Part shown: positions 1-64,000 of the stretch, piece by piece | Numbering within the stretch: the stretch's first letter is position 1 | How the letters are laid out: each line of letters starts with the position of its first letter | Origin: an uncultured virus (IMG/VR IMGVR_UViG_3300042879_005846) | Lineage: Duplodnaviria > Heunggongvirae > Uroviricota > Caudoviricetes | DNA length: 64,000 nt | Reading direction: 5' to 3' (one strand) | IMG/VR virus record: IMGVR_UViG_3300042879_005846 | Program-made: the position numbers and the translations under genes | The notes under the pieces: model-generated | Told to the model about the DNA's origin: nothing | Database searches by the model: none | The model's input: only the letters and a program-made list of their open reading frames with translations

Positions 1-1
1 G

Positions 2-1036
2 GATTGGGATGACAATATTCTACACATGCCCACTAAAATCCTTATGGATAAAAAAGTAGGTGAGGAATGGGTACCCACTGAGGTATCCACTGCACAATTT
101 GCAGAGGTTAGAAATGACAAGGAAAACTATAGAATAAGAAATAATAATCCAATAGAAGCTTTTTCTGAATTTAGAGACACAGGTATAAGAGGTGATAATG
201 CTTTTTTAGAAGATGTTAAATCAGCTATTAATAAAAAAGCCTTTGCTCCATCTTGGGAAGCATTTATTAAATGTCTTTCAGAAGGAGCTATATTTGCAAT
301 AATTACAGCAAGAGGTCATGAGCCAGAGTCTATAAGAAAAGGTGTAGAATATGTAATTGATGAAATCTTGACTAAGATGCCATCTTTAAACCCTGGATTT
401 TCAATGGCTGATGAAATGTTCCAAAATTTAAGAAAATACCAACTGGCTTTTAGAATGGAGGGCCAAAGTGATACTCAATTGAAGGGACAGGCTTCAATCA
501 ATCCTTTGGTGAAAAAATATTTAGACTCTTGTAGTTTTTATGGGGTTAGTTCTTCAAGTTTTGCTAAAGAATTTGGAGAAGCTAGCGCTTCTAACCCAGA
601 AGTTGCAAAAGAAATGGCACTTGACTTTTTCATTGAAAGGTGTAATGAATTTGGAAAAAGTATTGGTGCTAAAACAGTTTCAATTGGATTTTCTGATGAT
701 GACCCAAAGAATGTAGAACACGTTGAGAAGTTCTTCAAAGAAAAACTACCCAATATAAGTGGTGGTGTAAAATTTAGTTTGATTAAAACAACCAATCCAA
801 CTATCAAAGGAGGTGAAATGACTAAATTTACAGAAACATCACATCAGGCTACTGGTATGGAAAGTTCAGTACTACCATTTACAAAATGGAATAATATGAC
901 ACAAAGATTATATCCAAATTCAAAAGATGCACCAACTGATGATTATCACAATCAAATGAAAAATCATGTAAATCAGACTACAGACCTCTATAAGAAATTT
1001 GCATTCAAGAGGAAAAAAAACAAGACTAAAAAATGA
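2..1036 (+). CDS. HAD-superfamily phosphatase-like protein, 5'-truncated by the window edge
   Basis: The frame is open from nt 2 (DWDDNILHMPTK, HAD motif I DxD). Also IITARGH (motif II) and GFSDDDPKN (motif IV). Confidence 0.7.
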   Translation, partial: DWDDNILHMPTKILMDKKVGEEWVPTEVSTAQFAEVRNDKENYRIRNNNPIEAFSEFRDTGIRGDNAFLEDVKSAINKKAFAPSWEAFIKCLSEGAIFAIITARGHEPESIRKGVEYVIDEILTKMPSLNPGFSMADEMFQNLRKYQLAFRMEGQSDTQLKGQASINPLVKKYLDSCSFYGVSSSSFAKEFGEASASNPEVAKEMALDFFIERCNEFGKSIGAKTVSIGFSDDDPKNVEHVEKFFKEKLPNISGGVKFSLIKTTNPTIKGGEMTKFTETSHQATGMESSVLPFTKWNNMTQRLYPNSKDAPTDDYHNQMKNHVNQTTDLYKKFAFKRKKNKTKK

Positions 1037-1416
1037 AACATTTAAAAACTTTTGAATCCTTTGGAATGAGAATGTCTAGGGAAGAAATGTGTGATTTTCT
1101 TTGCCAGTGTGGATATGATATGGCTCAACTAGAGGAGTGTCCTATGGAAGAACTTGAAGCTATGTGTATGGGTGAAAAAGAATCACAAACCATGCAAGAA
1201 AAAAAGAAATGGATTCAAGATACAGAAATGAAAAAGGGCGCACTCCATAAACAACTCGGATATGATGAAGATGAGAAAATTCCAGCTGGTGTATTGAAAA
1301 AAATAGTAGACAGCGAAGTTGGATCTAAGGTAAAAATAAAAGGAGAAGAACACACCATCACAGCACTTATGAAAAAAAGAGCAAACCTTGCTAAAACTTT
1401 GAAAAATGTAAAATAA
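1033..1416 (+). CDS. Hypothetical protein with MKHLKTFESF N-terminus (possible head-packaged protein)
   Basis: 127-aa ORF overlapping the upstream stop; basic C-terminal half. Confidence 0.7.
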   Translation: MKHLKTFESFGMRMSREEMCDFLCQCGYDMAQLEECPMEELEAMCMGEKESQTMQEKKKWIQDTEMKKGALHKQLGYDEDEKIPAGVLKKIVDSEVGSKVKIKGEEHTITALMKKRANLAKTLKNVK

Positions 1417-1456
1417 ATTTTAATATATAAATTTGTAGAAAAAAAATATATCTAAT

Positions 1457-1786
1457 ATGACAAATAGAATTTCAAAATTTGAAGATTATCAAACAAATGA
1501 GGAACTAGTAGTTGGTCAACAGGGAGGTGTTGGTTCAGAGGGAGGATATGGTTCAGAACTAGTTGGGTCAATTATGGACAATATAGCTGCATTTTTTGGG
1601 CATAAAGGTTCCAAATCAGTTATAGTAGTTGATGAACTTGCTAAAAAAGGTTTAATACCTGATGATAAACAGACTAAAGATTTGTTTATGAGTCTTTTAG
1701 CACAAAAACTAGAGGAATTGCCAGTGAAAAAAGCTGTTCTTCAAACAGTTGAAGAGTTGAAAAAACGTGGTTTCATTGAAGAATAA
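1457..1786 (+). CDS. Hypothetical protein
   Basis: 109-aa ORF after an AATATATA motif and followed by a terminator. Confidence 0.7.
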   Translation: MTNRISKFEDYQTNEELVVGQQGGVGSEGGYGSELVGSIMDNIAAFFGHKGSKSVIVVDELAKKGLIPDDKQTKDLFMSLLAQKLEELPVKKAVLQTVEELKKRGFIEE

Positions 1787-1803
1787 TAAGTAAATAAATA
1801 GAT

Positions 1804-1830
1804 AAAACCCATCTTAATGATGGGTTTTTT
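1804..1830. terminator. Bidirectional intrinsic terminator
   Basis: aaaacccatc-ttaat-gatgggtttttt between convergent genes. Confidence 0.85.
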
Positions 1831-1854
1831 ATTTAACAAATTTTATGATATTAT

Positions 1855-2175
1855 CTATTGATTTATAAGAGAATCAATTTTTATATCCCTTTCCCTCACT
1901 TTATCAATTAGATAATAAACAGAGTTTTTAGTTTCAAAGGTAAATTCATCAATAATTTTTGTTACTGTGGTTGTTTGAAATGGACCAAATTTGTGTGATT
2001 GAAACGCTTCAAAGGATTTACTTGAAATAAAAAATAAAAATGATTTACCAATTTCTGGTTTATCAAAATAATGTCCAATAAAAGTTTCACCAACTTCTAT
2101 AGCTGGACTATCTTTCAAAGCTTTCCTTTTCATTAACTTACCCTCAATTACCGGTTTGTCTTGTGATGTTACCAT
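1855..2175 (-). CDS. Hypothetical protein
   Basis: 106-aa ORF; ends RDIKIDSLINQ. Confidence 0.7.
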   Translation of the reverse strand: MVTSQDKPVIEGKLMKRKALKDSPAIEVGETFIGHYFDKPEIGKSFLFFISSKSFEAFQSHKFGPFQTTTVTKIIDEFTFETKNSVYYLIDKVRERDIKIDSLINQ

Positions 2176-3055
2176 TTTCGTATTCTGTTAAAAATTTTTC
2201 TACATAATTATTATCCATCCTATCCCTTATCTTAAAGTAGTTTACTGTTGCAAACTCTCTGAACCAACCAGAACATAAAGTTGTGCAAATTCTCATAAGT
2301 GCCCAATCAAAAGATTCTTCACTTGTATATCCTTTACCACCACCAAATAACATTGGTAAAATCTTCCTCTCAAGTGCAATTACATAAGCTTCTTCCAATA
2401 CACATTTACACTTATCATCAAAGGTAAAATCACACCATATCTTTTTATCACACTTAGCTAAACTTTTATCAATTTGCATCTTTTCATATAAAGGTGTTTC
2501 ATAATGAGCCATTACTCTGTGTATATCATCATGAATAAAATATGAAGTTACATAACCATCTGATTGTCCAAAGAATTCTTTAACACTTTTATTCAATGAT
2601 GGCGTTTTTAACTTACCAAGTCTTTTTTCTGTTTCTAACTCTAGTAGGTTTGTGATATGAGCCAAAGAGTCAATACCTTGAAAATAATCAAAAAGTAAAG
2701 AAAAATCTTTAATATGTTTTTTGAACTTTATTGGATAATGGATATGACTATTTTTTAAAGAAAAAAGAATTTCTTTTGAAGCAAAAATATTTTCTTTATC
2801 ATAGTCCAGTACCATTTGTAAACCTTTAGAATTGTCAGCCAATAACAACTCCACATTGTCAGTATCAAATATTTGCGTTTTATTTTGAACATTTTTTAAA
2901 AGTATAGTAAATTGTCCTTTTATTATTTCATTTGGTTTCAATAGATTAGTAAGATGTTCCAAATCATCAGTATATCCAATGATATCAATGTCTCTGACCT
3001 CCCTTTTATAATTGGGAAATCTATGTCTAACCGCTTTTGAACCTACTATTAACAT
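2144..3055 (-). CDS. Conserved phage protein with nucleotidyltransferase-like N-terminus
   Basis: IVGS...RDIDII (Pol-beta-like GS/DxD) plus C-terminal HDDIH, EEAYVIALER and SGWFREFA blocks. Confidence 0.6.
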   Translation of the reverse strand: MLIVGSKAVRHRFPNYKREVRDIDIIGYTDDLEHLTNLLKPNEIIKGQFTILLKNVQNKTQIFDTDNVELLLADNSKGLQMVLDYDKENIFASKEILFSLKNSHIHYPIKFKKHIKDFSLLFDYFQGIDSLAHITNLLELETEKRLGKLKTPSLNKSVKEFFGQSDGYVTSYFIHDDIHRVMAHYETPLYEKMQIDKSLAKCDKKIWCDFTFDDKCKCVLEEAYVIALERKILPMLFGGGKGYTSEESFDWALMRICTTLCSGWFREFATVNYFKIRDRMDNNYVEKFLTEYENGNITRQTGN

Positions 3056-3058
3056 AAT

Positions 3059-3319
3059 TTAAAAAGAAGAACCATATTCATAACTAGAATCTAATCCATA
3101 ATCATCTTCTAAGTCTTCACGGAATGAATTTTCATCATCTAGACGCATAAGGTTTATTGGATCTAAAATATTTTCAGAGATATTCACTTGTAAACCACTA
3201 TCTTTTGCTTTTTCCAACAATCCATTTAACTTGTTTTTTGCTTGATTTTGACTTAAAAAGTTTTCTCTTGTATCAGTTAAAAGTACTGATAAACTTTTAT
3301 AAAATTCTATAATTGTCAT
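3059..3319 (-). CDS. Hypothetical acidic protein
   Basis: 86-aa ORF in a tight operon. Confidence 0.65.
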   Translation of the reverse strand: MTIIEFYKSLSVLLTDTRENFLSQNQAKNKLNGLLEKAKDSGLQVNISENILDPINLMRLDDENSFREDLEDDYGLDSSYEYGSSF

Positions 3320-3597
3320 TTTTTTAAAATATCATTTATTATATGTGTTCTGAATTCAGATTTTGGAATGAACCTTATGTGGTCATACCAAGTATTTTCT
3401 CCTTTATCATTTTTTACAACAAGTGTTATTTCATCTCCATGTTTCTCCCAAACTTCTTGTATATCAGTAGTTGAGTGTCCATAGACATCAATAATTTCAT
3501 ATTCTTTACCCACAGTTAAGCTAGCTCTTGAATTAATAACGCAAACTACTGACTCACCAGGAATATATTTTTTATAATAAGTTGCTTTGTCTTCCAC
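3316..3597 (-). CDS. Hypothetical small beta-barrel (SH3-like) protein
   Basis: GESVVC...LTVGKEYEI...VKNDKG pattern; GTG start just after a TACTTTTG element. Confidence 0.6.
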   Translation of the reverse strand: MEDKATYYKKYIPGESVVCVINSRASLTVGKEYEIIDVYGHSTTDIQEVWEKHGDEITLVVKNDKGENTWYDHIRFIPKSEFRTHIINDILKK

Positions 3598-3657
3598 ATC
3601 ACAAAAGTATAAAAACTTATTTGATATTCAAAGTATATATCATGAAAATTTTCAAAG

Positions 3658-4809
3658 ATGGATAAAAATTATATAAGAAATTGTGTCCAAACAGTTTTAA
3701 ATAAAGAATTCAAGTCAGTTCATAGAAGGAAAATTAATGAATTTTCTGATAGACTCAATTTTTGTTGCAGTTATTGCCTTGATGGTAAATCAGAATATAA
3801 AAAAAGAGGCAATTTATATTTCAATAAACTCCTTTATATTTGTTTTAACTGTGGAAAAAAAACTAATTTTGATAAATTCACCAAAGATTTTGATTTGAGG
3901 TTAGACCCAACCAAAAAACTTGAAATTATTGAACACCTAAATTCACAAATCTCCTTCCAAGATGCTGAAGAAGATTTGATGGAAACACAATTAGATAAAT
4001 TAATTGATTTTTCTGAACTTGAGAAATTATTTAATAGCGGTGACTCAGTAATAACAGATTTTAAACCAATTCAACAAAATTCAGGCATATACAAATATTT
4101 AGTTGGTAGAGGTATAACACCAAACCTACATAAAAATATCTATCAAGGAATCTTTTGGATTAATGATGAGAGATCTGAGCCAGTTATAGTTTTTCTAAAT
4201 AGAAGAGATAATAGAATTCTTGGTTGTCAAATAAGAAATCTAAAAGAAGGCAGAAGAAGAACTTTCAAAATTTATAATTATGAGACTCTTTATAAATGGA
4301 TAAATCAAGTAGAAGAAATAACTGATATAGATGCAAATCAATTAGTTATTTACAACAAACTGAGTTATTATTTCAACATCTTGAATGTTAATTTTGAAGA
4401 AAAGATAACTGTATTTGAGGGTTATATTGATTCTTTATTCTACCCAAATTCAATTGGTGTAGTAGGTGTTAATACTGATATGAAGTTTTTGGAAAACAAC
4501 CAATTAGATATTCAATATTTTTATGATAATGACACAACTGGTCATTTGAAATCTGAACAAAAACTAAAAGATGGGTTTCAAGTGTTTTTGTGGAAGAAAT
4601 TATTTGAGAATATTGTAGAACAAAAGAATTCAAAAGACCCATACTCTTTGATGTATAGAATTTCCAAAGTCAAAGATTTAAACAAATTAGCTGAACTTAC
4701 AAGTGAACCCTTCAAAAAATTTAATTTGGGTGAGTTTTTTTCAAAAGATTTAATGGATATAAAATGGTTACCAAAAAAAGTCAAAAAATTTAACCCAGTA
4801 AAGATTTGA
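3658..4809 (+). CDS. DNA primase, T4 gp61-like
   Basis: Zn ribbon (NFCCSYCLDG...YICFNCG), YLVGRGI, TOPRIM motifs VFEGYIDSLF and FYDND, and KDLN. Confidence 0.85.
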   Translation: MDKNYIRNCVQTVLNKEFKSVHRRKINEFSDRLNFCCSYCLDGKSEYKKRGNLYFNKLLYICFNCGKKTNFDKFTKDFDLRLDPTKKLEIIEHLNSQISFQDAEEDLMETQLDKLIDFSELEKLFNSGDSVITDFKPIQQNSGIYKYLVGRGITPNLHKNIYQGIFWINDERSEPVIVFLNRRDNRILGCQIRNLKEGRRRTFKIYNYETLYKWINQVEEITDIDANQLVIYNKLSYYFNILNVNFEEKITVFEGYIDSLFYPNSIGVVGVNTDMKFLENNQLDIQYFYDNDTTGHLKSEQKLKDGFQVFLWKKLFENIVEQKNSKDPYSLMYRISKVKDLNKLAELTSEPFKKFNLGEFFSKDLMDIKWLPKKVKKFNPVKI

Positions 4810-5050
4810 GATTGTCTTTTCTATTTTCTATTTGTTCCAACTTTTTTAAATAATCAGAATTTGCAACTAACCTATCAACAAGTAGACCAGTTGCTACTTG
4901 TCTTGATGGAAATTCTATTGGTAAACTAAGTTCCTCTTCAAACCCCAAAGAACTTATCTTATAAACTTTAAATGAATCTCTATCCTCTTCTGTTATTGTT
5001 GAGTTTTCAAGTATTTTTTTTCCCAAATATTTAAAAATATTCGTTTTCAT
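4790..5050 (-). CDS. Hypothetical protein
   Basis: 86-aa ORF; ends RKDNLKSLLG. Confidence 0.6.
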   Translation of the reverse strand: MKTNIFKYLGKKILENSTITEEDRDSFKVYKISSLGFEEELSLPIEFPSRQVATGLLVDRLVANSDYLKKLEQIENRKDNLKSLLG

Positions 5051-5520
5051 ATAAAAATTGACTTTGATTTTAAATATTTTTTATTTTTAACCCTTAAATA
5101 CTTATTAAATTCAGTATCACCTCTTTCACTATTACACTTTAAACAAGAAACTATAAAATTCACTTGAGTATTATTACCACCTTTTGATATGGGAATTATG
5201 TGATCTGTAGTAGCATTAGTTACATTCAATTTGCACTCACAATAAATACATCTTGGATTTTTTGTCTCTTCTAAGTATTCCTTTGCAAAACCAGTGGTTC
5301 TTCTTTTAACCTTTTTCCCACTCCACTTCAACCCAATTACAACAATATTGTCATAAATTTTGTATTTTTTTCTGAAAATCTCACAAGATTTATAATTTTT
5401 GTTGATTAGTGTTAATAATCTTATCAAATACTTCCACTTTTTATAAAAAGCAAAATCAACAAATAAAAAATGCTCATTTTTTGAAATTAGAATGTTAATT
5501 AACTGTTTGAAATCACTCAT
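5047..5520 (-). CDS. HNH endonuclease (McrA-like)
   Basis: CIYC...TDHIIPISKGGNN...NFIVSCLKCNSERG. Confidence 0.85.
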   Translation of the reverse strand: MSDFKQLINILISKNEHFLFVDFAFYKKWKYLIRLLTLINKNYKSCEIFRKKYKIYDNIVVIGLKWSGKKVKRRTTGFAKEYLEETKNPRCIYCECKLNVTNATTDHIIPISKGGNNTQVNFIVSCLKCNSERGDTEFNKYLRVKNKKYLKSKSIFI

Positions 5521-5581
5521 TAAATACCTTTGAATATTGTTTTTTAAAAGTTATATATAATAAAAAAATAACTCTTCTAAT

Positions 5582-5869
5582 ATGAAACCAAATATGCATG
5601 AATTTTCTTGGTCTGAATTGTTTTCAAATGGTGATGGTAAAACTTCAGGAACTGCTTTTTGCGGTATAATAATTTCAATGATTGGAAGTTTCTGCTTCCT
5701 CCTTGGATGTATTGATAAAATGTTCATCTCCACATCTATTGATGTAATTTCACAATCAATAGTGTTTGTTGGTATAGGTTCTGGATTACTTGGACTTAGA
5801 AAATTTGTTGATTCAAAAAAATCATCTGATGAACCAACATCAACTGATGAAGAACTTATCAAAGGTTAA
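5582..5869 (+). CDS. Small two-TM membrane protein (holin-like)
   Basis: Two hydrophobic segments and a charged C-terminal tail. Confidence 0.5.
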   Translation: MKPNMHEFSWSELFSNGDGKTSGTAFCGIIISMIGSFCFLLGCIDKMFISTSIDVISQSIVFVGIGSGLLGLRKFVDSKKSSDEPTSTDEELIKG

Positions 5870-5870
5870 T

Positions 5871-5898
5871 AAAAAAACCTCTCATTTGAGAGGTTTTT
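5871..5898. terminator. Bidirectional intrinsic terminator
   Basis: aaaaaaacctctc-attt-gagaggttttt between convergent genes. Confidence 0.85.
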
Positions 5899-5900
5899 CT

Positions 5901-6245
5901 TTATCTGGCCCTTCTATATCTTTTGGACTCTAATTGATGTTCTTCCTTACCACCATGCACATGATTATTCAAATAATCTATAACTTCTTTTGGTGTTTTG
6001 AACTTCTTCCTATCAATATGGAACATTTCAGTTTCTGAATAGAAATTTATTTTATGCCCATCATGGTTAATTTCATTCCCCACTACTTCTTCACCAAGAG
6101 CTGATGCAATTTTTTTCAAACCTTCAATACCATAATCATCACCTGCCTCTTCTTCTTCATAAAAGTCAGCAGTTGGCTCATCTTTAATTTCATTCTCAGA
6201 GCTCATTGGATAATGATATTCATTGAATTTCTTTAAACTACTCAT
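5901..6245 (-). CDS. Hypothetical acidic protein (MSSLKKFNEY N-terminus)
   Basis: 114-aa ORF with AATATATA upstream. Confidence 0.7.
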   Translation of the reverse strand: MSSLKKFNEYHYPMSSENEIKDEPTADFYEEEEAGDDYGIEGLKKIASALGEEVVGNEINHDGHKINFYSETEMFHIDRKKFKTPKEVIDYLNNHVHGGKEEHQLESKRYRRAR

Positions 6246-6296
6246 AGTTCAATTTATTATTTTTATATACTATATATATTTTTTTATATATAGTTT

Positions 6297-7073
6297 ATGC
6301 AACAATTTTATACCCAAAAAGCACTTCAAGCATCACAACCATATAGGAATAACTTTAATGATGATGCCTTTGATTTATTTAGGATTCACTATCCAGACCA
6401 TTTTGAAATTTCAAAGAATGCTTATAGAATAATTTATAAAGATAAACAAAAAACTGAAAGGTCTAACTTCAATAAATTGGGAACTAATTACTCAGCCTAT
6501 ACTGAACTAATTAACTTGACTTTGAATGAATTGATAAACACTGGTGAAATTAAAGACCCATCCGAGGCAAATCCATTCACTAATGAAGGATATCAAAAAA
6601 TAATTGATTTTCTTAAGAATAATAAAGATTTTTTTTCAAAAATACTACCTGATTTAGCAAAACATATCAAAAGAAGTTCAGACAGTGGTGATAAATCTGA
6701 GTTAGGTGCTGATAAAATTTTAACTAAAATATTTGGAGGAGACATTGAAATAAGAAAAACTGCTGGGTTAGCTCAGAGACAAGATACCCATGGTGGGCAA
6801 GATAGAGTGGTTGTAAAACAAGGTAAGTCTTATGTAATTCAAATCAAAAGTGTATCCAAAATAGAACAAGAAAATGGACTTTACTATATCTATTATTTAG
6901 GAGCAAAATTGTATCCAAATGTTGATATCATGATTTTTAATAAAGGACCATGGTATTTTGCATTTAGAGCAAAAGATGTTAGAAATATATCAACACTTCA
7001 AATATTAGGAGATAGAGAAGGATATATTGTTGATTCCCAACACAAGATTCTAATTACCAAATTAGAATCCTGA
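6297..7073 (+). CDS. Hypothetical protein, possible PD-(D/E)xK-like nuclease fold
   Basis: 258-aa ORF; GDKSE...GGQD...YVIQIKS spacing is reminiscent of the fold. Weak. Confidence 0.4.
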   Translation: MQQFYTQKALQASQPYRNNFNDDAFDLFRIHYPDHFEISKNAYRIIYKDKQKTERSNFNKLGTNYSAYTELINLTLNELINTGEIKDPSEANPFTNEGYQKIIDFLKNNKDFFSKILPDLAKHIKRSSDSGDKSELGADKILTKIFGGDIEIRKTAGLAQRQDTHGGQDRVVVKQGKSYVIQIKSVSKIEQENGLYYIYYLGAKLYPNVDIMIFNKGPWYFAFRAKDVRNISTLQILGDREGYIVDSQHKILITKLES

Positions 7074-8292
7074 AAATATATCCAAAACTACACTTAACCT
7101 TTTTGTAATCAATGGCATTCCCAATGGTTCAATAATTGAGTTTATTGGAGATAAAATACATTTTTCAAATTGTGTATCTAAATCAATTTCAGGTGCCATT
7201 TCAATAGGGTAAGAACCCCTTATAAAAGCAAATACTTCATTAACACTTTTGTCTTTACAGTAATAATATTTGATTTTATCACCAGATTTTATGAACTCAT
7301 ACTTATTCTGTAAACCCTTATTCTTATGTAAAAGATAGTTATGGTAAGCGGAAGCTTTAACAGCAAAGTGAGAACCATTAACAAACTCCAACTTGGTTTT
7401 ATCATTCAAAACCTTTTCACCATACTTTGAACAAGATGACTGCATACATATTTCATCAATCCTATCAGGTACACAAAGGTCAAACTCTTTTTTAAGGTTT
7501 TTTACAAGTCTTAATAATTCTTTAATGTTGAATGAGTCTGGGTGCTCAAAAAGATATTTAACAATGTTGATGATTTTATCTCTAGCAAATAAAGGTGTTG
7601 ATGATCTAACAAGTTCTACACCTTTTGGGAAGATATAAGACATTCTATCATAGGGAATACCATCTTCATATACAATATGTTGAATATACTTTTTCTTTGC
7701 TATGGAAATAATTGATTCAGAAATCCTTTCAAGTTCAAAATCTTGTTTATTCTCAACTCCATAAGTAGCAGCATGTTCATCTAAACACTTTTTGAAATAT
7801 CCAGCATATCTATGTTTGTCAAGTGAATGGATAAAATCTAATTCAGATGAATACTGATGTTTCCATTCACAATGTTCCATTGCTGGTTTGAATGATACAA
7901 ATAGTGAATCAGTGTCAGCATAAATTGATACTTCTTCAGACCTTGGAATTGGTGTGACATTTTTTAAATTCATTGCTTGATGTAACTCAGTATCAAGATG
8001 CCATTGATTATACCAATAATCTTCGTTAACCTTATTCATTGTTTGAGTAAGATTACGACCTTCTGCAGTGATTGTACCAGCTACATAGTTGTTAAACAAA
8101 ATGAAGTATGGTGCTGCAAATGCTCCTTAGTTTGTGCCCCCTCACCTGAAGATGAGGGGGCTAAAAGTAGGACCCATTAAGTACAAGCTTCAATCCGGTT
8201 TGAAGCGCGTTATAGTATTCAACCTCACGCTTCAAATCAGATGCTTGTCTCTTTAGGTCCTCTATTTTTTTTAGTTTGACTTCTTTTGACAT
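7062..8292 (-). CDS. Family B DNA polymerase, C-terminal subunit (gp43B-like), interrupted by a 40-nt insert: segments 8292-8167 and 8126-7062, 396 aa when joined
   Basis: Segment 1 is MSKEVK...NALQTGLKLVLNGSY. Segment 2 is GAFAAPYF...TITAEGR...YADTDS (motif C)...AKKKY...KGVELVRSSTP. The C-terminal SVVLDIFSGF resembles a clamp-binding peptide. Confidence 0.9.
8127..8166 (-). other. 40-nt non-coding hairpin insert in polymerase motif B (candidate bypass element or mini-intron)
   Basis: TTTTAGCCCCCTCATCTTCAGGTGAGGGGGCACAAACTAA lies between TAC (Tyr42) and GGA (Gly). It has an 11-bp stem with a UUCA loop, TAG in frame 0, and TGA plus TAA in the downstream frame. Confidence 0.85.
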
Positions 8293-8357
8293 ATGAAATT
8301 GTATAAAAAAATCCAAATAAGTTTAATAGGAACATATGGGGCTTTTATATATAAATT

Positions 8358-9212
8358 ATGATAAAATCTGAAAAAATAATAATACCCATTTCGTATAGAA
8401 ATGTAAGTCACTATATGAAATTGGGTTATGATGCTAAAATAAATCAAGATTTGGAAATTAATGTTAAAGATTTGCCAGCAGTATCGCATGTAAAGGTAGA
8501 TGTCATTTGTGAAATTTGTAAAATAGAAAAGAATTTGATGTATTGTAAATATCAAAAAAATAAAAGTATCCATGGGTTTTATAGTTGCAAATCTTGTTCA
8601 AGACAAAAAGCAGTTCTTACTAGTAGACAGATGTACGGTGTAGATAATTGGATGCAGTTAGAAGAATCAAAAAAAATCATAAGTCAAAGAAATACAGAAA
8701 AGTATGGAGTTAAAACTACATTATTAGTAAGTGAAACAAAAGATAAAATATCAAAAACCATGATTTCAAAATATAATACAGATAAATGGTATGAGATAAG
8801 AACTCCAAATACGAAAAAATTCGTTTTCAAAAATGTAGAATCCAAGCAATTCATATTTGAAAATCCAGAGGATAACTATGTAGATATTTATGATGAGAAT
8901 TACTACACTTATAGAACTGAAGTAAGAAGAATAACAAAGAAGAATCAAAAAAAGTTGTTCAAAGAGTGGGATGGTTATGATTATTATGATGGTGAATACA
9001 TTAAGGAAAACTTAATGTATCCACCAAATGATAAAGATTATCCATCAGTAGATCATAAAGTTTCTATATATTACGGATACAAAAATAATTTACACCCAAC
9101 AATAATAGGGAATATATCAAATTTATGTATAACTAAAATAAGAATAAATTCAGCTAAAAGAGATTTGATAGAGGAAGACTTTCTGAAATTTTTCAAACCC
9201 CAAAATGATTGA
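8358..9212 (+). CDS. Free-standing homing-endonuclease-like protein with C-terminal HNH motif
   Basis: CxxC pairs (CEIC, CKSC), YGVDN/KYGVKT repeats and PSVDHKVSI...GNISNLCITKIRINSAK. Confidence 0.7.
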   Translation: MIKSEKIIIPISYRNVSHYMKLGYDAKINQDLEINVKDLPAVSHVKVDVICEICKIEKNLMYCKYQKNKSIHGFYSCKSCSRQKAVLTSRQMYGVDNWMQLEESKKIISQRNTEKYGVKTTLLVSETKDKISKTMISKYNTDKWYEIRTPNTKKFVFKNVESKQFIFENPEDNYVDIYDENYYTYRTEVRRITKKNQKKLFKEWDGYDYYDGEYIKENLMYPPNDKDYPSVDHKVSIYYGYKNNLHPTIIGNISNLCITKIRINSAKRDLIEEDFLKFFKPQND

Positions 9213-9213
9213 A

Positions 9214-10020
9214 TCAATGAAAAATAGTTTTCCACTCCCTAACACTCACCAATTCATTTGGTATGGCAACAAAATCTAAACATAATCCAGTATTTGTTTG
9301 GTATGAAATACCACTATTGAATCTTGTAAAACTATATCCATAATCAATAAGTAATTGTAAAACAGAATTCTCACTATCTCCATATAATTGCAATTGGTCT
9401 TCTTCAATTTCTACATAAATAATTGGTTTATTCTTCTGGATAGTTTCTTTAGCACCAAGTAATACTTTTTTTTCAAATCCTTGTACATCAATTTTTATAA
9501 TTGAAATATTATCAATTGAGAAAGAGTCCAACTTTCTCATCATAACTGTTTCATAGTCTGACTGAACACCAACATGGACATCTCCGAAGTTAACAAAACC
9601 ATCATCAAAATAATTTGGTTTTTGTATTGTGGTCAAACCCTCCTCACTTCCTATGGCTATGTTAAAAGCATAAACATTATCAAGACCATTAACAAATACA
9701 TTAGCACATAGTTGTTGAAATATGACACGTTGTGGCTCAAAAGAAAACACTTTTCCATTATCCCCAACTAAATGAGCGAATTCAATAGCTATCTGACCAT
9801 TATTACCACCTATGTCAACAACATTCGTTCCTCTAATATCTAAATTGTTTTCTTTTAGAAATTGATATAGATAAGGCTCATATAATTCATTTCTAAATAA
9901 ACTAGCAGTTACAGCATTGTCATTTGGAAAAAGTAGATATTTCCTTTCATCAAGTTTTGTGGGGTCAAATATACTGACCCTTTTATTATGAATTGCTTCA
10001 ATTGTAAATTTTGTTTTCAT
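9214..10020 (-). CDS. FkbM-family SAM-dependent methyltransferase
   Basis: VVDIGGNNG, VFSFEPQ and IKIDVQGFE motifs. Confidence 0.85.
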   Translation of the reverse strand: MKTKFTIEAIHNKRVSIFDPTKLDERKYLLFPNDNAVTASLFRNELYEPYLYQFLKENNLDIRGTNVVDIGGNNGQIAIEFAHLVGDNGKVFSFEPQRVIFQQLCANVFVNGLDNVYAFNIAIGSEEGLTTIQKPNYFDDGFVNFGDVHVGVQSDYETVMMRKLDSFSIDNISIIKIDVQGFEKKVLLGAKETIQKNKPIIYVEIEEDQLQLYGDSENSVLQLLIDYGYSFTRFNSGISYQTNTGLCLDFVAIPNELVSVREWKTIFH

Positions 10021-11361
10021 TTAATTTCTATAATAATTTATAGGCGTTAGTGACCTTAGTTCATATTTGAGTTCATCTTTGATATCTAAATCATCTATAA
10101 ACTGCCAAATATCTTCTTTATTAATTATACTTTTTCCTCTTGTAAGTTGTTTCAACGCCTCATATGGTTTAGGATATTTTTCTCTTCTAAGAATTGTCTG
10201 AATTCCTTCAGATATGATAGCCCAATTATTGTTTAAATCTTCATCAATTTTATTTTTATTAATTGATAGTTTTGAAATTCCCTTCCTAATTGAATTGAAA
10301 CTAATTTTTATATGTGACATTGGAACACCAACATTTCTAAGCACTGTTGAATCAGTCAAATCCCTTTGTAATCTACTTATGGGTAGTTTTTCACTAAGAT
10401 GATGTAACAAGGCATTTGATATTCCCAAATTTCCTTCAGCATTTTCAAAATCTATTGGATTTACCTTGTGTGGCATTGCAGAAGAACCAATTTCCCCTTC
10501 AATAGTTTTTTGTGTGAAGTATTCCATTGAAATATATTGCCAAATATCTTTGCAAAAATCAAGAAGTATAACATTTATCCTTTTTAGATTATCAAAAAAG
10601 GCTGACAAATTATCATAATGTTCAATTTGTGTTGTGAATTTTAATCTTCTAAGACCCATACTTGATGTAAATTCATCAGAAAATTTTTCCCAATTTACAT
10701 TTGGATAAGCTACCTTGTGTGCATTGAAGTTACCAGTAGCTCCACCAAACTTTGCATAAAATTTTAAGGATTTAATTAATTCTGTTTGGTTTTGTAATCT
10801 CTCTACAAATACAGAAATTTCTTTACCCATATTAGTTGTAGATGCTGGTTGTCCATGTGTCCTAGCAAGCATTGGTTGTGAAGATGTTAGTTCAGATAAA
10901 GTGATTAAATCCTCAATGATATTATCTAAATCTACTAAATAAATATTTTGAAACCACTTTTTTATCATTAGTGGTATTGCAGTATTATTTATATCTTGTG
11001 ATGTTAATCCAAAATGTACAAATTCTTTGAATTCACCAAGACCAATTGATTCCAATCTTTCTTTCAAAAAATATTCTACAGCTTTTACATCATGATTGAG
11101 ATGTTTTTCCAAGGTTTTTATGGTATTACAGTCTTCTCTATCAAAATTCTGATAAATTTTGAGTAATTTATATCTATAATCATCACTCAATGAGTCATTG
11201 GATATGATTTTCCAATCAAAAAGCTTTATTAAGTATTCTACTTCAACAAAAACCCTCCACTTTATAAGAGCAAACTCTGAAAAATAATTGGATAACTCCT
11301 CTGTTTGTTTTCTATATCTACCATCAATTGGTGAAATAGATGTTAGCTCATCAAAATACAT
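10021..11361 (-). CDS. purB: Adenylosuccinate lyase
   Basis: SPIDGRY, NHDVKAVEY, HFGLTSQDIN, RTHGQPA, GSSAMPHKVNPIDFENAEGN and SRLQRDLTDS. Confidence 0.97.
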   Translation of the reverse strand: MYFDELTSISPIDGRYRKQTEELSNYFSEFALIKWRVFVEVEYLIKLFDWKIISNDSLSDDYRYKLLKIYQNFDREDCNTIKTLEKHLNHDVKAVEYFLKERLESIGLGEFKEFVHFGLTSQDINNTAIPLMIKKWFQNIYLVDLDNIIEDLITLSELTSSQPMLARTHGQPASTTNMGKEISVFVERLQNQTELIKSLKFYAKFGGATGNFNAHKVAYPNVNWEKFSDEFTSSMGLRRLKFTTQIEHYDNLSAFFDNLKRINVILLDFCKDIWQYISMEYFTQKTIEGEIGSSAMPHKVNPIDFENAEGNLGISNALLHHLSEKLPISRLQRDLTDSTVLRNVGVPMSHIKISFNSIRKGISKLSINKNKIDEDLNNNWAIISEGIQTILRREKYPKPYEALKQLTRGKSIINKEDIWQFIDDLDIKDELKYELRSLTPINYYRN

Positions 11362-11362
11362 A

Positions 11363-12145
11363 TCAATCTTCTATATCAAAATTCTGTTCAAAAGATAACA
11401 TAAGGTTTGATTCCTTATCTTTGATGAGTATGAAGGTATCAAAGATATTAAAGTTAACAAATTCATCATCACAATTGATATTTGAAAGGTATTTCTTCCC
11501 AAATATCAAGTGTTGATTTTTTGAGGTTATAGTATCTACTTCCAATTCCCATTTAGAGGTTTCATTAAAAGTTACCTTACCATCTTGTACATTTATATTG
11601 AAGGTTTTTTCCTCTGAATTTATACTTGAAAGTTTCTTTATATCTGAAAAGTCTTGATTTGATACTTTAAAAGACCATCTTGAGTTTTTAGGGTTCAACC
11701 TAATATCAATAAAGGATTTATTAACTTCTCTAATTTTATATTCCTCACCACCAATACAAGAGATTTTAAGTTTACCATTTGATAATTGAGCAGACCTTAT
11801 GTGCATTGTAGTATCATCTTCTGGCAATGGTTTATAGATTATATCAAACTTTATTGGTGATTGTGTATTGAAGAATTGTATATTCTTCACAAATTTTGAA
11901 GCAGAAGTTATAATAAAATCAAAGGTTTCTTCATTGGTAAAGTTATCAATATAGTCTTTAGTTTTGACTGCATAAGTCTTTAGGGCTGCTACTTGTTGTT
12001 CATTTGATAGAACTGAGTATAACAACATATAGTCACTATCAAATTTGATTTTGATAACATCTTCTATACCAGTTAAATCCTTTAACTTACTTACTAAATC
12101 AGAAAAATTAGATTGATTAAATTTCAATGAAAGCTTTTGTGCCAT
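11363..12145 (-). CDS. Probable DNA polymerase sliding clamp (gp45/PCNA-like)
   Basis: 260 aa with a two-domain alternating helix/strand pattern, near the polymerase. Fold inferred by eye. Confidence 0.5.
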   Translation of the reverse strand: MAQKLSLKFNQSNFSDLVSKLKDLTGIEDVIKIKFDSDYMLLYSVLSNEQQVAALKTYAVKTKDYIDNFTNEETFDFIITSASKFVKNIQFFNTQSPIKFDIIYKPLPEDDTTMHIRSAQLSNGKLKISCIGGEEYKIREVNKSFIDIRLNPKNSRWSFKVSNQDFSDIKKLSSINSEEKTFNINVQDGKVTFNETSKWELEVDTITSKNQHLIFGKKYLSNINCDDEFVNFNIFDTFILIKDKESNLMLSFEQNFDIED

Positions 12146-12184
12146 AGGGAATATATGGATTTGTTATGGATTTGTTTAAAAATA

Positions 12185-12211
12185 AAAAAGGTCTCAAAAG
12201 TGAGACCTTTT
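12185..12211 (-). terminator. Intrinsic terminator downstream of the tRNA
   Basis: aaaaaggtctca-aaag-tgagacctttt. Confidence 0.8.
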
Positions 12212-12214
12212 ATG

Positions 12215-12297
12215 TACGAGGGGAGGGACTCGAACCCTCACGGGATTACTCCCAACGGATTTTAAGTCCGTCTTGGCTACCATTACAACACCCTCGC
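12215..12297 (-). tRNA. tRNA-Leu(UAA), CCA not fully encoded
   Basis: Acceptor GCGAGGG/CCCTCGT, anticodon arm ACGGA-CTTAAAA-TCCGT, long variable arm and GGTTCGAGTCC T-arm. Confidence 0.95.
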
Positions 12298-12307
12298 ATT
12301 GACAATA

Positions 12308-12315
12308 CAAATATA
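12308..12315 (-). promoter_or_regulatory. Bacteroidota-type -7 promoter element (TAnnTTTG) for the tRNA
   Basis: TATATTTG-TATTGTC about 10 nt upstream of the tRNA 5' end. Confidence 0.7.
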
Positions 12316-12442
12316 GTATAAAAATTTTAAAAGATTCAATTTTTTGTGAATATTTTTTTCTACTAAAATTTTACACCCAATAACCCTTTTTGGAAATTAT
12401 CTTTTTAATATATAACAAGGTAAACATAAAAATTAGATTTAA

Positions 12443-15409
12443 ATGGCAACAAATCAAATCTTAAGCATACCAGATTGGTTACTGGTAGGTAGTTCATCAC
12501 AACCACCAGGTGGATTTAGTAAAATATACCCAAGGAGTAATCACAGTGGTCTCACTGGAAGTTGGTATGTAAAAGATGATGTAGGTACTGAAAAAAGATT
12601 AGCTTTTGATTTTGAAATAGGAGCTGGTATTTCTTATAGTTATCCAAGTGTTAACTCACCATATGGAACAAGACTTGATATACAGCTTGGTGGTGGTTTA
12701 TCATATTCACAGGGGATATACTCAGCTGCACCAATTAGTGTTTGGGGAATTACACCATCAATGTTGGCAATCACTGGATCCTACCAAGCTGGTTATGTTT
12801 TATCAACCTCTACCTCAAGTGGTGAATTTCAATGGGTGCAAGTTTCAAGCGCAATAGTTGGACCAACTAATTCTATACCAAAATTTGATGGCACTTCTTT
12901 GACAGCCTCAAGAATGGTAGATACTGGTTCTTATTTTTATATTGGGTCAACCCCATCTTTAACAAATGCTTCATTCAGTGTTGATTATAGTATCAATATT
13001 GGTAAAAACACTGATGGTGTTTTATACTTTGCTGACCAACAAAACAATTTTATAAAGGGTGAGAATACTGGTGGAATGTTTATCAGAACAACTGATGAGT
13101 TTGTTGTGGAATTATATACATTCAGCACACCTACTTATAAAATACTGGATTTTGACAATTTGACTGGTGAAACAAGAACTCTTAAAATGATGAATAGTAT
13201 TTTAGAGTTTGGTGATTTCACTCAAAGTAAGTATCTATCAGCTTCAAATTTGAATGAGTTCAATTTGGGAAAAACCACTTCTAACTTTTTGATGACTTTG
13301 AGTTCAAATACTCAAGGAGCTATTAAAATTGTAGATGGTAGTGAAGGTACATACAGTCTTTTATATTCTGATGGAAGTGGTTTAGGTAAGTGGGGAAAAT
13401 TATATGGATATGATGGTCTTACCACTTCAGAACTTGGTATAGGATTAAATCTTGTAAATATTCAAGGTTTAACACTTAGTGGTGGTACATTTGGTTTAGA
13501 TTATACCAAATTTGATTTACCATTAAAAGTTTATGATACATTCACCATTTCACTTGCTACTGTTAGTGTCATTACTGGAATCACCTATGGTTCAACATTT
13601 GAAACACCAACTTTCAGAGTAGACCAGTGGGGTAGAATCATAGCTTTAGGAACAGTTTCTACAAGTGCATTTACTGGACCACAAGGACCAACTGGATTTT
13701 CTTTTACTTGGCAAGGTACATATGCAACATCTTCAACTTATTCTTTTTATAATGTTGTTCAATATGATGGTTCAAGTTATATTTCTTTAGGTACAGCAAG
13801 TCCAGGATTAACTCCAAGTACAGTAACATCAAGTTGGAATCTGATGGCTTCAAAGGGAGCTACAGGTGCTAGTGGACAGGGTTTTAGATGGGCAGGTACA
13901 TATTCTGAGAGTGATGTCTATGGATATTATGATGTTGCTTATTATGGTGGTTCAAGTTACATATCAATCACAACATCAAATATAGGTAAGACACCATCAC
14001 TGGCTACACAAAGTTGGAATTTGATGGCACTTGGTAGTGATAATGCAACCTTAAATGTTACAGGTACATATGGTGCAGTTTTAGTTTATGGTGAATTTGG
14101 ATGGACTGCACTTGGACCAGCAACTGCTGGGTGGGTTTTAACATCAGGTGGTACAAGTTCATTACCTTATTGGTCAGAACCACTAGCAGCTTCACCTTCC
14201 ACATTTGGTACCTTTTCAAGAGGATTTACTGTAAGTTTGAATCCTGGACCAGGTGGTGTCATAAAATGGTTTGGTAAATATAAGAATGACGATTTCATAA
14301 ACGCTGTTGGTTTGACTTTAGAGCAGTTACTTGATGATGTCCTAACTGAAATAAAAGCTCCATTAGTTGACATAAACGTCACCACACCAGCAACAAAGGT
14401 AATACCTTTTGGTTCTATTGGTAGTGCAATTGATTTATCATTTGGTTATACAATTAAAAATGATGGAGCATTGGCTGTTTCAGGTAACGTAAATTTAAAA
14501 ATTGATAATGATACTCCTTTTGAAATATGGTCTGGTATAACACCATCAAATACATATAATTATAATGTTAACTTCACAAGATTTGATACACCAACATTCC
14601 AGTTTATCTATACAGTGACAGATGATAAAGGTGGAAGTGCATCTGATATTGATACTGTTCAAGTAGCTAGTTATGTAGCTCCTCAAATTCAAACTTTAAT
14701 AAAAGCTAAGGATGCAAGACTGAATTATGGTGAAAATGATTATTTGAGGGAAAGGGGTAATGTTGGATCTGAGGTTAAGCTAACCTACTCAAGACAAAGT
14801 CCTTTGATTGATCTTAAGACTTTTTCTGTATATTATAGAGAAAATAATTTTGCGGACAATTTGGTTTACCAAAATCAAACAATCCCTAGTCAGTCTGGTG
14901 AGGTTACACGTGACCATACCCTTACATTACCAGTAAATAACCCATCACTAAGTACAGTGACCACAAATTTAAGATACAAACACGCAGTGGAAGATATTTA
15001 TACTATAAATGAAACTTCATATGCAACAGTTACATTTGACCAATTGTTGTTCTATGGACCAACTGGTTCAAAAGCAAGTCTTACAGGAGCAGCTCCAACT
15101 ACAAAAGCTGGTGCTTATTCATTACCAAACATAAAACTATCTTCTGTTGCTACAAATAAATTTAAATTTGCTGCAGGTATAGTTGCAAATAAATTTGCAT
15201 TAGTAATACCAGCTTCAAAGAATTTTGTCAAAGCTCAAGATATTACCCAATCTGGACAACCGGACTTGACAGATAGGTTTATACTTCAATCTTCACAAAT
15301 ACAAATTGGCAATTATGATGATTCTGAGACGTATCCATATAAAGTTTATTTGTATTCAAATGCTATAGCTTATACAGTACCTATAGAAATAGAAATTACA
15401 TTAAGTTAA
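12443..15409 (+). CDS. Tail fibre / virion structural protein
   Basis: 988 aa, Gly/Ser/Thr-rich; VDQWGRI fibre motif, short collagen stretch and two W-x-G-x-Y...YxGSSYIS repeats. Confidence 0.7.
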
Positions 15410-15428
15410 AAAAAATTATGAAATAAAG

Positions 15429-18400
15429 ATGCCTTTTGAAATACCCCAAGGAGTCAAAGTTCTAAATCCAACCTCAGCTGATTATTATTATGGTCCCTAT
15501 GAAGCAAATTCATTGGACGATGCTAAAGCAGCTGCTAAAGCTGCTATAGATCCAGCAGTGAGATATAAATCAATGAAGGTTGGTTTGATTGTTGGTGGTA
15601 AAGGTTATTTGTATTGGTTTAAGGATAATACTGATGACTTGGTTCCTTTTGAATCAGGTGGAACTGGTCCACAAGGACTTACTGGTCCCCAAGGTGCAAC
15701 TGGACCAGATGGGGCAGCTGCATCTAGCTCAATAGTTATAGAGTATGATATACCAGGTTCCTCATTTACTACACCACACAGTTTTGGTACTAAACCATTA
15801 GTAACTGTTTTGAATTCAAGTGACAATGTTATAGTACCCGGTTCTGGTCAACTCTCATCAATTAATGTCAGTGATACAGATGTTACCCTTGTTTTTTCAG
15901 GTGGTAACAATAAAGGTAAAATAATTTTGGGAGGTGGTCTAACTGGTGCGCAAGGACCAACTGGTTTTGGATTCCAAGGACCAACAGGTATCCAAGGATA
16001 TACTGGTCCTCAAGGAGAAACTGGTGCACAGGGTACTACGGGTGCTCAAGGATTCACTGGTGCTCAGGGTGCTACAGGTGTTCAAGGATTTACTGGTCCA
16101 CAAGGTAATACTGGTTCTCAAGGATTTACTGGTCCACAAGGATTTACTGGCCCGCAAGGTTTTACAGGTCCACAAGGTAATACTGGTATACAAGGATTTA
16201 CTGGTCCACAGGGTTTCACTGGTCCACAAGGATTTACTGGTCCACAAGGACATACTGGTATACAAGGTTTTACAGGTCCTCAAGGAGCAACTGGTGCTGA
16301 TGGTGTAATAGCAACAATGGTACAAACTATTGTTCAGTGGAGATGGAATGGTACATCACCAGTTCCAAATCTTAGTGGAAGATTTAGTTCGAATGGAAGT
16401 GACTTTGGAAGTTCAAAATTCTTTTATTTCCATAAAAATGACGTAAACTCAATTTCATATGCTAGTTGGTTTGAACAACTAAAGAGTTTTGTAACAAATG
16501 GAAATCCAAGTTACTTACAAATATATGATGCATTAACTGCAAGTAATACGGGATTATATCCAGTTATAGCTGTTCAACAAGGAGGTTTTACATACTCAAT
16601 TGAAACAGATAATGCAATAGTATCCAATGGAGATTTTGCTGCTAATAGTTTATATAATGTAACTTGGGTAGCTCAAGGCTCAATTGGTAAAACTGGTATA
16701 CAAGGACCAACTGGTCCACAGGGTTCTACAGGATCACAAGGATTTACAGGTCCTCAAGGTTTCACTGGACTTCAAGGCACTACAGGTTTCCAAGGTGCAA
16801 CAGGTGCACAAGGAGATACTGGTCCGCAAGGATTTACTGGTCCTCAGGGTTTTACTGGTTCACAAGGTAGTACTGGACCAGTTGGAGCAACTGGTATAAA
16901 TTGGAGGGGTGATTATTCACTCACAGCTACTTATTCTATAAATGATGTAGTACACTATCAGGGTTCAAGTTATATAGCAAGAGCAACTGCTAGCACGGGT
17001 TTATTACCAACTGTAGCCTTCCCAACTGCGCAATCTCCAACTTGGAGCATGTTCGCACAAGTTGGATTTAAGTCAGGTAAAGTTTGGCAATATCAAACCA
17101 CTGTCAATCCAACATCCTTGGTATCAGGTAAATTACATTTTAATTCTCTTACTTCTCTCAACCTCACAAAAATGTGGGTTAGTGGTTCTGATATGTCAGC
17201 AATTGCAAGTAATGCATATATTGAATCTTGGCAACCTGGTGATATCCTACATTGGACTTTAGCAGCATCTGCTTTTTCGAACACATCTGTTTTGACAGTA
17301 AGACTTGGAACTCGGACAACTTTTGCTGGTGGTTATGAATTTAATATCACTTTACTAGCTGGATCTCCTAATAGTACAACAGTTGGTTTTCAAAATGGAG
17401 CATTGGTGACTTTGTTACATCAAATGCAAGGTCCATTAGTGATAGCATCTGCCTCACAAGGGTATTTACCAATATACAGTCAAAATAATACAAGTTTTTT
17501 ATCATCTACAATATCATTTGGTTTTTCTTGGTCAACTAGTGTTCTCTTACAAACAACACCAGCTGCATATCTAAGTTCAGCTAATCCAATAAGAGAATAT
17601 AGAATACCAGCACTTTACACATCTCCATTTGAATCTTCAACATCACCATCTCCCGTATCAGATTTTGTTATGGCACAAGGTGACCAAGATATAGTTGGTG
17701 TAAAGTGGTTTAGATATAGTTTCGTAGATGATATCAAAATGAATGGAGATGGTGGTTGGGCTGGTACAAACAAAACACAACTGATGAATGTCAGGTTTGG
17801 TCCAGTTCAATTAGGAAGTGGGGCTAGTGGTATAGTAAGTACAAATGCTTATAGGATTAAGAAAGCTTGGATTAACGCAACTCCTACTACTGGTTTCACA
17901 AATGATGCTCAAGTTAGAAGAGGGGATATAGTAGGTGGACCGAACCTAAATTCTATATTGGGTAGGTTGATTAGACAAAGTTCTTCAACAAGAGCTTTTG
18001 CAAAAACCATTTTCACTGATGAAATTGATTGGAATTTCTATGGAAAAACATTCAGTGGTGAAACTACTGGTAATTTTTCAGGTGAACCAACAAGAATGAG
18101 GGGTACTACTTGGAATCAAATTGTAGGTAGACACACCTCAACTGTAATTAGCAATGATATTGACCCATATAAACAGAACGCTGGATTATCATATTCAATT
18201 TCAGATCCTGACCATATTGATAATTATGTTTTCAATATGCATGTCAGTAGAATGAAGAGTGCTACAAATTCAACAAGTGTTTCAACTTTATTGCACCATT
18301 GGTTGAGGGGGGAAAGTGGTTTTACTGAGACATCATCAGCACCACTTAAGAGTGCATTTTATTCAATCACCCAATCTACTGTACTATTTGTCAATCCACA

Positions 18401-21400
18401 AATTGGTGGACTAAATAGTATTACTTCTAATTTTGCGACAGCATCAACATCTATTGGTGTATTCACAAGACATGATGTAGATCGTGGTTATATCAATTAC
18501 GCCTATGACTATTTTGCATCAAGGGTAGGTAATCAACAAGCTGCTGGTGGTAACCCAAGTAAAATATTACACCACATAGGATTTTTTGCTCAATCAAAAA
18601 CATCTGTCTCCAGATCAACTGGACTTTCTTTGTCAGTTACCCAATCTTCTGTATTGGACCCAAGTGGTAGAGAAACATTTGATTTTGGTACAACTCCAGT
18701 TCAATGGGGAGTTACTTATTCATACCCATATGAACCTTGGTCATTCTATGCAGAAAGTGATAAATCAAATTTAGGAGGTGGATTATTAATTGACAGAGGT
18801 GCAACATTTGGAACAAGTTTAAATGCTTGGTTAGAAATTCAATCTGCAACTTCAAGTAGAGCACAGATAAGATTAAGACCATCAACAGCTACACCTTCAA
18901 ACCCACAAAGTGGTGACCTTTGGTATACTGGTGATAATTTGAATTTTTATGATGGAACATCAACCTATGACTTAATCTCTGAACAGAATGTTGGTCAAAA
19001 AGGTAGATTGGGAATTTACCCATCTACAGGTACTAGAATGGATGACCAAGTTTCTTGGAATGATACTGGTTCAGTTTCTGTTGTATTAAATACAATAACT
19101 GATAGAGATTGGACAGAAGAAACACCAGCAGTTGGGTATATAAGACATTACTACGCTGGTGGATCACCAGGATTCAACTTTGGTGGATCAGGAACACTAA
19201 GTCTATGGGTTGATTATCCAAATCCTTATACTTGGATAGCTGCTTCAGCTGGAAATCCAGGAAATAGTGTAAAGATTGCTGCTATTGAAATAGCTAACAG
19301 AATTACTAATTATGGACTTTATACAGCTACCGTTAGTAGTTTTGATGATTTGGGTGGAGGATTATGGGATTCGGCAACAATCTCTATATCAGCTCCATAT
19401 TCCACCCTAGTAGGAACTAAATATGGTGATAGGATAAATGGATTTACACCATCTCTTCTTTTCACTGGTAACGTTGGAGGACAACCAATTTCTACTGCGT
19501 TTTCTGGGGGTTTAAATGTACCAGATATAACCTATACAATCCCATCAAATAACAAGTCACAGAATTTTGTTATGACTGAGGGCGGTCAGTTTATAAAAGG
19601 TTTTAAGAGATTTGAAAGTAATCAAATTAGTTTTGGACCAGTCACAGCATCATCTACAGCTACTTTAGAAACAAGGATGGTAGCAACTATATCACACATG
19701 AGTGGTGATATCATTCATAATAGTGTGAATCCAGATAGTTGGAATGGGTATTTTTATGCTGCACTTGGAAGTCCAATTCTTTATCAATCTTTAACAACTA
19801 CCCCATTACAAATTAACAATATAAAGCAATTTATTGAAAGGCAAAATTCATCAGCTCAAATAATTACTTATGTTCAGAGTGGTGTAAACAGTGGTGCACC
19901 AATGTACCATGCAGAAAACTTTAGAGATGCAAGATTACCAAATTACCTAGTTGATAGTAGGGTATTTAATAATTCTTTTTATGGTGGTCATCCTATAATT
20001 AACATTTCAAGATGGAGTAGTTTGCTTTCCGCACCTGGATTGACATTTGGTAGTGATGATTATCTTCAGTCAATTGGTAGGGGACTAACTAACTCAGTTA
20101 CTGGATTACCTGGGTTCTTGATAGCAAAGGGTTCTTCTATACAACATCATCAATGGGAAGATATAGGACATTTAGCTGATATTTTGAACTTTGAATACAC
20201 TGAAAATGGTGGATATATAAGCGGTCCTGGTGGTTATAGGTGGGGATCACTTGGTACGCCTGCACCTGGTAGGGTTAGAAGTAGAAACACTGTACATCAC
20301 TATCACAAGACAATGACTCAGATAGATATGTTCACAGCATCCACTGGTCGAAGATACCGACAAGAAAAACATACAAATTTTTTCATTGAAAGTGTCGGAT
20401 CAGGTAGAGCAACATATTCCTTTGGTTTATACTACAAAAATTTTGGACCCCATGGTAATATTTCAATTGACTATTTTGCAGCCAAGCCAGATAATTTCTT
20501 TGGAGCACAAGAAGAACCCAGTCAAGACTTAAGACTCACTCAAAGTCAAATAGTTGGTTTTTATGTTCAAGATAAAGTTAATAAACCTTATTACCAAACA
20601 GATCCTTTAGGTAGGGATTGGCAACAAAATGATGTATTGGTAACACTAGGTGGCACTTCTCCATATGATGATTTAAATAATGACAATCTATATTACAGAC
20701 CTTGGTCATTCTTTGCTGAAGCTGACAAGGCTAATTTTGGTGGTGGTGTTTTGATAATGGGCACTAATAGTAAAATTGTAAGAGATGTTACTGAAAGTCC
20801 AAGGTATGGTGACACACCAGTTTATGATGACATTCTAAGTGTTTATAGGACTGGTCTACCATCTTGGTTGGTAATTCAAGAAGCCACCACTGGAAAATCT
20901 CAAATTAGATTTTTAACTGGTTCAGTAGCACCAACAACTTTAGTTAGTGGTGATATGTGGTACACTGGAACAGCTTTAAATTTTGTAAATGGGGGAACAA
21001 CATATGACCTATTAACTTCTGGTGGAGGAGGACCTGGTGGCATTGGATTACAAGGTCCAACTGGACCAGTTGGACCAGCCAGCTTAGGTCAATTAACTGC
21101 TGATTTCTTTGAAACAAAATCAAAAGTGGTAAATCACAATTTAAATGATTACCCACTTGTACAAGTTATTGATAACAATGGTGGTGTATTTATACCACTT
21201 TCAATAACTCACTCATCTAAAAATTCTTTTACAATAGCATTTACTGCTACTAGTTCAGGTAAAGTATTAATTGGTGGTGGTGTCACTGGACCACAAGGAA
21301 TAGTAGGACCAACTGGTGTACAAGGACCAACTGGACCATCAGAATTATCCACAGTCACTGGACCAACAGGTTCTATAATGGTAAGATACGCTAGTGGATG

Positions 21401-22796
21401 GACTGCTTTCTCAGCTACAACATCAACTGATGTTTACTTAAAGTCTAATGGTTATAATCTACCAGTTTGGGCAACTGTATCTGGTGGTGGAGGTGGAAGT
21501 GGTGATGTACAAACTGGTAATAGATGGTCTGTTCCAATTTATTCAACTGAAGGAACTGGTACCACACTTGATGATGTTGTTGGCGGTGTATCAATAACAA
21601 TTGCTTCTCAGAGTGGAGCAACATTTTTAATTCCTGATTTTGGTTTATCTAATTACACTGCTGACTTTGTCATGACAGTTGGTGCACAAACCATTAGTGG
21701 TACCAAGTCTTATAACAATCCTGGTATATTTAGATCTAATGGAGCTGATTTCCCACAGATTTCAATAACTGGTTCTAATCAGAGATGGGTTGATTTTGGA
21801 AACGTTGGATTTGGAACCCCAAGTCAAACTGGTGTAAGACCTCAAGGCACTAAATTAGTGTTGAAGGATGATAGTGAAGCAAGTGTCAGAATAGGTGTAA
21901 GAGATAAAACCACAGGAGCTACTAATTCCAGACTTTGGTTACAAACTGCAAGAGATGGTAGTGTAGATTTCTATGAAGACACATTCAGAATTGCAAGATT
22001 TGATGGAGATATTAGTGTATCAGGTGCTACTATGACATTTGGATCCCAAACATCTTCCAACATATTTGATGGATACTCAGTAAATTTAAGTATATCAAAA
22101 CAAACACCAGGAGCTACTGCAATTAAATCAAATACTACTCTAATGGTTCCAGTAGTAGGTGTTGATAACCAATTCTTAGTTGAATATTGGAATCCAGGTT
22201 TTACAAGTTCATTGGTTTCTTATTCCAACCTTGTTGTAGACTCATATGGAAGTATATCAAGAGGTGGTGAAATTGAATCTCTTGGATTATTCTCATTGGC
22301 AACAGCTTCAGTTCAACAAGTTTCTGGATTAACTGGATTGTCAAGATCGACTCTTGTCACTCCATCTGGTGGAAAAACCATACCAGCTTATTGGTGGTCC
22401 GTTGGTAAAGTTGTCACTGGTAAATATATTGGTACCTTACAGAAATCAACTGGAATCAATACTGTTAGTTTGAATTTAAGATTAGGTTCTACAAACTTAG
22501 TTAGTCTTTCACCTACTACAACTACGTTTAATGGTCCAAATACTTTTGAAATTGAATTTATGATTACATGTAGGTCTGTTGGGACTAATGGTAGCTTCCA
22601 TGGGTATCTAAAATATACGGAATTCCCTGTTATTAGTGCTGGTGATTTAATCTTATTCTCAATTAATCCATTCACAGGAACTGGTGTTGGCTTAATAAAT
22701 ACAACAGTAGATAATGATTTGGATATCTTTTTGAGTCAACAAAATGCGTACATCAAATTTACAATAGAACAAGCAATAGTAGAATATAAGAACTAA
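15429..22796 (+). CDS. Giant collagen-repeat tail fibre protein
   Basis: 2455 aa with long G-X-Y tracts and internally duplicated modules. Confidence 0.75.
15940..16300 (+). repeat. Collagen-coding tandem 18-bp repeats (GPQGFT); second tract at ~16690-16895
   Basis: ggtccacaaggatttact and variants in tandem. Confidence 0.9.
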
Positions 22797-22802
22797 TAAT
22801 AT

Positions 22803-25800
22803 ATGCCAATTATAGTAAACAATAGTCCACTCAAAGCATCAGATCCTGATTTGATTCTTTGGCTTGATGAAGGTAGTGGACAATCCAATATTTGGGTAGA
22901 TAAAAGTCAATATAAAAATTCAGCTACTATAACTCAGGCCATTTTTGATGGTGGATTGATTACTGATGGTACAAGTAACAATAATCAAAGCGCACGTAAA
23001 TATGCATTAGGTACTCTTAGTGTTGTACCAACTACTGGAAACATTAATTACACAATTAGTGTTACTTTTGAAAGTTTTGGGACTCAGCCAGAAACACCAG
23101 GTGGTTATCTACAGTGGGGTAAAGGACAATGTGTTTTCTCTATACCACCTACTACACTATTGGGCCCTGGTATGCAGATTTCTTATTTCCCATTTGATTC
23201 CACTATAGGCACCAAAGGTTCAGTGTCTTTTGCAGTTAATAATACTCAATATTTTTATAGTCCTAACAATTCAATTGATTATAAACAAAAAGTCACAGCT
23301 ACTGTAACTTATAATAGAGCAACTACAAGTCTCAGGTTTTATATTAATGGTTTGGAAGTTCCAGTTACAGCAGTTAATGGTATAAGTCAGAATTTATACA
23401 CACCACCAGGAGCATGGCCGAATCAATATATTTTGGGAGGTTGGAATGTTAGTGGATATGTAAGACCATTGAATGGTAAAATATACAATGTGTCAATGTT
23501 TAAAAGAACTTTGGCACCACAAGAAGTTTATGACTTTTATGTAAATAAACCACTTTCTATAAGTACAAAAAAAGCATCAAGTGATATAATCCTGTATTTA
23601 TCTGATAGAGGTACAAGTACAGGATGGGGTGATAATAGTATTTATTCAAATGGTGCAATAATACTAGGGAATGCTACTTTTAGTGGTGGACTAGTCACAC
23701 CAGGATTAGCAACTTTGGATGGTGCTGAAGGAAGATTCACTACACTACCAGGTGAAAATTTTACTGTATCAGCTTTAGTTTGTATGTATGGACTTGGTAG
23801 CACAGGTATTAGTACAATAATAGGGACTTCGCCTAACTCCCTGGGTGCTGGCGTTACACGCGGTAGAGGGTTTATTTTCGCATTGTCTAGTGATAGACAA
23901 TTGTGGTTTTTATCAGATAATGGTGGTGGTCCACAATCTGCTGCCAACTTATTTTCTTTTGGTGAAACTTTTTTAGCTACAGTTGTAGTAACAAACCCAA
24001 ATGGTACACAATCAGTATCCTTTTACAAAAATGGTGAATTTGTGTCAAATCATCTAAACTCATTATTTCAACCAGTTACTATGACTTATAATGACCCAAC
24101 TTATAGGGTGGGTACTTGGGGATTTCCTTCATTTACAAATCAATTAAATGGTAAGGTATCCAATTTAATAGTATATAATAGACCTCTATCTGATTCAGAA
24201 GTAAAAGACCTATACCTAAGAATGCCATCAGCTTACAAGTCAAGTATTTCAACTTTAAATCAAGCACCCCATGGTGGTAAACTTTTACATATAGATGCTG
24301 GAAATCCAAAATCTTATTATTTAACTGGCACAACTGTTAATGATTTATCAGTTTATGGTAGAAATGGTACTTTTTCATCATTTGGGTCAAGTGGACTTCC
24401 AACTTTTGGTACACTGAATGGTGGTTATTTTTCCTTCAAGGATGGTTCATTTATTGGATTCAATCCAACAGGACTGCCAACTGCAGGTGAGTCTACAATA
24501 ATTGTTTGGGCTAGAGTGACTCAGCTTAATGGTTCATGGCAAACAATTTTTATATATGGTGGATCTGATGCTTTACAATCAAGATCAATAATGATAGACC
24601 CTGGTGGTGGAATTGGTGTGTTTTTAGATAAATTTAGAGGAGTCCAAACATCAAACAACTTTGTTCAATTGAATGAATGGGTACAAATAGTACAAGTAAA
24701 CAAATCAACCAATGTTTCTAACCCAACTCTAATTTTATATTTGAATGGTAGATTAATTTCCTCTGCTCAATTCTCAAGACTCACTGTTGCAACAAAAGCA
24801 AGATTGGGTAGGAATGATATTTGGCTCACACAAGACAATGTTAACACATATGAATTTCCATTTTATGGGGATGTTGGAGAATTAGTATTTTATGATAGAG
24901 CTTTAGATCCACAAGAAATATATCAAGATTATAAAGTTAAAAGAAGTAGATATGAATTACCTGAAGTTGTAAGATTACCAGGTGATGTCATACCAACTAT
25001 TCCAACTGTACAAACTCTAACAGTGAATGGTATCACAACCACAACAGCTTTATCAGGTGTTTTAGTCAACAATGATGGTTATTCTTTTATTTTTGACTCT
25101 GGTATAATTTGGAGTACATCTTCTGCAAGTTTGCAACCAGGTGCTAACCCAACAAATTTATCGACAAAAACAACTGATGGTAGTGGTTTAATGACTAATT
25201 TATCACCAAATACAACTTATTATGTTGTAGCATATGCTCAAAATTCACTCGGTATAGGATATGGGCAAATATTATCATTTACAACTACAAGTATTGTAAT
25301 TCCAATTGTTCAAAATGTAAGAGGTACAAGTTTGACTAGCACTCAAATAAGAGCTACAGCTAGCGTGGTTAGTTTAGGAAATGATGCTAATATATCACAG
25401 AGGGGATTTGCATATCATACAGCTTCATTTTCTGAAGCTACTGGTGGTATTTATCCAAGAGTTTCAGAATCAGGATCTTTTGGACTTGCTACTTATAGTT
25501 TAGACATAACTCAATTATCTGGAAATACCAATTATTGGATTAGAGCTTTTGCAACAAATACAGCAGGAACTGATTATAGTAATGATATTTTACAAATAAT
25601 TACACCTCAGATACCTACAGTAACCATTCTACTGGGTGGAATATCAACTACCTTTGATTCTTTTACTATTCCAATTGTAACAACAGGTACATCTAGAATT
25701 AGACAAGGTATAGTTTATAAGTTGACACAAGATCAACCAAATGTAGGTAATGACCTTGATGCCTCCCAATCAATAACTGATAATGGTGGTAATATAAATA

Positions 25801-28800
25801 CTTCACATTCAGTTGGATCCTTAGCATCAGCTCAAACATGGTATGTATGGGGATTTGTTGAAACAAGTGATGGTGTATACTATTTTACCAATACTTATGT
25901 GGAAGTAACCACTCAAGGTAGTCTAAGTCCTCCAGTTGTCACAATAGATATAGATAGTTTTCTTGAAAATCCAGAAAATACAGCAAATATAAATGGTTCT
26001 GTTGTTTTGACAAATGGAACTGTGACTGAACATGGATTTGTATTTGGTTCAACTCAGTTATTTGCAAGCGGAAACAATGTAACCATTGAGACCTACAGCA
26101 GTATATTATCATTATCCACTCCAATTTTTGATGGTGAAATATTTCAAGGAATACAAACCTTAGATACAGTTACTTATTATGTAAGGTCATATGCAACAAA
26201 TGAGATTGGTACTGGATACAGTGCTCCAATAACAATCACAATACTTGGTTTAAGTGGTATAGTATTACCACAAATATTTACTCGTCCTGCAGTACAAATA
26301 TCAGCTGGTGTATTTCAATTATTTGGGGATATAGTTTCCATGGGACAACTAAACCAAGTTTATTTTGGGTATGGTTTGAAAAATATTAACGATTCTACAT
26401 TTATAGAAAAAGCAGTAGATTCAACAGAATTAGACCCAACAGTTGGAACAATATATACTCTGCCCCAAGAAAAAATAAAATATTCCACAACAAACTGGCA
26501 AGATCCATTATCAGATGGTACATATCAAGTCTATGCTTATGCTAGTGCAGTTGGGAAACCAGCTATTAGAACACAGGGTAACACAGTCACATTCACTGTT
26601 GGAGCAGCATTTGCAACTGTAACTATTGATTATCCTAAAGACTTAATTGTTGATACTTCACCAATATTTAGTTTGAAGACAACTTTACTTTCAAGTCCAA
26701 CAGATGTTTTAGGCAATGGTTTTGAATGGTCAACTAGTGAATTTTTTTCTACATCAGAAGTGACTACAACCTTAACCACAAATAATAATGTAGAGTTTTC
26801 AGCTACAATACCAGGGCCAGGTAATTCAGATTTATTATCTGATACAATTTATTATGTTAGAGCTTTTGTTGATAATGTTGCTGGTAGAGCTTATAGTAAT
26901 GAAATTGCAATTTATACACCTAAAACATTCATAGTAGAAAATCCTTTTGTTAATTTAAATGTTGGCGATGTTCAATACAATGCACAATTTGACTCTAATC
27001 CAGTGCCTACTTTTATAACAGACAAGGGTCATATTTGGGCACCAAATTCACAAATAACTTTGTTCGATTTGAACAATGATATTGGATTTGAAAGATATAC
27101 TGTGACAGGTGGTGGGAATCTTGATGGATGGTCTGGAAATTTGTTCACAACTCCACAACCTGGTTCCACCTACTTCATTTTACCATTTGTTAGATTGATA
27201 AATGAATTTGGAAAAATGTATGTTTATGGGGCTCAAAAATCAGTTACTTATGAAGAAATTGGTCTACAACTTTATTTAGATGCTGGACTAGCACTGAGTT
27301 ACCCAGGTTCTGGTACCAACTGGATTGATTTAGCTCCTTATAATAGAAATGGTACCATTCAAAGTACATCAGCAGTTACATATAATTCAGCTGGACTAGC
27401 AAGCAACTTGGCCTTTGATGGCACAGTACAGAGCAGTAGTTTAGTTGTAACTGAGGGATATACTGGAGTCAGTGGAAATACAGATAGAACAGTATCAATT
27501 TGGATTAAACCAGAAAGTGTCCAAAGTGCTGAAGTACTTGGATGGGGAGTTGAGGCTAATTTACAGATGTTTGATATATTGATTTTTAATGGTCAGATTG
27601 GTATACATTTATTTGGAACTAACTTGATAAGTCCAGTTCCAGTTACTGTGGGACAATGGCAAAACTTCACATTTGTATACGATGGTCAAGAAAGGGCTGT
27701 GTTTACCTTTAAAAATGGACAATTTGGAACCAAACAAAGTATTGTATCAAGTGCTGGAATTGATACATCTAATATTAATACATTAAGAATAGGTAATGGT
27801 ATATACAGATCTGGTTTAACAACTGGTTATGGTAGTTTCCAAGGTTTGATATCTATTGTTAGAATTTGGAATCAAGTACTTAATGATGTTCAAATAAATG
27901 AAGAATATGCCAGTTTTTACACAAGATACCTCACAACCACAGTTGTTACAGGAAATGCTGCAAGTGTGAATAATAATTCATTTATTGTACAAAATAGTAC
28001 AGTAACAAGTACTTCTCAAATTTTACAAAGAGGAATCCAATACTCTTTATTTGCTGGCATGGATCCATCATCACCCGAGTATGATACACCCACAACAGGA
28101 ACATTCAATATCACACTCACAGATCTCCAGTCAGGAACAAATTACTTCTTCAGAGCATTTGCTCAAACATCCAATGGGGAGTTTTTCTATGGAGTAATTA
28201 AACAACAACAAACCACATCTACAGCTACCCCACCTACTGTTACATTGGGAACAACCCCCACAATTGGTGGTACAAATGTATCATTCGCTAACAGTAATGT
28301 AACAAGTAGTGGTTCAAGTACAGTAACAGCAAGGGGTGTAGTTTGGTCAACCTCACCAAACCCAACAGTTGCTTTATCAACAAAAACAACCAATGGAATG
28401 GGCACTGGTACTTATAATTCAGATTGTACACCTCTAACCAAAGGAGTATTATATTATTTTAGAGCATATGCTACAAATAGTGCTGGCACTGGTTATAGTA
28501 ATGAAGTATCTTATACTACATTGATAGAACCAACACTAACTACAAATGCATTTACATTTTCTAACTTTGGACAAATAACCACCACTGATGGTACTAATTG
28601 GAGAATGACTGCTTCAGCAAGTGGACTAATCACATCAAATGGTGGATCTACTATAACAAATTATGGTATAATTTATTCACAAACAAACAATCCAACTCTA
28701 ACCACCCCAGGTGTCATTACTGAGCCTGGTGTTAGTCCAATCTCAGTATTTCCATTTTCATTCTTACTGATAATGACAAATTTATCAGAGAACACCCTAT

Positions 28801-31800
28801 ACTACTATAGAGCTTATTCCACTAATGCAGTTGGTACTGGATATGGTAGTGTAATATCATTTACAACTTTAAGAAGACCTACAATAAATAGTTCGACATC
28901 TATTACACAGCTTGCTGGACCAGTGACATTGACTTCAAATGTGAGTTCAGCTGTATTTGGTAATATTGATTTATATGGAGTAGCTTATGTAGCTGGATTC
29001 AAATACGGATTATCATCAGGTGGAACCTTAACTGAAGTCATAGCTGATTCATCTTACACAAGAGCAGAGTCATTGTTAGCTCCTCCATCGAACAACTTTA
29101 CTGCTAATGTTACATTGAACACAGTTGGTGGTTGGCTAATAAGAACTTTTGTAAGAACAAGTATACAAGAGTTTCAGAGCGACCTTACTATAACAATTCA
29201 ATCAGCACCTGTTGTGGAATTGTCATCCCTAGGTGGTGGCACTCCAACCTCAGTTGATGCATCAGGTAGATTAGTAACAACTGGTGGTTTCACAATTACA
29301 GAAAGGGGATTTGTCTATTCATTAACACCAACACCAACAGTTGCTAATTTTAAAAAGTCTGAAACATTTACTGGTTTTGTTCCTGGTAATTTTGGTGGAG
29401 GTTTGCTAAATATATCCCCATTAATCACTGGTAATGCTTATTACATAAGAGCTTTTGTTAAAACAAGTACTAATGTTAATTATTATAGTTCAGATGAACT
29501 AATTTATGAAACTGGTGGTGGTTTGAGATTACACTTTGATGCTGGTAATTTGTCTAGTTATAGTGGAAGTGGTACCACAGTAAATGATTTATCTGGACTA
29601 GGAAATCATGGAACTTTAACAACATTAGCTCCAACTTGGGAACCTTCAAACTTGGGTGTATTTAGATTTAATGGTGTTCTTAATAAACTAATAAACACCA
29701 CTTATAAAGGAGTTACTGGAAGTACACCAAGAACACTTTCCTTCTGGTTTAAGCCAAATACCACAGCAGATCAAGAAATAATGGGATGGGGCACTCCTGG
29801 TATTTCTGGTCAATTATGGGATGTATTACAAGTTAATGGACCAGGTATTCACATATGGTCAAGTTCCAACATATCCCGAGTCACTATACAAGCAAATGTT
29901 TGGCAAAATGTAATATTTACATATGATTCATTCAATATTAGATCATATTTAAATGGTTCAACTACACCATCAGCAACAACACTAACAGGACTCAATACTG
30001 GTAGTGCTACAAATTTCAAAATAGGAGATGGTAATTACGTTTATAATCCATTCAATGGAGATATTTCAGTTGTAAAGATTTGGGACAAAGTATTAACACC
30101 TCCTCAGATACAGAGTGAATACAATACTATTGTCAGTAGATATAATTTACCTGGTGTGTCAACTGGAGTAACTAGTTCAATTACAACAACGTCGATAAAT
30201 ATAATTAATAATGAGGTTTTCTATGGTGGAACTTCACCAGTGACAGCAAGAGGGGTTGCTTATGTAAAATCAGTCAATCCAACAAACCCAACAATAGCAA
30301 ATTCAACAGTACAAGTTGGTTCTGGGACAGGTTCATATAATGCATCATTGACTGGACTAGATGCTGGATCAACTTATCAAATCAGAGCTTATGCTACAAA
30401 TACATCAGGTACAACTTATGGAAAGAGAATCACAGTTGGTACAAGTCTTCCATTTAGTGTTTCAAATTATGTAATTACTAATTATTTTTTCACATCATCT
30501 GGTAGTGGAACTCTAACTGGTCAGATGAAATTGAGTTTTGTTGTGACTGGTGGTGTTGGATTGGTTGCTAGAACGAATTTTGGTGGTATAGAAAATGGTA
30601 CTTCAACAACTATCACAACAAGTCCACAAACAATAACTTCTCAAATTGGTATAGACTATGCTGATACACCAGGCACACCAGAGAATAGAAGATATGATGC
30701 TATTGTTGTTTGGAATTCAGTTCCATATGTGATGGATTCTCAAGTAATAGAATGTGAAAACTTCTATCTAAACACTGGTTCTTCATACAATTCATCAACT
30801 GATGCTTTTGTTGGTTCAATAGGTTTTGAAAATAGAAGTGGTAGAACAATTACTCAAATGGGAATAGCATGGAAAAACAAAACATTATCACCAACTGGTA
30901 ATGTTTTAGATAATCCTGAACAATACACAACAACTGTAGCAACATCAGCAACTAATTTCAGCAATGGTGGAAATTATAATTTTAGTATAAGTGCTAGTAG
31001 TTTTGCTAATACTCAACAAATTACCTTCAGACCTTATTTAATAGTTGATGGATATAAAATGTATGCATTCAATGGTGAAACTACACTAACAAAAACTGCT
31101 GCTGTTGTTGTACCAACAGTGACATACACTGCACCATCAACTTTGGCAGCTACTACTGCAAATCCTGGTGGTAATGTCACTGCAGATGGTGGAGCAACTG
31201 TTACTGAAAGAGGGATAGTTTGGTCATCAACTGTAAATCCACCTACAATTGAGAGTGGAACAAAAACACAAGTAGGTTCAGGTACAGGAGCTTTCACAAG
31301 TGCCTTGACCAATTTAACACCAAATACTACTTATTATGTAAGAGCTTATGCTATAAACTCAGCAGGACCTGCTTATCATTCTACTACAGCAACAACCTTT
31401 ATAACAGTAAATATACCAGTAGTTAATTCTGGTTCTATAATAAATCCATATTCTAATCAAGCTCAAGTAAGTAATGTTACAATCACATGGACTGGCACAC
31501 AACCAATAACACAAAGAGGTGTTGTTTGGTCAACCTCAACAAACCCAACAGTTGCTTTAACAACAAAAACAACTGATGGAACAGGTACAGGAACATTCAC
31601 TACTACAATTCAAACACTAAATCAAAATACGCTCTACTATATCAGAGCTTATGTTATAAATTCTGTTGGTACCTACTATGGAAATGAAATAACATTTACA
31701 ACACCAGCTCATCCAGTGGTAGCTGGTTTAAGCTTGAGTTCAGTAGACTATATTCTTGCTACTAATGGACAACTTCAATATTATAATTTTTCAGCTGGTC

Positions 31801-33794
31801 AACTAACACCATCAGAAACTTATGTAAATAGTTACCATGAGACTAGATTAAGAATAACTGGTTCAATGTCTAGTCTTTGGAAAGTTGGGTTTGTTTATTC
31901 ATCTTCAGTTAGTAATATTAATCAATTGGTTAAAGGTGCAGTAAACACTTCTTTTACAGAAATAACTGCATATAAATCACGTGAAATAACAGGGGCTAGA
32001 GAAATATTTGATGGACCATACCCAATTGATGCAAATCTTAGACCTTGGTATACAAGAGCTTATATAACTGATGGCACATCTATTACATATAGCACAATAA
32101 CAAGAGAAGTAAACATACCTAAACTTATACCAAATGCAATATACAATGGTGATGGAACTACTACTGCAACTATAACTGTTAAGAGTATGCAACCTGGAAC
32201 CACCCCATTACCAGTTATAAATGGTGGTGGTGTAGCTATACATGAATCCCTTCAAGGAGGTACCCCAACAACTGGAGCTGTTGTGACAGAGTACCCGTCC
32301 ACTCCATTTACATTGAATGCTAGTAATCAGTTTGTGTCAACTATAGATATCAAAACACTGATAAGTAACAATGGGTATTATAGAGTTTATGGGTACGTAA
32401 CATATCAATCAGTTGATGGTCCAATTAAGGTTTATAGTTTGGCTTACCCATTACAAAAAATTAATGGATTCGCAGTTGTTAATACAACCACAGCGGTTTC
32501 AGCAATAACATCAAATAGTGCATCTTCAGGTGGTTCTTGGACTTGGAATGGTGGAACTAATATAACTGCATATGGAGTTTGTTGGGCAACTACACAAAAC
32601 CCAACTATTGCTAATTCTAGAACAAATATTGGAACTAGTACTTTAACTTCTCTAACATTCACAAGTAACTTAACTGGTCTTGTTGGCGGCACCACATATT
32701 ATGTAAGAGCTTATGTAACTAATTCTTCTGGTACAAGTTATGGTCCACAAGTTAGCTTCACAACTACTTCAGGAACTACTGTTACATTGAGTACCTTAGC
32801 TACACTTGGTGTAAATATTGGAGGTTCTTACATTCTTGGGTTATACTGTACAATAACTGGTGGAACAGGTATTACATCCCAAGGTATTGTTTATTCACAA
32901 ACCAGTACAAATGGTGATCCATTAATAGGAGGTATTGGGGTCACTAGAATTAATTTCACTGGCGTACCTGGAACTACACCATTTACAGTGGATATTCCTT
33001 CTGGATTGATACATAGTACTAATTATACTATTAAAAGTTTTGTCATAATTGGTGGTAGTACAATATATAGTTCACCCCGTATACAACCAACGAATAGTAT
33101 ACAATTAAGGATAACGACTAATACAACTGAACTTGGTCCTGCTGGTCAACCTTTTTATGATTATTATTCAGTGAGTACTCTTGAAGGCATTCTTCGTGTA
33201 CCTTTTGATGCTAAGTTTTTTAATGCATCAATAGGCAATGCTGATTATGGTTATGTTGCATTGAAAGGGACTGGAACATTACCAAATCTATCCAATGCTA
33301 CCCATATACAAAGTAGTGTTGGAGATCTTGGTCCAGGTGATTTTGATTTTTCAGGATTTGTTATGCAGTTTAACGGAATATCACCACCAAGTTTAACTCA
33401 GGGCGTTTGGTCAGTGCGTTTGTTTTACAGATTTCCACAAACCACAGGAATTCCAATTTACTCATCCCTTGTTCAAATTTACGTACCATTTTTTACAATG
33501 ACTTATCAAGCCTTCACCCCAAATAGTCAATCATATACATTTAATATAACAACTAAAAACCCTACAACAGAAATTACAATAGTGCAAAGGGGATTTGCTT
33601 GGAGTATAACCAACCAACCAACTATAACGAGTAATGCCAATAGAACTATGGTACCATTGTCTGGCACAATAGACCTTGTTACATATGTATTCACTAATCC
33701 ACCTGGTACTTATTATGTTGGATTTTGGGTGTTATTGAGCAATGGTCAAAGATGGTGGTATTTCACTGACCTAGTGACTATCCAACTTGTCTAA
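22803..33794 (+). CDS. Giant LamG (concanavalin-like) and FN3-repeat adhesin / tail protein
   Basis: 3663 aa; about five LamG-like domains (L(H/Y)xDAG...W/V.DLS...FxGxI...RAL) and many RGvvWST...YYVRAYAxN..GT.YG FN3-like repeats. Confidence 0.8.
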   Translation: MPIIVNNSPLKASDPDLILWLDEGSGQSNIWVDKSQYKNSATITQAIFDGGLITDGTSNNNQSARKYALGTLSVVPTTGNINYTISVTFESFGTQPETPGGYLQWGKGQCVFSIPPTTLLGPGMQISYFPFDSTIGTKGSVSFAVNNTQYFYSPNNSIDYKQKVTATVTYNRATTSLRFYINGLEVPVTAVNGISQNLYTPPGAWPNQYILGGWNVSGYVRPLNGKIYNVSMFKRTLAPQEVYDFYVNKPLSISTKKASSDIILYLSDRGTSTGWGDNSIYSNGAIILGNATFSGGLVTPGLATLDGAEGRFTTLPGENFTVSALVCMYGLGSTGISTIIGTSPNSLGAGVTRGRGFIFALSSDRQLWFLSDNGGGPQSAANLFSFGETFLATVVVTNPNGTQSVSFYKNGEFVSNHLNSLFQPVTMTYNDPTYRVGTWGFPSFTNQLNGKVSNLIVYNRPLSDSEVKDLYLRMPSAYKSSISTLNQAPHGGKLLHIDAGNPKSYYLTGTTVNDLSVYGRNGTFSSFGSSGLPTFGTLNGGYFSFKDGSFIGFNPTGLPTAGESTIIVWARVTQLNGSWQTIFIYGGSDALQSRSIMIDPGGGIGVFLDKFRGVQTSNNFVQLNEWVQIVQVNKSTNVSNPTLILYLNGRLISSAQFSRLTVATKARLGRNDIWLTQDNVNTYEFPFYGDVGELVFYDRALDPQEIYQDYKVKRSRYELPEVVRLPGDVIPTIPTVQTLTVNGITTTTALSGVLVNNDGYSFIFDSGIIWSTSSASLQPGANPTNLSTKTTDGSGLMTNLSPNTTYYVVAYAQNSLGIGYGQILSFTTTSIVIPIVQNVRGTSLTSTQIRATASVVSLGNDANISQRGFAYHTASFSEATGGIYPRVSESGSFGLATYSLDITQLSGNTNYWIRAFATNTAGTDYSNDILQIITPQIPTVTILLGGISTTFDSFTIPIVTTGTSRIRQGIVYKLTQDQPNVGNDLDASQSITDNGGNINTSHSVGSLASAQTWYVWGFVETSDGVYYFTNTYVEVTTQGSLSPPVVTIDIDSFLENPENTANINGSVVLTNGTVTEHGFVFGSTQLFASGNNVTIETYSSILSLSTPIFDGEIFQGIQTLDTVTYYVRSYATNEIGTGYSAPITITILGLSGIVLPQIFTRPAVQISAGVFQLFGDIVSMGQLNQVYFGYGLKNINDSTFIEKAVDSTELDPTVGTIYTLPQEKIKYSTTNWQDPLSDGTYQVYAYASAVGKPAIRTQGNTVTFTVGAAFATVTIDYPKDLIVDTSPIFSLKTTLLSSPTDVLGNGFEWSTSEFFSTSEVTTTLTTNNNVEFSATIPGPGNSDLLSDTIYYVRAFVDNVAGRAYSNEIAIYTPKTFIVENPFVNLNVGDVQYNAQFDSNPVPTFITDKGHIWAPNSQITLFDLNNDIGFERYTVTGGGNLDGWSGNLFTTPQPGSTYFILPFVRLINEFGKMYVYGAQKSVTYEEIGLQLYLDAGLALSYPGSGTNWIDLAPYNRNGTIQSTSAVTYNSAGLASNLAFDGTVQSSSLVVTEGYTGVSGNTDRTVSIWIKPESVQSAEVLGWGVEANLQMFDILIFNGQIGIHLFGTNLISPVPVTVGQWQNFTFVYDGQERAVFTFKNGQFGTKQSIVSSAGIDTSNINTLRIGNGIYRSGLTTGYGSFQGLISIVRIWNQVLNDVQINEEYASFYTRYLTTTVVTGNAASVNNNSFIVQNSTVTSTSQILQRGIQYSLFAGMDPSSPEYDTPTTGTFNITLTDLQSGTNYFFRAFAQTSNGEFFYGVIKQQQTTSTATPPTVTLGTTPTIGGTNVSFANSNVTSSGSSTVTARGVVWSTSPNPTVALSTKTTNGMGTGTYNSDCTPLTKGVLYYFRAYATNSAGTGYSNEVSYTTLIEPTLTTNAFTFSNFGQITTTDGTNWRMTASASGLITSNGGSTITNYGIIYSQTNNPTLTTPGVITEPGVSPISVFPFSFLLIMTNLSENTLYYYRAYSTNAVGTGYGSVISFTTLRRPTINSSTSITQLAGPVTLTSNVSSAVFGNIDLYGVAYVAGFKYGLSSGGTLTEVIADSSYTRAESLLAPPSNNFTANVTLNTVGGWLIRTFVRTSIQEFQSDLTITIQSAPVVELSSLGGGTPTSVDASGRLVTTGGFTITERGFVYSLTPTPTVANFKKSETFTGFVPGNFGGGLLNISPLITGNAYYIRAFVKTSTNVNYYSSDELIYETGGGLRLHFDAGNLSSYSGSGTTVNDLSGLGNHGTLTTLAPTWEPSNLGVFRFNGVLNKLINTTYKGVTGSTPRTLSFWFKPNTTADQEIMGWGTPGISGQLWDVLQVNGPGIHIWSSSNISRVTIQANVWQNVIFTYDSFNIRSYLNGSTTPSATTLTGLNTGSATNFKIGDGNYVYNPFNGDISVVKIWDKVLTPPQIQSEYNTIVSRYNLPGVSTGVTSSITTTSINIINNEVFYGGTSPVTARGVAYVKSVNPTNPTIANSTVQVGSGTGSYNASLTGLDAGSTYQIRAYATNTSGTTYGKRITVGTSLPFSVSNYVITNYFFTSSGSGTLTGQMKLSFVVTGGVGLVARTNFGGIENGTSTTITTSPQTITSQIGIDYADTPGTPENRRYDAIVVWNSVPYVMDSQVIECENFYLNTGSSYNSSTDAFVGSIGFENRSGRTITQMGIAWKNKTLSPTGNVLDNPEQYTTTVATSATNFSNGGNYNFSISASSFANTQQITFRPYLIVDGYKMYAFNGETTLTKTAAVVVPTVTYTAPSTLAATTANPGGNVTADGGATVTERGIVWSSTVNPPTIESGTKTQVGSGTGAFTSALTNLTPNTTYYVRAYAINSAGPAYHSTTATTFITVNIPVVNSGSIINPYSNQAQVSNVTITWTGTQPITQRGVVWSTSTNPTVALTTKTTDGTGTGTFTTTIQTLNQNTLYYIRAYVINSVGTYYGNEITFTTPAHPVVAGLSLSSVDYILATNGQLQYYNFSAGQLTPSETYVNSYHETRLRITGSMSSLWKVGFVYSSSVSNINQLVKGAVNTSFTEITAYKSREITGAREIFDGPYPIDANLRPWYTRAYITDGTSITYSTITREVNIPKLIPNAIYNGDGTTTATITVKSMQPGTTPLPVINGGGVAIHESLQGGTPTTGAVVTEYPSTPFTLNASNQFVSTIDIKTLISNNGYYRVYGYVTYQSVDGPIKVYSLAYPLQKINGFAVVNTTTAVSAITSNSASSGGSWTWNGGTNITAYGVCWATTQNPTIANSRTNIGTSTLTSLTFTSNLTGLVGGTTYYVRAYVTNSSGTSYGPQVSFTTTSGTTVTLSTLATLGVNIGGSYILGLYCTITGGTGITSQGIVYSQTSTNGDPLIGGIGVTRINFTGVPGTTPFTVDIPSGLIHSTNYTIKSFVIIGGSTIYSSPRIQPTNSIQLRITTNTTELGPAGQPFYDYYSVSTLEGILRVPFDAKFFNASIGNADYGYVALKGTGTLPNLSNATHIQSSVGDLGPGDFDFSGFVMQFNGISPPSLTQGVWSVRLFYRFPQTTGIPIYSSLVQIYVPFFTMTYQAFTPNSQSYTFNITTKNPTTEITIVQRGFAWSITNQPTITSNANRTMVPLSGTIDLVTYVFTNPPGTYYVGFWVLLSNGQRWWYFTDLVTIQLV

Positions 33795-33842
33795 TATTCC
33801 GCATAAAAAATAAACAAATAACTTTTTTTTAATATATAACTA

Positions 33843-34805
33843 ATGATTATGGAACACATACTACAAGAAAACAAAGATAGATTTGTAATGTTTCCCCTTA
33901 AATATCACGATATTTGGGAAATGTACAAAACCGCTGAACACTCCTTTTGGACAGCAGAAGAAATTGATTTAAGCCAAGACCAAACTGATTGGGATGAAAA
34001 ATTAAATGCGGATGAAAGACACTTTGTTAAGATGGTTTTGGCCTTCTTTGCAGCATCAGATGGAATTGTAAATGAAAATCTAGCTGAAAATTTCTTGAAA
34101 GAAGTACAATATCCAGAAGCAAAATCCTTTTATGGATTCCAAATCGCAATGGAAAATGTACATTCAGAAACATATTCACTTCTAATCGATACTTATATCA
34201 AGGATGAAAAAGAAAAAAATATGTTGTTCCACGCTATTGATAACTTCCCTTCTATTAAAGAAAAAGCAGATTGGGCACTAAAATGGATTTCTTCAGAATC
34301 TTTTGCTGAAAGACTTATTGCTTTTGCAGCAGTTGAAGGTATTTTCTTTTCAGGGTCTTTTTGTTCAATCTATTGGTTGAAGAAAAGAGGTTTGATGCCA
34401 GGTTTAGCTTTCTCAAATGAACTTATCTCAAGAGATGAAGGACTACATTGTAAGTTTGCAACACTAATCTATAATAAGTATATTAAAAATAAATTATCCG
34501 AAGATAGAATTAAGGAAATTATTTGTTCAGCAGTAGATATCGAAAAAGTATTCATTACAGAATCTCTACCAGTATCACTAATTGGAATGAATAAAGAACT
34601 TATGAAACAATATATTGAATTTGTTGCTGATTTTTGGTTGATGGAACTTGGTTGTTCAAAGGTATATAATACACAAAATCCATTTGATTTTATGGATATG
34701 ATTTCACTTCAAGGAAAAACTAACTTTTTTGAAAAGCGCACCGGAGAGTATCAGAAGCCATCAGACAGAAGTATTGATTTTGAAAATCAAGACATGGACT
34801 TCTAA
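33843..34805 (+). CDS. nrdB: Ribonucleotide reductase class Ia beta subunit
   Basis: [39 protein letters not shown] and KTNFFEKR. Confidence 0.97.
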
Positions 34806-34813
34806 AATTTCAT

Positions 34814-34838
34814 ACCCTTCTAACAGAAGGGTTTTTTT
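34814..34838 (+). terminator. Intrinsic terminator
   Basis: acccttc-taaca-gaagggt followed by a T-tract. Confidence 0.8.
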
Positions 34839-34880
34839 ATACACTCTTAGATTTAATATATAAAAGAAATATTAATATTT

Positions 34881-35639
34881 ATGAGTGCGTACTCAATAGA
34901 AGAATTTATAGACTTTATACAAACAGATGTTACTGTAGGTGGTGCACTTCCTAAAAACCTACCAGACCATTCAATAAGACAGTTTATTGAAACAAGGGCT
35001 TTACCTTGGTTCCACCAGAACTATCAGTACGCTGTTAGTAAAATGTTTTATTTCCTTGATAGAGCTGCTTTTAAAACTGAAACCTACACAGCTTATAAAT
35101 ATATTGAATTACCTTGTGAAATACAGTCCATTTCATGGATTTACAAAGTTCAGAATCAACAATTACTCCAACTAGGTCTTAACGCACCAAACTTATCAGT
35201 TAATCTTGGTGTTACTAATCAACCATATTTGAGTTCATATGTTACCACAATTGGTGAACTTGGTGTTTATAAAACTATCATAGACACTATGTCTGATATG
35301 TTAAACCAAATGAACCTTTACACTGTTAAATTTCATTTCAATCAGTTAACACATAGATTGAACATATTAACTGGCATTGAAACTGACTTAATAATTGAAG
35401 CTTATGTTAATATTCCACCAGAGAATTTATTTTCAGATGCTTATTTCACTAAATATGTCACTGGTTGGGCTAAAATGCAACAAGGTAGATTATTAGGTAC
35501 ATTTGATTGGAGTTTACCAGGTGGTGTGAAGTATAATTCAGCTGATATGGTAACTAATGGTAAAGAAGAAATGAAAGAAGTTGAGGAAGAAATTAAAGCA
35601 ATGAGCAACAGTTCATTTTTTTACATTATTAAAAGATAA
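34881..35639 (+). CDS. Neck protein, T4 gp13-like
   Basis: C-terminal KMQQGRLLGTF..SLPGGVKYN....GKEEMKEVEEEI matches the gp13-family pattern. Confidence 0.7.
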   Translation: MSAYSIEEFIDFIQTDVTVGGALPKNLPDHSIRQFIETRALPWFHQNYQYAVSKMFYFLDRAAFKTETYTAYKYIELPCEIQSISWIYKVQNQQLLQLGLNAPNLSVNLGVTNQPYLSSYVTTIGELGVYKTIIDTMSDMLNQMNLYTVKFHFNQLTHRLNILTGIETDLIIEAYVNIPPENLFSDAYFTKYVTGWAKMQQGRLLGTFDWSLPGGVKYNSADMVTNGKEEMKEVEEEIKAMSNSSFFYIIKR

Positions 35640-35647
35640 AATTTGAA

Positions 35648-36208
35648 ATGCCTGCCAGTTCAGAAAAACAAAGAAGATTTATTTGGGCCAAAAGGCGTGA
35701 GTATGGTAAAAAAAAATCCACTCCCAAAAAATGGAAGTGGATTTGGAAACCTGAGTGGGTTAAATTAAAAGAATCCTTTACCCATATACTAAAATTTAAA
35801 CAATTCAATGAATCTTATGGGACACTAACAAAAGATGATATGGAATTTATTGATGACTTATGTGTTAGCTTAACTGATGACTGGAATTTAGAGACTAAGG
35901 TTAATAGTCCAGTATATAGTGGTTCAGAACCACATGATGGTTTTTTAAATCTACAAATGTTTGATAGGTTTCACATCCAGTTCTCTATACAACTATATCA
36001 AAGATTTGATTGGGATATGAATGGTGAAGCATTTGAAACAGATTTAAGGAATCTTATCAATAAAATCAAGAGATTTGAATATGAAGTTCAGGAATTTGTT
36101 TGGAATTCTGAACTTCATGGTACAAGAACTTGGTCTTTTCAAATCTCACATACTGATAAAAGGTCTGAAGAACTACTCAAATCAAGAATTAAACCCACTG
36201 AACAGTAA
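35648..36208 (+). CDS. Hypothetical protein with basic N-terminus and internal ILKFKQFNES motif
   Basis: 186-aa ORF. Confidence 0.65.
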   Translation: MPASSEKQRRFIWAKRREYGKKKSTPKKWKWIWKPEWVKLKESFTHILKFKQFNESYGTLTKDDMEFIDDLCVSLTDDWNLETKVNSPVYSGSEPHDGFLNLQMFDRFHIQFSIQLYQRFDWDMNGEAFETDLRNLINKIKRFEYEVQEFVWNSELHGTRTWSFQISHTDKRSEELLKSRIKPTEQ

Positions 36209-37133
36209 TAAAAGCATCTAAATCTTTACCACCACCATAAGATATAGAACTTTGTAGACATTCCTCAATGTACTTTAAACCATCTAAGATAGACTCATTT
36301 TTAAATTCTACCAATGTTTTCCTACCTTCAATTCTATTTGACTTACCAGATTGGAAACTTGAAGCACTGCCCCAAAATTCTTTATACTTTTTACCATCAA
36401 CCTCTACAATGTGACCTGGTGAATCATTATAACCAGACAATAAACCACCAGTCATAACCATTGTAGCACCAAGTGCAAGTGATTTAGCAATATCACCCGG
36501 ATTCTTAATACCACCATCAGCAATAATAGGTACATTAGCAACGGTTGCACAATGATAAATAGTTGATGCTTGACAATTTCTTGAACCAAACCCAGTTGAT
36601 GGGTAGGTTGTACAAGCACTCCCTGGTCCAATACCTACTTTGATAGCATCAGCACCCCACTTTTCAAGTTCAAATACTGATTCAACAGTTGAAACATTAC
36701 CAGCGATGATAAATGTATTTGGCATATTTTCTTTTAGGAACTTAATCATTTGTTCCATTTTAATTGAATGACCATGTGCAATATCAATGGTTATAAAATC
36801 TACTTTCAGTTCTTGTTTTGTGATTTTATCAATTAGATCATAAGAATCTTTATTGACTCCAAGTGAAATTGATGTTACCAGATTATCTTTATTCATACCA
36901 TTTATGAATTCTAGGATCATTTGGTCTGTGAAAAACCTATGTAGTATATAGAAATAAGCATTTTCAGCTAACTTTTTGGATAAATCCATATCAAGTACAC
37001 ATTCCATGTTAGCAGGAACAATTGGAAGTTTGAATGTGTGGTTACCCAAAGTCACAGATGTATCACATTCTGACCTTGAATCTACAATGCACTTTTTAGG
37101 TATCAGATTGATATCATCAAAATCAAAACGCAT
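36189..37133 (-). CDS. guaC: GMP reductase (probable start ATG 37133)
   Basis: FDFDDINLIPKKCIVDSRSECDTSVTLG..FKLPIVPANM, ITIDIAHGHS, KVGIGPGSAC and ADGGI; no CBS domains. Confidence 0.92.
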   Translation of the reverse strand: MRFDFDDINLIPKKCIVDSRSECDTSVTLGNHTFKLPIVPANMECVLDMDLSKKLAENAYFYILHRFFTDQMILEFINGMNKDNLVTSISLGVNKDSYDLIDKITKQELKVDFITIDIAHGHSIKMEQMIKFLKENMPNTFIIAGNVSTVESVFELEKWGADAIKVGIGPGSACTTYPSTGFGSRNCQASTIYHCATVANVPIIADGGIKNPGDIAKSLALGATMVMTGGLLSGYNDSPGHIVEVDGKKYKEFWGSASSFQSGKSNRIEGRKTLVEFKNESILDGLKYIEECLQSSISYGGGKDLDAFITVQWV

Positions 37134-37134
37134 A

Positions 37135-37440
37135 TTAATAAAAGGAATATTTTTCGTGTTCAACAACACAATAATTATTTACAGGGAAGAGATTTATAGT
37201 TTCCCCATTTTCATCAACAACACACCTCATTGAACCATCAATGATTTCATCATTTGTTAATTTTGCTGTGATGTTGTTCAAGCCCTTAAATACAATGAAA
37301 AGTGGGTCATCCTGATTTATAGTCAAATGGGCTTTTTTTCCTACAAGTTTCCCCTTTGTACCATCTTCAAAATAAGATTTTTCAATTATTTCTTTGAGCT
37401 GTTCTTTTTCTTTGAACTCTATTTTTAGTTCGTATTTCAT
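37135..37440 (-). CDS. Hypothetical protein
   Basis: 101-aa ORF. Confidence 0.65.
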   Translation of the reverse strand: MKYELKIEFKEKEQLKEIIEKSYFEDGTKGKLVGKKAHLTINQDDPLFIVFKGLNNITAKLTNDEIIDGSMRCVVDENGETINLFPVNNYCVVEHEKYSFY

Positions 37441-37504
37441 TTTATAGTTTTTTAAATGTTAAACATAATTTCACCTGTCATGATATGTATTAAACTTGAT
37501 AAGT

Positions 37505-38539
37505 TTAGGCGATACCCCTAAGTTCAGAAAATAATTCCTTCTGACGCTGATTCAAGTTCTTTGGAATCCTAACATTTACTTTTACAACCAAGTTTCCAGC
37601 TGGGTCTGTGTATCCACTCCTTGAAATGAATGGAATTCCTTTGCCTGGAATTGTAAAAGTTTTACCACTTTCACACCCACCAAATACCTGAATTACTGAT
37701 TCACCATGTAAAGTCTCAATCTTTAAATTTGTACCAAGGACAGCATCTGAAATAGATATCCATTCTTCACAAATTAAAGTATTTCCCTCTCTTTTATATC
37801 TTGGATGTGTCATTTCATCTATTAAAACGTGTAAGTCACCAGGTATTCCATCCTTAACATGGTTTCCATATCCTGACATACTCAAACTCATACCTGATGC
37901 AACACCCCTTGGAATTTGGATATCAACAGTTTCATCCTTTGCTACAGTACCATTGCCACCACAAGTACCACATCTATTCATTATCCTATTTCCTTGACCA
38001 CCACAAGAATTACAAGGAACAGTTTGGGATATACTACCAAATGGTGTTTGTTGTGTCATTGTTCGAACACCAGCACCACCACAACCAGGGCAAGTTCTGA
38101 CATCAGTGCCCCCTTTTCCATTACAAGGTGAACAAACATGCTGTCTTTTATATTTCACTTTTTTAGTAGTCCCATGGAGGATTTCTTCTAAGTTAACTGC
38201 TAATTGTACTCTAAGGTCATTACCTTTTCTTTGTCTTTGGTTGGTAAAAGCTCCACCAAATGGATTTCCAAAAATATCCCCAAATTGTGAGAATATATCA
38301 TTCATATCAAACCCCCTACTGTTACCACCACCTCTATTTTTTGAGGAGCCAAACATATCGTACTCCCTTCTTTTTTGGTCATCAGAGAGTGTTTCATAAG
38401 CTTCTGCAGCTTCTTTAAATTTTACCTCATCACCACCTCTATCTGGGTGGTATTCTAATGCTTTTTTTCTATAAGCTTTTTTAATATCATCTTGTGAAGC
38501 GTCTTTACCAACACCTAATACATCATAAAAATCAGACAT
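37505..38539 (-). CDS. dnaJ: Chaperone DnaJ
   Basis: J domain with HPD, G/F region, four CxxCxGxG repeats and C-terminal domain. Confidence 0.97.
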
Positions 38540-38582
38540 AATAAGAATTTTACTTTTTTAAATATATAAAAAAATTACCAAT

Positions 38583-38942
38583 TTGTTCAAAATGGATTAT
38601 ATTATAACTAAACAAACTTTAAAAAATCAATGGAGAATTTATTTGGATGAAGCTAATGAAAATGAAACCATAGTTTATAAAGGACATAAACTTGGTATCG
38701 AACCAAAACATTTGATGGAATTTTTGGACTATAGATTGGAAAAATCTACAGGTAAATTGTTTTTTCTTAATTATCAGAAAATAAAAGAATCAGTTAATAC
38801 CAAAGATTTGGATATATGGATACTTGGAAATAGTGCTAATATGGACCAAATTATGGACCAGTCTTGGAACACTCTTCAAAATAAATTGAAAGAGAAAGAT
38901 AAGAATTTTAGAAAAATTGTTGTTACCAGAGTCAATATATAG
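38583..38942 (+). CDS. Hypothetical protein
   Basis: 119-aa ORF. Confidence 0.6.
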   Translation: MFKMDYIITKQTLKNQWRIYLDEANENETIVYKGHKLGIEPKHLMEFLDYRLEKSTGKLFFLNYQKIKESVNTKDLDIWILGNSANMDQIMDQSWNTLQNKLKEKDKNFRKIVVTRVNI

Positions 38943-38958
38943 AAAAAAAATTAAATTT

Positions 38959-39765
38959 ATGTTACTCAAAGTAGGTTCCTCAGGTGATGATGTAAAAAAA
39001 TTACAAGAAAAATTAGGTCTAAAACCAGATGGTGACTTTGGACCAATGACTGAAAAAAAGGTTAAAGAATGGCAGTCAGCAAATGGATTGACATCTGATG
39101 GTATTATTGGTGATGCAAGCTGGAATAAAATGTTTGCCCAACCAATAGTAATCACTGAAAGCACAAACTTCAAATTAGATAAATTAGTTGGACATTTACC
39201 AACTACAGTCATTCAACAAATTCCAGATACTGCAAAAAAATTCAACATAACAAACCCATTAAGATTAGCACATTTCTTAGCTCAGTGTGGACATGAAAGT
39301 GGAGGATTCAAAGCTGTATATGAAAACTTAAATTACTCAGCAGATGGTCTTAAAAAAATATTTGGTAAGTATTTTCCAAATGATACATCTATTCAATATG
39401 CTAAAAATCCAGAAAAAATAGCATCAAGAGTTTATGCAAACAGAATGGGAAATGGTGATGAAACTTCAAAAGAAGGATTTAAGTTCAGAGGTAGAGGGTT
39501 TATACAATTGACTGGTAAAAGTAATTATGAAGCTTTTAGTAAGTTCATAGGTGAAGACTGTATTGCTAATCCTGATTTAGTAGCTACTAAATACCCATTA
39601 GCCTCTGCAGCATTTTTCTTCAATTCAAATAAACTGTGGGCTATATGTGATAAGGGTGCTGATGATGCTACTGTAACTGCTGTTACAAAAAGAGTTAATG
39701 GCGGCACAATTGGATTAGCTGATAGAATAAAACACTTCAAAGAATTTTATTCCTTACTCAAATAA
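38959..39765 (+). CDS. Endolysin: PG-binding domain plus GH19 chitinase/lysozyme domain
   Basis: GSSGDDVKKLQ..L...DGDFGP.T...WQ..NGL..DGIIG; AHFLAQCGHESGGF, FRGRGFIQLTGK and TKRVNGG. Confidence 0.9.
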   Translation: MLLKVGSSGDDVKKLQEKLGLKPDGDFGPMTEKKVKEWQSANGLTSDGIIGDASWNKMFAQPIVITESTNFKLDKLVGHLPTTVIQQIPDTAKKFNITNPLRLAHFLAQCGHESGGFKAVYENLNYSADGLKKIFGKYFPNDTSIQYAKNPEKIASRVYANRMGNGDETSKEGFKFRGRGFIQLTGKSNYEAFSKFIGEDCIANPDLVATKYPLASAAFFFNSNKLWAICDKGADDATVTAVTKRVNGGTIGLADRIKHFKEFYSLLK

Positions 39766-39767
39766 AG

Positions 39768-41498
<1,731 letters not shown>

Positions 41499-41502
41499 AT
41501 TC

Positions 41503-41991
41503 TTAATAATTATTAAAATTTAAAAGTTTTTTTACATTATTTGTGTTATAAAATTCATAACTGACATTTTGAACTGATACTTTTAGTATATCTAATTTCT
41601 CAATCTTTTCTTTTAGGTCATCAACATAAATCACTAAATCTTTCAAAGCATTTGAGTAATTTATTGGTGGTGTCCAATAGTCTGGGAATTTATCCAAGAA
41701 CTTATCTATTGTGGTTTCCAATGATTTCTTTTTTATTATGAAATTATCTTTGTCTTTTATAGACCTTACTGATAAAAAATGGGTTAGGTAATCATTAAAT
41801 CTATGAATTAGATTATCAGTTTCCATAACTTTTAATAAACCAATCACAATAGCATCTCTTTCAGAGATTTCAAACTCTGCATTTTCTTTTAACATTCGAT
41901 CAGCTTCTTTTTCAGAACCAAGTATGTAGTATGTATAGCTGTCCCAAAGGCATCTTTTTACAATATCTTCAGCGCATAAAATTATTTTCAT
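41503..41991 (-). CDS. Hypothetical protein
   Basis: 162-aa ORF. Confidence 0.7.
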   Translation of the reverse strand: MKIILCAEDIVKRCLWDSYTYYILGSEKEADRMLKENAEFEISERDAIVIGLLKVMETDNLIHRFNDYLTHFLSVRSIKDKDNFIIKKKSLETTIDKFLDKFPDYWTPPINYSNALKDLVIYVDDLKEKIEKLDILKVSVQNVSYEFYNTNNVKKLLNFNNY

Positions 41992-42041
41992 TAAAAATTT
42001 ATTATTTTTGTGTAGTATTATAATAATTTAAGGCAAAAAGT

Positions 42042-42572
42042 TTATTTAACCTTCTTCTGCCTAAGTGTCATTTGCCACTTATCACCATCATATTTCAATA
42101 GTTCCTCTTGTTGAGTTATATCAATTAAGATTTCACAGAACTTTTCCATAACTGCTCTACCTCTTTCAGGCATACTTTTTTGTCTACCTTTCAATCTACA
42201 AACACATCTTACTTTATCACCATCTTCAATAAACTCTTTAGCCTTTCTTGCCTTGGTTTGTAAGTCATTTATTGCAATATCACAACTTAATTGAATTTCT
42301 TTCAATTCAACTTTTTGTTGCAGTTTTTGTTTAGCTTTTTGTGATTTTTCCAAATCATAAATGAATTTGTTATAATCCTCAATTTTAACAATTGGTGGAT
42401 TTTGATTCTCATTTATAAGGATTAAATCTTTACCTTCTGCTTGAGCAAGTTTTGATGCTTCAAATGATGACATAACTTTTGGTTCTCCATCCCCAACAAG
42501 TCTTACTTGTGGAAAACGAACTTCACCATTAAGTTTATGTTTTCTTTCTTTTTGGAGTTTCCTATTTAACAT
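42042..42572 (-). CDS. infC: Translation initiation factor IF-3
   Basis: NGEVRFPQVRLV, A...GKDLI....PPIVKIEDYNKFIY, LKEIQLS..IAINDL.TK and GDKVR...LKGRQ. Confidence 0.92.
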   Translation of the reverse strand: MLNRKLQKERKHKLNGEVRFPQVRLVGDGEPKVMSSFEASKLAQAEGKDLILINENQNPPIVKIEDYNKFIYDLEKSQKAKQKLQQKVELKEIQLSCDIAINDLQTKARKAKEFIEDGDKVRCVCRLKGRQKSMPERGRAVMEKFCEILIDITQQEELLKYDGDKWQMTLRQKKVK

Positions 42573-42584
42573 TAAAAAAATTGA

Positions 42585-42803
42585 TTATTGCCCACAATTA
42601 CACCTGGTGTGTACATATCCTGATAGTCTAAAAACACCTGTGGTTGATTTGTCTTTTATAAGTAGTTCATTTTTACCTAAGATTTCTTGCTGAAATATTT
42701 CAAAATTTGGATGTACTATTAATTCTCTCACTATCCTTTGTTTTCTTGGGTTTGATAAATTCTCTATAAAACTTTCTACTTTAATTATGGTCTCGTAGTC
42801 CAT
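42585..42803 (-). CDS. Hypothetical protein
   Basis: 72-aa ORF with AATATATA immediately upstream. Confidence 0.55.
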   Translation of the reverse strand: MDYETIIKVESFIENLSNPRKQRIVRELIVHPNFEIFQQEILGKNELLIKDKSTTGVFRLSGYVHTRCNCGQ

Positions 42804-42866
42804 GTTATATATTAAATTAAATTTTAATTTGTTTATAAAAAAATTTTAGTTTATATTTGTAATACT

Positions 42867-43118
42867 ATGAGAACACTACTTAATTTTATTATTCTACTCT
42901 TAATTTTTGGAATTGTTGTTTTTTTTCCAATCTTTTTTTCACTTGCCTTGGTTAGTATGTTGATTGTTCCAACAACTTGGGTTTATGCACAACTTACTGG
43001 ACAAAGTTATAATTTTGTAATTGACCAATCAGATATGCTTTATAAACTTAATATTTTTGGACAATGGGCTCTTGTTATTGGTGGTTCTTTGCTTTTATTA
43101 AGTTTATTGTATATCTAA
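42867..43118 (+). CDS. Small membrane protein
   Basis: Hydrophobic 83-aa ORF; TATATTTG at 42852-42859. Confidence 0.65.
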   Translation: MRTLLNFIILLLIFGIVVFFPIFFSLALVSMLIVPTTWVYAQLTGQSYNFVIDQSDMLYKLNIFGQWALVIGGSLLLLSLLYI

Positions 43119-43121
43119 AAG

Positions 43122-43150
43122 AAATGTCCACCAAATCTTGGTGGACATTT
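43122..43150. terminator. Hairpin / probable bidirectional terminator
   Basis: aaatgtccacca-aatct-tggtggacattt between convergent ORFs. Confidence 0.7.
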
Positions 43151-43174
43151 CAATATACACTGACCCAGTGGTTT

Positions 43175-43324
43175 TTATCTCCTACCACCTTGTCCTTTAT
43201 ACTTCTTCTGATAATTTTTAGAACCCTTATTGTGTGTCTTACTTTTTACGTGTCTACCCAATTTTTTAGGATTCCTTTTCTTGAAAAGAATTGATGTTGA
43301 TGATTTTGTAGATTTTGCTGCCAT
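43175..43324 (-). CDS. 49-aa very basic protein (not in the ORF track)
   Basis: MAAKSTKSSTSILFKKRNPKKLGRHVKSKTHNKGSKNYQKKYKGQGGRR; AATATATA upstream and a hairpin downstream. Confidence 0.7.
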   Translation of the reverse strand: MAAKSTKSSTSILFKKRNPKKLGRHVKSKTHNKGSKNYQKKYKGQGGRR

Positions 43325-43394
43325 TTTTGAGTTATATATTTCTTTAAAAAAACAACTATTTGACTTATTTTTTTATAAAAATAAAATTTAAATT

Positions 43395-43652
43395 TTGTTT
43401 TCTTGTAGTAATTTCCCAATCATAGAATTGGGATTTGTTCAGACAGATGAAAATTTGTGGGTCAAGTTTACTGATGATTCAATTTCAGTACCACACCTTG
43501 TTGTAAGTACTACTATTAACCCAGTATCTCACACTTTTATTCTTAAAAATCTTTTGATGAGTGAAACAATATCTACCAATTCCTATGAAAAATTAGTGGA
43601 AATTGTTACCTCTACTGTAAGAGAATATAAATTAAAAAAATTAATAGATTAG
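43395..43652 (+). CDS. Hypothetical protein
   Basis: 85-aa ORF; ends REYKLKKLID. Confidence 0.55.
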   Translation: MFSCSNFPIIELGFVQTDENLWVKFTDDSISVPHLVVSTTINPVSHTFILKNLLMSETISTNSYEKLVEIVTSTVREYKLKKLID

Positions 43653-43688
43653 TTAAACTTTACATAACTCATAAATATAAAACACACT

Positions 43689-43847
43689 ATGAAAACTTTA
43701 AAAAAAGGAGGAAATTATGCCCGTGTAACTGATAAAGAAGCGGATGAAAAGGTTAAATATGGATGGGATTTTTGCCCAAAACACGAATGGAAAACTAATG
43801 TTCGTGACTTTGGAAAAAAGACCAAAAGGGAAAAGGAAGAGGCATAA
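43689..43847 (+). CDS. 52-aa hypothetical protein (not in the ORF track)
   Basis: MKTLKKGGNYARVTDKEADEKVKYGWDFCPKHEWKTNVRDFGKKTKREKEEA. Confidence 0.65.
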   Translation: MKTLKKGGNYARVTDKEADEKVKYGWDFCPKHEWKTNVRDFGKKTKREKEEA

Positions 43848-43859
43848 TAATTAAGGACT

Positions 43860-44243
43860 TCAAATGAAGTCCTTAAATTTTTTGACAGAATTGGATTCAT
43901 CAATACCACTTTCAATACTCCTCCAATATTGTTGGATAAAATCTATCAAATCATCATAATAATCCTCTGTAAATAAGTTAAATTCCCCTATATTTGACCT
44001 AATATCAATATCAGGTCTCATAGGACCTTCCTTCATACTGAAAATATAAATCATTCTATTTGTATTACCAACCTGTATATCCTCAATTGTAGGTGGTCCA
44101 AAGTGATCTTTATCTTTATCTTCACTCCAAGTGATTTTATACCTTTCAATAAAATCTTTATGTAGATTATTGGTCATAACCCCATAAGCACTACCTACTT
44201 CATCTACATCAACAATAAAGAACTTCTTTAAATCAAAACTCAT
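43860..44243 (-). CDS. Hypothetical protein
   Basis: 127-aa ORF; ends VKKFKDFI. Confidence 0.65.
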   Translation of the reverse strand: MSFDLKKFFIVDVDEVGSAYGVMTNNLHKDFIERYKITWSEDKDKDHFGPPTIEDIQVGNTNRMIYIFSMKEGPMRPDIDIRSNIGEFNLFTEDYYDDLIDFIQQYWRSIESGIDESNSVKKFKDFI

Positions 44244-44254
44244 AAGAATATATA

Positions 44255-44605
44255 TTAAATAAGCTTTATATAATTGTTAAAGTTGTCTTTTAAACCCTCA
44301 AGTTTAAAACCCATTTTTCTATACATAGAGTTAGCAACTTGATTATCTTGCTCTGTGTTAAGTTCTAACATCTTAATACTTTTTGATTTACAAACATTTA
44401 TAGCTTTTTCAACAAGTTTTTTACCATATCCTTTACCTCTATGACTATCTAAAACCTCTACTGAGTAAATGGATGCGTTAGAACCATTGTAAACTAATAT
44501 TAAACTACCAACTTGCTTATCATTCTCACTCAAATATATTAATTCAGAGTTTAGTGGCATTACATTCACGTCCACTTTACTCAAAATATCTGTCATTTTT
44601 TTCAT
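44255..44605 (-). CDS. GNAT-family acetyltransferase
   Basis: V...HRGKGYGKKLV and N..A..MYRKMGF. Confidence 0.9.
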   Translation of the reverse strand: MKKMTDILSKVDVNVMPLNSELIYLSENDKQVGSLILVYNGSNASIYSVEVLDSHRGKGYGKKLVEKAINVCKSKSIKMLELNTEQDNQVANSMYRKMGFKLEGLKDNFNNYIKLI

Positions 44606-44655
44606 ATTTTATTAATTTCTTATTTGAATATATATTTAAAAAAAGAATTATTAAT

Positions 44656-45249
44656 ATGTATACAAGAGAAAAAATTGAAGCAGCTGTCAAATCCAAAGGG
44701 TATGTCTGGTTTGATGATGCAAATAACAAAGGTTATGATGTTAATATCGTAGGTGTCAGAAATTCATCAGTTGGTGATAAAGTTACTAATGTTTTTGATG
44801 ATACTTTAACAGTTTCTTATAAAAAAGATGGTCAATGGGTTTTTGAGTCTTGGGAAGCTACAACAGATCCAGGTAAAAAAGGTGTTATGGAATTTCACAA
44901 TGCTGCAGGTGTTGCTAGATTAGTACCAGGACAGTATAGAAGGTCACACACAATTGGCTTACACCAAGGAAAATATGAAGCACTGAAACAAGCAAATAAT
45001 GTTAAAGTTTATAGAGATGCAAATAAAAATATGACATTTGATACTAATAAAATAACTGAGGGTGTTTATGGTATTAATATTCACAAAGCTGGCGCTAATT
45101 CAACTTATGTTGAAAACTGGTCAGAAGGATGTCAAGTTTTTAAGAAAGAAGCTGACTTCAATGAATTTATGAACATATGTAAACAAGCTAGAAAAATTCA
45201 TGGTGAATTTTTCACTTATACGTTGATTGAATCAAAAGATATTAAATAA
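44656..45249 (+). CDS. Putative peptidoglycan-active enzyme (YkuD/L,D-transpeptidase-like catalytic motif)
   Basis: GINIHKAG.......WSEGCQV (H-x14-S-x-G-C type motif); start at ATG 44656. Confidence 0.65.
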   Translation: MYTREKIEAAVKSKGYVWFDDANNKGYDVNIVGVRNSSVGDKVTNVFDDTLTVSYKKDGQWVFESWEATTDPGKKGVMEFHNAAGVARLVPGQYRRSHTIGLHQGKYEALKQANNVKVYRDANKNMTFDTNKITEGVYGINIHKAGANSTYVENWSEGCQVFKKEADFNEFMNICKQARKIHGEFFTYTLIESKDIK

Positions 45250-45276
45250 AAAAAGGGGGTTTCGAACCCCCTTTTT
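45248..45276. terminator. Bidirectional intrinsic terminator
   Basis: aaaaagggggtt-tcg-aacccccttttt. Confidence 0.85.
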
Positions 45277-45278
45277 AA

Positions 45279-45749
45279 TTACAAAATACCAAATAATTTT
45301 TTTAACCAACACCTCTTATATGGTTTATCTGATTGAAAACTAAAGTTGAAGTGTATTTTCCCATCAGCAAAAACCAAATCACTTGTAAGTGTTTGACTAA
45401 CATATGTTGTAGTCTCTATATTGTAACAAGACTTTTTGAATTTACTTCTGATTTTTTTAGGAATTTTATTGTAACCCTTTACCAAGTCATCAACAATTGT
45501 TTCAATCATTGAACTATCAACTACAGTATTATAGTGTGTATCAAAAACCTCATTCACTGAGTTATATGGCATCTCATAAGTATAGAAATCATATTCTAAA
45601 TTAAGTGCGCTATTCACTTTATCACAACAATCAAGTTTTTTAGAAGAATCAATTCTACTATAAAACTCATTTGCAATTTTGTCTTGCCAAGTTTGACCTA
45701 TTGAACTAAAGGATAGAATCAAGAATAGTACTGTTAGGATCTTTTTCAT
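45279..45749 (-). CDS. Secreted hypothetical protein
   Basis: Signal peptide MKKILTVLFLILSFSSIG-Q, with a Gln at +1 as is common in Bacteroidota. Confidence 0.7.
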   Translation of the reverse strand: MKKILTVLFLILSFSSIGQTWQDKIANEFYSRIDSSKKLDCCDKVNSALNLEYDFYTYEMPYNSVNEVFDTHYNTVVDSSMIETIVDDLVKGYNKIPKKIRSKFKKSCYNIETTTYVSQTLTSDLVFADGKIHFNFSFQSDKPYKRCWLKKLFGIL

Positions 45750-45787
45750 AATACAAATATAAGTTAAAGGTGGAAAAGTTCAAAATA

Positions 45788-46303
45788 TTATTTTAAAAAA
45801 TTTGAAACTTCATAATAACCATAAAAATTTAAATAATTATTTATCGCATTTATGAAATTTTCAGGTTTATTTTGCTTTTTGCCATTCAAAATACCTATCC
45901 AATATTGTAAAAACTTCTTTAAATTTTTTTTATCAACTAAACCAGTCTTTGATAGCACCAAAAGCTCTGTCATTCCTGTGAAATAATCATCAAATATCTC
46001 TCTAATATAAATTTCAGTTTTGTCAAATGATGTTTTTTGAGCATGTGTTTTCAAAGCCTCTATTAACATCTCATCATCAACTTTAGTTGAGACACCATCA
46101 ATATCAATCTTTATTGAATTCCAATCTAAAAGTTTCTGTACTTGTTGTATTGACAAAGAACTATTAAATTTTTCAATTCTTTCAAGTAAAAATTTATTTT
46201 TTTGAAACAATCTATTCTGAGAATATTCCCAAATCCATTTTATACTAGCACCCAAACCAGCTATTAGAACAAAGTTTTCCTCAAGCCAATTTAAGATATT
46301 CAT
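45788..46303 (-). CDS. Hypothetical protein with N-terminal TM segment
   Basis: 171-aa ORF. Confidence 0.65.
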   Translation of the reverse strand: MNILNWLEENFVLIAGLGASIKWIWEYSQNRLFQKNKFLLERIEKFNSSLSIQQVQKLLDWNSIKIDIDGVSTKVDDEMLIEALKTHAQKTSFDKTEIYIREIFDDYFTGMTELLVLSKTGLVDKKNLKKFLQYWIGILNGKKQNKPENFINAINNYLNFYGYYEVSNFLK

Positions 46304-46896
46304 ATTTTTTTGAAATTTTCAAATTTTATTATTCTACTCTCTTGTTTACTCAAGAATTCTTTTTCCTCATCAGATAAAGAATCATAACCAGAGGCATTTA
46401 TTTTGTCTAAAATATCATCTAAACTCATTTTAGGTTCCTTAGAATAAGTTTTTTGTCTTAATTGTTCTATATCATCATCATCATCTTCAGAATATGTTAA
46501 TTCTTCAGACTCCTCAGGTTTTTCATAAGGCCAATTTGGATCATCTTCAGCAAATTCAAAATCATCTTCTTCATCTTCCCCATAATCAATACCCATCTTA
46601 GCAACAATTATAGCTAAATCATTTCTCACTTTATGCATCATTTTGAAATCAAACCAATCAGTATTATCCTCTAAATACTGTAAAAACTTAACAAATTCTT
46701 CTGACAATTCACCCTTTTCATCCTCAGCAAACATATTTTGCATTTCCTCTGGTGAAAGTTGTTCTTTATTTTGTACTTCCCAATCTTCAATAAATCTCTC
46801 AAATTGTTCATGTAAATCATCTACTTGATTTTCTTCAAGTTCATATTTAGCAATTGGTAAGTCTTCAAAATTTTCAAATTTCTTTAAATGTTTCAT
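46300..46896 (-). CDS. Very acidic protein, MKHLKKFENF N-terminus
   Basis: 198 aa; LDDILDKINASGYDSLSDEEKEFL near the C-terminus, which ends RIIKFENFKKI. Confidence 0.7.
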   Translation of the reverse strand: MKHLKKFENFEDLPIAKYELEENQVDDLHEQFERFIEDWEVQNKEQLSPEEMQNMFAEDEKGELSEEFVKFLQYLEDNTDWFDFKMMHKVRNDLAIIVAKMGIDYGEDEEDDFEFAEDDPNWPYEKPEESEELTYSEDDDDDIEQLRQKTYSKEPKMSLDDILDKINASGYDSLSDEEKEFLSKQESRIIKFENFKKI

Positions 46897-48572
46897 AGTT
46901 TTTGAATGAATTTTATGAATGAGTCAAAGTTTCTGAGTATTCCATCAATATCATCTTCTGATACTCGACTTAGCATTCTCCTACATCTTTCTTGATCATC
47001 ACTTTCTAAGTAATAGTTTACATCACTAGCTGATTTTGCTTTAGCAAAAAGTGGGTTATCTCTATACTCAAATCTAATGGATCTGATTTTGTTATAAAGA
47101 ACAATCAAATCTTCAATGGTTTCTACTTTAGCATTAGATATTTTTTCACAAATGACTCTATTGACTTCAATAAATTTCTTTACTAAATCAGTATGTTTTG
47201 GAGTATCAGCATTTTGTATAATATAATCAAGGTTAGCTGCAATATTTGCGCTGTAACTTTTATTACCACTCATGACTGATTTTATAAGTGATGAAACCCT
47301 TTCAAGATGATACTCTTTATTATCATCTGATGATTCCATAAAGTCTGTCAATCTTACTAAAAAGTTTCGCATTTCATCAAATCTTAGTCCTTGAAGGATG
47401 TAATAACCAGCTTTATCCATACCAAGAATTCTTGTGAACATTCTCTTTAGGTTGGATACATTTTCATCAACTTGGATATTTGATGCCATTTTGTTGATAT
47501 ACCTATCATAGTTTTGAGCTCTTATTTCATCTGGTATTTGTAAAGCCAATGCTCCTTCTCTTGAGGTTTCTCTCTTTTGTTTTGTTACTTCAACATCTTG
47601 AATCTGACCACTAGCCATAATTTCTTTCATTCTAACATAATCCAAAACTAAAGCAAAATGAGCGTCTTTCAATTTATCTTTCATATTATTAGAGCTCATT
47701 GGGTTCATATTTCTTAAATTAACATTTGCATTCCAAGTATATGGGTTGACTTCTTCTGGTTTGTCACCACTTTTGGGTTTAATTGCTTTTATTACATTAA
47801 AGTCACCCCTTGAGCTGATAATCCAAGAATATTTACCAAATTGTCTCCATTCTTTTGACTCAGGATAGGAGGATGTATCAGAGGAATTTCCACTATATTG
47901 GTCTTGTATCATATATGTCCTGCTATTGGTTGTGAATTCCCCTTCAGAAGTACATGGCCAAATCCAAAGTGTAGCTTTGACTTCATCATATGGGTCTTGT
48001 GGAGCAGCAAATATAAACTGATTACCAGTCTTATAATTCTCCAAATCTCTATAATTAGTTATATTAGCAACAACATCATAATCACCACTAATTTGACTAC
48101 CACCATGTTGTTTTCTAATTTGACCATCAGTTATAGTTGCAGTAACATATTTACCATCTTTATCAAACCAAAACTTAATCCATTTTATTGGGAAATTTGT
48201 TTTTGGTTTGATACCAGTTCCTTTACAAACTGGACATTCAACACGCCTTCTACCTCTACCCCAAGTTCTTAGGATAGTTCCTTGAAACTCATCACCAGTT
48301 GGTCCAGAACATTTTTCGCCTGGTATAGAATCAGATTCGTTTTCACAAGGCTGGTCTTCAATAGTAGCTGTTAAATATAAACCCTTTTTGAATGATAAGT
48401 ATTGAAATAGGTCATCAGATAATTTGGACATTGGGAAATCCAATTTCCTACATACATCCATTAAAATATTTTTAAACTGGCCCCTCTGTGATTTATTTAC
48501 GTAGTTAAAAACTTTAGATAAAGTTTCTGACTCGAAAGCTTCAAATAATTTTAAAAATTTCATATTTTTCAT
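46893..48572 (-). CDS. Hypothetical protein with DnaJ-type CxxCxGxG zinc knuckle
   Basis: 559 aa; ECPVCKGTG; N-terminus MKFLKLFEAFES. Confidence 0.7.
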   Translation of the reverse strand: MKNMKFLKLFEAFESETLSKVFNYVNKSQRGQFKNILMDVCRKLDFPMSKLSDDLFQYLSFKKGLYLTATIEDQPCENESDSIPGEKCSGPTGDEFQGTILRTWGRGRRRVECPVCKGTGIKPKTNFPIKWIKFWFDKDGKYVTATITDGQIRKQHGGSQISGDYDVVANITNYRDLENYKTGNQFIFAAPQDPYDEVKATLWIWPCTSEGEFTTNSRTYMIQDQYSGNSSDTSSYPESKEWRQFGKYSWIISSRGDFNVIKAIKPKSGDKPEEVNPYTWNANVNLRNMNPMSSNNMKDKLKDAHFALVLDYVRMKEIMASGQIQDVEVTKQKRETSREGALALQIPDEIRAQNYDRYINKMASNIQVDENVSNLKRMFTRILGMDKAGYYILQGLRFDEMRNFLVRLTDFMESSDDNKEYHLERVSSLIKSVMSGNKSYSANIAANLDYIIQNADTPKHTDLVKKFIEVNRVICEKISNAKVETIEDLIVLYNKIRSIRFEYRDNPLFAKAKSASDVNYYLESDDQERCRRMLSRVSEDDIDGILRNFDSFIKFIQKL

Positions 48573-50233
48573 ATTACAGGTCCTACTATTTCAATTTTTA
48601 TACCCATGCTTTTGAGTTTATTTATGAATAGTTTATTCTCTTTCTTTGATAGCAAATCACCAGAAATAACTAATTTCTTAATACTGAGTGGTGAAACAGT
48701 GTCAATAAACTCATCCTCATCACAAGTGTATATTAAGTGCAACTCTTTTAAGTTTTTCAGTTCAGAAATATTTAAATTGGATATATCACAAGATATCAAT
48801 TGTAATTTTTCCAAATTATCCTTGAAAGTATCTAAAATACTACCAGAAAACTTACATTTATCAAAAGCAATTGAATTGGTCTTCATATTTTTGAAATCTG
48901 ACAAATCATTTATACTCAAAAATTTGAACTTTATCCAATCAGGTGACATTGGAATGTCCAAAAGTCCATCTGGTAGAGCGATAGATTGAATAATTATTTC
49001 TTTTAATTTGGATTTTGGAGAAACTTTTACCTTAGTCCAATCAATATTTGGTGTCAAAGTAATACTTTTTGTATTAACACCAATGTATCTTTTAGTGTCA
49101 ATACCCAATCTATCCATATAAGGTGTGTCAATATTACCAGCAGCATCCTCAGGTAAGTCTGGTGTGAAATAATATGTATCACCTCTTCCACCAGTTGAAC
49201 TCATTTGAGTATATCTTTCAATGATCTGATCCATAACATCTTTACATCTGTCAGGATAACATCTATCAAAGTAAATCTTACTTTTATCACTATCAAATTC
49301 TTCTAAATTTCTAATCATCATCCTACAAAGTGGAAGTTGGTCTGAAATCTTTTCACCTTTCCACACAATAGGAGTGTTAAAAACAATAAAAGCAGGAACT
49401 GTATTTGGATCGAAAACATTTCCTATTACCTTCTGTCTGTACATCCCAGTATATAAATGTTGACATGATGAATAATACTTTGAAATAGACATATTCAAAA
49501 TATCTTTTGGATTGTGCTTTATGTAAAGATACATATCCTTTGAAAATGGATTGTAATCAACTTCATAAGAACCCTGACTGAAATCTTCAGCAGCTAAATT
49601 TAAAACACTCCTCACATAACCACTAGAAAACATATCAACATCAACTTTTTCACTTGGAAAACAATCATTATAATCTTGAACAAATGTATTTATGTTTACT
49701 AAATTTTTTGAATAAATAATCTCACCTTCTTCCTTTGCTCTTTTTACTATTTTATTATTTTCATCCTTTAAAGGAACACCCCTTTCATCTCTTACAATAA
49801 CTTCAGTGGCTTTTGTCTCACCAACAGAAATTTTTCTAAAAATTGGTTGTGAAAGATTGCATATGGCATCAATAGCTGGGAATTGAATATTGAAATCTTC
49901 AAAAATCGCTTTGAACTTTTCTAGTTGATTAGTAATCAAATCAAATTTTAATGATTCATTGAGAGCTTTTGCGAATTGGTCAGGTAATTTTTCAAATTCC
50001 TTATACATAGCCCTAACATCTGTATCAAAAAAAGCAGAGAAGATATCCATTTTATCTTCAGTGCTCAATTTCCAAACACCTTGTTGGATTTTATCAGTTG
50101 GTTCTATTTCTTCATATTCAAGATATTCAGAACCCCACTTATCTTCAACCGCTTTTGCTTGTCTTGGAAGTATCACATCCTTAATTTTAGCTTCTTCTGA
50201 CAAAAATTTACTTCTCTTTGATAAAAATTTCAT
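48569..50233 (-). CDS. Hypothetical protein with LRR-like C-terminus
   Basis: 554 aa; LEKLQLISC...LKNLKELHL. Confidence 0.65.
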   Translation of the reverse strand: MKFLSKRSKFLSEEAKIKDVILPRQAKAVEDKWGSEYLEYEEIEPTDKIQQGVWKLSTEDKMDIFSAFFDTDVRAMYKEFEKLPDQFAKALNESLKFDLITNQLEKFKAIFEDFNIQFPAIDAICNLSQPIFRKISVGETKATEVIVRDERGVPLKDENNKIVKRAKEEGEIIYSKNLVNINTFVQDYNDCFPSEKVDVDMFSSGYVRSVLNLAAEDFSQGSYEVDYNPFSKDMYLYIKHNPKDILNMSISKYYSSCQHLYTGMYRQKVIGNVFDPNTVPAFIVFNTPIVWKGEKISDQLPLCRMMIRNLEEFDSDKSKIYFDRCYPDRCKDVMDQIIERYTQMSSTGGRGDTYYFTPDLPEDAAGNIDTPYMDRLGIDTKRYIGVNTKSITLTPNIDWTKVKVSPKSKLKEIIIQSIALPDGLLDIPMSPDWIKFKFLSINDLSDFKNMKTNSIAFDKCKFSGSILDTFKDNLEKLQLISCDISNLNISELKNLKELHLIYTCDEDEFIDTVSPLSIKKLVISGDLLSKKENKLFINKLKSMGIKIEIVGPVI

Positions 50234-50280
50234 ATCTTCTATATATAATTTGCTCTATTATATATTAATGGTATTAAATG

Positions 50281-50302
50281 AAAAATCCCCTTTCGGGGAT
50301 TT
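50281..50302 (-). terminator. Intrinsic terminator
   Basis: aaaaatcccc-tttc-ggggattt (GAAA loop and U-tract on the minus strand). Confidence 0.75.
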
Positions 50303-50304
50303 AT

Positions 50305-50646
50305 TCATTTTTCTTCGTCTTTGATTTTATCTCTTAACTCCGCTGCTTTTTCATAATCTTCAGCATCCACTGCCTGTTTTAACTGTCTTTTTAATCTACC
50401 AACATCAACCCTCTTTTTGATTTCAGTTGATAATCTTTCCATTCTGCAACCACCATCTTTTGATATCCAAGTTTCCTTTTTAATAATATGAGACCTTGTT
50501 TCAGAAATCTCCATAGTTTTAGACCAATTTGGATCATCATCTTTAGGAAAATCCATTGAAGAACCATTACTCTGAGTGAACATATCACCACCAAGAAGAA
50601 GTGCAAATAAATCTTTCATGTTTTGATTATTATTTTTTTTATCCAT
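50305..50646 (-). CDS. UVR (UvrB/UvrC) domain protein
   Basis: LKRQLKQAVDAEDYEKAAELRDKIK. Confidence 0.85.
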   Translation of the reverse strand: MDKKNNNQNMKDLFALLLGGDMFTQSNGSSMDFPKDDDPNWSKTMEISETRSHIIKKETWISKDGGCRMERLSTEIKKRVDVGRLKRQLKQAVDAEDYEKAAELRDKIKDEEK

Positions 50647-50786
50647 ATTTCAAACACTATACCATTTTTTATAAAATGTCATTTTGACATATTTAGTATT
50701 TTTGATATCACAAAGGTAATACTATGTATAATAAAAGTCAAGTCCTAATCAAAAAAATTAATATATAACTAAAATAGTATAATTTT

Positions 50787-51131
50787 ATGTTGAAATTCAC
50801 AGATATCTTACATGAATCATCTGCTTCAGAGGAAGTTCAAAAAAACTTGGCGTCAATAAACCAATTATTAGGTAATCCAGATTCTTCTACATTCAAAATA
50901 AATGAAGGAGAGGGTTATGTTTTTAGATGGAGATCTGATTTCTTTTTAGATGAATATAATGGTATTAGAGAAATAAATAAATTATCAGAAGTGTTCAATT
51001 CTGTAAAGAAATTACAAGAGTCTCAGATCATATTAGATAAGTTTGATATGGATTTCAAAATTGAAGATAAGTTATACATTAGATTTACACCAAAGTCAAT
51101 AAATCCAGATTCAGAAGAAGATGATTATTAG
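50787..51131 (+). CDS. Hypothetical protein
   Basis: 114-aa ORF; N-terminus MLKFTDILHES. Confidence 0.65.
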   Translation: MLKFTDILHESSASEEVQKNLASINQLLGNPDSSTFKINEGEGYVFRWRSDFFLDEYNGIREINKLSEVFNSVKKLQESQIILDKFDMDFKIEDKLYIRFTPKSINPDSEEDDY

Positions 51132-51930
51132 GAAATTAGGTGGTTTTAAACCAAATATAGTATTATTTCAAGGTTCACCAAGAAGTGAAAATTCTTGTTC
51201 TGACCAAAAAAGCAAATCTGAAAAGGTTTGTGAATACCTACTTGATAAATGGTCGCCTTTTGTGAATTTTGAATATGTAAATCTTAGTGTTGGACCAGTT
51301 AAAATCCAACCTTGCAAGGGTTGTGTATCAACATCAAATGGAATGCACTGTCACTGGTCTTGTTCATGCTATAAGAAAGGATCTGATAAAGCACCTGACC
51401 TTATGTATGAAGAAGATATTTATAATAAGTTACAAAATTGTAATGCATTTTTAGTTGTTAGTCCTATTCATTGGTACTCAGTATCCACACAAGTAAAAGC
51501 TATGTTTGATAGATTAGTTTGTGCTAACCAAACCCTGACACAAGAACAAGCAATCCAATTCTTGGGAGAGGGAAACATTAAAAAGGCTGAACTCACTGGA
51601 CAAGCTGAACTAGAAGGTAGTTACAAAAATTTACTTAAAAATCATTTAGAAGGAAAATGGGCGGCTTTTTTGGTCCATGGTGACGATGGTGCAAATGATT
51701 ACAATGGAAACCAACCACACACAGGTGACCTTTCTTGGGATGTTAGGAATTCAGTTATGCCATTAGTCTATCAGTGTAGATATTCTGGTATAAATTGTCC
51801 AGATGATTTAGTTGAAGCATTTTACATTAATAAAGGTTTAGATTATTTTGAAGCTAATATGCAAAGAAACCAAGAACTATTTGATAAAGGTGACTATTTG
51901 ATGGATAAATTACTTAATCACATTTCATAA
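51121..51930 (+). CDS. Flavodoxin-like NAD(P)H-dependent FMN reductase / iron-sulfur flavoprotein family
   Basis: QGSPR, IQPCKGCVS....CHWSCSCY and VSPIHWYSVSTQVKAMFDRLVC. Confidence 0.85.
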   Translation: MIIRKLGGFKPNIVLFQGSPRSENSCSDQKSKSEKVCEYLLDKWSPFVNFEYVNLSVGPVKIQPCKGCVSTSNGMHCHWSCSCYKKGSDKAPDLMYEEDIYNKLQNCNAFLVVSPIHWYSVSTQVKAMFDRLVCANQTLTQEQAIQFLGEGNIKKAELTGQAELEGSYKNLLKNHLEGKWAAFLVHGDDGANDYNGNQPHTGDLSWDVRNSVMPLVYQCRYSGINCPDDLVEAFYINKGLDYFEANMQRNQELFDKGDYLMDKLLNHIS

Positions 51931-51962
51931 AAAAAACCCCACCTTAAAGGTGGGGTTTTTTT
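51929..51962. terminator. Bidirectional intrinsic terminator
   Basis: aaaaaaaaccccacct-taa-aggtggggttttttt. Confidence 0.9.
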
Positions 51963-51979
51963 ATTAGACTATATGAGTT

Positions 51980-54900
51980 TTATTTCACAACGATGTTTCT
52001 GATATATGTTGACTCAGGTGTTTTAACCTTTACAACATACTGACCAGATACAGTTGGCTTCTTAACCACAGTACCAATTGATTTGGAAACTACTCTTCCA
52101 AGTAAATCACAAACCATAACTTCCATATTATTAGTTGTTTCTTCAACACTTATTACAAATTCATCACCAATGACTGGATTTGGATAAACCACCATCTTTG
52201 AAGACTTAACTAAATCATTAGCATTACTTACTGAGTTAGTAAAGATAAGTTCAAATCTATCATTGAATGTGCCAGTAGATGTTGTGAAAGTATAAGTATT
52301 CGAACTATTAATTTCACTAATAGTATTTGAGTAATTATCCTTTAAATATACTTGACCAGTGAAGTTCAAGAAGTTAAGACCATCAAATTGGAATCCAAGT
52401 GTAGCTTCTTGGTTTGTTGAAAAACCAAGATTAACTACTACTTGGTCACCTTCAAATGGCATTCCATTGATTGCAAATTTCTCATCACTAACTACTGTAT
52501 AAACATTCAAATCAGGATTTGTGAGCTTGGTAGCATCTAGCTCAATTTCATAACCAACTTGAGAACCTTCAACAAATTGAAGTAGACAAGCATCCAACTT
52601 TGAATTTTCATTCTTAATTCTGATTTCTAGTGCATTTTGTCCTTCTGTTGAAGTCCTAAAGAATGTTCCACTTGTAGCAGCTTTAGCAGTTTGTGGAATA
52701 GTCAATGTAGAAGCTGAAGTACACTTTACAAAGAAAGCTTGACCAGAAGCGATTGGTGTAATCCCACTGTTCAATGTAACACCAGTTAAACTACCAAGAG
52801 TTCCAGAATACTGATATTGCGAAGTTACTGGGTTCCAAATAACAACAACTTGTTGTACACCAGCTCCCCAAGAGAAACCAGATGTATTTACAGCAGAAAG
52901 GTGTGGATTCATAACCAAGTTCCAACCTGGATAAAGTGCTGATGGGTTATAATCCAATGAGATAGCACTTGGATTCATTGTATAAACACCAGTGTTATCC
53001 AATGTTTTAGATGTTGGGACACTTACCCTATAACCCTTATATTGAGTGATATTTGAAGTTACAGGTACAATCCACCCTTTAGTAGTTCCACCAACATATG
53101 GAATAACATCATTGTTATTCTGGTCATATTCAAAAATTGTAGATGTATTATACCCACCATTGAATAATCTAACACCTGGCATTGGTCCTTGTGTCCAAAT
53201 ATCATCATTCCAATCTGCGATTGTTTGACTTGAAAACACAGTTCCAGTGAAGTGCCACCCAGTATTTGCAACATATCTCTCAGATGTAATCTGACCAGTG
53301 ATAGTCCCAGATGAATTAGCAATTCTAGCAGTTCCTGAAGCATTTGATTTAAGTGTAATAACACCATTTGAGTTCAAACTACCAGATGTTACAGTAAGTG
53401 CACCATATACATCAACTTTAGATGTAGAAGCAAATGTCATAGATGTTCCTTGACCAGCAGTAATATCAGTAAGTAAATTCCCTACTTGAATATTACCACT
53501 CACCCCAGTTGAAACACCACAAGAATAACCACCAGTTGTGTTATTATTTCTGGCAAATAAAGTTCCACCAAGAATTAGATTACCATTAACTGTTAGTGTA
53601 CCACCTCTCTGACCAGTAGCAGCTCCATCAAAACCATCAAGAGCAAAGTCAGTAGTTGCATCAGGCATACTGAGTGTTTTACCCTCCATTACAGTGGTAT
53701 TCAATACCGAATTATCTACGTTTGTATAGATACCAGCGCCCCCAGTAAACCTTACATTAACATTACTGTTAATAAATAGATTTGTTTGTTGGTTGATAAC
53801 ACTGTTTTTCCTCATACGACCAATATCTGTTACACCATTACCTTTGATGAAAATAGTATTTCCTTCAAGACCAAAACAGATTGGGTTGTAAGTAGCACCA
53901 GTTCCAATAACACCATTGTTACTGATGTCGCCATAGACATTTAGGAACTTATTATCAGCAGTTGTTGTACCAGTTGCAATCAAAGTACCACCTTGATTAA
54001 CAATAAGTTCTCTACAAACAACAGCCGCCCCACTTGAAGAAAGTTGTACCGTATCACCATCTTGAATAACAAGACCCCTTGATGTATTCATACCACCAAG
54101 TGAAGCTAGTGTAGATGGTGTTCCTGTTGGAGAGAGTGACCAAATAGCATCAGAGTGAGAAAGACCAGTGCCCCTTGAGTAAATGTTTACAAGAGTTGGA
54201 GTAGCAGTTACCTCAACACCAGGACTATATTGACTACCAAATTTTACAAAAATCTTGAAGTAATATAGTTGGTTGAGTGTAAGACCAGTAATAACTTGTG
54301 GTGAAGCAATACCAGTGTAAACCACACGACCACCACCAATGAAACCAGGAGCAGCTGCGTAGTTAGTATTACCAAAGTATGTACCACTTGGAGTACCTGT
54401 GATTGAAGATGTGTGTGCTACAATAACAATTTGAGATACACAAGCTGGATTTATCCAAGAAAGTTGAACAGTTGGTTGTCCACTAACAGCAGCTGGTGAG
54501 GAAACATTATCCAATGTACCAGCATCAGTAGTAACAGTAGTACCAGCACTTGGAGTTCCATTTTTTACTGAAGCAGGATTACTATAAGTAATGTTTGTAA
54601 GTGATGTAGAGGTAATATTGATTGTATTACCAACAGATGCACAACCACTAACAGAGGCAACTACAAAAAGATACCTAGTTCCAATAGGAATGTTCTGTCC
54701 AAGACCAGTGAAAGCCAAAGTTTGACCAGATCCAGTACTAGTTGAAATTGTAGAAAGAACTGGGTCTGTAACATCATAACTACCATCAGTTGAAAGTACC
54801 AATCTGAAACTTGTGAAGTCAGTAGATGCATAAGAACCAGCAGTTTGTACAGTTACACCAGTTAAAAGAGCATTACCATCAGTAACATCTAATTGAACCC

Positions 54901-56998
54901 TATAGATAGGTTGAGAAGTTCCTTGAGGAGCACTTGAAACAGGAGTTGTAAAAGTGTGAGCGATTGTAGGTGTTGGTACATTTACAGGAGCAAATGATAC
55001 ACCTTTGAAAAGAACCTGTGTTGAAGCAGGTGATGTAATGATTGGTAAACCACAAGCAGCTGCAATATCAGTTCCTGAACTTGTGATGTTAGCAGTTACT
55101 GCTGAATTATCAGTGAACTTATAGATTTCATTAGCAGGTGATGTAGATGTACCTAGACAGATATAGAGAACTCTATTTCCACCTACAACTTGAACACCAA
55201 TACCATGTACAGTTCTACCAGTTGGATTTGGAAGATTTCCTCTTTTTGTCCAAACACCACCAGTATTTGAAAACTTAACAAGACCTTGGGTTGCTGTTAC
55301 GTTAGCATCAGCTACATACATAACATCAGGTGTTCCATTATCATCAACATCAGCAAAAACAAAACCTCTTGGGTCAAGTAGTTCTGTATTTGATGTAGTA
55401 CCACTCAAGATTACATGGGTGTTTCCAGTAGTTGTTGGAAGTCCAGAACCAACTGTTGAAATACCAATATTACCAGATTGAGCACTTGAGTAAAGTTGTG
55501 AGTTATAGATTGCGGTACCTCTAGTATTTACAGTAGTTGTAGAAACTTGAGTAGAAGTAGAAGCACCAAGTGCTACATACCTTGTACCACCACCAGTTCC
55601 AGCACCACCTGTCCAAAATGCAGTACCATCAACAGTAGCAGCTGAACGAATGGAGTTACCATCGTAACCATCAGAAATCCTAGTTGATGTATTGATTGTG
55701 CCATTTTGTGTAACTCTAGCTACAATCCTATTGGTTGAGGTCGCTGTAGTTGAACTGATACCAGATAAACCTGGGATGTTATCATATCCACCAAATGTGA
55801 GATATTGACCATCTGGTGAAAGGTTAAGGAAACCTTCTGTTGTAGAAGTACCACTCATAGTGAATTTCCTATTTGAACCACTTGTTACAAATGGCATTGG
55901 TATACTTTGTACTAAAGTACCTGTGGTGGTGTATTCATCAATGAACACAGGTGCTGAGTTTGTTGATAAAGCTGTACCACCAACTTCACCAACACGAAGT
56001 GTTAGGATATTACCAGCAGTAAAAGCAGAACCACCAGAGTAAATCTGACCACTCACAGCTCTTGAAATGGTTGGCGCTGGAGAAGATACAAAATCAACGT
56101 TTCCAGTATATGTACCAACTGGTGAAGAAGTAGTAAGTTTAGCAAAAACTGTAGTTGATGCTACTGTACCACCAGATTGGTTAAGTGTCAAACTGGATGA
56201 AAAAGGACCAGTTGATGAAGTCGAAAATTCGTAACCAGAAAGTGGACCAACTGTGATGTTATTAGTTAGGTTATTTCCACTCACTGATACTGATTGTACT
56301 TCTGAACCAAGACCAACATTTCCATAAAACTTAGCGTAAGTTCCAGTAACATTAACAGTTGGAACTGGAAGAATACCTGTGAGTGTTATATCATCAATCC
56401 TAGTTGATGCTGTTCCAGATTTCAACCATCTAATTTTCAATCCATTAATCTGTCCAGCAGCTGGTATGGATATTGCTGGTGATTGATACCAGGCAATACT
56501 AGCACTCGCAGCTTGACTGAAGGTAAATGGGATATTCACCCAAGTAGTACCATTCCAATAATCAACAGCCAGTGTAGGTAGAACTGTGCCACTCTCTTTC
56601 CTATATCCAAATTGAAGAGATAAAGAGGTATAGGCAGAAGCATTAATGCCATCAATAGCGAATCCATATTGACCACTGGTTGAGGTAAAAAATACATTAG
56701 CACCACCAGATGCACCTGTGTAACCAGAGGAAACACTAGTTGCTCTTAGGTCAGCGGGATTTGTTGCCCCACCACTATTCATGAATAGAGCAGTATTGAC
56801 GAAACCGTTAGCTGTTTCATGAGCGGCAATAGTAGTTGTACCACCAACTGTACCCATGGTTTCTTGTGTAATAACAGGAGACTGCCCAAACACAGTATGG
56901 GCACAAAAAAGTCCTGAGATCAGGACAGCGCAGAAAAGGGACAATACGTTACTAAATCCTGTTCGGATATTAGTAAAAAGATTGTAAAGGTTTGACAT
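51980..56998 (-). CDS. Large secreted protein with T9SS type-A C-terminal sorting domain
   Basis: N-terminal signal peptide and Thr/Gly/Ser-rich beta domains; C-terminal VYPNPV...VCDLLGRVV...SGQYVVKV...RNIVVK. Confidence 0.85.
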   Translation of the reverse strand: MSNLYNLFTNIRTGFSNVLSLFCAVLISGLFCAHTVFGQSPVITQETMGTVGGTTTIAAHETANGFVNTALFMNSGGATNPADLRATSVSSGYTGASGGANVFFTSTSGQYGFAIDGINASAYTSLSLQFGYRKESGTVLPTLAVDYWNGTTWVNIPFTFSQAASASIAWYQSPAISIPAAGQINGLKIRWLKSGTASTRIDDITLTGILPVPTVNVTGTYAKFYGNVGLGSEVQSVSVSGNNLTNNITVGPLSGYEFSTSSTGPFSSSLTLNQSGGTVASTTVFAKLTTSSPVGTYTGNVDFVSSPAPTISRAVSGQIYSGGSAFTAGNILTLRVGEVGGTALSTNSAPVFIDEYTTTGTLVQSIPMPFVTSGSNRKFTMSGTSTTEGFLNLSPDGQYLTFGGYDNIPGLSGISSTTATSTNRIVARVTQNGTINTSTRISDGYDGNSIRSAATVDGTAFWTGGAGTGGGTRYVALGASTSTQVSTTTVNTRGTAIYNSQLYSSAQSGNIGISTVGSGLPTTTGNTHVILSGTTSNTELLDPRGFVFADVDDNGTPDVMYVADANVTATQGLVKFSNTGGVWTKRGNLPNPTGRTVHGIGVQVVGGNRVLYICLGTSTSPANEIYKFTDNSAVTANITSSGTDIAAACGLPIITSPASTQVLFKGVSFAPVNVPTPTIAHTFTTPVSSAPQGTSQPIYRVQLDVTDGNALLTGVTVQTAGSYASTDFTSFRLVLSTDGSYDVTDPVLSTISTSTGSGQTLAFTGLGQNIPIGTRYLFVVASVSGCASVGNTINITSTSLTNITYSNPASVKNGTPSAGTTVTTDAGTLDNVSSPAAVSGQPTVQLSWINPACVSQIVIVAHTSSITGTPSGTYFGNTNYAAAPGFIGGGRVVYTGIASPQVITGLTLNQLYYFKIFVKFGSQYSPGVEVTATPTLVNIYSRGTGLSHSDAIWSLSPTGTPSTLASLGGMNTSRGLVIQDGDTVQLSSSGAAVVCRELIVNQGGTLIATGTTTADNKFLNVYGDISNNGVIGTGATYNPICFGLEGNTIFIKGNGVTDIGRMRKNSVINQQTNLFINSNVNVRFTGGAGIYTNVDNSVLNTTVMEGKTLSMPDATTDFALDGFDGAATGQRGGTLTVNGNLILGGTLFARNNNTTGGYSCGVSTGVSGNIQVGNLLTDITAGQGTSMTFASTSKVDVYGALTVTSGSLNSNGVITLKSNASGTARIANSSGTITGQITSERYVANTGWHFTGTVFSSQTIADWNDDIWTQGPMPGVRLFNGGYNTSTIFEYDQNNNDVIPYVGGTTKGWIVPVTSNITQYKGYRVSVPTSKTLDNTGVYTMNPSAISLDYNPSALYPGWNLVMNPHLSAVNTSGFSWGAGVQQVVVIWNPVTSQYQYSGTLGSLTGVTLNSGITPIASGQAFFVKCTSASTLTIPQTAKAATSGTFFRTSTEGQNALEIRIKNENSKLDACLLQFVEGSQVGYEIELDATKLTNPDLNVYTVVSDEKFAINGMPFEGDQVVVNLGFSTNQEATLGFQFDGLNFLNFTGQVYLKDNYSNTISEINSSNTYTFTTSTGTFNDRFELIFTNSVSNANDLVKSSKMVVYPNPVIGDEFVISVEETTNNMEVMVCDLLGRVVSKSIGTVVKKPTVSGQYVVKVKTPESTYIRNIVVK

Positions 56999-57269
56999 AA
57001 AGTTTTCTTTTTTTTGTTTTACTAATTTTTTTGTGATGTTTTTTACTAATTCAACGATTTCAAACTCACTTAAACAATCATCAAATGATGAATTTATGTT
57101 AAATTTTCACACCACTAAAAATTTAACAAAGGCTTCAGTCAAGCCCACAATATATATCGGTCACCAAAAGTTTAGTTTAGCCAAAATTTATAAGAATTTA
57201 ACCATTTTTTTTCCTTGAAATCCTTGTGACTATTGGATTTGGTTGGATTGTAAAAATAAAAAAATAATT

Positions 57270-57533
57270 TTATAAATTTAATAGTTTAGTTTTCATTACT
57301 TCTTTGAAGACTCTTTCAAGTTTATAATTATCAACTGACTGGTCTCTGTACACACCATCTACACGGTTAAACACATCAAATTTACCAATATAAGCAACTT
57401 CTACATTGTGTAGAGTTTCACCAACTTGGTTGTGGTAAGTATTATGAGACTTCCAAGTTTTTATAGCCTCAACAGTATAACCTTCTTTTTTTAGAAAGTC
57501 AGACATCTCTTCTTTTGTAAAATAGAGCTCCAT
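57270..57533 (-). CDS. Hypothetical protein
   Basis: 87-aa ORF. Confidence 0.65.
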   Translation of the reverse strand: MELYFTKEEMSDFLKKEGYTVEAIKTWKSHNTYHNQVGETLHNVEVAYIGKFDVFNRVDGVYRDQSVDNYKLERVFKEVMKTKLLNL

Positions 57534-57545
57534 AGTATTATTTAT

Positions 57546-57683
57546 TTATTTAAAAATAGAAAGTGAAATTATAAAAAATATGCCAATAATAAATGATATA
57601 AATATTAACCCAAAAAAGACAGCACAACCCATAACAGAGGACATAATAAAATCACCTATTAAATTTCTTTTTTCTTCATTCAT
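57546..57683 (-). CDS. 45-aa membrane peptide (not in the ORF track)
   Basis: MNEEKRNLIGDFIMSSVMGCAVFFGLIFISFIIGIFFIISLSIFK; TATCTTTG-TATT-ATG upstream. Confidence 0.55.
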   Translation of the reverse strand: MNEEKRNLIGDFIMSSVMGCAVFFGLIFISFIIGIFFIISLSIFK

Positions 57684-57729
57684 AATACAAAGATATAGCA
57701 AAATTCTTTAAAGTTAAATTTTTTTTAAC

Positions 57730-57762
57730 AAAAAAAAACCCAACTGATCAAGTTGGGTTTTT
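57730..57762 (-). terminator. Intrinsic terminator ending the ncRNA candidate
   Basis: aaaaaaaaacccaact-gatca-agttgggttttt. Confidence 0.85.
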
Positions 57763-57794
57763 GGTTAATTAAAAGTTGAGATTGATTTAATCAA

Positions 57795-58077
57795 GATTGC
57801 GGCCTCAACACCACCAATCTCTAACTTCGACCATTCCAAATCCGCATATTTGGAAAAATCTACACCTTATTGTGTGTGTGATACCTCAGGTGTGGAAGGT
57901 ATCAGACCCTGCGGGTGACAGGTTTATTGACCCACAACATCTGCTAAATGTTGCTCCAAGTTTCATCCATAATAGCAGTTATGGACTTATCTGGACTCTT
58001 TGATTTATTCTTGGTTCCTAACATAAATCAAGTTAGATCCTTTCAGATAGTCGGCTCAAGGCAGCTCCTTTAGGACA
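57795..58077 (-). ncRNA. Candidate structured non-coding RNA (~280 nt), family unassigned
   Basis: GC-richer intergenic block with at least five hairpins and long-range closing stems. Flanked by a promoter (58081-58088) and a terminator. G-U pairs favour the minus strand. Confidence 0.7.
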
Positions 58078-58080
58078 ATA

Positions 58081-58088
58081 CAAAGGTA
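58081..58088 (-). promoter_or_regulatory. Bacteroidota-type -7 element for the ncRNA candidate
   Basis: TACCTTTG-TATTGTC, the same downstream context as the tRNA promoter. Confidence 0.7.
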
Positions 58089-58098
58089 AGGCGTTTTT

Positions 58099-58416
58099 TT
58101 AAGACTCCAAAATATTTTTCAATTTTTTTTCTCTTAAATAATGAATCATTCTTTCTTCAGCCCATAAGAATAACTTTAGTCTTGGAACTGAGTACTTTTC
58201 ACCCCATCTTGAATGGTTCATATAACCTTTTAACTCCTTGATAGTTGTTTGGACTGAATCTAAATCATGGAAAAAATTACCAGAAGAACCATAATACAAA
58301 AAAACTACCTTAGTATCATTTTCTAATATCTTGTGTCCATAAACCTCTGGATCATATTCATCTAATATGAAATAATCATTCTTAGAAAGGTCTGTGAATA
58401 TTTTGAGTTGAGACAT
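58099..58416 (-). CDS. Hypothetical protein
   Basis: 105-aa ORF; ends REKKLKNILES. Confidence 0.65.
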   Translation of the reverse strand: MSQLKIFTDLSKNDYFILDEYDPEVYGHKILENDTKVVFLYYGSSGNFFHDLDSVQTTIKELKGYMNHSRWGEKYSVPRLKLFLWAEERMIHYLREKKLKNILES

Positions 58417-58432
58417 AGTAATATATACTTAT

Positions 58433-58957
58433 ATGAAATTCATTAAAAGTTATAAAATTTTTGAATCGGATGCTACCTTTATGTATGACCCAAAATGGGA
58501 AGAGGTTTTACCAGTTTATATAAAAGTAATCAAAGGTGACCCTAAGCATCCACTCAGGTTAGTTTATAAAAAAGGGATTTCAAGACATTTAGGACCAGAA
58601 ATACAAATTCCATATGAAACTGTGGATAAAAGTGGTGGTAGGGAGAATCCCGATACACTTGAATTTGATATTTATTGGTCCTTTGATGATAATACAAAAA
58701 GTTTGGATATAAATGTAGAAGTAAATTATGGAGATTTAACAGCATGTCAGTTCTCCATAGAAACTCCAAATAAAGTGGATGTCATAGTATATACTTCATT
58801 ACACTCAAAAGATGATCCCTCAAACACAGTTTTTGCACTTGATGATGAAAGTTTGCAGTCTTTTTGTAATTACATCAATAGATGGGATCACGAATTTAAT
58901 CTAAACAGAGAAGATTTGAAATTTATGGATAAGTATGATAATTACTTACCCACTTGA
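58433..58957 (+). CDS. Hypothetical protein (MKFIKSYKIFES N-terminus)
   Basis: 174-aa ORF. Confidence 0.7.
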   Translation: MKFIKSYKIFESDATFMYDPKWEEVLPVYIKVIKGDPKHPLRLVYKKGISRHLGPEIQIPYETVDKSGGRENPDTLEFDIYWSFDDNTKSLDINVEVNYGDLTACQFSIETPNKVDVIVYTSLHSKDDPSNTVFALDDESLQSFCNYINRWDHEFNLNREDLKFMDKYDNYLPT

Positions 58958-60190
58958 TTTATCCCAAGTTTCAATTCCAAGAATGTGATAAACCTTATCT
59001 TTTACATCCTCTTGCACAACCCTCCTTATTGAAAGTTCCATGAGTAACAATTCCATTTCATCTTCTAAATTATGGTCTTTCAAGTCATAATTCTCCATAA
59101 TAGATATGGCAACAAAAGGATCTTTGGAAAATTTGCTAAGTATTGTCTCAAATGATTTTAGTTGATTTGAGAGACTAAGACCTTTAAGGTTTCTATTAGT
59201 GTTGGGAGCGTGTACTACTAGTCTATGAAGTTTATCTATAACTTCATCAGATGGTTCAATATCCAAATAATCTTTTAATGACATAGAAGAATCCATTATA
59301 GGATGTAACTTAAACCACAATTTTTCATTAGTTTCATTATTAAGGATGTTTCTAACATAAAAAAGGAAATCCTTTGATAAAAAAACACCAGTAATCTCTC
59401 CTTTTATGATATCAAGTTCAATGTTCTTGGGTTCTAATGTCCAAATTAAGTCATGTACCCCCAGATTATTCCTTAAATATTCCTCTATTTCTTCATCACG
59501 TACCAATTTGAAATACCTATTCAATTCAAACTCATACCTTTTGTACATATTAGCGTATCTTTCTTTGAATCTGAACTTTTGTGAGTCCATAAACTTGATG
59601 TTTTGCATTGCATAACAAATTATATCAAGTTCTATCTTTGGCAGAGTGGCTCCAAGATCATTTTTCTTTTTAACTAACCTCATGGCTGAGTGTGCTGGTG
59701 AAGTTAGATTTGTTAGTCTTAATTCTTCAGTTTCTAAAAACAGTTCAAAATCTTTAGACCAAATGAATTTATCATTTTTTATATCATAACCCAATTGACA
59801 ACAATTGATATCAAAAGATTCAAGTACAATACTTGGATCCTCAGTAGAAGACTTATATTCAATAATATTAAAAATACCATTTACTGAAACCTTTTCAATT
59901 GTATACCAACCCCTTTGCTGGTATCCAACATTTAATCCAGTATAATCTTCATAAACCCACTTCACATTTTTGGTAAAGTGTTGCTTTTCTTTCATTTCCC
60001 TTGTTGATATTGATTTTTTTACCTCTGATAAATGATAAATATCCAAATCATTTATTGGAGCTTCCTTACCTTTGAGTATATTCCAAGCCACATTTGCAAT
60101 AGACCCACCAGCTAGGAAACCAGTTGTTGGTAATTCCCATTTTGACTTTATTTGGTCAAGTGCTTGTCTAAAAATTTTATTGTATTCCAT
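58946..60190 (-). CDS. Nucleotidyltransferase-like protein (CCA-adding/poly(A) polymerase head-like)
   Basis: FLAGGSIAN...INDLDIY and ESFDINCCQLGYD. Confidence 0.65.
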   Translation of the reverse strand: MEYNKIFRQALDQIKSKWELPTTGFLAGGSIANVAWNILKGKEAPINDLDIYHLSEVKKSISTREMKEKQHFTKNVKWVYEDYTGLNVGYQQRGWYTIEKVSVNGIFNIIEYKSSTEDPSIVLESFDINCCQLGYDIKNDKFIWSKDFELFLETEELRLTNLTSPAHSAMRLVKKKNDLGATLPKIELDIICYAMQNIKFMDSQKFRFKERYANMYKRYEFELNRYFKLVRDEEIEEYLRNNLGVHDLIWTLEPKNIELDIIKGEITGVFLSKDFLFYVRNILNNETNEKLWFKLHPIMDSSMSLKDYLDIEPSDEVIDKLHRLVVHAPNTNRNLKGLSLSNQLKSFETILSKFSKDPFVAISIMENYDLKDHNLEDEMELLLMELSIRRVVQEDVKDKVYHILGIETWDKSSG

Positions 60191-60270
60191 AATGAAAATA
60201 TTTTTACAAAAGTATTAAAAAAATTACAAAAAACAAAGATTTTCACCAATAATCTCAATATATACACCAT

Positions 60271-60435
60271 ATGAAAACTAATGATAAAAAATTAAATAAT
60301 GGTATGAAAATATTGGGCGCAAGTTTACTTTTTTTGGCCATACCTGGTTCTGCTATTGCTTTACCATGGATTATTTGGAATTATAGGAAAAAGTTAAAAA
60401 AAGAACCGTCAGAAGATACAGTTCTTGGAATATAA
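60271..60435 (+). CDS. 54-aa membrane peptide (not in the ORF track)
   Basis: MKTNDKKLNNGMKILGASLLFLAIPGSAIALPWIIWNYRKK...; AATATATA upstream. Confidence 0.55.
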   Translation: MKTNDKKLNNGMKILGASLLFLAIPGSAIALPWIIWNYRKKLKKEPSEDTVLGI

Positions 60436-60510
60436 AACCTAAAATTTGGACTAATAATTTAAACTTGTAAATATTATTATTATAAAAAGTAATAAATCTA
60501 ATTTAAAATT

Positions 60511-60981
60511 ATGAAGACTACTCAAGAATGGTTTAACCTATTGAAAGACGAGCACAAAGACAAAGCCTTAAAAAACATGAAAAATGCAAAAACTGAACAT
60601 TATAGTTTAGCTGGAGCTATTTCCAATGGATTTACTTGGGAAGAAACACCAGAGGGTAAAGACTATTGGAATAAAGTTTTTAGGGAAGTTATGTATGGTG
60701 AAAAATTTGAACAAGGAATTGAAGTTAAGAAACAAACTGAACCAATTCAAACACCAAAAAATGAACCACAAACTCAACCTACTATTCAGTATGTTTCACA
60801 AAATCAAATACAATCATCTACTAATCAAGTAGAAGAATTAATTGATGAAAATAAATCAGATAATCTTTTTGAACAATACAAGAAAGAAACATCAAATCCA
60901 GTAGATAATGTTGTTGAAGATGGAGAACCTGATAACCTATTCAAACAGTATAAATTAGAACAAGAAAATTATTCAAAATAA
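60511..60981 (+). CDS. Hypothetical protein
   Basis: 156 aa; FTWEETPEGKDYW motif and duplicated DNLF(E/K)QYK. Confidence 0.7.
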   Translation: MKTTQEWFNLLKDEHKDKALKNMKNAKTEHYSLAGAISNGFTWEETPEGKDYWNKVFREVMYGEKFEQGIEVKKQTEPIQTPKNEPQTQPTIQYVSQNQIQSSTNQVEELIDENKSDNLFEQYKKETSNPVDNVVEDGEPDNLFKQYKLEQENYSK

Positions 60982-61019
60982 TTTTCAAACTTTTTTTTCA
61001 CAAAACACTATATAAAATT

Positions 61020-61346
61020 ATGTTTTACTTTTTAATTTATACATGTATCCTTATACTTTTGAACTCACTCTGGTCACTTAAAAACTTTAGTAAAATTCAA
61101 AAGGTTTATAATAATTTGAAATTCTATAGGTTCAAAACTCATGGAAGTTTGATTATAGCTAATGAGGGTAGTAAAGATGAGTTTGTGGTTGTTAATGACT
61201 GGAACTTCAGACTACCCAATGACCAAAATTTACACTTTGACATATGGACATTGGTTGATTTTCATCGATTATATTGGTTAATAAAATTCCACAACCAGTT
61301 TAACAAAGATAAGACAGATACTGGATCTCATATCTTATTTTTTTGA
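61020..61346 (+). CDS. Hypothetical membrane-anchored protein
   Basis: 108-aa ORF with N-terminal TM. Confidence 0.55.
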   Translation: MFYFLIYTCILILLNSLWSLKNFSKIQKVYNNLKFYRFKTHGSLIIANEGSKDEFVVVNDWNFRLPNDQNLHFDIWTLVDFHRLYWLIKFHNQFNKDKTDTGSHILFF

Positions 61347-61541
61347 TTCTGAACTCTTTATTATTTCATTCATTTTATAGGAAACTAAATTGGTCAAAGA
61401 TTCTATCCTCTGATTGAGTTTCTTATTTTCTTGCATCAACTGCATATAGATATATAAACTTAAGAGTATCAAAATCAATGGTAGTAGTTTACTTAACATT
61501 GACAAAATGCTTTCAAAAAATTTTCTCATAATGTAAATCAA
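61335..61541 (-). CDS. Small TM plus coiled-coil protein
   Basis: 68-aa ORF. Confidence 0.5.
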   Translation of the reverse strand: MIYIMRKFFESILSMLSKLLPLILILLSLYIYMQLMQENKKLNQRIESLTNLVSYKMNEIIKSSESKK

Positions 61542-61591
61542 TCCTTTATATAACTATATATTATGTTATAATACACTAATGATATATATTA

Positions 61592-62920
61592 TTGAATTAT
61601 TTTAAGAATGTGAAGCTATTTCTAAAATATATTTTTTCCCTACTATTTTCAACTTGTTGGTTGCTTATAAGTGTTTATTTATCCTATCCTTGGGTTTGTG
61701 AAATTGCAAATTATATTGGATTTTTCTTAGCTTGGACTGTAGTACTTGGTATATCATTACTACCAGGTGTAGCTCTCTCATTTGTGGGTATTTCACTTTA
61801 TATTGATAATAGACCAAGACACAAATTAGAAAAAAATCAACTACCACCAATCTCAATTCTGATAGCAGCTTATAATGAAGAACAAACTATTTATTCAACT
61901 TTACAAAGCATTTACTCCCAAAAATATCCAAGCGATTTTGAAATTGTTATAGTTAGTGATGGTTCCAAAGATAAAACAATTGAGTTTGTGAAACTCTTTG
62001 AAAAAAATAATGGTTGTAGAAATTTAATAATCATTGATAATGAGGAAAACAAAGGAAAAGCTCTTGTATTAAATCAGGGATTAGAATATTGTAAATATGA
62101 ACTAATTGTTGGTGTAGATGCTGATTCAATGTTACATGATTTAGCTCTTGAAAAAATAATACAAACAATGGTTGGGTCTGATGAAGATTATGCTGCTGTT
62201 GCTGGAACCATTCTTTGTAGAAATTACAAAAAATCATTCATTGCTAGATTACAATATTGGGATTATTTGATAGGTATTTCCTCAATCAAAAGAATACAAT
62301 CAATGTACCAAGGCACATTAGTAGCTCAAGGAGCTTTTTCTGTTTATAAAAAATCTATACTAAAAGAAATTGGAGGTTGGCCTAATAAAATAGGTGAGGA
62401 TATTGTTCTAACTTGGAATATTTTGGACAGAAACCACAAAGTTGGTCACTCAGAACATGCTATTTGTTTTACAAATGTACCAGAAACCTATAAGGGGTTT
62501 TATAATCAAAGAAAAAGATGGTCAAGAGGATTGATTGAAGCTTTTTTTTCCTACCCAAAATTATTATTTAAAAAAAGAAAGTCTACATTTTTTATATGGT
62601 ATAATTTGTTTTTCCCATTTATAGATTTTATTTTCATGTTTGTATTTTTTCCTGGTGTGATTGCAGCATTATTTTTCAAATTTTACCTGGTTGCTGGAAT
62701 TATTACCATACTACAAATCCCATTAGCTATTATTTATAATGCAACTATATTTTTCATCCAAAAACAAAGTTTAAAAGAGGAAAAACTCAGTTTACCAAGT
62801 GGTATGTGGTTGACTTCTATAGTTTATATTATTATTTATCAACTAATAATGACACCAGCTACGCTGGATGGATACTTATCAGAATTATTGAATAAAAAGA
62901 AAACTTGGGGCGATGAATAA
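61592..62920 (+). CDS. Processive GT2 glycosyltransferase (PgaC/IcaA-like)
   Basis: AAYNEE, DGSKD, GKA, VDAD, GED and QRKRW motifs, with flanking TM helices. Confidence 0.9.
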   Translation: MNYFKNVKLFLKYIFSLLFSTCWLLISVYLSYPWVCEIANYIGFFLAWTVVLGISLLPGVALSFVGISLYIDNRPRHKLEKNQLPPISILIAAYNEEQTIYSTLQSIYSQKYPSDFEIVIVSDGSKDKTIEFVKLFEKNNGCRNLIIIDNEENKGKALVLNQGLEYCKYELIVGVDADSMLHDLALEKIIQTMVGSDEDYAAVAGTILCRNYKKSFIARLQYWDYLIGISSIKRIQSMYQGTLVAQGAFSVYKKSILKEIGGWPNKIGEDIVLTWNILDRNHKVGHSEHAICFTNVPETYKGFYNQRKRWSRGLIEAFFSYPKLLFKKRKSTFFIWYNLFFPFIDFIFMFVFFPGVIAALFFKFYLVAGIITILQIPLAIIYNATIFFIQKQSLKEEKLSLPSGMWLTSIVYIIIYQLIMTPATLDGYLSELLNKKKTWGDE

Positions 62921-63827
62921 GTTATTGTTTTTACTTATCTTTTTTATTCCAATAGAAGTATTTTCACAAAGAGAGTTTTTCTCAAGTTCATTTATTTCAG
63001 TTGATAATGAAAATCAAATAAATATTAGTTCTAATCAAGGTATTTCAACAGAACTTGACTCATTATTCAAGAAGGATTCAATATTTATAAAAAGGAAAAC
63101 TTTTGTTGGTATATCAAATGGAATCAGATATTATAAAACTAATATAAATGAACCCACTTATTACTTCAATGAGTCAAAAATTTACATAAAATCAACACCA
63201 TTCAAAAGATTTACAACAATTTTCAATCCATCATTACTTATATCTAAAAACTTCTCAACATTTTCATATGAGTTTTCATCAAGCTATCAAATAAAAAAGT
63301 TTTATTTTGAAGCTTCTTCTGAAAGAGATTTAGTTGGAGCAAGAGCACTTATGGTCAACTTGGTTTCAAACTATTATGGATTATCTGTTGATTATAATTT
63401 CTTTAAAGGATTTACTTTGGTAGGTGGATACCAATATAATTACATAAATGACAATAATAAAAGACATTTTTTACTTAGTAGACTAATTTATACTTTATCA
63501 AATGAAAAAATATACTTTGATTTTAGAACAAAAGATATGAGAGGTGGTACTTGGAGTCCTTATTATTTCAGTCCAGAAAAAATATCCCAAAGACAAATTG
63601 GATTTGGATTTAATGATAGTTTTTTCCAAGATAAAATGGCTTTTGGTGGATATTTAGGTACTGGAGTACAAACAATTGATACACAGTCTATGTATTTATT
63701 GGTGGTTGATTTCAAATTTAAAAGTAGAATAACAAAAAAGTTAGTTTCAGAAGGAAACTTTGGTGTTAGAAATTTCAATAAATATATTTATGGTTTTACA
63801 AACTTAAAACTAAAATATATTTTCTAA
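62913..63827 (+). CDS. Putative outer-membrane beta-barrel protein
   Basis: Signal peptide, alternating aromatic beta-strands, YYFSP motif and terminal LKYIF. Confidence 0.65.
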   Translation: MNKLLFLLIFFIPIEVFSQREFFSSSFISVDNENQINISSNQGISTELDSLFKKDSIFIKRKTFVGISNGIRYYKTNINEPTYYFNESKIYIKSTPFKRFTTIFNPSLLISKNFSTFSYEFSSSYQIKKFYFEASSERDLVGARALMVNLVSNYYGLSVDYNFFKGFTLVGGYQYNYINDNNKRHFLLSRLIYTLSNEKIYFDFRTKDMRGGTWSPYYFSPEKISQRQIGFGFNDSFFQDKMAFGGYLGTGVQTIDTQSMYLLVVDFKFKSRITKKLVSEGNFGVRNFNKYIYGFTNLKLKYIF

Positions 63828-63853
63828 TGTATAATATAATCAAATTTTTTATT

Positions 63854-64000
63854 ATGGGTGATATAGACTATTTTATTGGGCAAGTAATGTGGACAAATTT
63901 TATAATGTTCATATGGTTCAATACAGATGCTTTTGTGGACTATCTGTCTTGGACAAAAAAATTTAAATTAAAAGAGTATAAAGAATATACACAGTTAAAT
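63854..64000 (+). CDS. Hypothetical protein, 3'-truncated
   Basis: Open from ATG 63854 to the window end. Confidence 0.5.
   Translation, partial: MGDIDYFIGQVMWTNFIMFIWFNTDAFVDYLSWTKKFKLKEYKEYTQLN

Follow-up and report, generated by a model that had tools for sequence, protein, structure and literature searches.

A 64,000-nt stretch of DNA from an uncultured virus, referred to here as the window, very probably carries a real, structured non-coding RNA gene that lies outside every Rfam family. The RNA is encoded on the minus strand, is approximately 345 nt long (from about 58076 to 57730) and lies within the 565 nt (57534-58098) that separate two genes of that strand. It is unusually complex for its size and narrow in its distribution; no catalogued RNA family matches it, which makes it a candidate for a new class of large structured RNA. 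Taking the evidence as a whole, we lean towards reading the locus as a discrete huge-phage gene whose product acts in trans through its fold, most likely as a scaffold or decoy that binds protein. The core of the preliminary description of this DNA, i.e., a self-contained phage RNA of a possibly new class, is retained, whereas the multibranch fold closed by long-range pairings that it proposed is not.

Genomic Context and Transcription Signals

The phage genes of the window include giant collagen-like tail fibres, an endolysin, a primase, DNA polymerase pieces with homing endonucleases, a PurZ-like enzyme and a translation-initiation-factor-like gene at 42042-42572. Among public sequences, the window is most closely related to a 464,605-bp viral contig with an estimated completeness of 98%; it therefore comes from a huge phage. 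The host is probably a freshwater member of the Bacteroidota, as suggested by the promoter type (see below) and, weakly, by the match of a 1672-aa protein to a type-IX secretion sorting domain, which is below the Pfam cut-off. The sole tRNA found by ARAGORN in the window is a tRNA-Leu(UAA) at 12214-12297; the RNA lies 45 kb from it. The elements of the locus are listed below; throughout, RNA position p corresponds to window coordinate 58077-p.

58099..58416, minus strand: upstream 105-aa gene, which always precedes the RNA, with no terminator in between
58081..58111, minus strand: promoter as read from the sequence, with a -33-like TTTG (58111-58108), a 19-nt spacer and a -7 box TACCTTTG (58088-58081)
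57730..58076, minus strand: the RNA, with a predicted start at G58076 and its end in the U-run after the terminator
57727..57762, minus strand: intrinsic terminator, with a stem of 11-12 bp, a loop of 5-9 nt and then a U-run
57546..57683, minus strand: downstream 45-aa hydrophobic ORF, with its own TATCTTTGTATT box directly before the ATG

The G+C fraction is 0.44 at 57800-57999, compared with 0.24-0.33 in the flanks. Bacteroidota promoters of the -33/-7 type follow the consensus TTTG-N19-21-TAnnTTTG, and the putative promoter of the RNA, whose -33 element shares bases with the final codons of the 105-aa gene, fits this type. A promoter context common to the RNA and to tRNA-Leu had been noticed previously, and the counts bear this out. 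The RNA is preceded by TACCTTTGTATTGTC (58088-58074, minus strand) and the tRNA by TATATTTGTATTGTC (12315-12301, minus strand), and the extended box TANNTTTGTATTGTC has two matches in the 64-kb window, before the RNA and tRNA-Leu only, where 0.01 would be expected. TAnnTTTG alone is not enriched (112 occurrences in the window vs. 109.5 expected), and the longer TANNTTTGTATT occurs four times vs. 1.13 expected, a count that 3 of 100 shuffles reach. In alignment A4, TACCTTTGTATTGTCC is invariant in all 15 sequences. Furthermore, TAnnTTTGTATT directly abuts the ATG at two genes (45749 and 57683); if these genes are leaderless, transcription would start 5 nt after the TTTG, which would place the 5' end of the RNA at G58076.

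The strong terminator that the preliminary description placed at 57730-57762 is real. In the window, its stem (57762-57734) comprises 12 pairs, with a T-run next to it, and in the alignment 97.5% of its cells are paired and two pairs change on both sides. The start, together with this 12-pair hairpin and T-run, gives an RNA of approximately 345 nt, compared with the 283 nt described earlier; the span 57795-58077 was too short, as the 3' hairpin P8 extends to 57773 and the terminator to about 57730. The box-plus-ATG layout of the downstream 45-aa ORF recurs in three homologous loci (L203, L194 and L191). Because it has its own box directly before the ATG, this ORF can be regarded as a separate unit, and it is probably leaderless.

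The upstream 105-aa protein has 44 related protein clusters (63-91% identity). Neither Pfam nor PHROGs gave a significant match for it; its AlphaFold model (pLDDT 84) found nothing significant in the PDB by Foldseek (best E 0.17), and a wide VIA-align search was uninformative (best Z 5.8, helical-hairpin chains). The net charge of the protein, counted from the translation, is near -1. The source label "RNase H-related nuclease YkuK", which is attached to two of the 44 clusters, was considered and set aside as unsupported. The neighbourhood as a whole (414-aa, 174-aa and 105-aa genes, RNA, small ORF, 87-aa gene) is syntenic, and the linkage between the RNA and the 105-aa gene is thus not independent evidence of a partnership.

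Homologues and Coding Potential

A metagenome scan with the alignment of the 44 clusters of the 105-aa protein returned 19 loci, four of which stop within the protein gene. The other 15 run beyond it, and in each of them the RNA follows directly. Ten of these homologues are full-length, the 464,605-bp contig among them, and five are cut by the contig end; all come from relatives within one huge-phage clade. The full-length copies are 82-92% identical to the RNA of the window by BLAST. In local alignments, the RNA body shows 84-94% nucleotide identity to the window, whereas the neighbouring genes show 73-92% (105-aa gene), 73-84% (174-aa gene) and 69-78% (87-aa gene). Compared with the 105-aa gene, the RNA has diverged less at 8 of 10 loci (all but L191 and the partial L206), and it is usually the part of this neighbourhood that has changed least. 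The 464,605-bp relative carries a single copy of the RNA and no paralogue.

Searches of wider collections added little to this set. Among GenBank phages (INPHARED), the only match by blastn in distant mode spans 36 nt and falls in the terminator portion of the query. DNA-pattern and protein scans of IMG/VR recovered the 464,605-bp contig only, other matches being due to chance, and an IMG/VR scan with the 414-aa neighbour protein found nothing. A further IMG/VR scan yielded 38 loci of a conserved phage protein. In 14 records from these loci, BLAST found no RNA (four matches of 16-23 nt, E 0.006-0.08) and the covariance model described below found none either (best E 0.098); the 105-aa gene is also missing from these records, which are 3-75% complete, so that the absence of the RNA there means little. 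Two exact 24-nt degenerate patterns, which detect close copies only, had no matches in GTDB (one genome per prokaryote species).

The sequence is non-coding. Across the 11 sequences compared, the longest open stretches (41-97 codons) vary in length, in strand and in frame. The sole AUG frame on the minus strand has 26 codons, and a 1-nt insertion in a homologue shortens it to 12 (judged by eye). A small protein-coding gene or small peptide was accordingly rejected, as no reading frame is conserved among the 11 sequences.

Secondary Structure and Covariation

The minus strand folds with a minimum free energy of -105 kcal/mol (z = -4.3), and none of 100 shuffles is as stable; the z-score of the plus strand is -2.9. 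The fold model, built from an alignment of 11 distinct full-length sequences, comprises 16 helices with 102 pairs. Its domains, from the 5' to the 3' end of the RNA, are as follows.

58037..58076, minus strand: 5' irregular hairpin domain of P1 (GUCC/GGAU), P1b and P1c, RNA positions 1-40
58001..58036, minus strand: pseudoknot A, with stem 1 CUAAC/GUUAG (positions 41-45/55-59), stem 2 UGAUUUAU/AUAAAUCA (47-54/69-76) and an A/C-rich 9-nt third loop
57955..57995, minus strand: P3 (UCCA/UGGA) around hairpin P3a (GUCCAUA/UAUGGAU), with the P3a loop CUGCUA at 57978-57973
57934..57954, minus strand: hairpin P4, with the loop UAGCAG at 57946-57941
57908..57933, minus strand: pseudoknot B, with GGGU/ACCC (positions 144-147/161-164) interleaved with CCUG/CAGG (155-158/166-169)
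57862..57904, minus strand: hairpin P6 (positions 173-179/192-198), with two both-side changes, and pseudoknot C
57834..57855, minus strand: hairpin P7, with the invariant loop UGCGG at 57846-57842 and 5 of 8 stem pairs changing on both sides
57773..57827, minus strand: long 3' hairpin P8, with 12 bp and one bulged A, an internal loop and 7 bp, and with the invariant loop CCGCA at 57802-57798

Standard pairs are present in 97.3% of the 1115 cells of the 11-sequence alignment. Both-side changes occur in 17 of the 102 pairs, compared with 7.6±1.5 in shuffles (none of 500 reaches 17), and their number drops to 3-5 when the 3' partners are slid by 1-3 columns. They are distributed over nine helices: P1b (2), stem 1 of pseudoknot A (1), P3a (2), P4 (1), the CCUG/CAGG helix of pseudoknot B (1), P6 (2), P7 (5), P8 (1) and the terminator (2). 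P3a is 100% paired. P1 and P1c are invariant in the 11 sequences, and in P1b one pair is A-U in six sequences and G-C in five, while another is C-G in five, U-A in one and unpaired in five. It should be noted that the homologues are close to one another (82-94%), belong to a single syntenic clade and share column splits (positions 158, 166 and 190, for example, change together and follow the same split of sequences), so that some of the covariation may reflect few events.

The P8 hairpin of the divergent L206 was misaligned by MAFFT, and a covariance model of positions 171-310 was therefore built from the other ten sequences. This model finds L206 at 88.6 bits and the others at 145-168 bits. 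In the alignment made with it, which is fitted to the model and hence leans towards its structure, both-side changes affect 18 of 33 pairs, compared with 5.7±1.4 in shuffles and 1-7 when the partners are slid. In L206, 11 of the 12 outer pairs of P8 are replaced in this alignment, with the pairing kept.

The five hairpins that had been recognised from the letters of the window recur in this model on the minus strand: P7 (57834-57855), P6 (57879-57904), P4 (57934-57954), P3a (57965-57986) and stem 2 of pseudoknot A (57998-58032). Compensatory changes are found in four of them (P7 5, P6 2, P3a 2 and P4 1), and the fifth shows one G-U wobble change. With both-side changes exceeding the shuffles as well as the slid controls, the expectation of covariation among homologues held. 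The overall architecture that had been proposed, a multibranch fold, turned out to be wrong. Its two long-range closing helices contain no pair that changes on both sides. In the GCCUUGA/UUGAGGC pairing that was thought to close the ends, two of seven positions are unpaired in 10 of 11 sequences. In the UCUAACUU/AAGUUAGA pairing, a C-to-G change is uncompensated in 5 of 11 sequences, and this C/G position covaries instead with a G/C position 18 nt downstream. The RNA is a row of local domains, without a closed junction. Another long-range candidate, CGAC/GUCG (positions 24-27/245-248), was likewise discarded, as a G-to-A change in five sequences is uncompensated.

These data bear on the reading that the locus is simply a non-functional, GC-rich intergenic remnant that happens to fold well. 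With so narrow a family of close members, the conservation may partly be due to a short divergence time; yet the RNA exceeds the adjacent protein gene in conservation at most loci, the compensatory changes are far above both controls, the promoter and terminator are conserved, and the sequence is present in RNA libraries (see below). The remnant explanation, which conservation and covariation contradict, is scarcely credible.

Proposed Pseudoknots and Loop-Loop Contacts

The helices of the RNA are probably strung in a row and packed compactly, with three pseudoknots of the H-type and two kissing contacts between loops. Pseudoknot A would be of the classical H-type: the loop of its stem 1 is the 5' strand of the hairpin noted earlier at 57998-58032. 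In stem 1, positions 41/59 are C-G in six and G-C in five of the 11 sequences, and seven of each among the 14 sequences of A4 that span these positions, without exception. Stem 2 is 100% paired, with one pair that is either U-A or U-G. In pseudoknot B, one pair of the CCUG/CAGG helix is G-C in five sequences and A-U in six, following the same split of sequences as a third column (position 190), and GGGU/ACCC is invariant. Because of its 1-nt third loop and unusual geometry, pseudoknot B is the least certain element. Pseudoknot C would pair the P6 loop ACACCU (184-189) with AGGUGU (210-215; 57867-57862), 20 nt downstream, leaving a CA-rich 11-nt third loop; its stem is 98.5% paired and does not vary except for one unpaired cell.

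The first kissing contact would join the P3a loop CUGCUA and the P4 loop UAGCAG by 6 bp. Its central pair is G-C in three sequences and A-U in eight, without exception, and the other five pairs are invariant. Contigs from metatranscriptomes follow the same rule at 57976/57943: X3 and X8 carry both changes and X4 carries neither. The second contact, between the P7 loop UGCGG and the P8 loop CCGCA (5 bp), is 100% paired and invariant. Together, the 29 proposed tertiary pairs are paired in 99.7% of cells, compared with 29-43% when slid. Four of the five tertiary helices are without a both-side change, and they are thus proposals drawn from complementarity.

The two loop pairs raise the question of whether the contacts form within one molecule or between molecules. 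If they joined molecules, CUGCUA/UAGCAG and UGCGG/CCGCA could build dimers, rings or cages, and the RNA would be a self-assembling architectural RNA. Both loop pairs are perfectly complementary in all 11 sequences, and one of them covaries. In addition, the partner hairpins differ in height from the junction (P4 approx. 7 bp vs. P3 plus P3a approx. 13 layers; P7 8 bp vs. P8 approx. 21 layers), and an intramolecular contact would thus appear to need sharp bends, according to a reading of the structure made without a computed model. However, conserved asymmetric internal loops beside both contacts could supply such bends, and the data fit intermolecular and intramolecular pairing alike. GOLLD and ROOL are likewise phage-associated orphan RNAs, but the RNA has no similarity to the Rfam models of ROOL, GOLLD or prohead RNA. 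Self-assembly is put forward only as an unlikely explanation.

Comparison with Known RNA Families

With Rfam 15 at gathering thresholds, tRNA was the only family found in the whole window. At E-values of up to 10, the region 57500-58300 gave 25 weak matches, none of which reached its cut-off (the best scored 30.5 bits vs. 55). As no weak match extends 5' of 57861, these matches reflect the terminator; those to the rnk, Phe and rimP leaders, for example, lie over the terminator hairpin (rnk reaching 57822), and all are far below their cut-offs. In nine homologous loci (E up to 1), only two matches were obtained; they are weak, and each lies at or close to the terminator. The body of the RNA is consequently without a family assignment in the window and in the nine loci, which agrees with the earlier impression that hallmarks of tmRNA, RNase P, SRP and 6S RNA are missing; for tmRNA, ARAGORN gave the same answer.

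A strongly diverged housekeeping RNA deserved separate consideration. A length of approximately 345 nt and a string of pseudoknots recall tmRNA, and huge phages carry translation genes, as illustrated by the initiation-factor-like gene of the window. Nonetheless, ARAGORN reports only tRNA-Leu in the window, and no Rfam model of the tmRNA clan (RF00023 and the permuted forms) matches at E up to 10. The ends of the RNA are local covarying hairpins with no acceptor stem or tRNA-like domain, and there is no conserved tag frame. Moreover, the 464,605-bp relative encodes a genuine tmRNA at a different locus (239084-239437; 58 bits, cut-off 47). RNase P RNA, SRP RNA and 6S RNA had no Rfam match in 57500-58300 (E up to 10) or in the nine homologous loci (E up to 1). 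A housekeeping RNA is thus largely refuted and very improbable.

Other classes were tried with similar outcomes. GOLLD, ROOL, OLE, raiA and other large orphan RNAs have no Rfam match in the window or the nine homologous loci, and the RNA body is matched by none of the riboswitch, T-box or leader families. A type III antitoxin RNA (ToxI-like) was rejected, as the RNA contains no tandem repeats (in 57500-58300, Tandem Repeats Finder reported only a TTAT run outside it). A group I intron was also rejected: the RNA lies between complete genes, has its own promoter and terminator, and has no Rfam match. A full-text literature search found no description of the RNA, and the text available from a paper on large aquatic Bacteroidota phages (PMC12619734) makes no mention of non-coding RNA.

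Among known systems, several invite comparison. GOLLD and ROOL are large "ornate" orphan RNAs of roughly 580-800 nt, often found in phages or prophages, and both are Rfam families. In a cryo-EM study, ROOL and GOLLD RNAs are described as assembling into dimers, rings or cages (PMC12286853). Like them, the RNA described here is phage-carried and large for a bacterial non-coding RNA, with many helices and pseudoknots and with complementary conserved loops. Unlike them, it is only approximately 345 nt long, has no Rfam match and is confined to one freshwater huge-phage clade, and its oligomers are a proposal drawn from the loops. tmRNA is of similar length, has a row of H-type pseudoknots and is encoded by huge phages, but the RNA lacks the tRNA-like domain and the tag frame, and the tmRNA of the relative is at another locus. 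The prohead RNA (pRNA) of phi29 has its own promoter and two mutually complementary hairpin loops that mediate intermolecular assembly. It thus resembles the present RNA in being phage-encoded, in its own promoter and in its complementary hairpin loops; however, the RNA described here is about twice the size and has no match to the Rfam model, and in its features the phage resembles large T4-like phages rather than phi29. Finally, the stable RNAs "species 1 and 2" of phage T4 are approximately 120-140 nt long and lie inside a tRNA cluster. They are expressed like tRNAs, which is paralleled here by the promoter box common to tRNA-Leu, but the present RNA is approximately 345 nt long and 45 kb from the tRNA.

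Presence in RNA Libraries

Part of the stretch is present in 20 sequencing runs, 19 of which are metatranscriptomes (fresh water, lakes, rivers), in 18 studies; half or more of the sampled words are present in one run only. In four freshwater metatranscriptomes from four studies, contigs lie on the RNA, covering 57802-58002 (100% identity), 57769-58185, 57854-57996 and 57878-58108. Transcription had been named as a check on the RNA, and contigs in all four of the runs examined cover it, which demonstrates presence in RNA libraries only. The contigs are assembled and the runs were chosen because they contain the RNA; they therefore show presence and not ends, strand or abundance, and carry-over of DNA is possible. 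The flanking genes are represented in the same four runs by 31-39-nt low-identity pieces only, and the contig-free parts of 56900-59100 are not evidence of silence. No contig joints over the RNA are listed for these runs.

Two of the contigs, X3 (to 58185) and X8 (to 58108), pass the predicted start, and read-through from the 105-aa gene is thus possible. This observation is relevant to the explanation that the RNA is a cis element, i.e., a structured 3' UTR of the 105-aa mRNA or a leader or attenuator for downstream genes. The two contigs span the boundary between gene and RNA, no terminator separates the two, and the order is the same in 15 of 15 loci. Furthermore, AAGUUAGAG can pair either with the 3' strand of P8 or with UCUAACUU near the 5' end, which might constitute a switch. 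However, none of the pairs in this alternative covaries, and 5 of 11 sequences disrupt it. The RNA is preceded by a promoter box of its own, which is invariant and is shared with the tRNA, and the downstream ORF has its own box directly before the ATG. The body has no counterpart among the riboswitch, T-box and leader families, and a pseudoknotted structure of approximately 310 nt is far beyond the needs of known attenuators. A role in cis is hence distinctly unlikely.

The same contigs are informative with regard to a ribozyme, i.e., a compact catalytic RNA that the phage might use, for example, in RNA processing. In its size, its multiple pseudoknots and the long runs of its helices that are invariant (P4, stem 2 of pseudoknot A and pseudoknot B), the RNA is closer to large catalytic RNAs than to regulatory sRNAs. 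Against this, no Rfam ribozyme family matches, the contigs give no sign of a cleavage or splice junction, and the RNA is not inserted in a gene, so that catalysis appears quite improbable.

Proposed Mode of Action

The preferred reading, a trans-acting RNA, can be outlined as follows. The RNA would be transcribed from the -33/-7 promoter, starting at G58076 and stopping at the intrinsic terminator near 57730. Pseudoknots and kissing contacts would then pack its helices into a compact body, through whose three-dimensional shape it would act in trans. It may serve as a protein-binding scaffold or decoy made alongside the other stable RNAs of the phage, and it would be neither an antisense regulator nor a cis leader. 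An extended promoter shared with a tRNA, a terminator, evolution that preserves shape and long invariant runs within helices are in keeping with an RNA that acts in trans and is presumably stable. It is also possible, although doubtful, that the RNA represents an undescribed class of large, tertiary-structured RNA peculiar to huge Bacteroidota phages that works by its shape, either as a catalyst or as a particle that self-assembles via the two loop-loop contacts.

Bacterial or phage RNAs that exceed 300 nt and combine several pseudoknots with long-range contacts are rare. Those of this kind that are understood are ribozymes, guide RNAs or ribonucleoprotein cores. The main limitation is the narrow distribution of the RNA, which is restricted to one phage clade with copies 82-94% identical. 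With its promoter, terminator, covariation and presence in RNA libraries, the RNA is ready for synthesis, chemical probing and cryo-EM. If it does constitute a class that works by shape, it would be among the very few complex-folded RNA classes larger than 300 nt. The finding also points to a layer of RNA biology still to be explored in the huge phages of lake Bacteroidota, which are already equipped with genes for tRNA, tmRNA and translation factors.

Joint variation and promoter elements around the RNA

Among the 11 distinct full-length sequences of the minus-strand non-coding RNA, positions 158, 166 and 190 (window 57919, 57911 and 57887) vary jointly, with an identical division into five and six sequences, one group carrying G, C and G at these positions and the other A, U and A. 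The RNA also contains two copies of CCUG, and CAGG, its partner in the stem of pseudoknot B, is able to pair with either one. The joint change at the three positions could reflect alternative conformations, or merely shared ancestry.

The Bacteroidota-type -7 promoter element, 5 nt past which the start of the RNA was placed, also occurs within a longer box that abuts two start codons:

45750-45761, minus strand: TAnnTTTGTATT box, ATG of ORF 45279-45749 immediately 3'
57684-57695, minus strand: TAnnTTTGTATT box, ATG of the 45-aa ORF 57546-57683 immediately 3'

The position of the box directly before ATG in both genes suggests that their mRNAs are leaderless and that the box-to-start distance is constant at 5 nt. 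On the other side of the RNA, the 105-aa gene (minus) and a 174-aa gene (plus) are divergent, and the 16 nt between their start codons (window 58416-58433) leave hardly any space for two conventional promoters.

Other features of the window

The stretch 7062-9212 looks like a DNA polymerase gene split by an intron or intein; an Rfam search returned no group I intron match in this region, which comprises:

7062-8099, minus strand: DNA polymerase fragment
8100-8270: G+C-rich gap of 171 nt (up to 0.51 G+C), between the fragment and the following ORF
8358-9212, plus strand: homing-endonuclease-like ORF

Among the large proteins are:

15429-33794, plus strand: two adjoining giant ORFs (2455 and 3663 aa), the first with collagen repeats and tail-fibre family matches
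51980-56998, minus strand: 1672-aa protein, C-terminal end weakly matching Por_Secre_tail

Por_Secre_tail is a type-IX-secretion C-terminal sorting domain, unusual on a phage protein, and its match, below the cut-off (21.9 vs. 27 bits), hints at a Bacteroidota host.

Three further genes stand out, the last of them in G001, a related huge phage of 464,605 bp and the closest public relative:

39779-41038, minus strand: PurZ-like adenylosuccinate-synthetase homologue (phrog_1211, E 1e-113)
42042-42572, minus strand: translation-initiation-factor-like gene (phrog_9787, E 5e-41)
G001 239084-239437 (locus L210): genuine tmRNA gene, scoring 58 bits against a cut-off of 47

The PurZ-like homologue is a hint that 2-aminoadenine may replace adenine in the phage DNA. 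Taken with the tRNA-Leu of the window and the tmRNA of the relative, the initiation-factor-like gene suggests that the phage intervenes in host translation.
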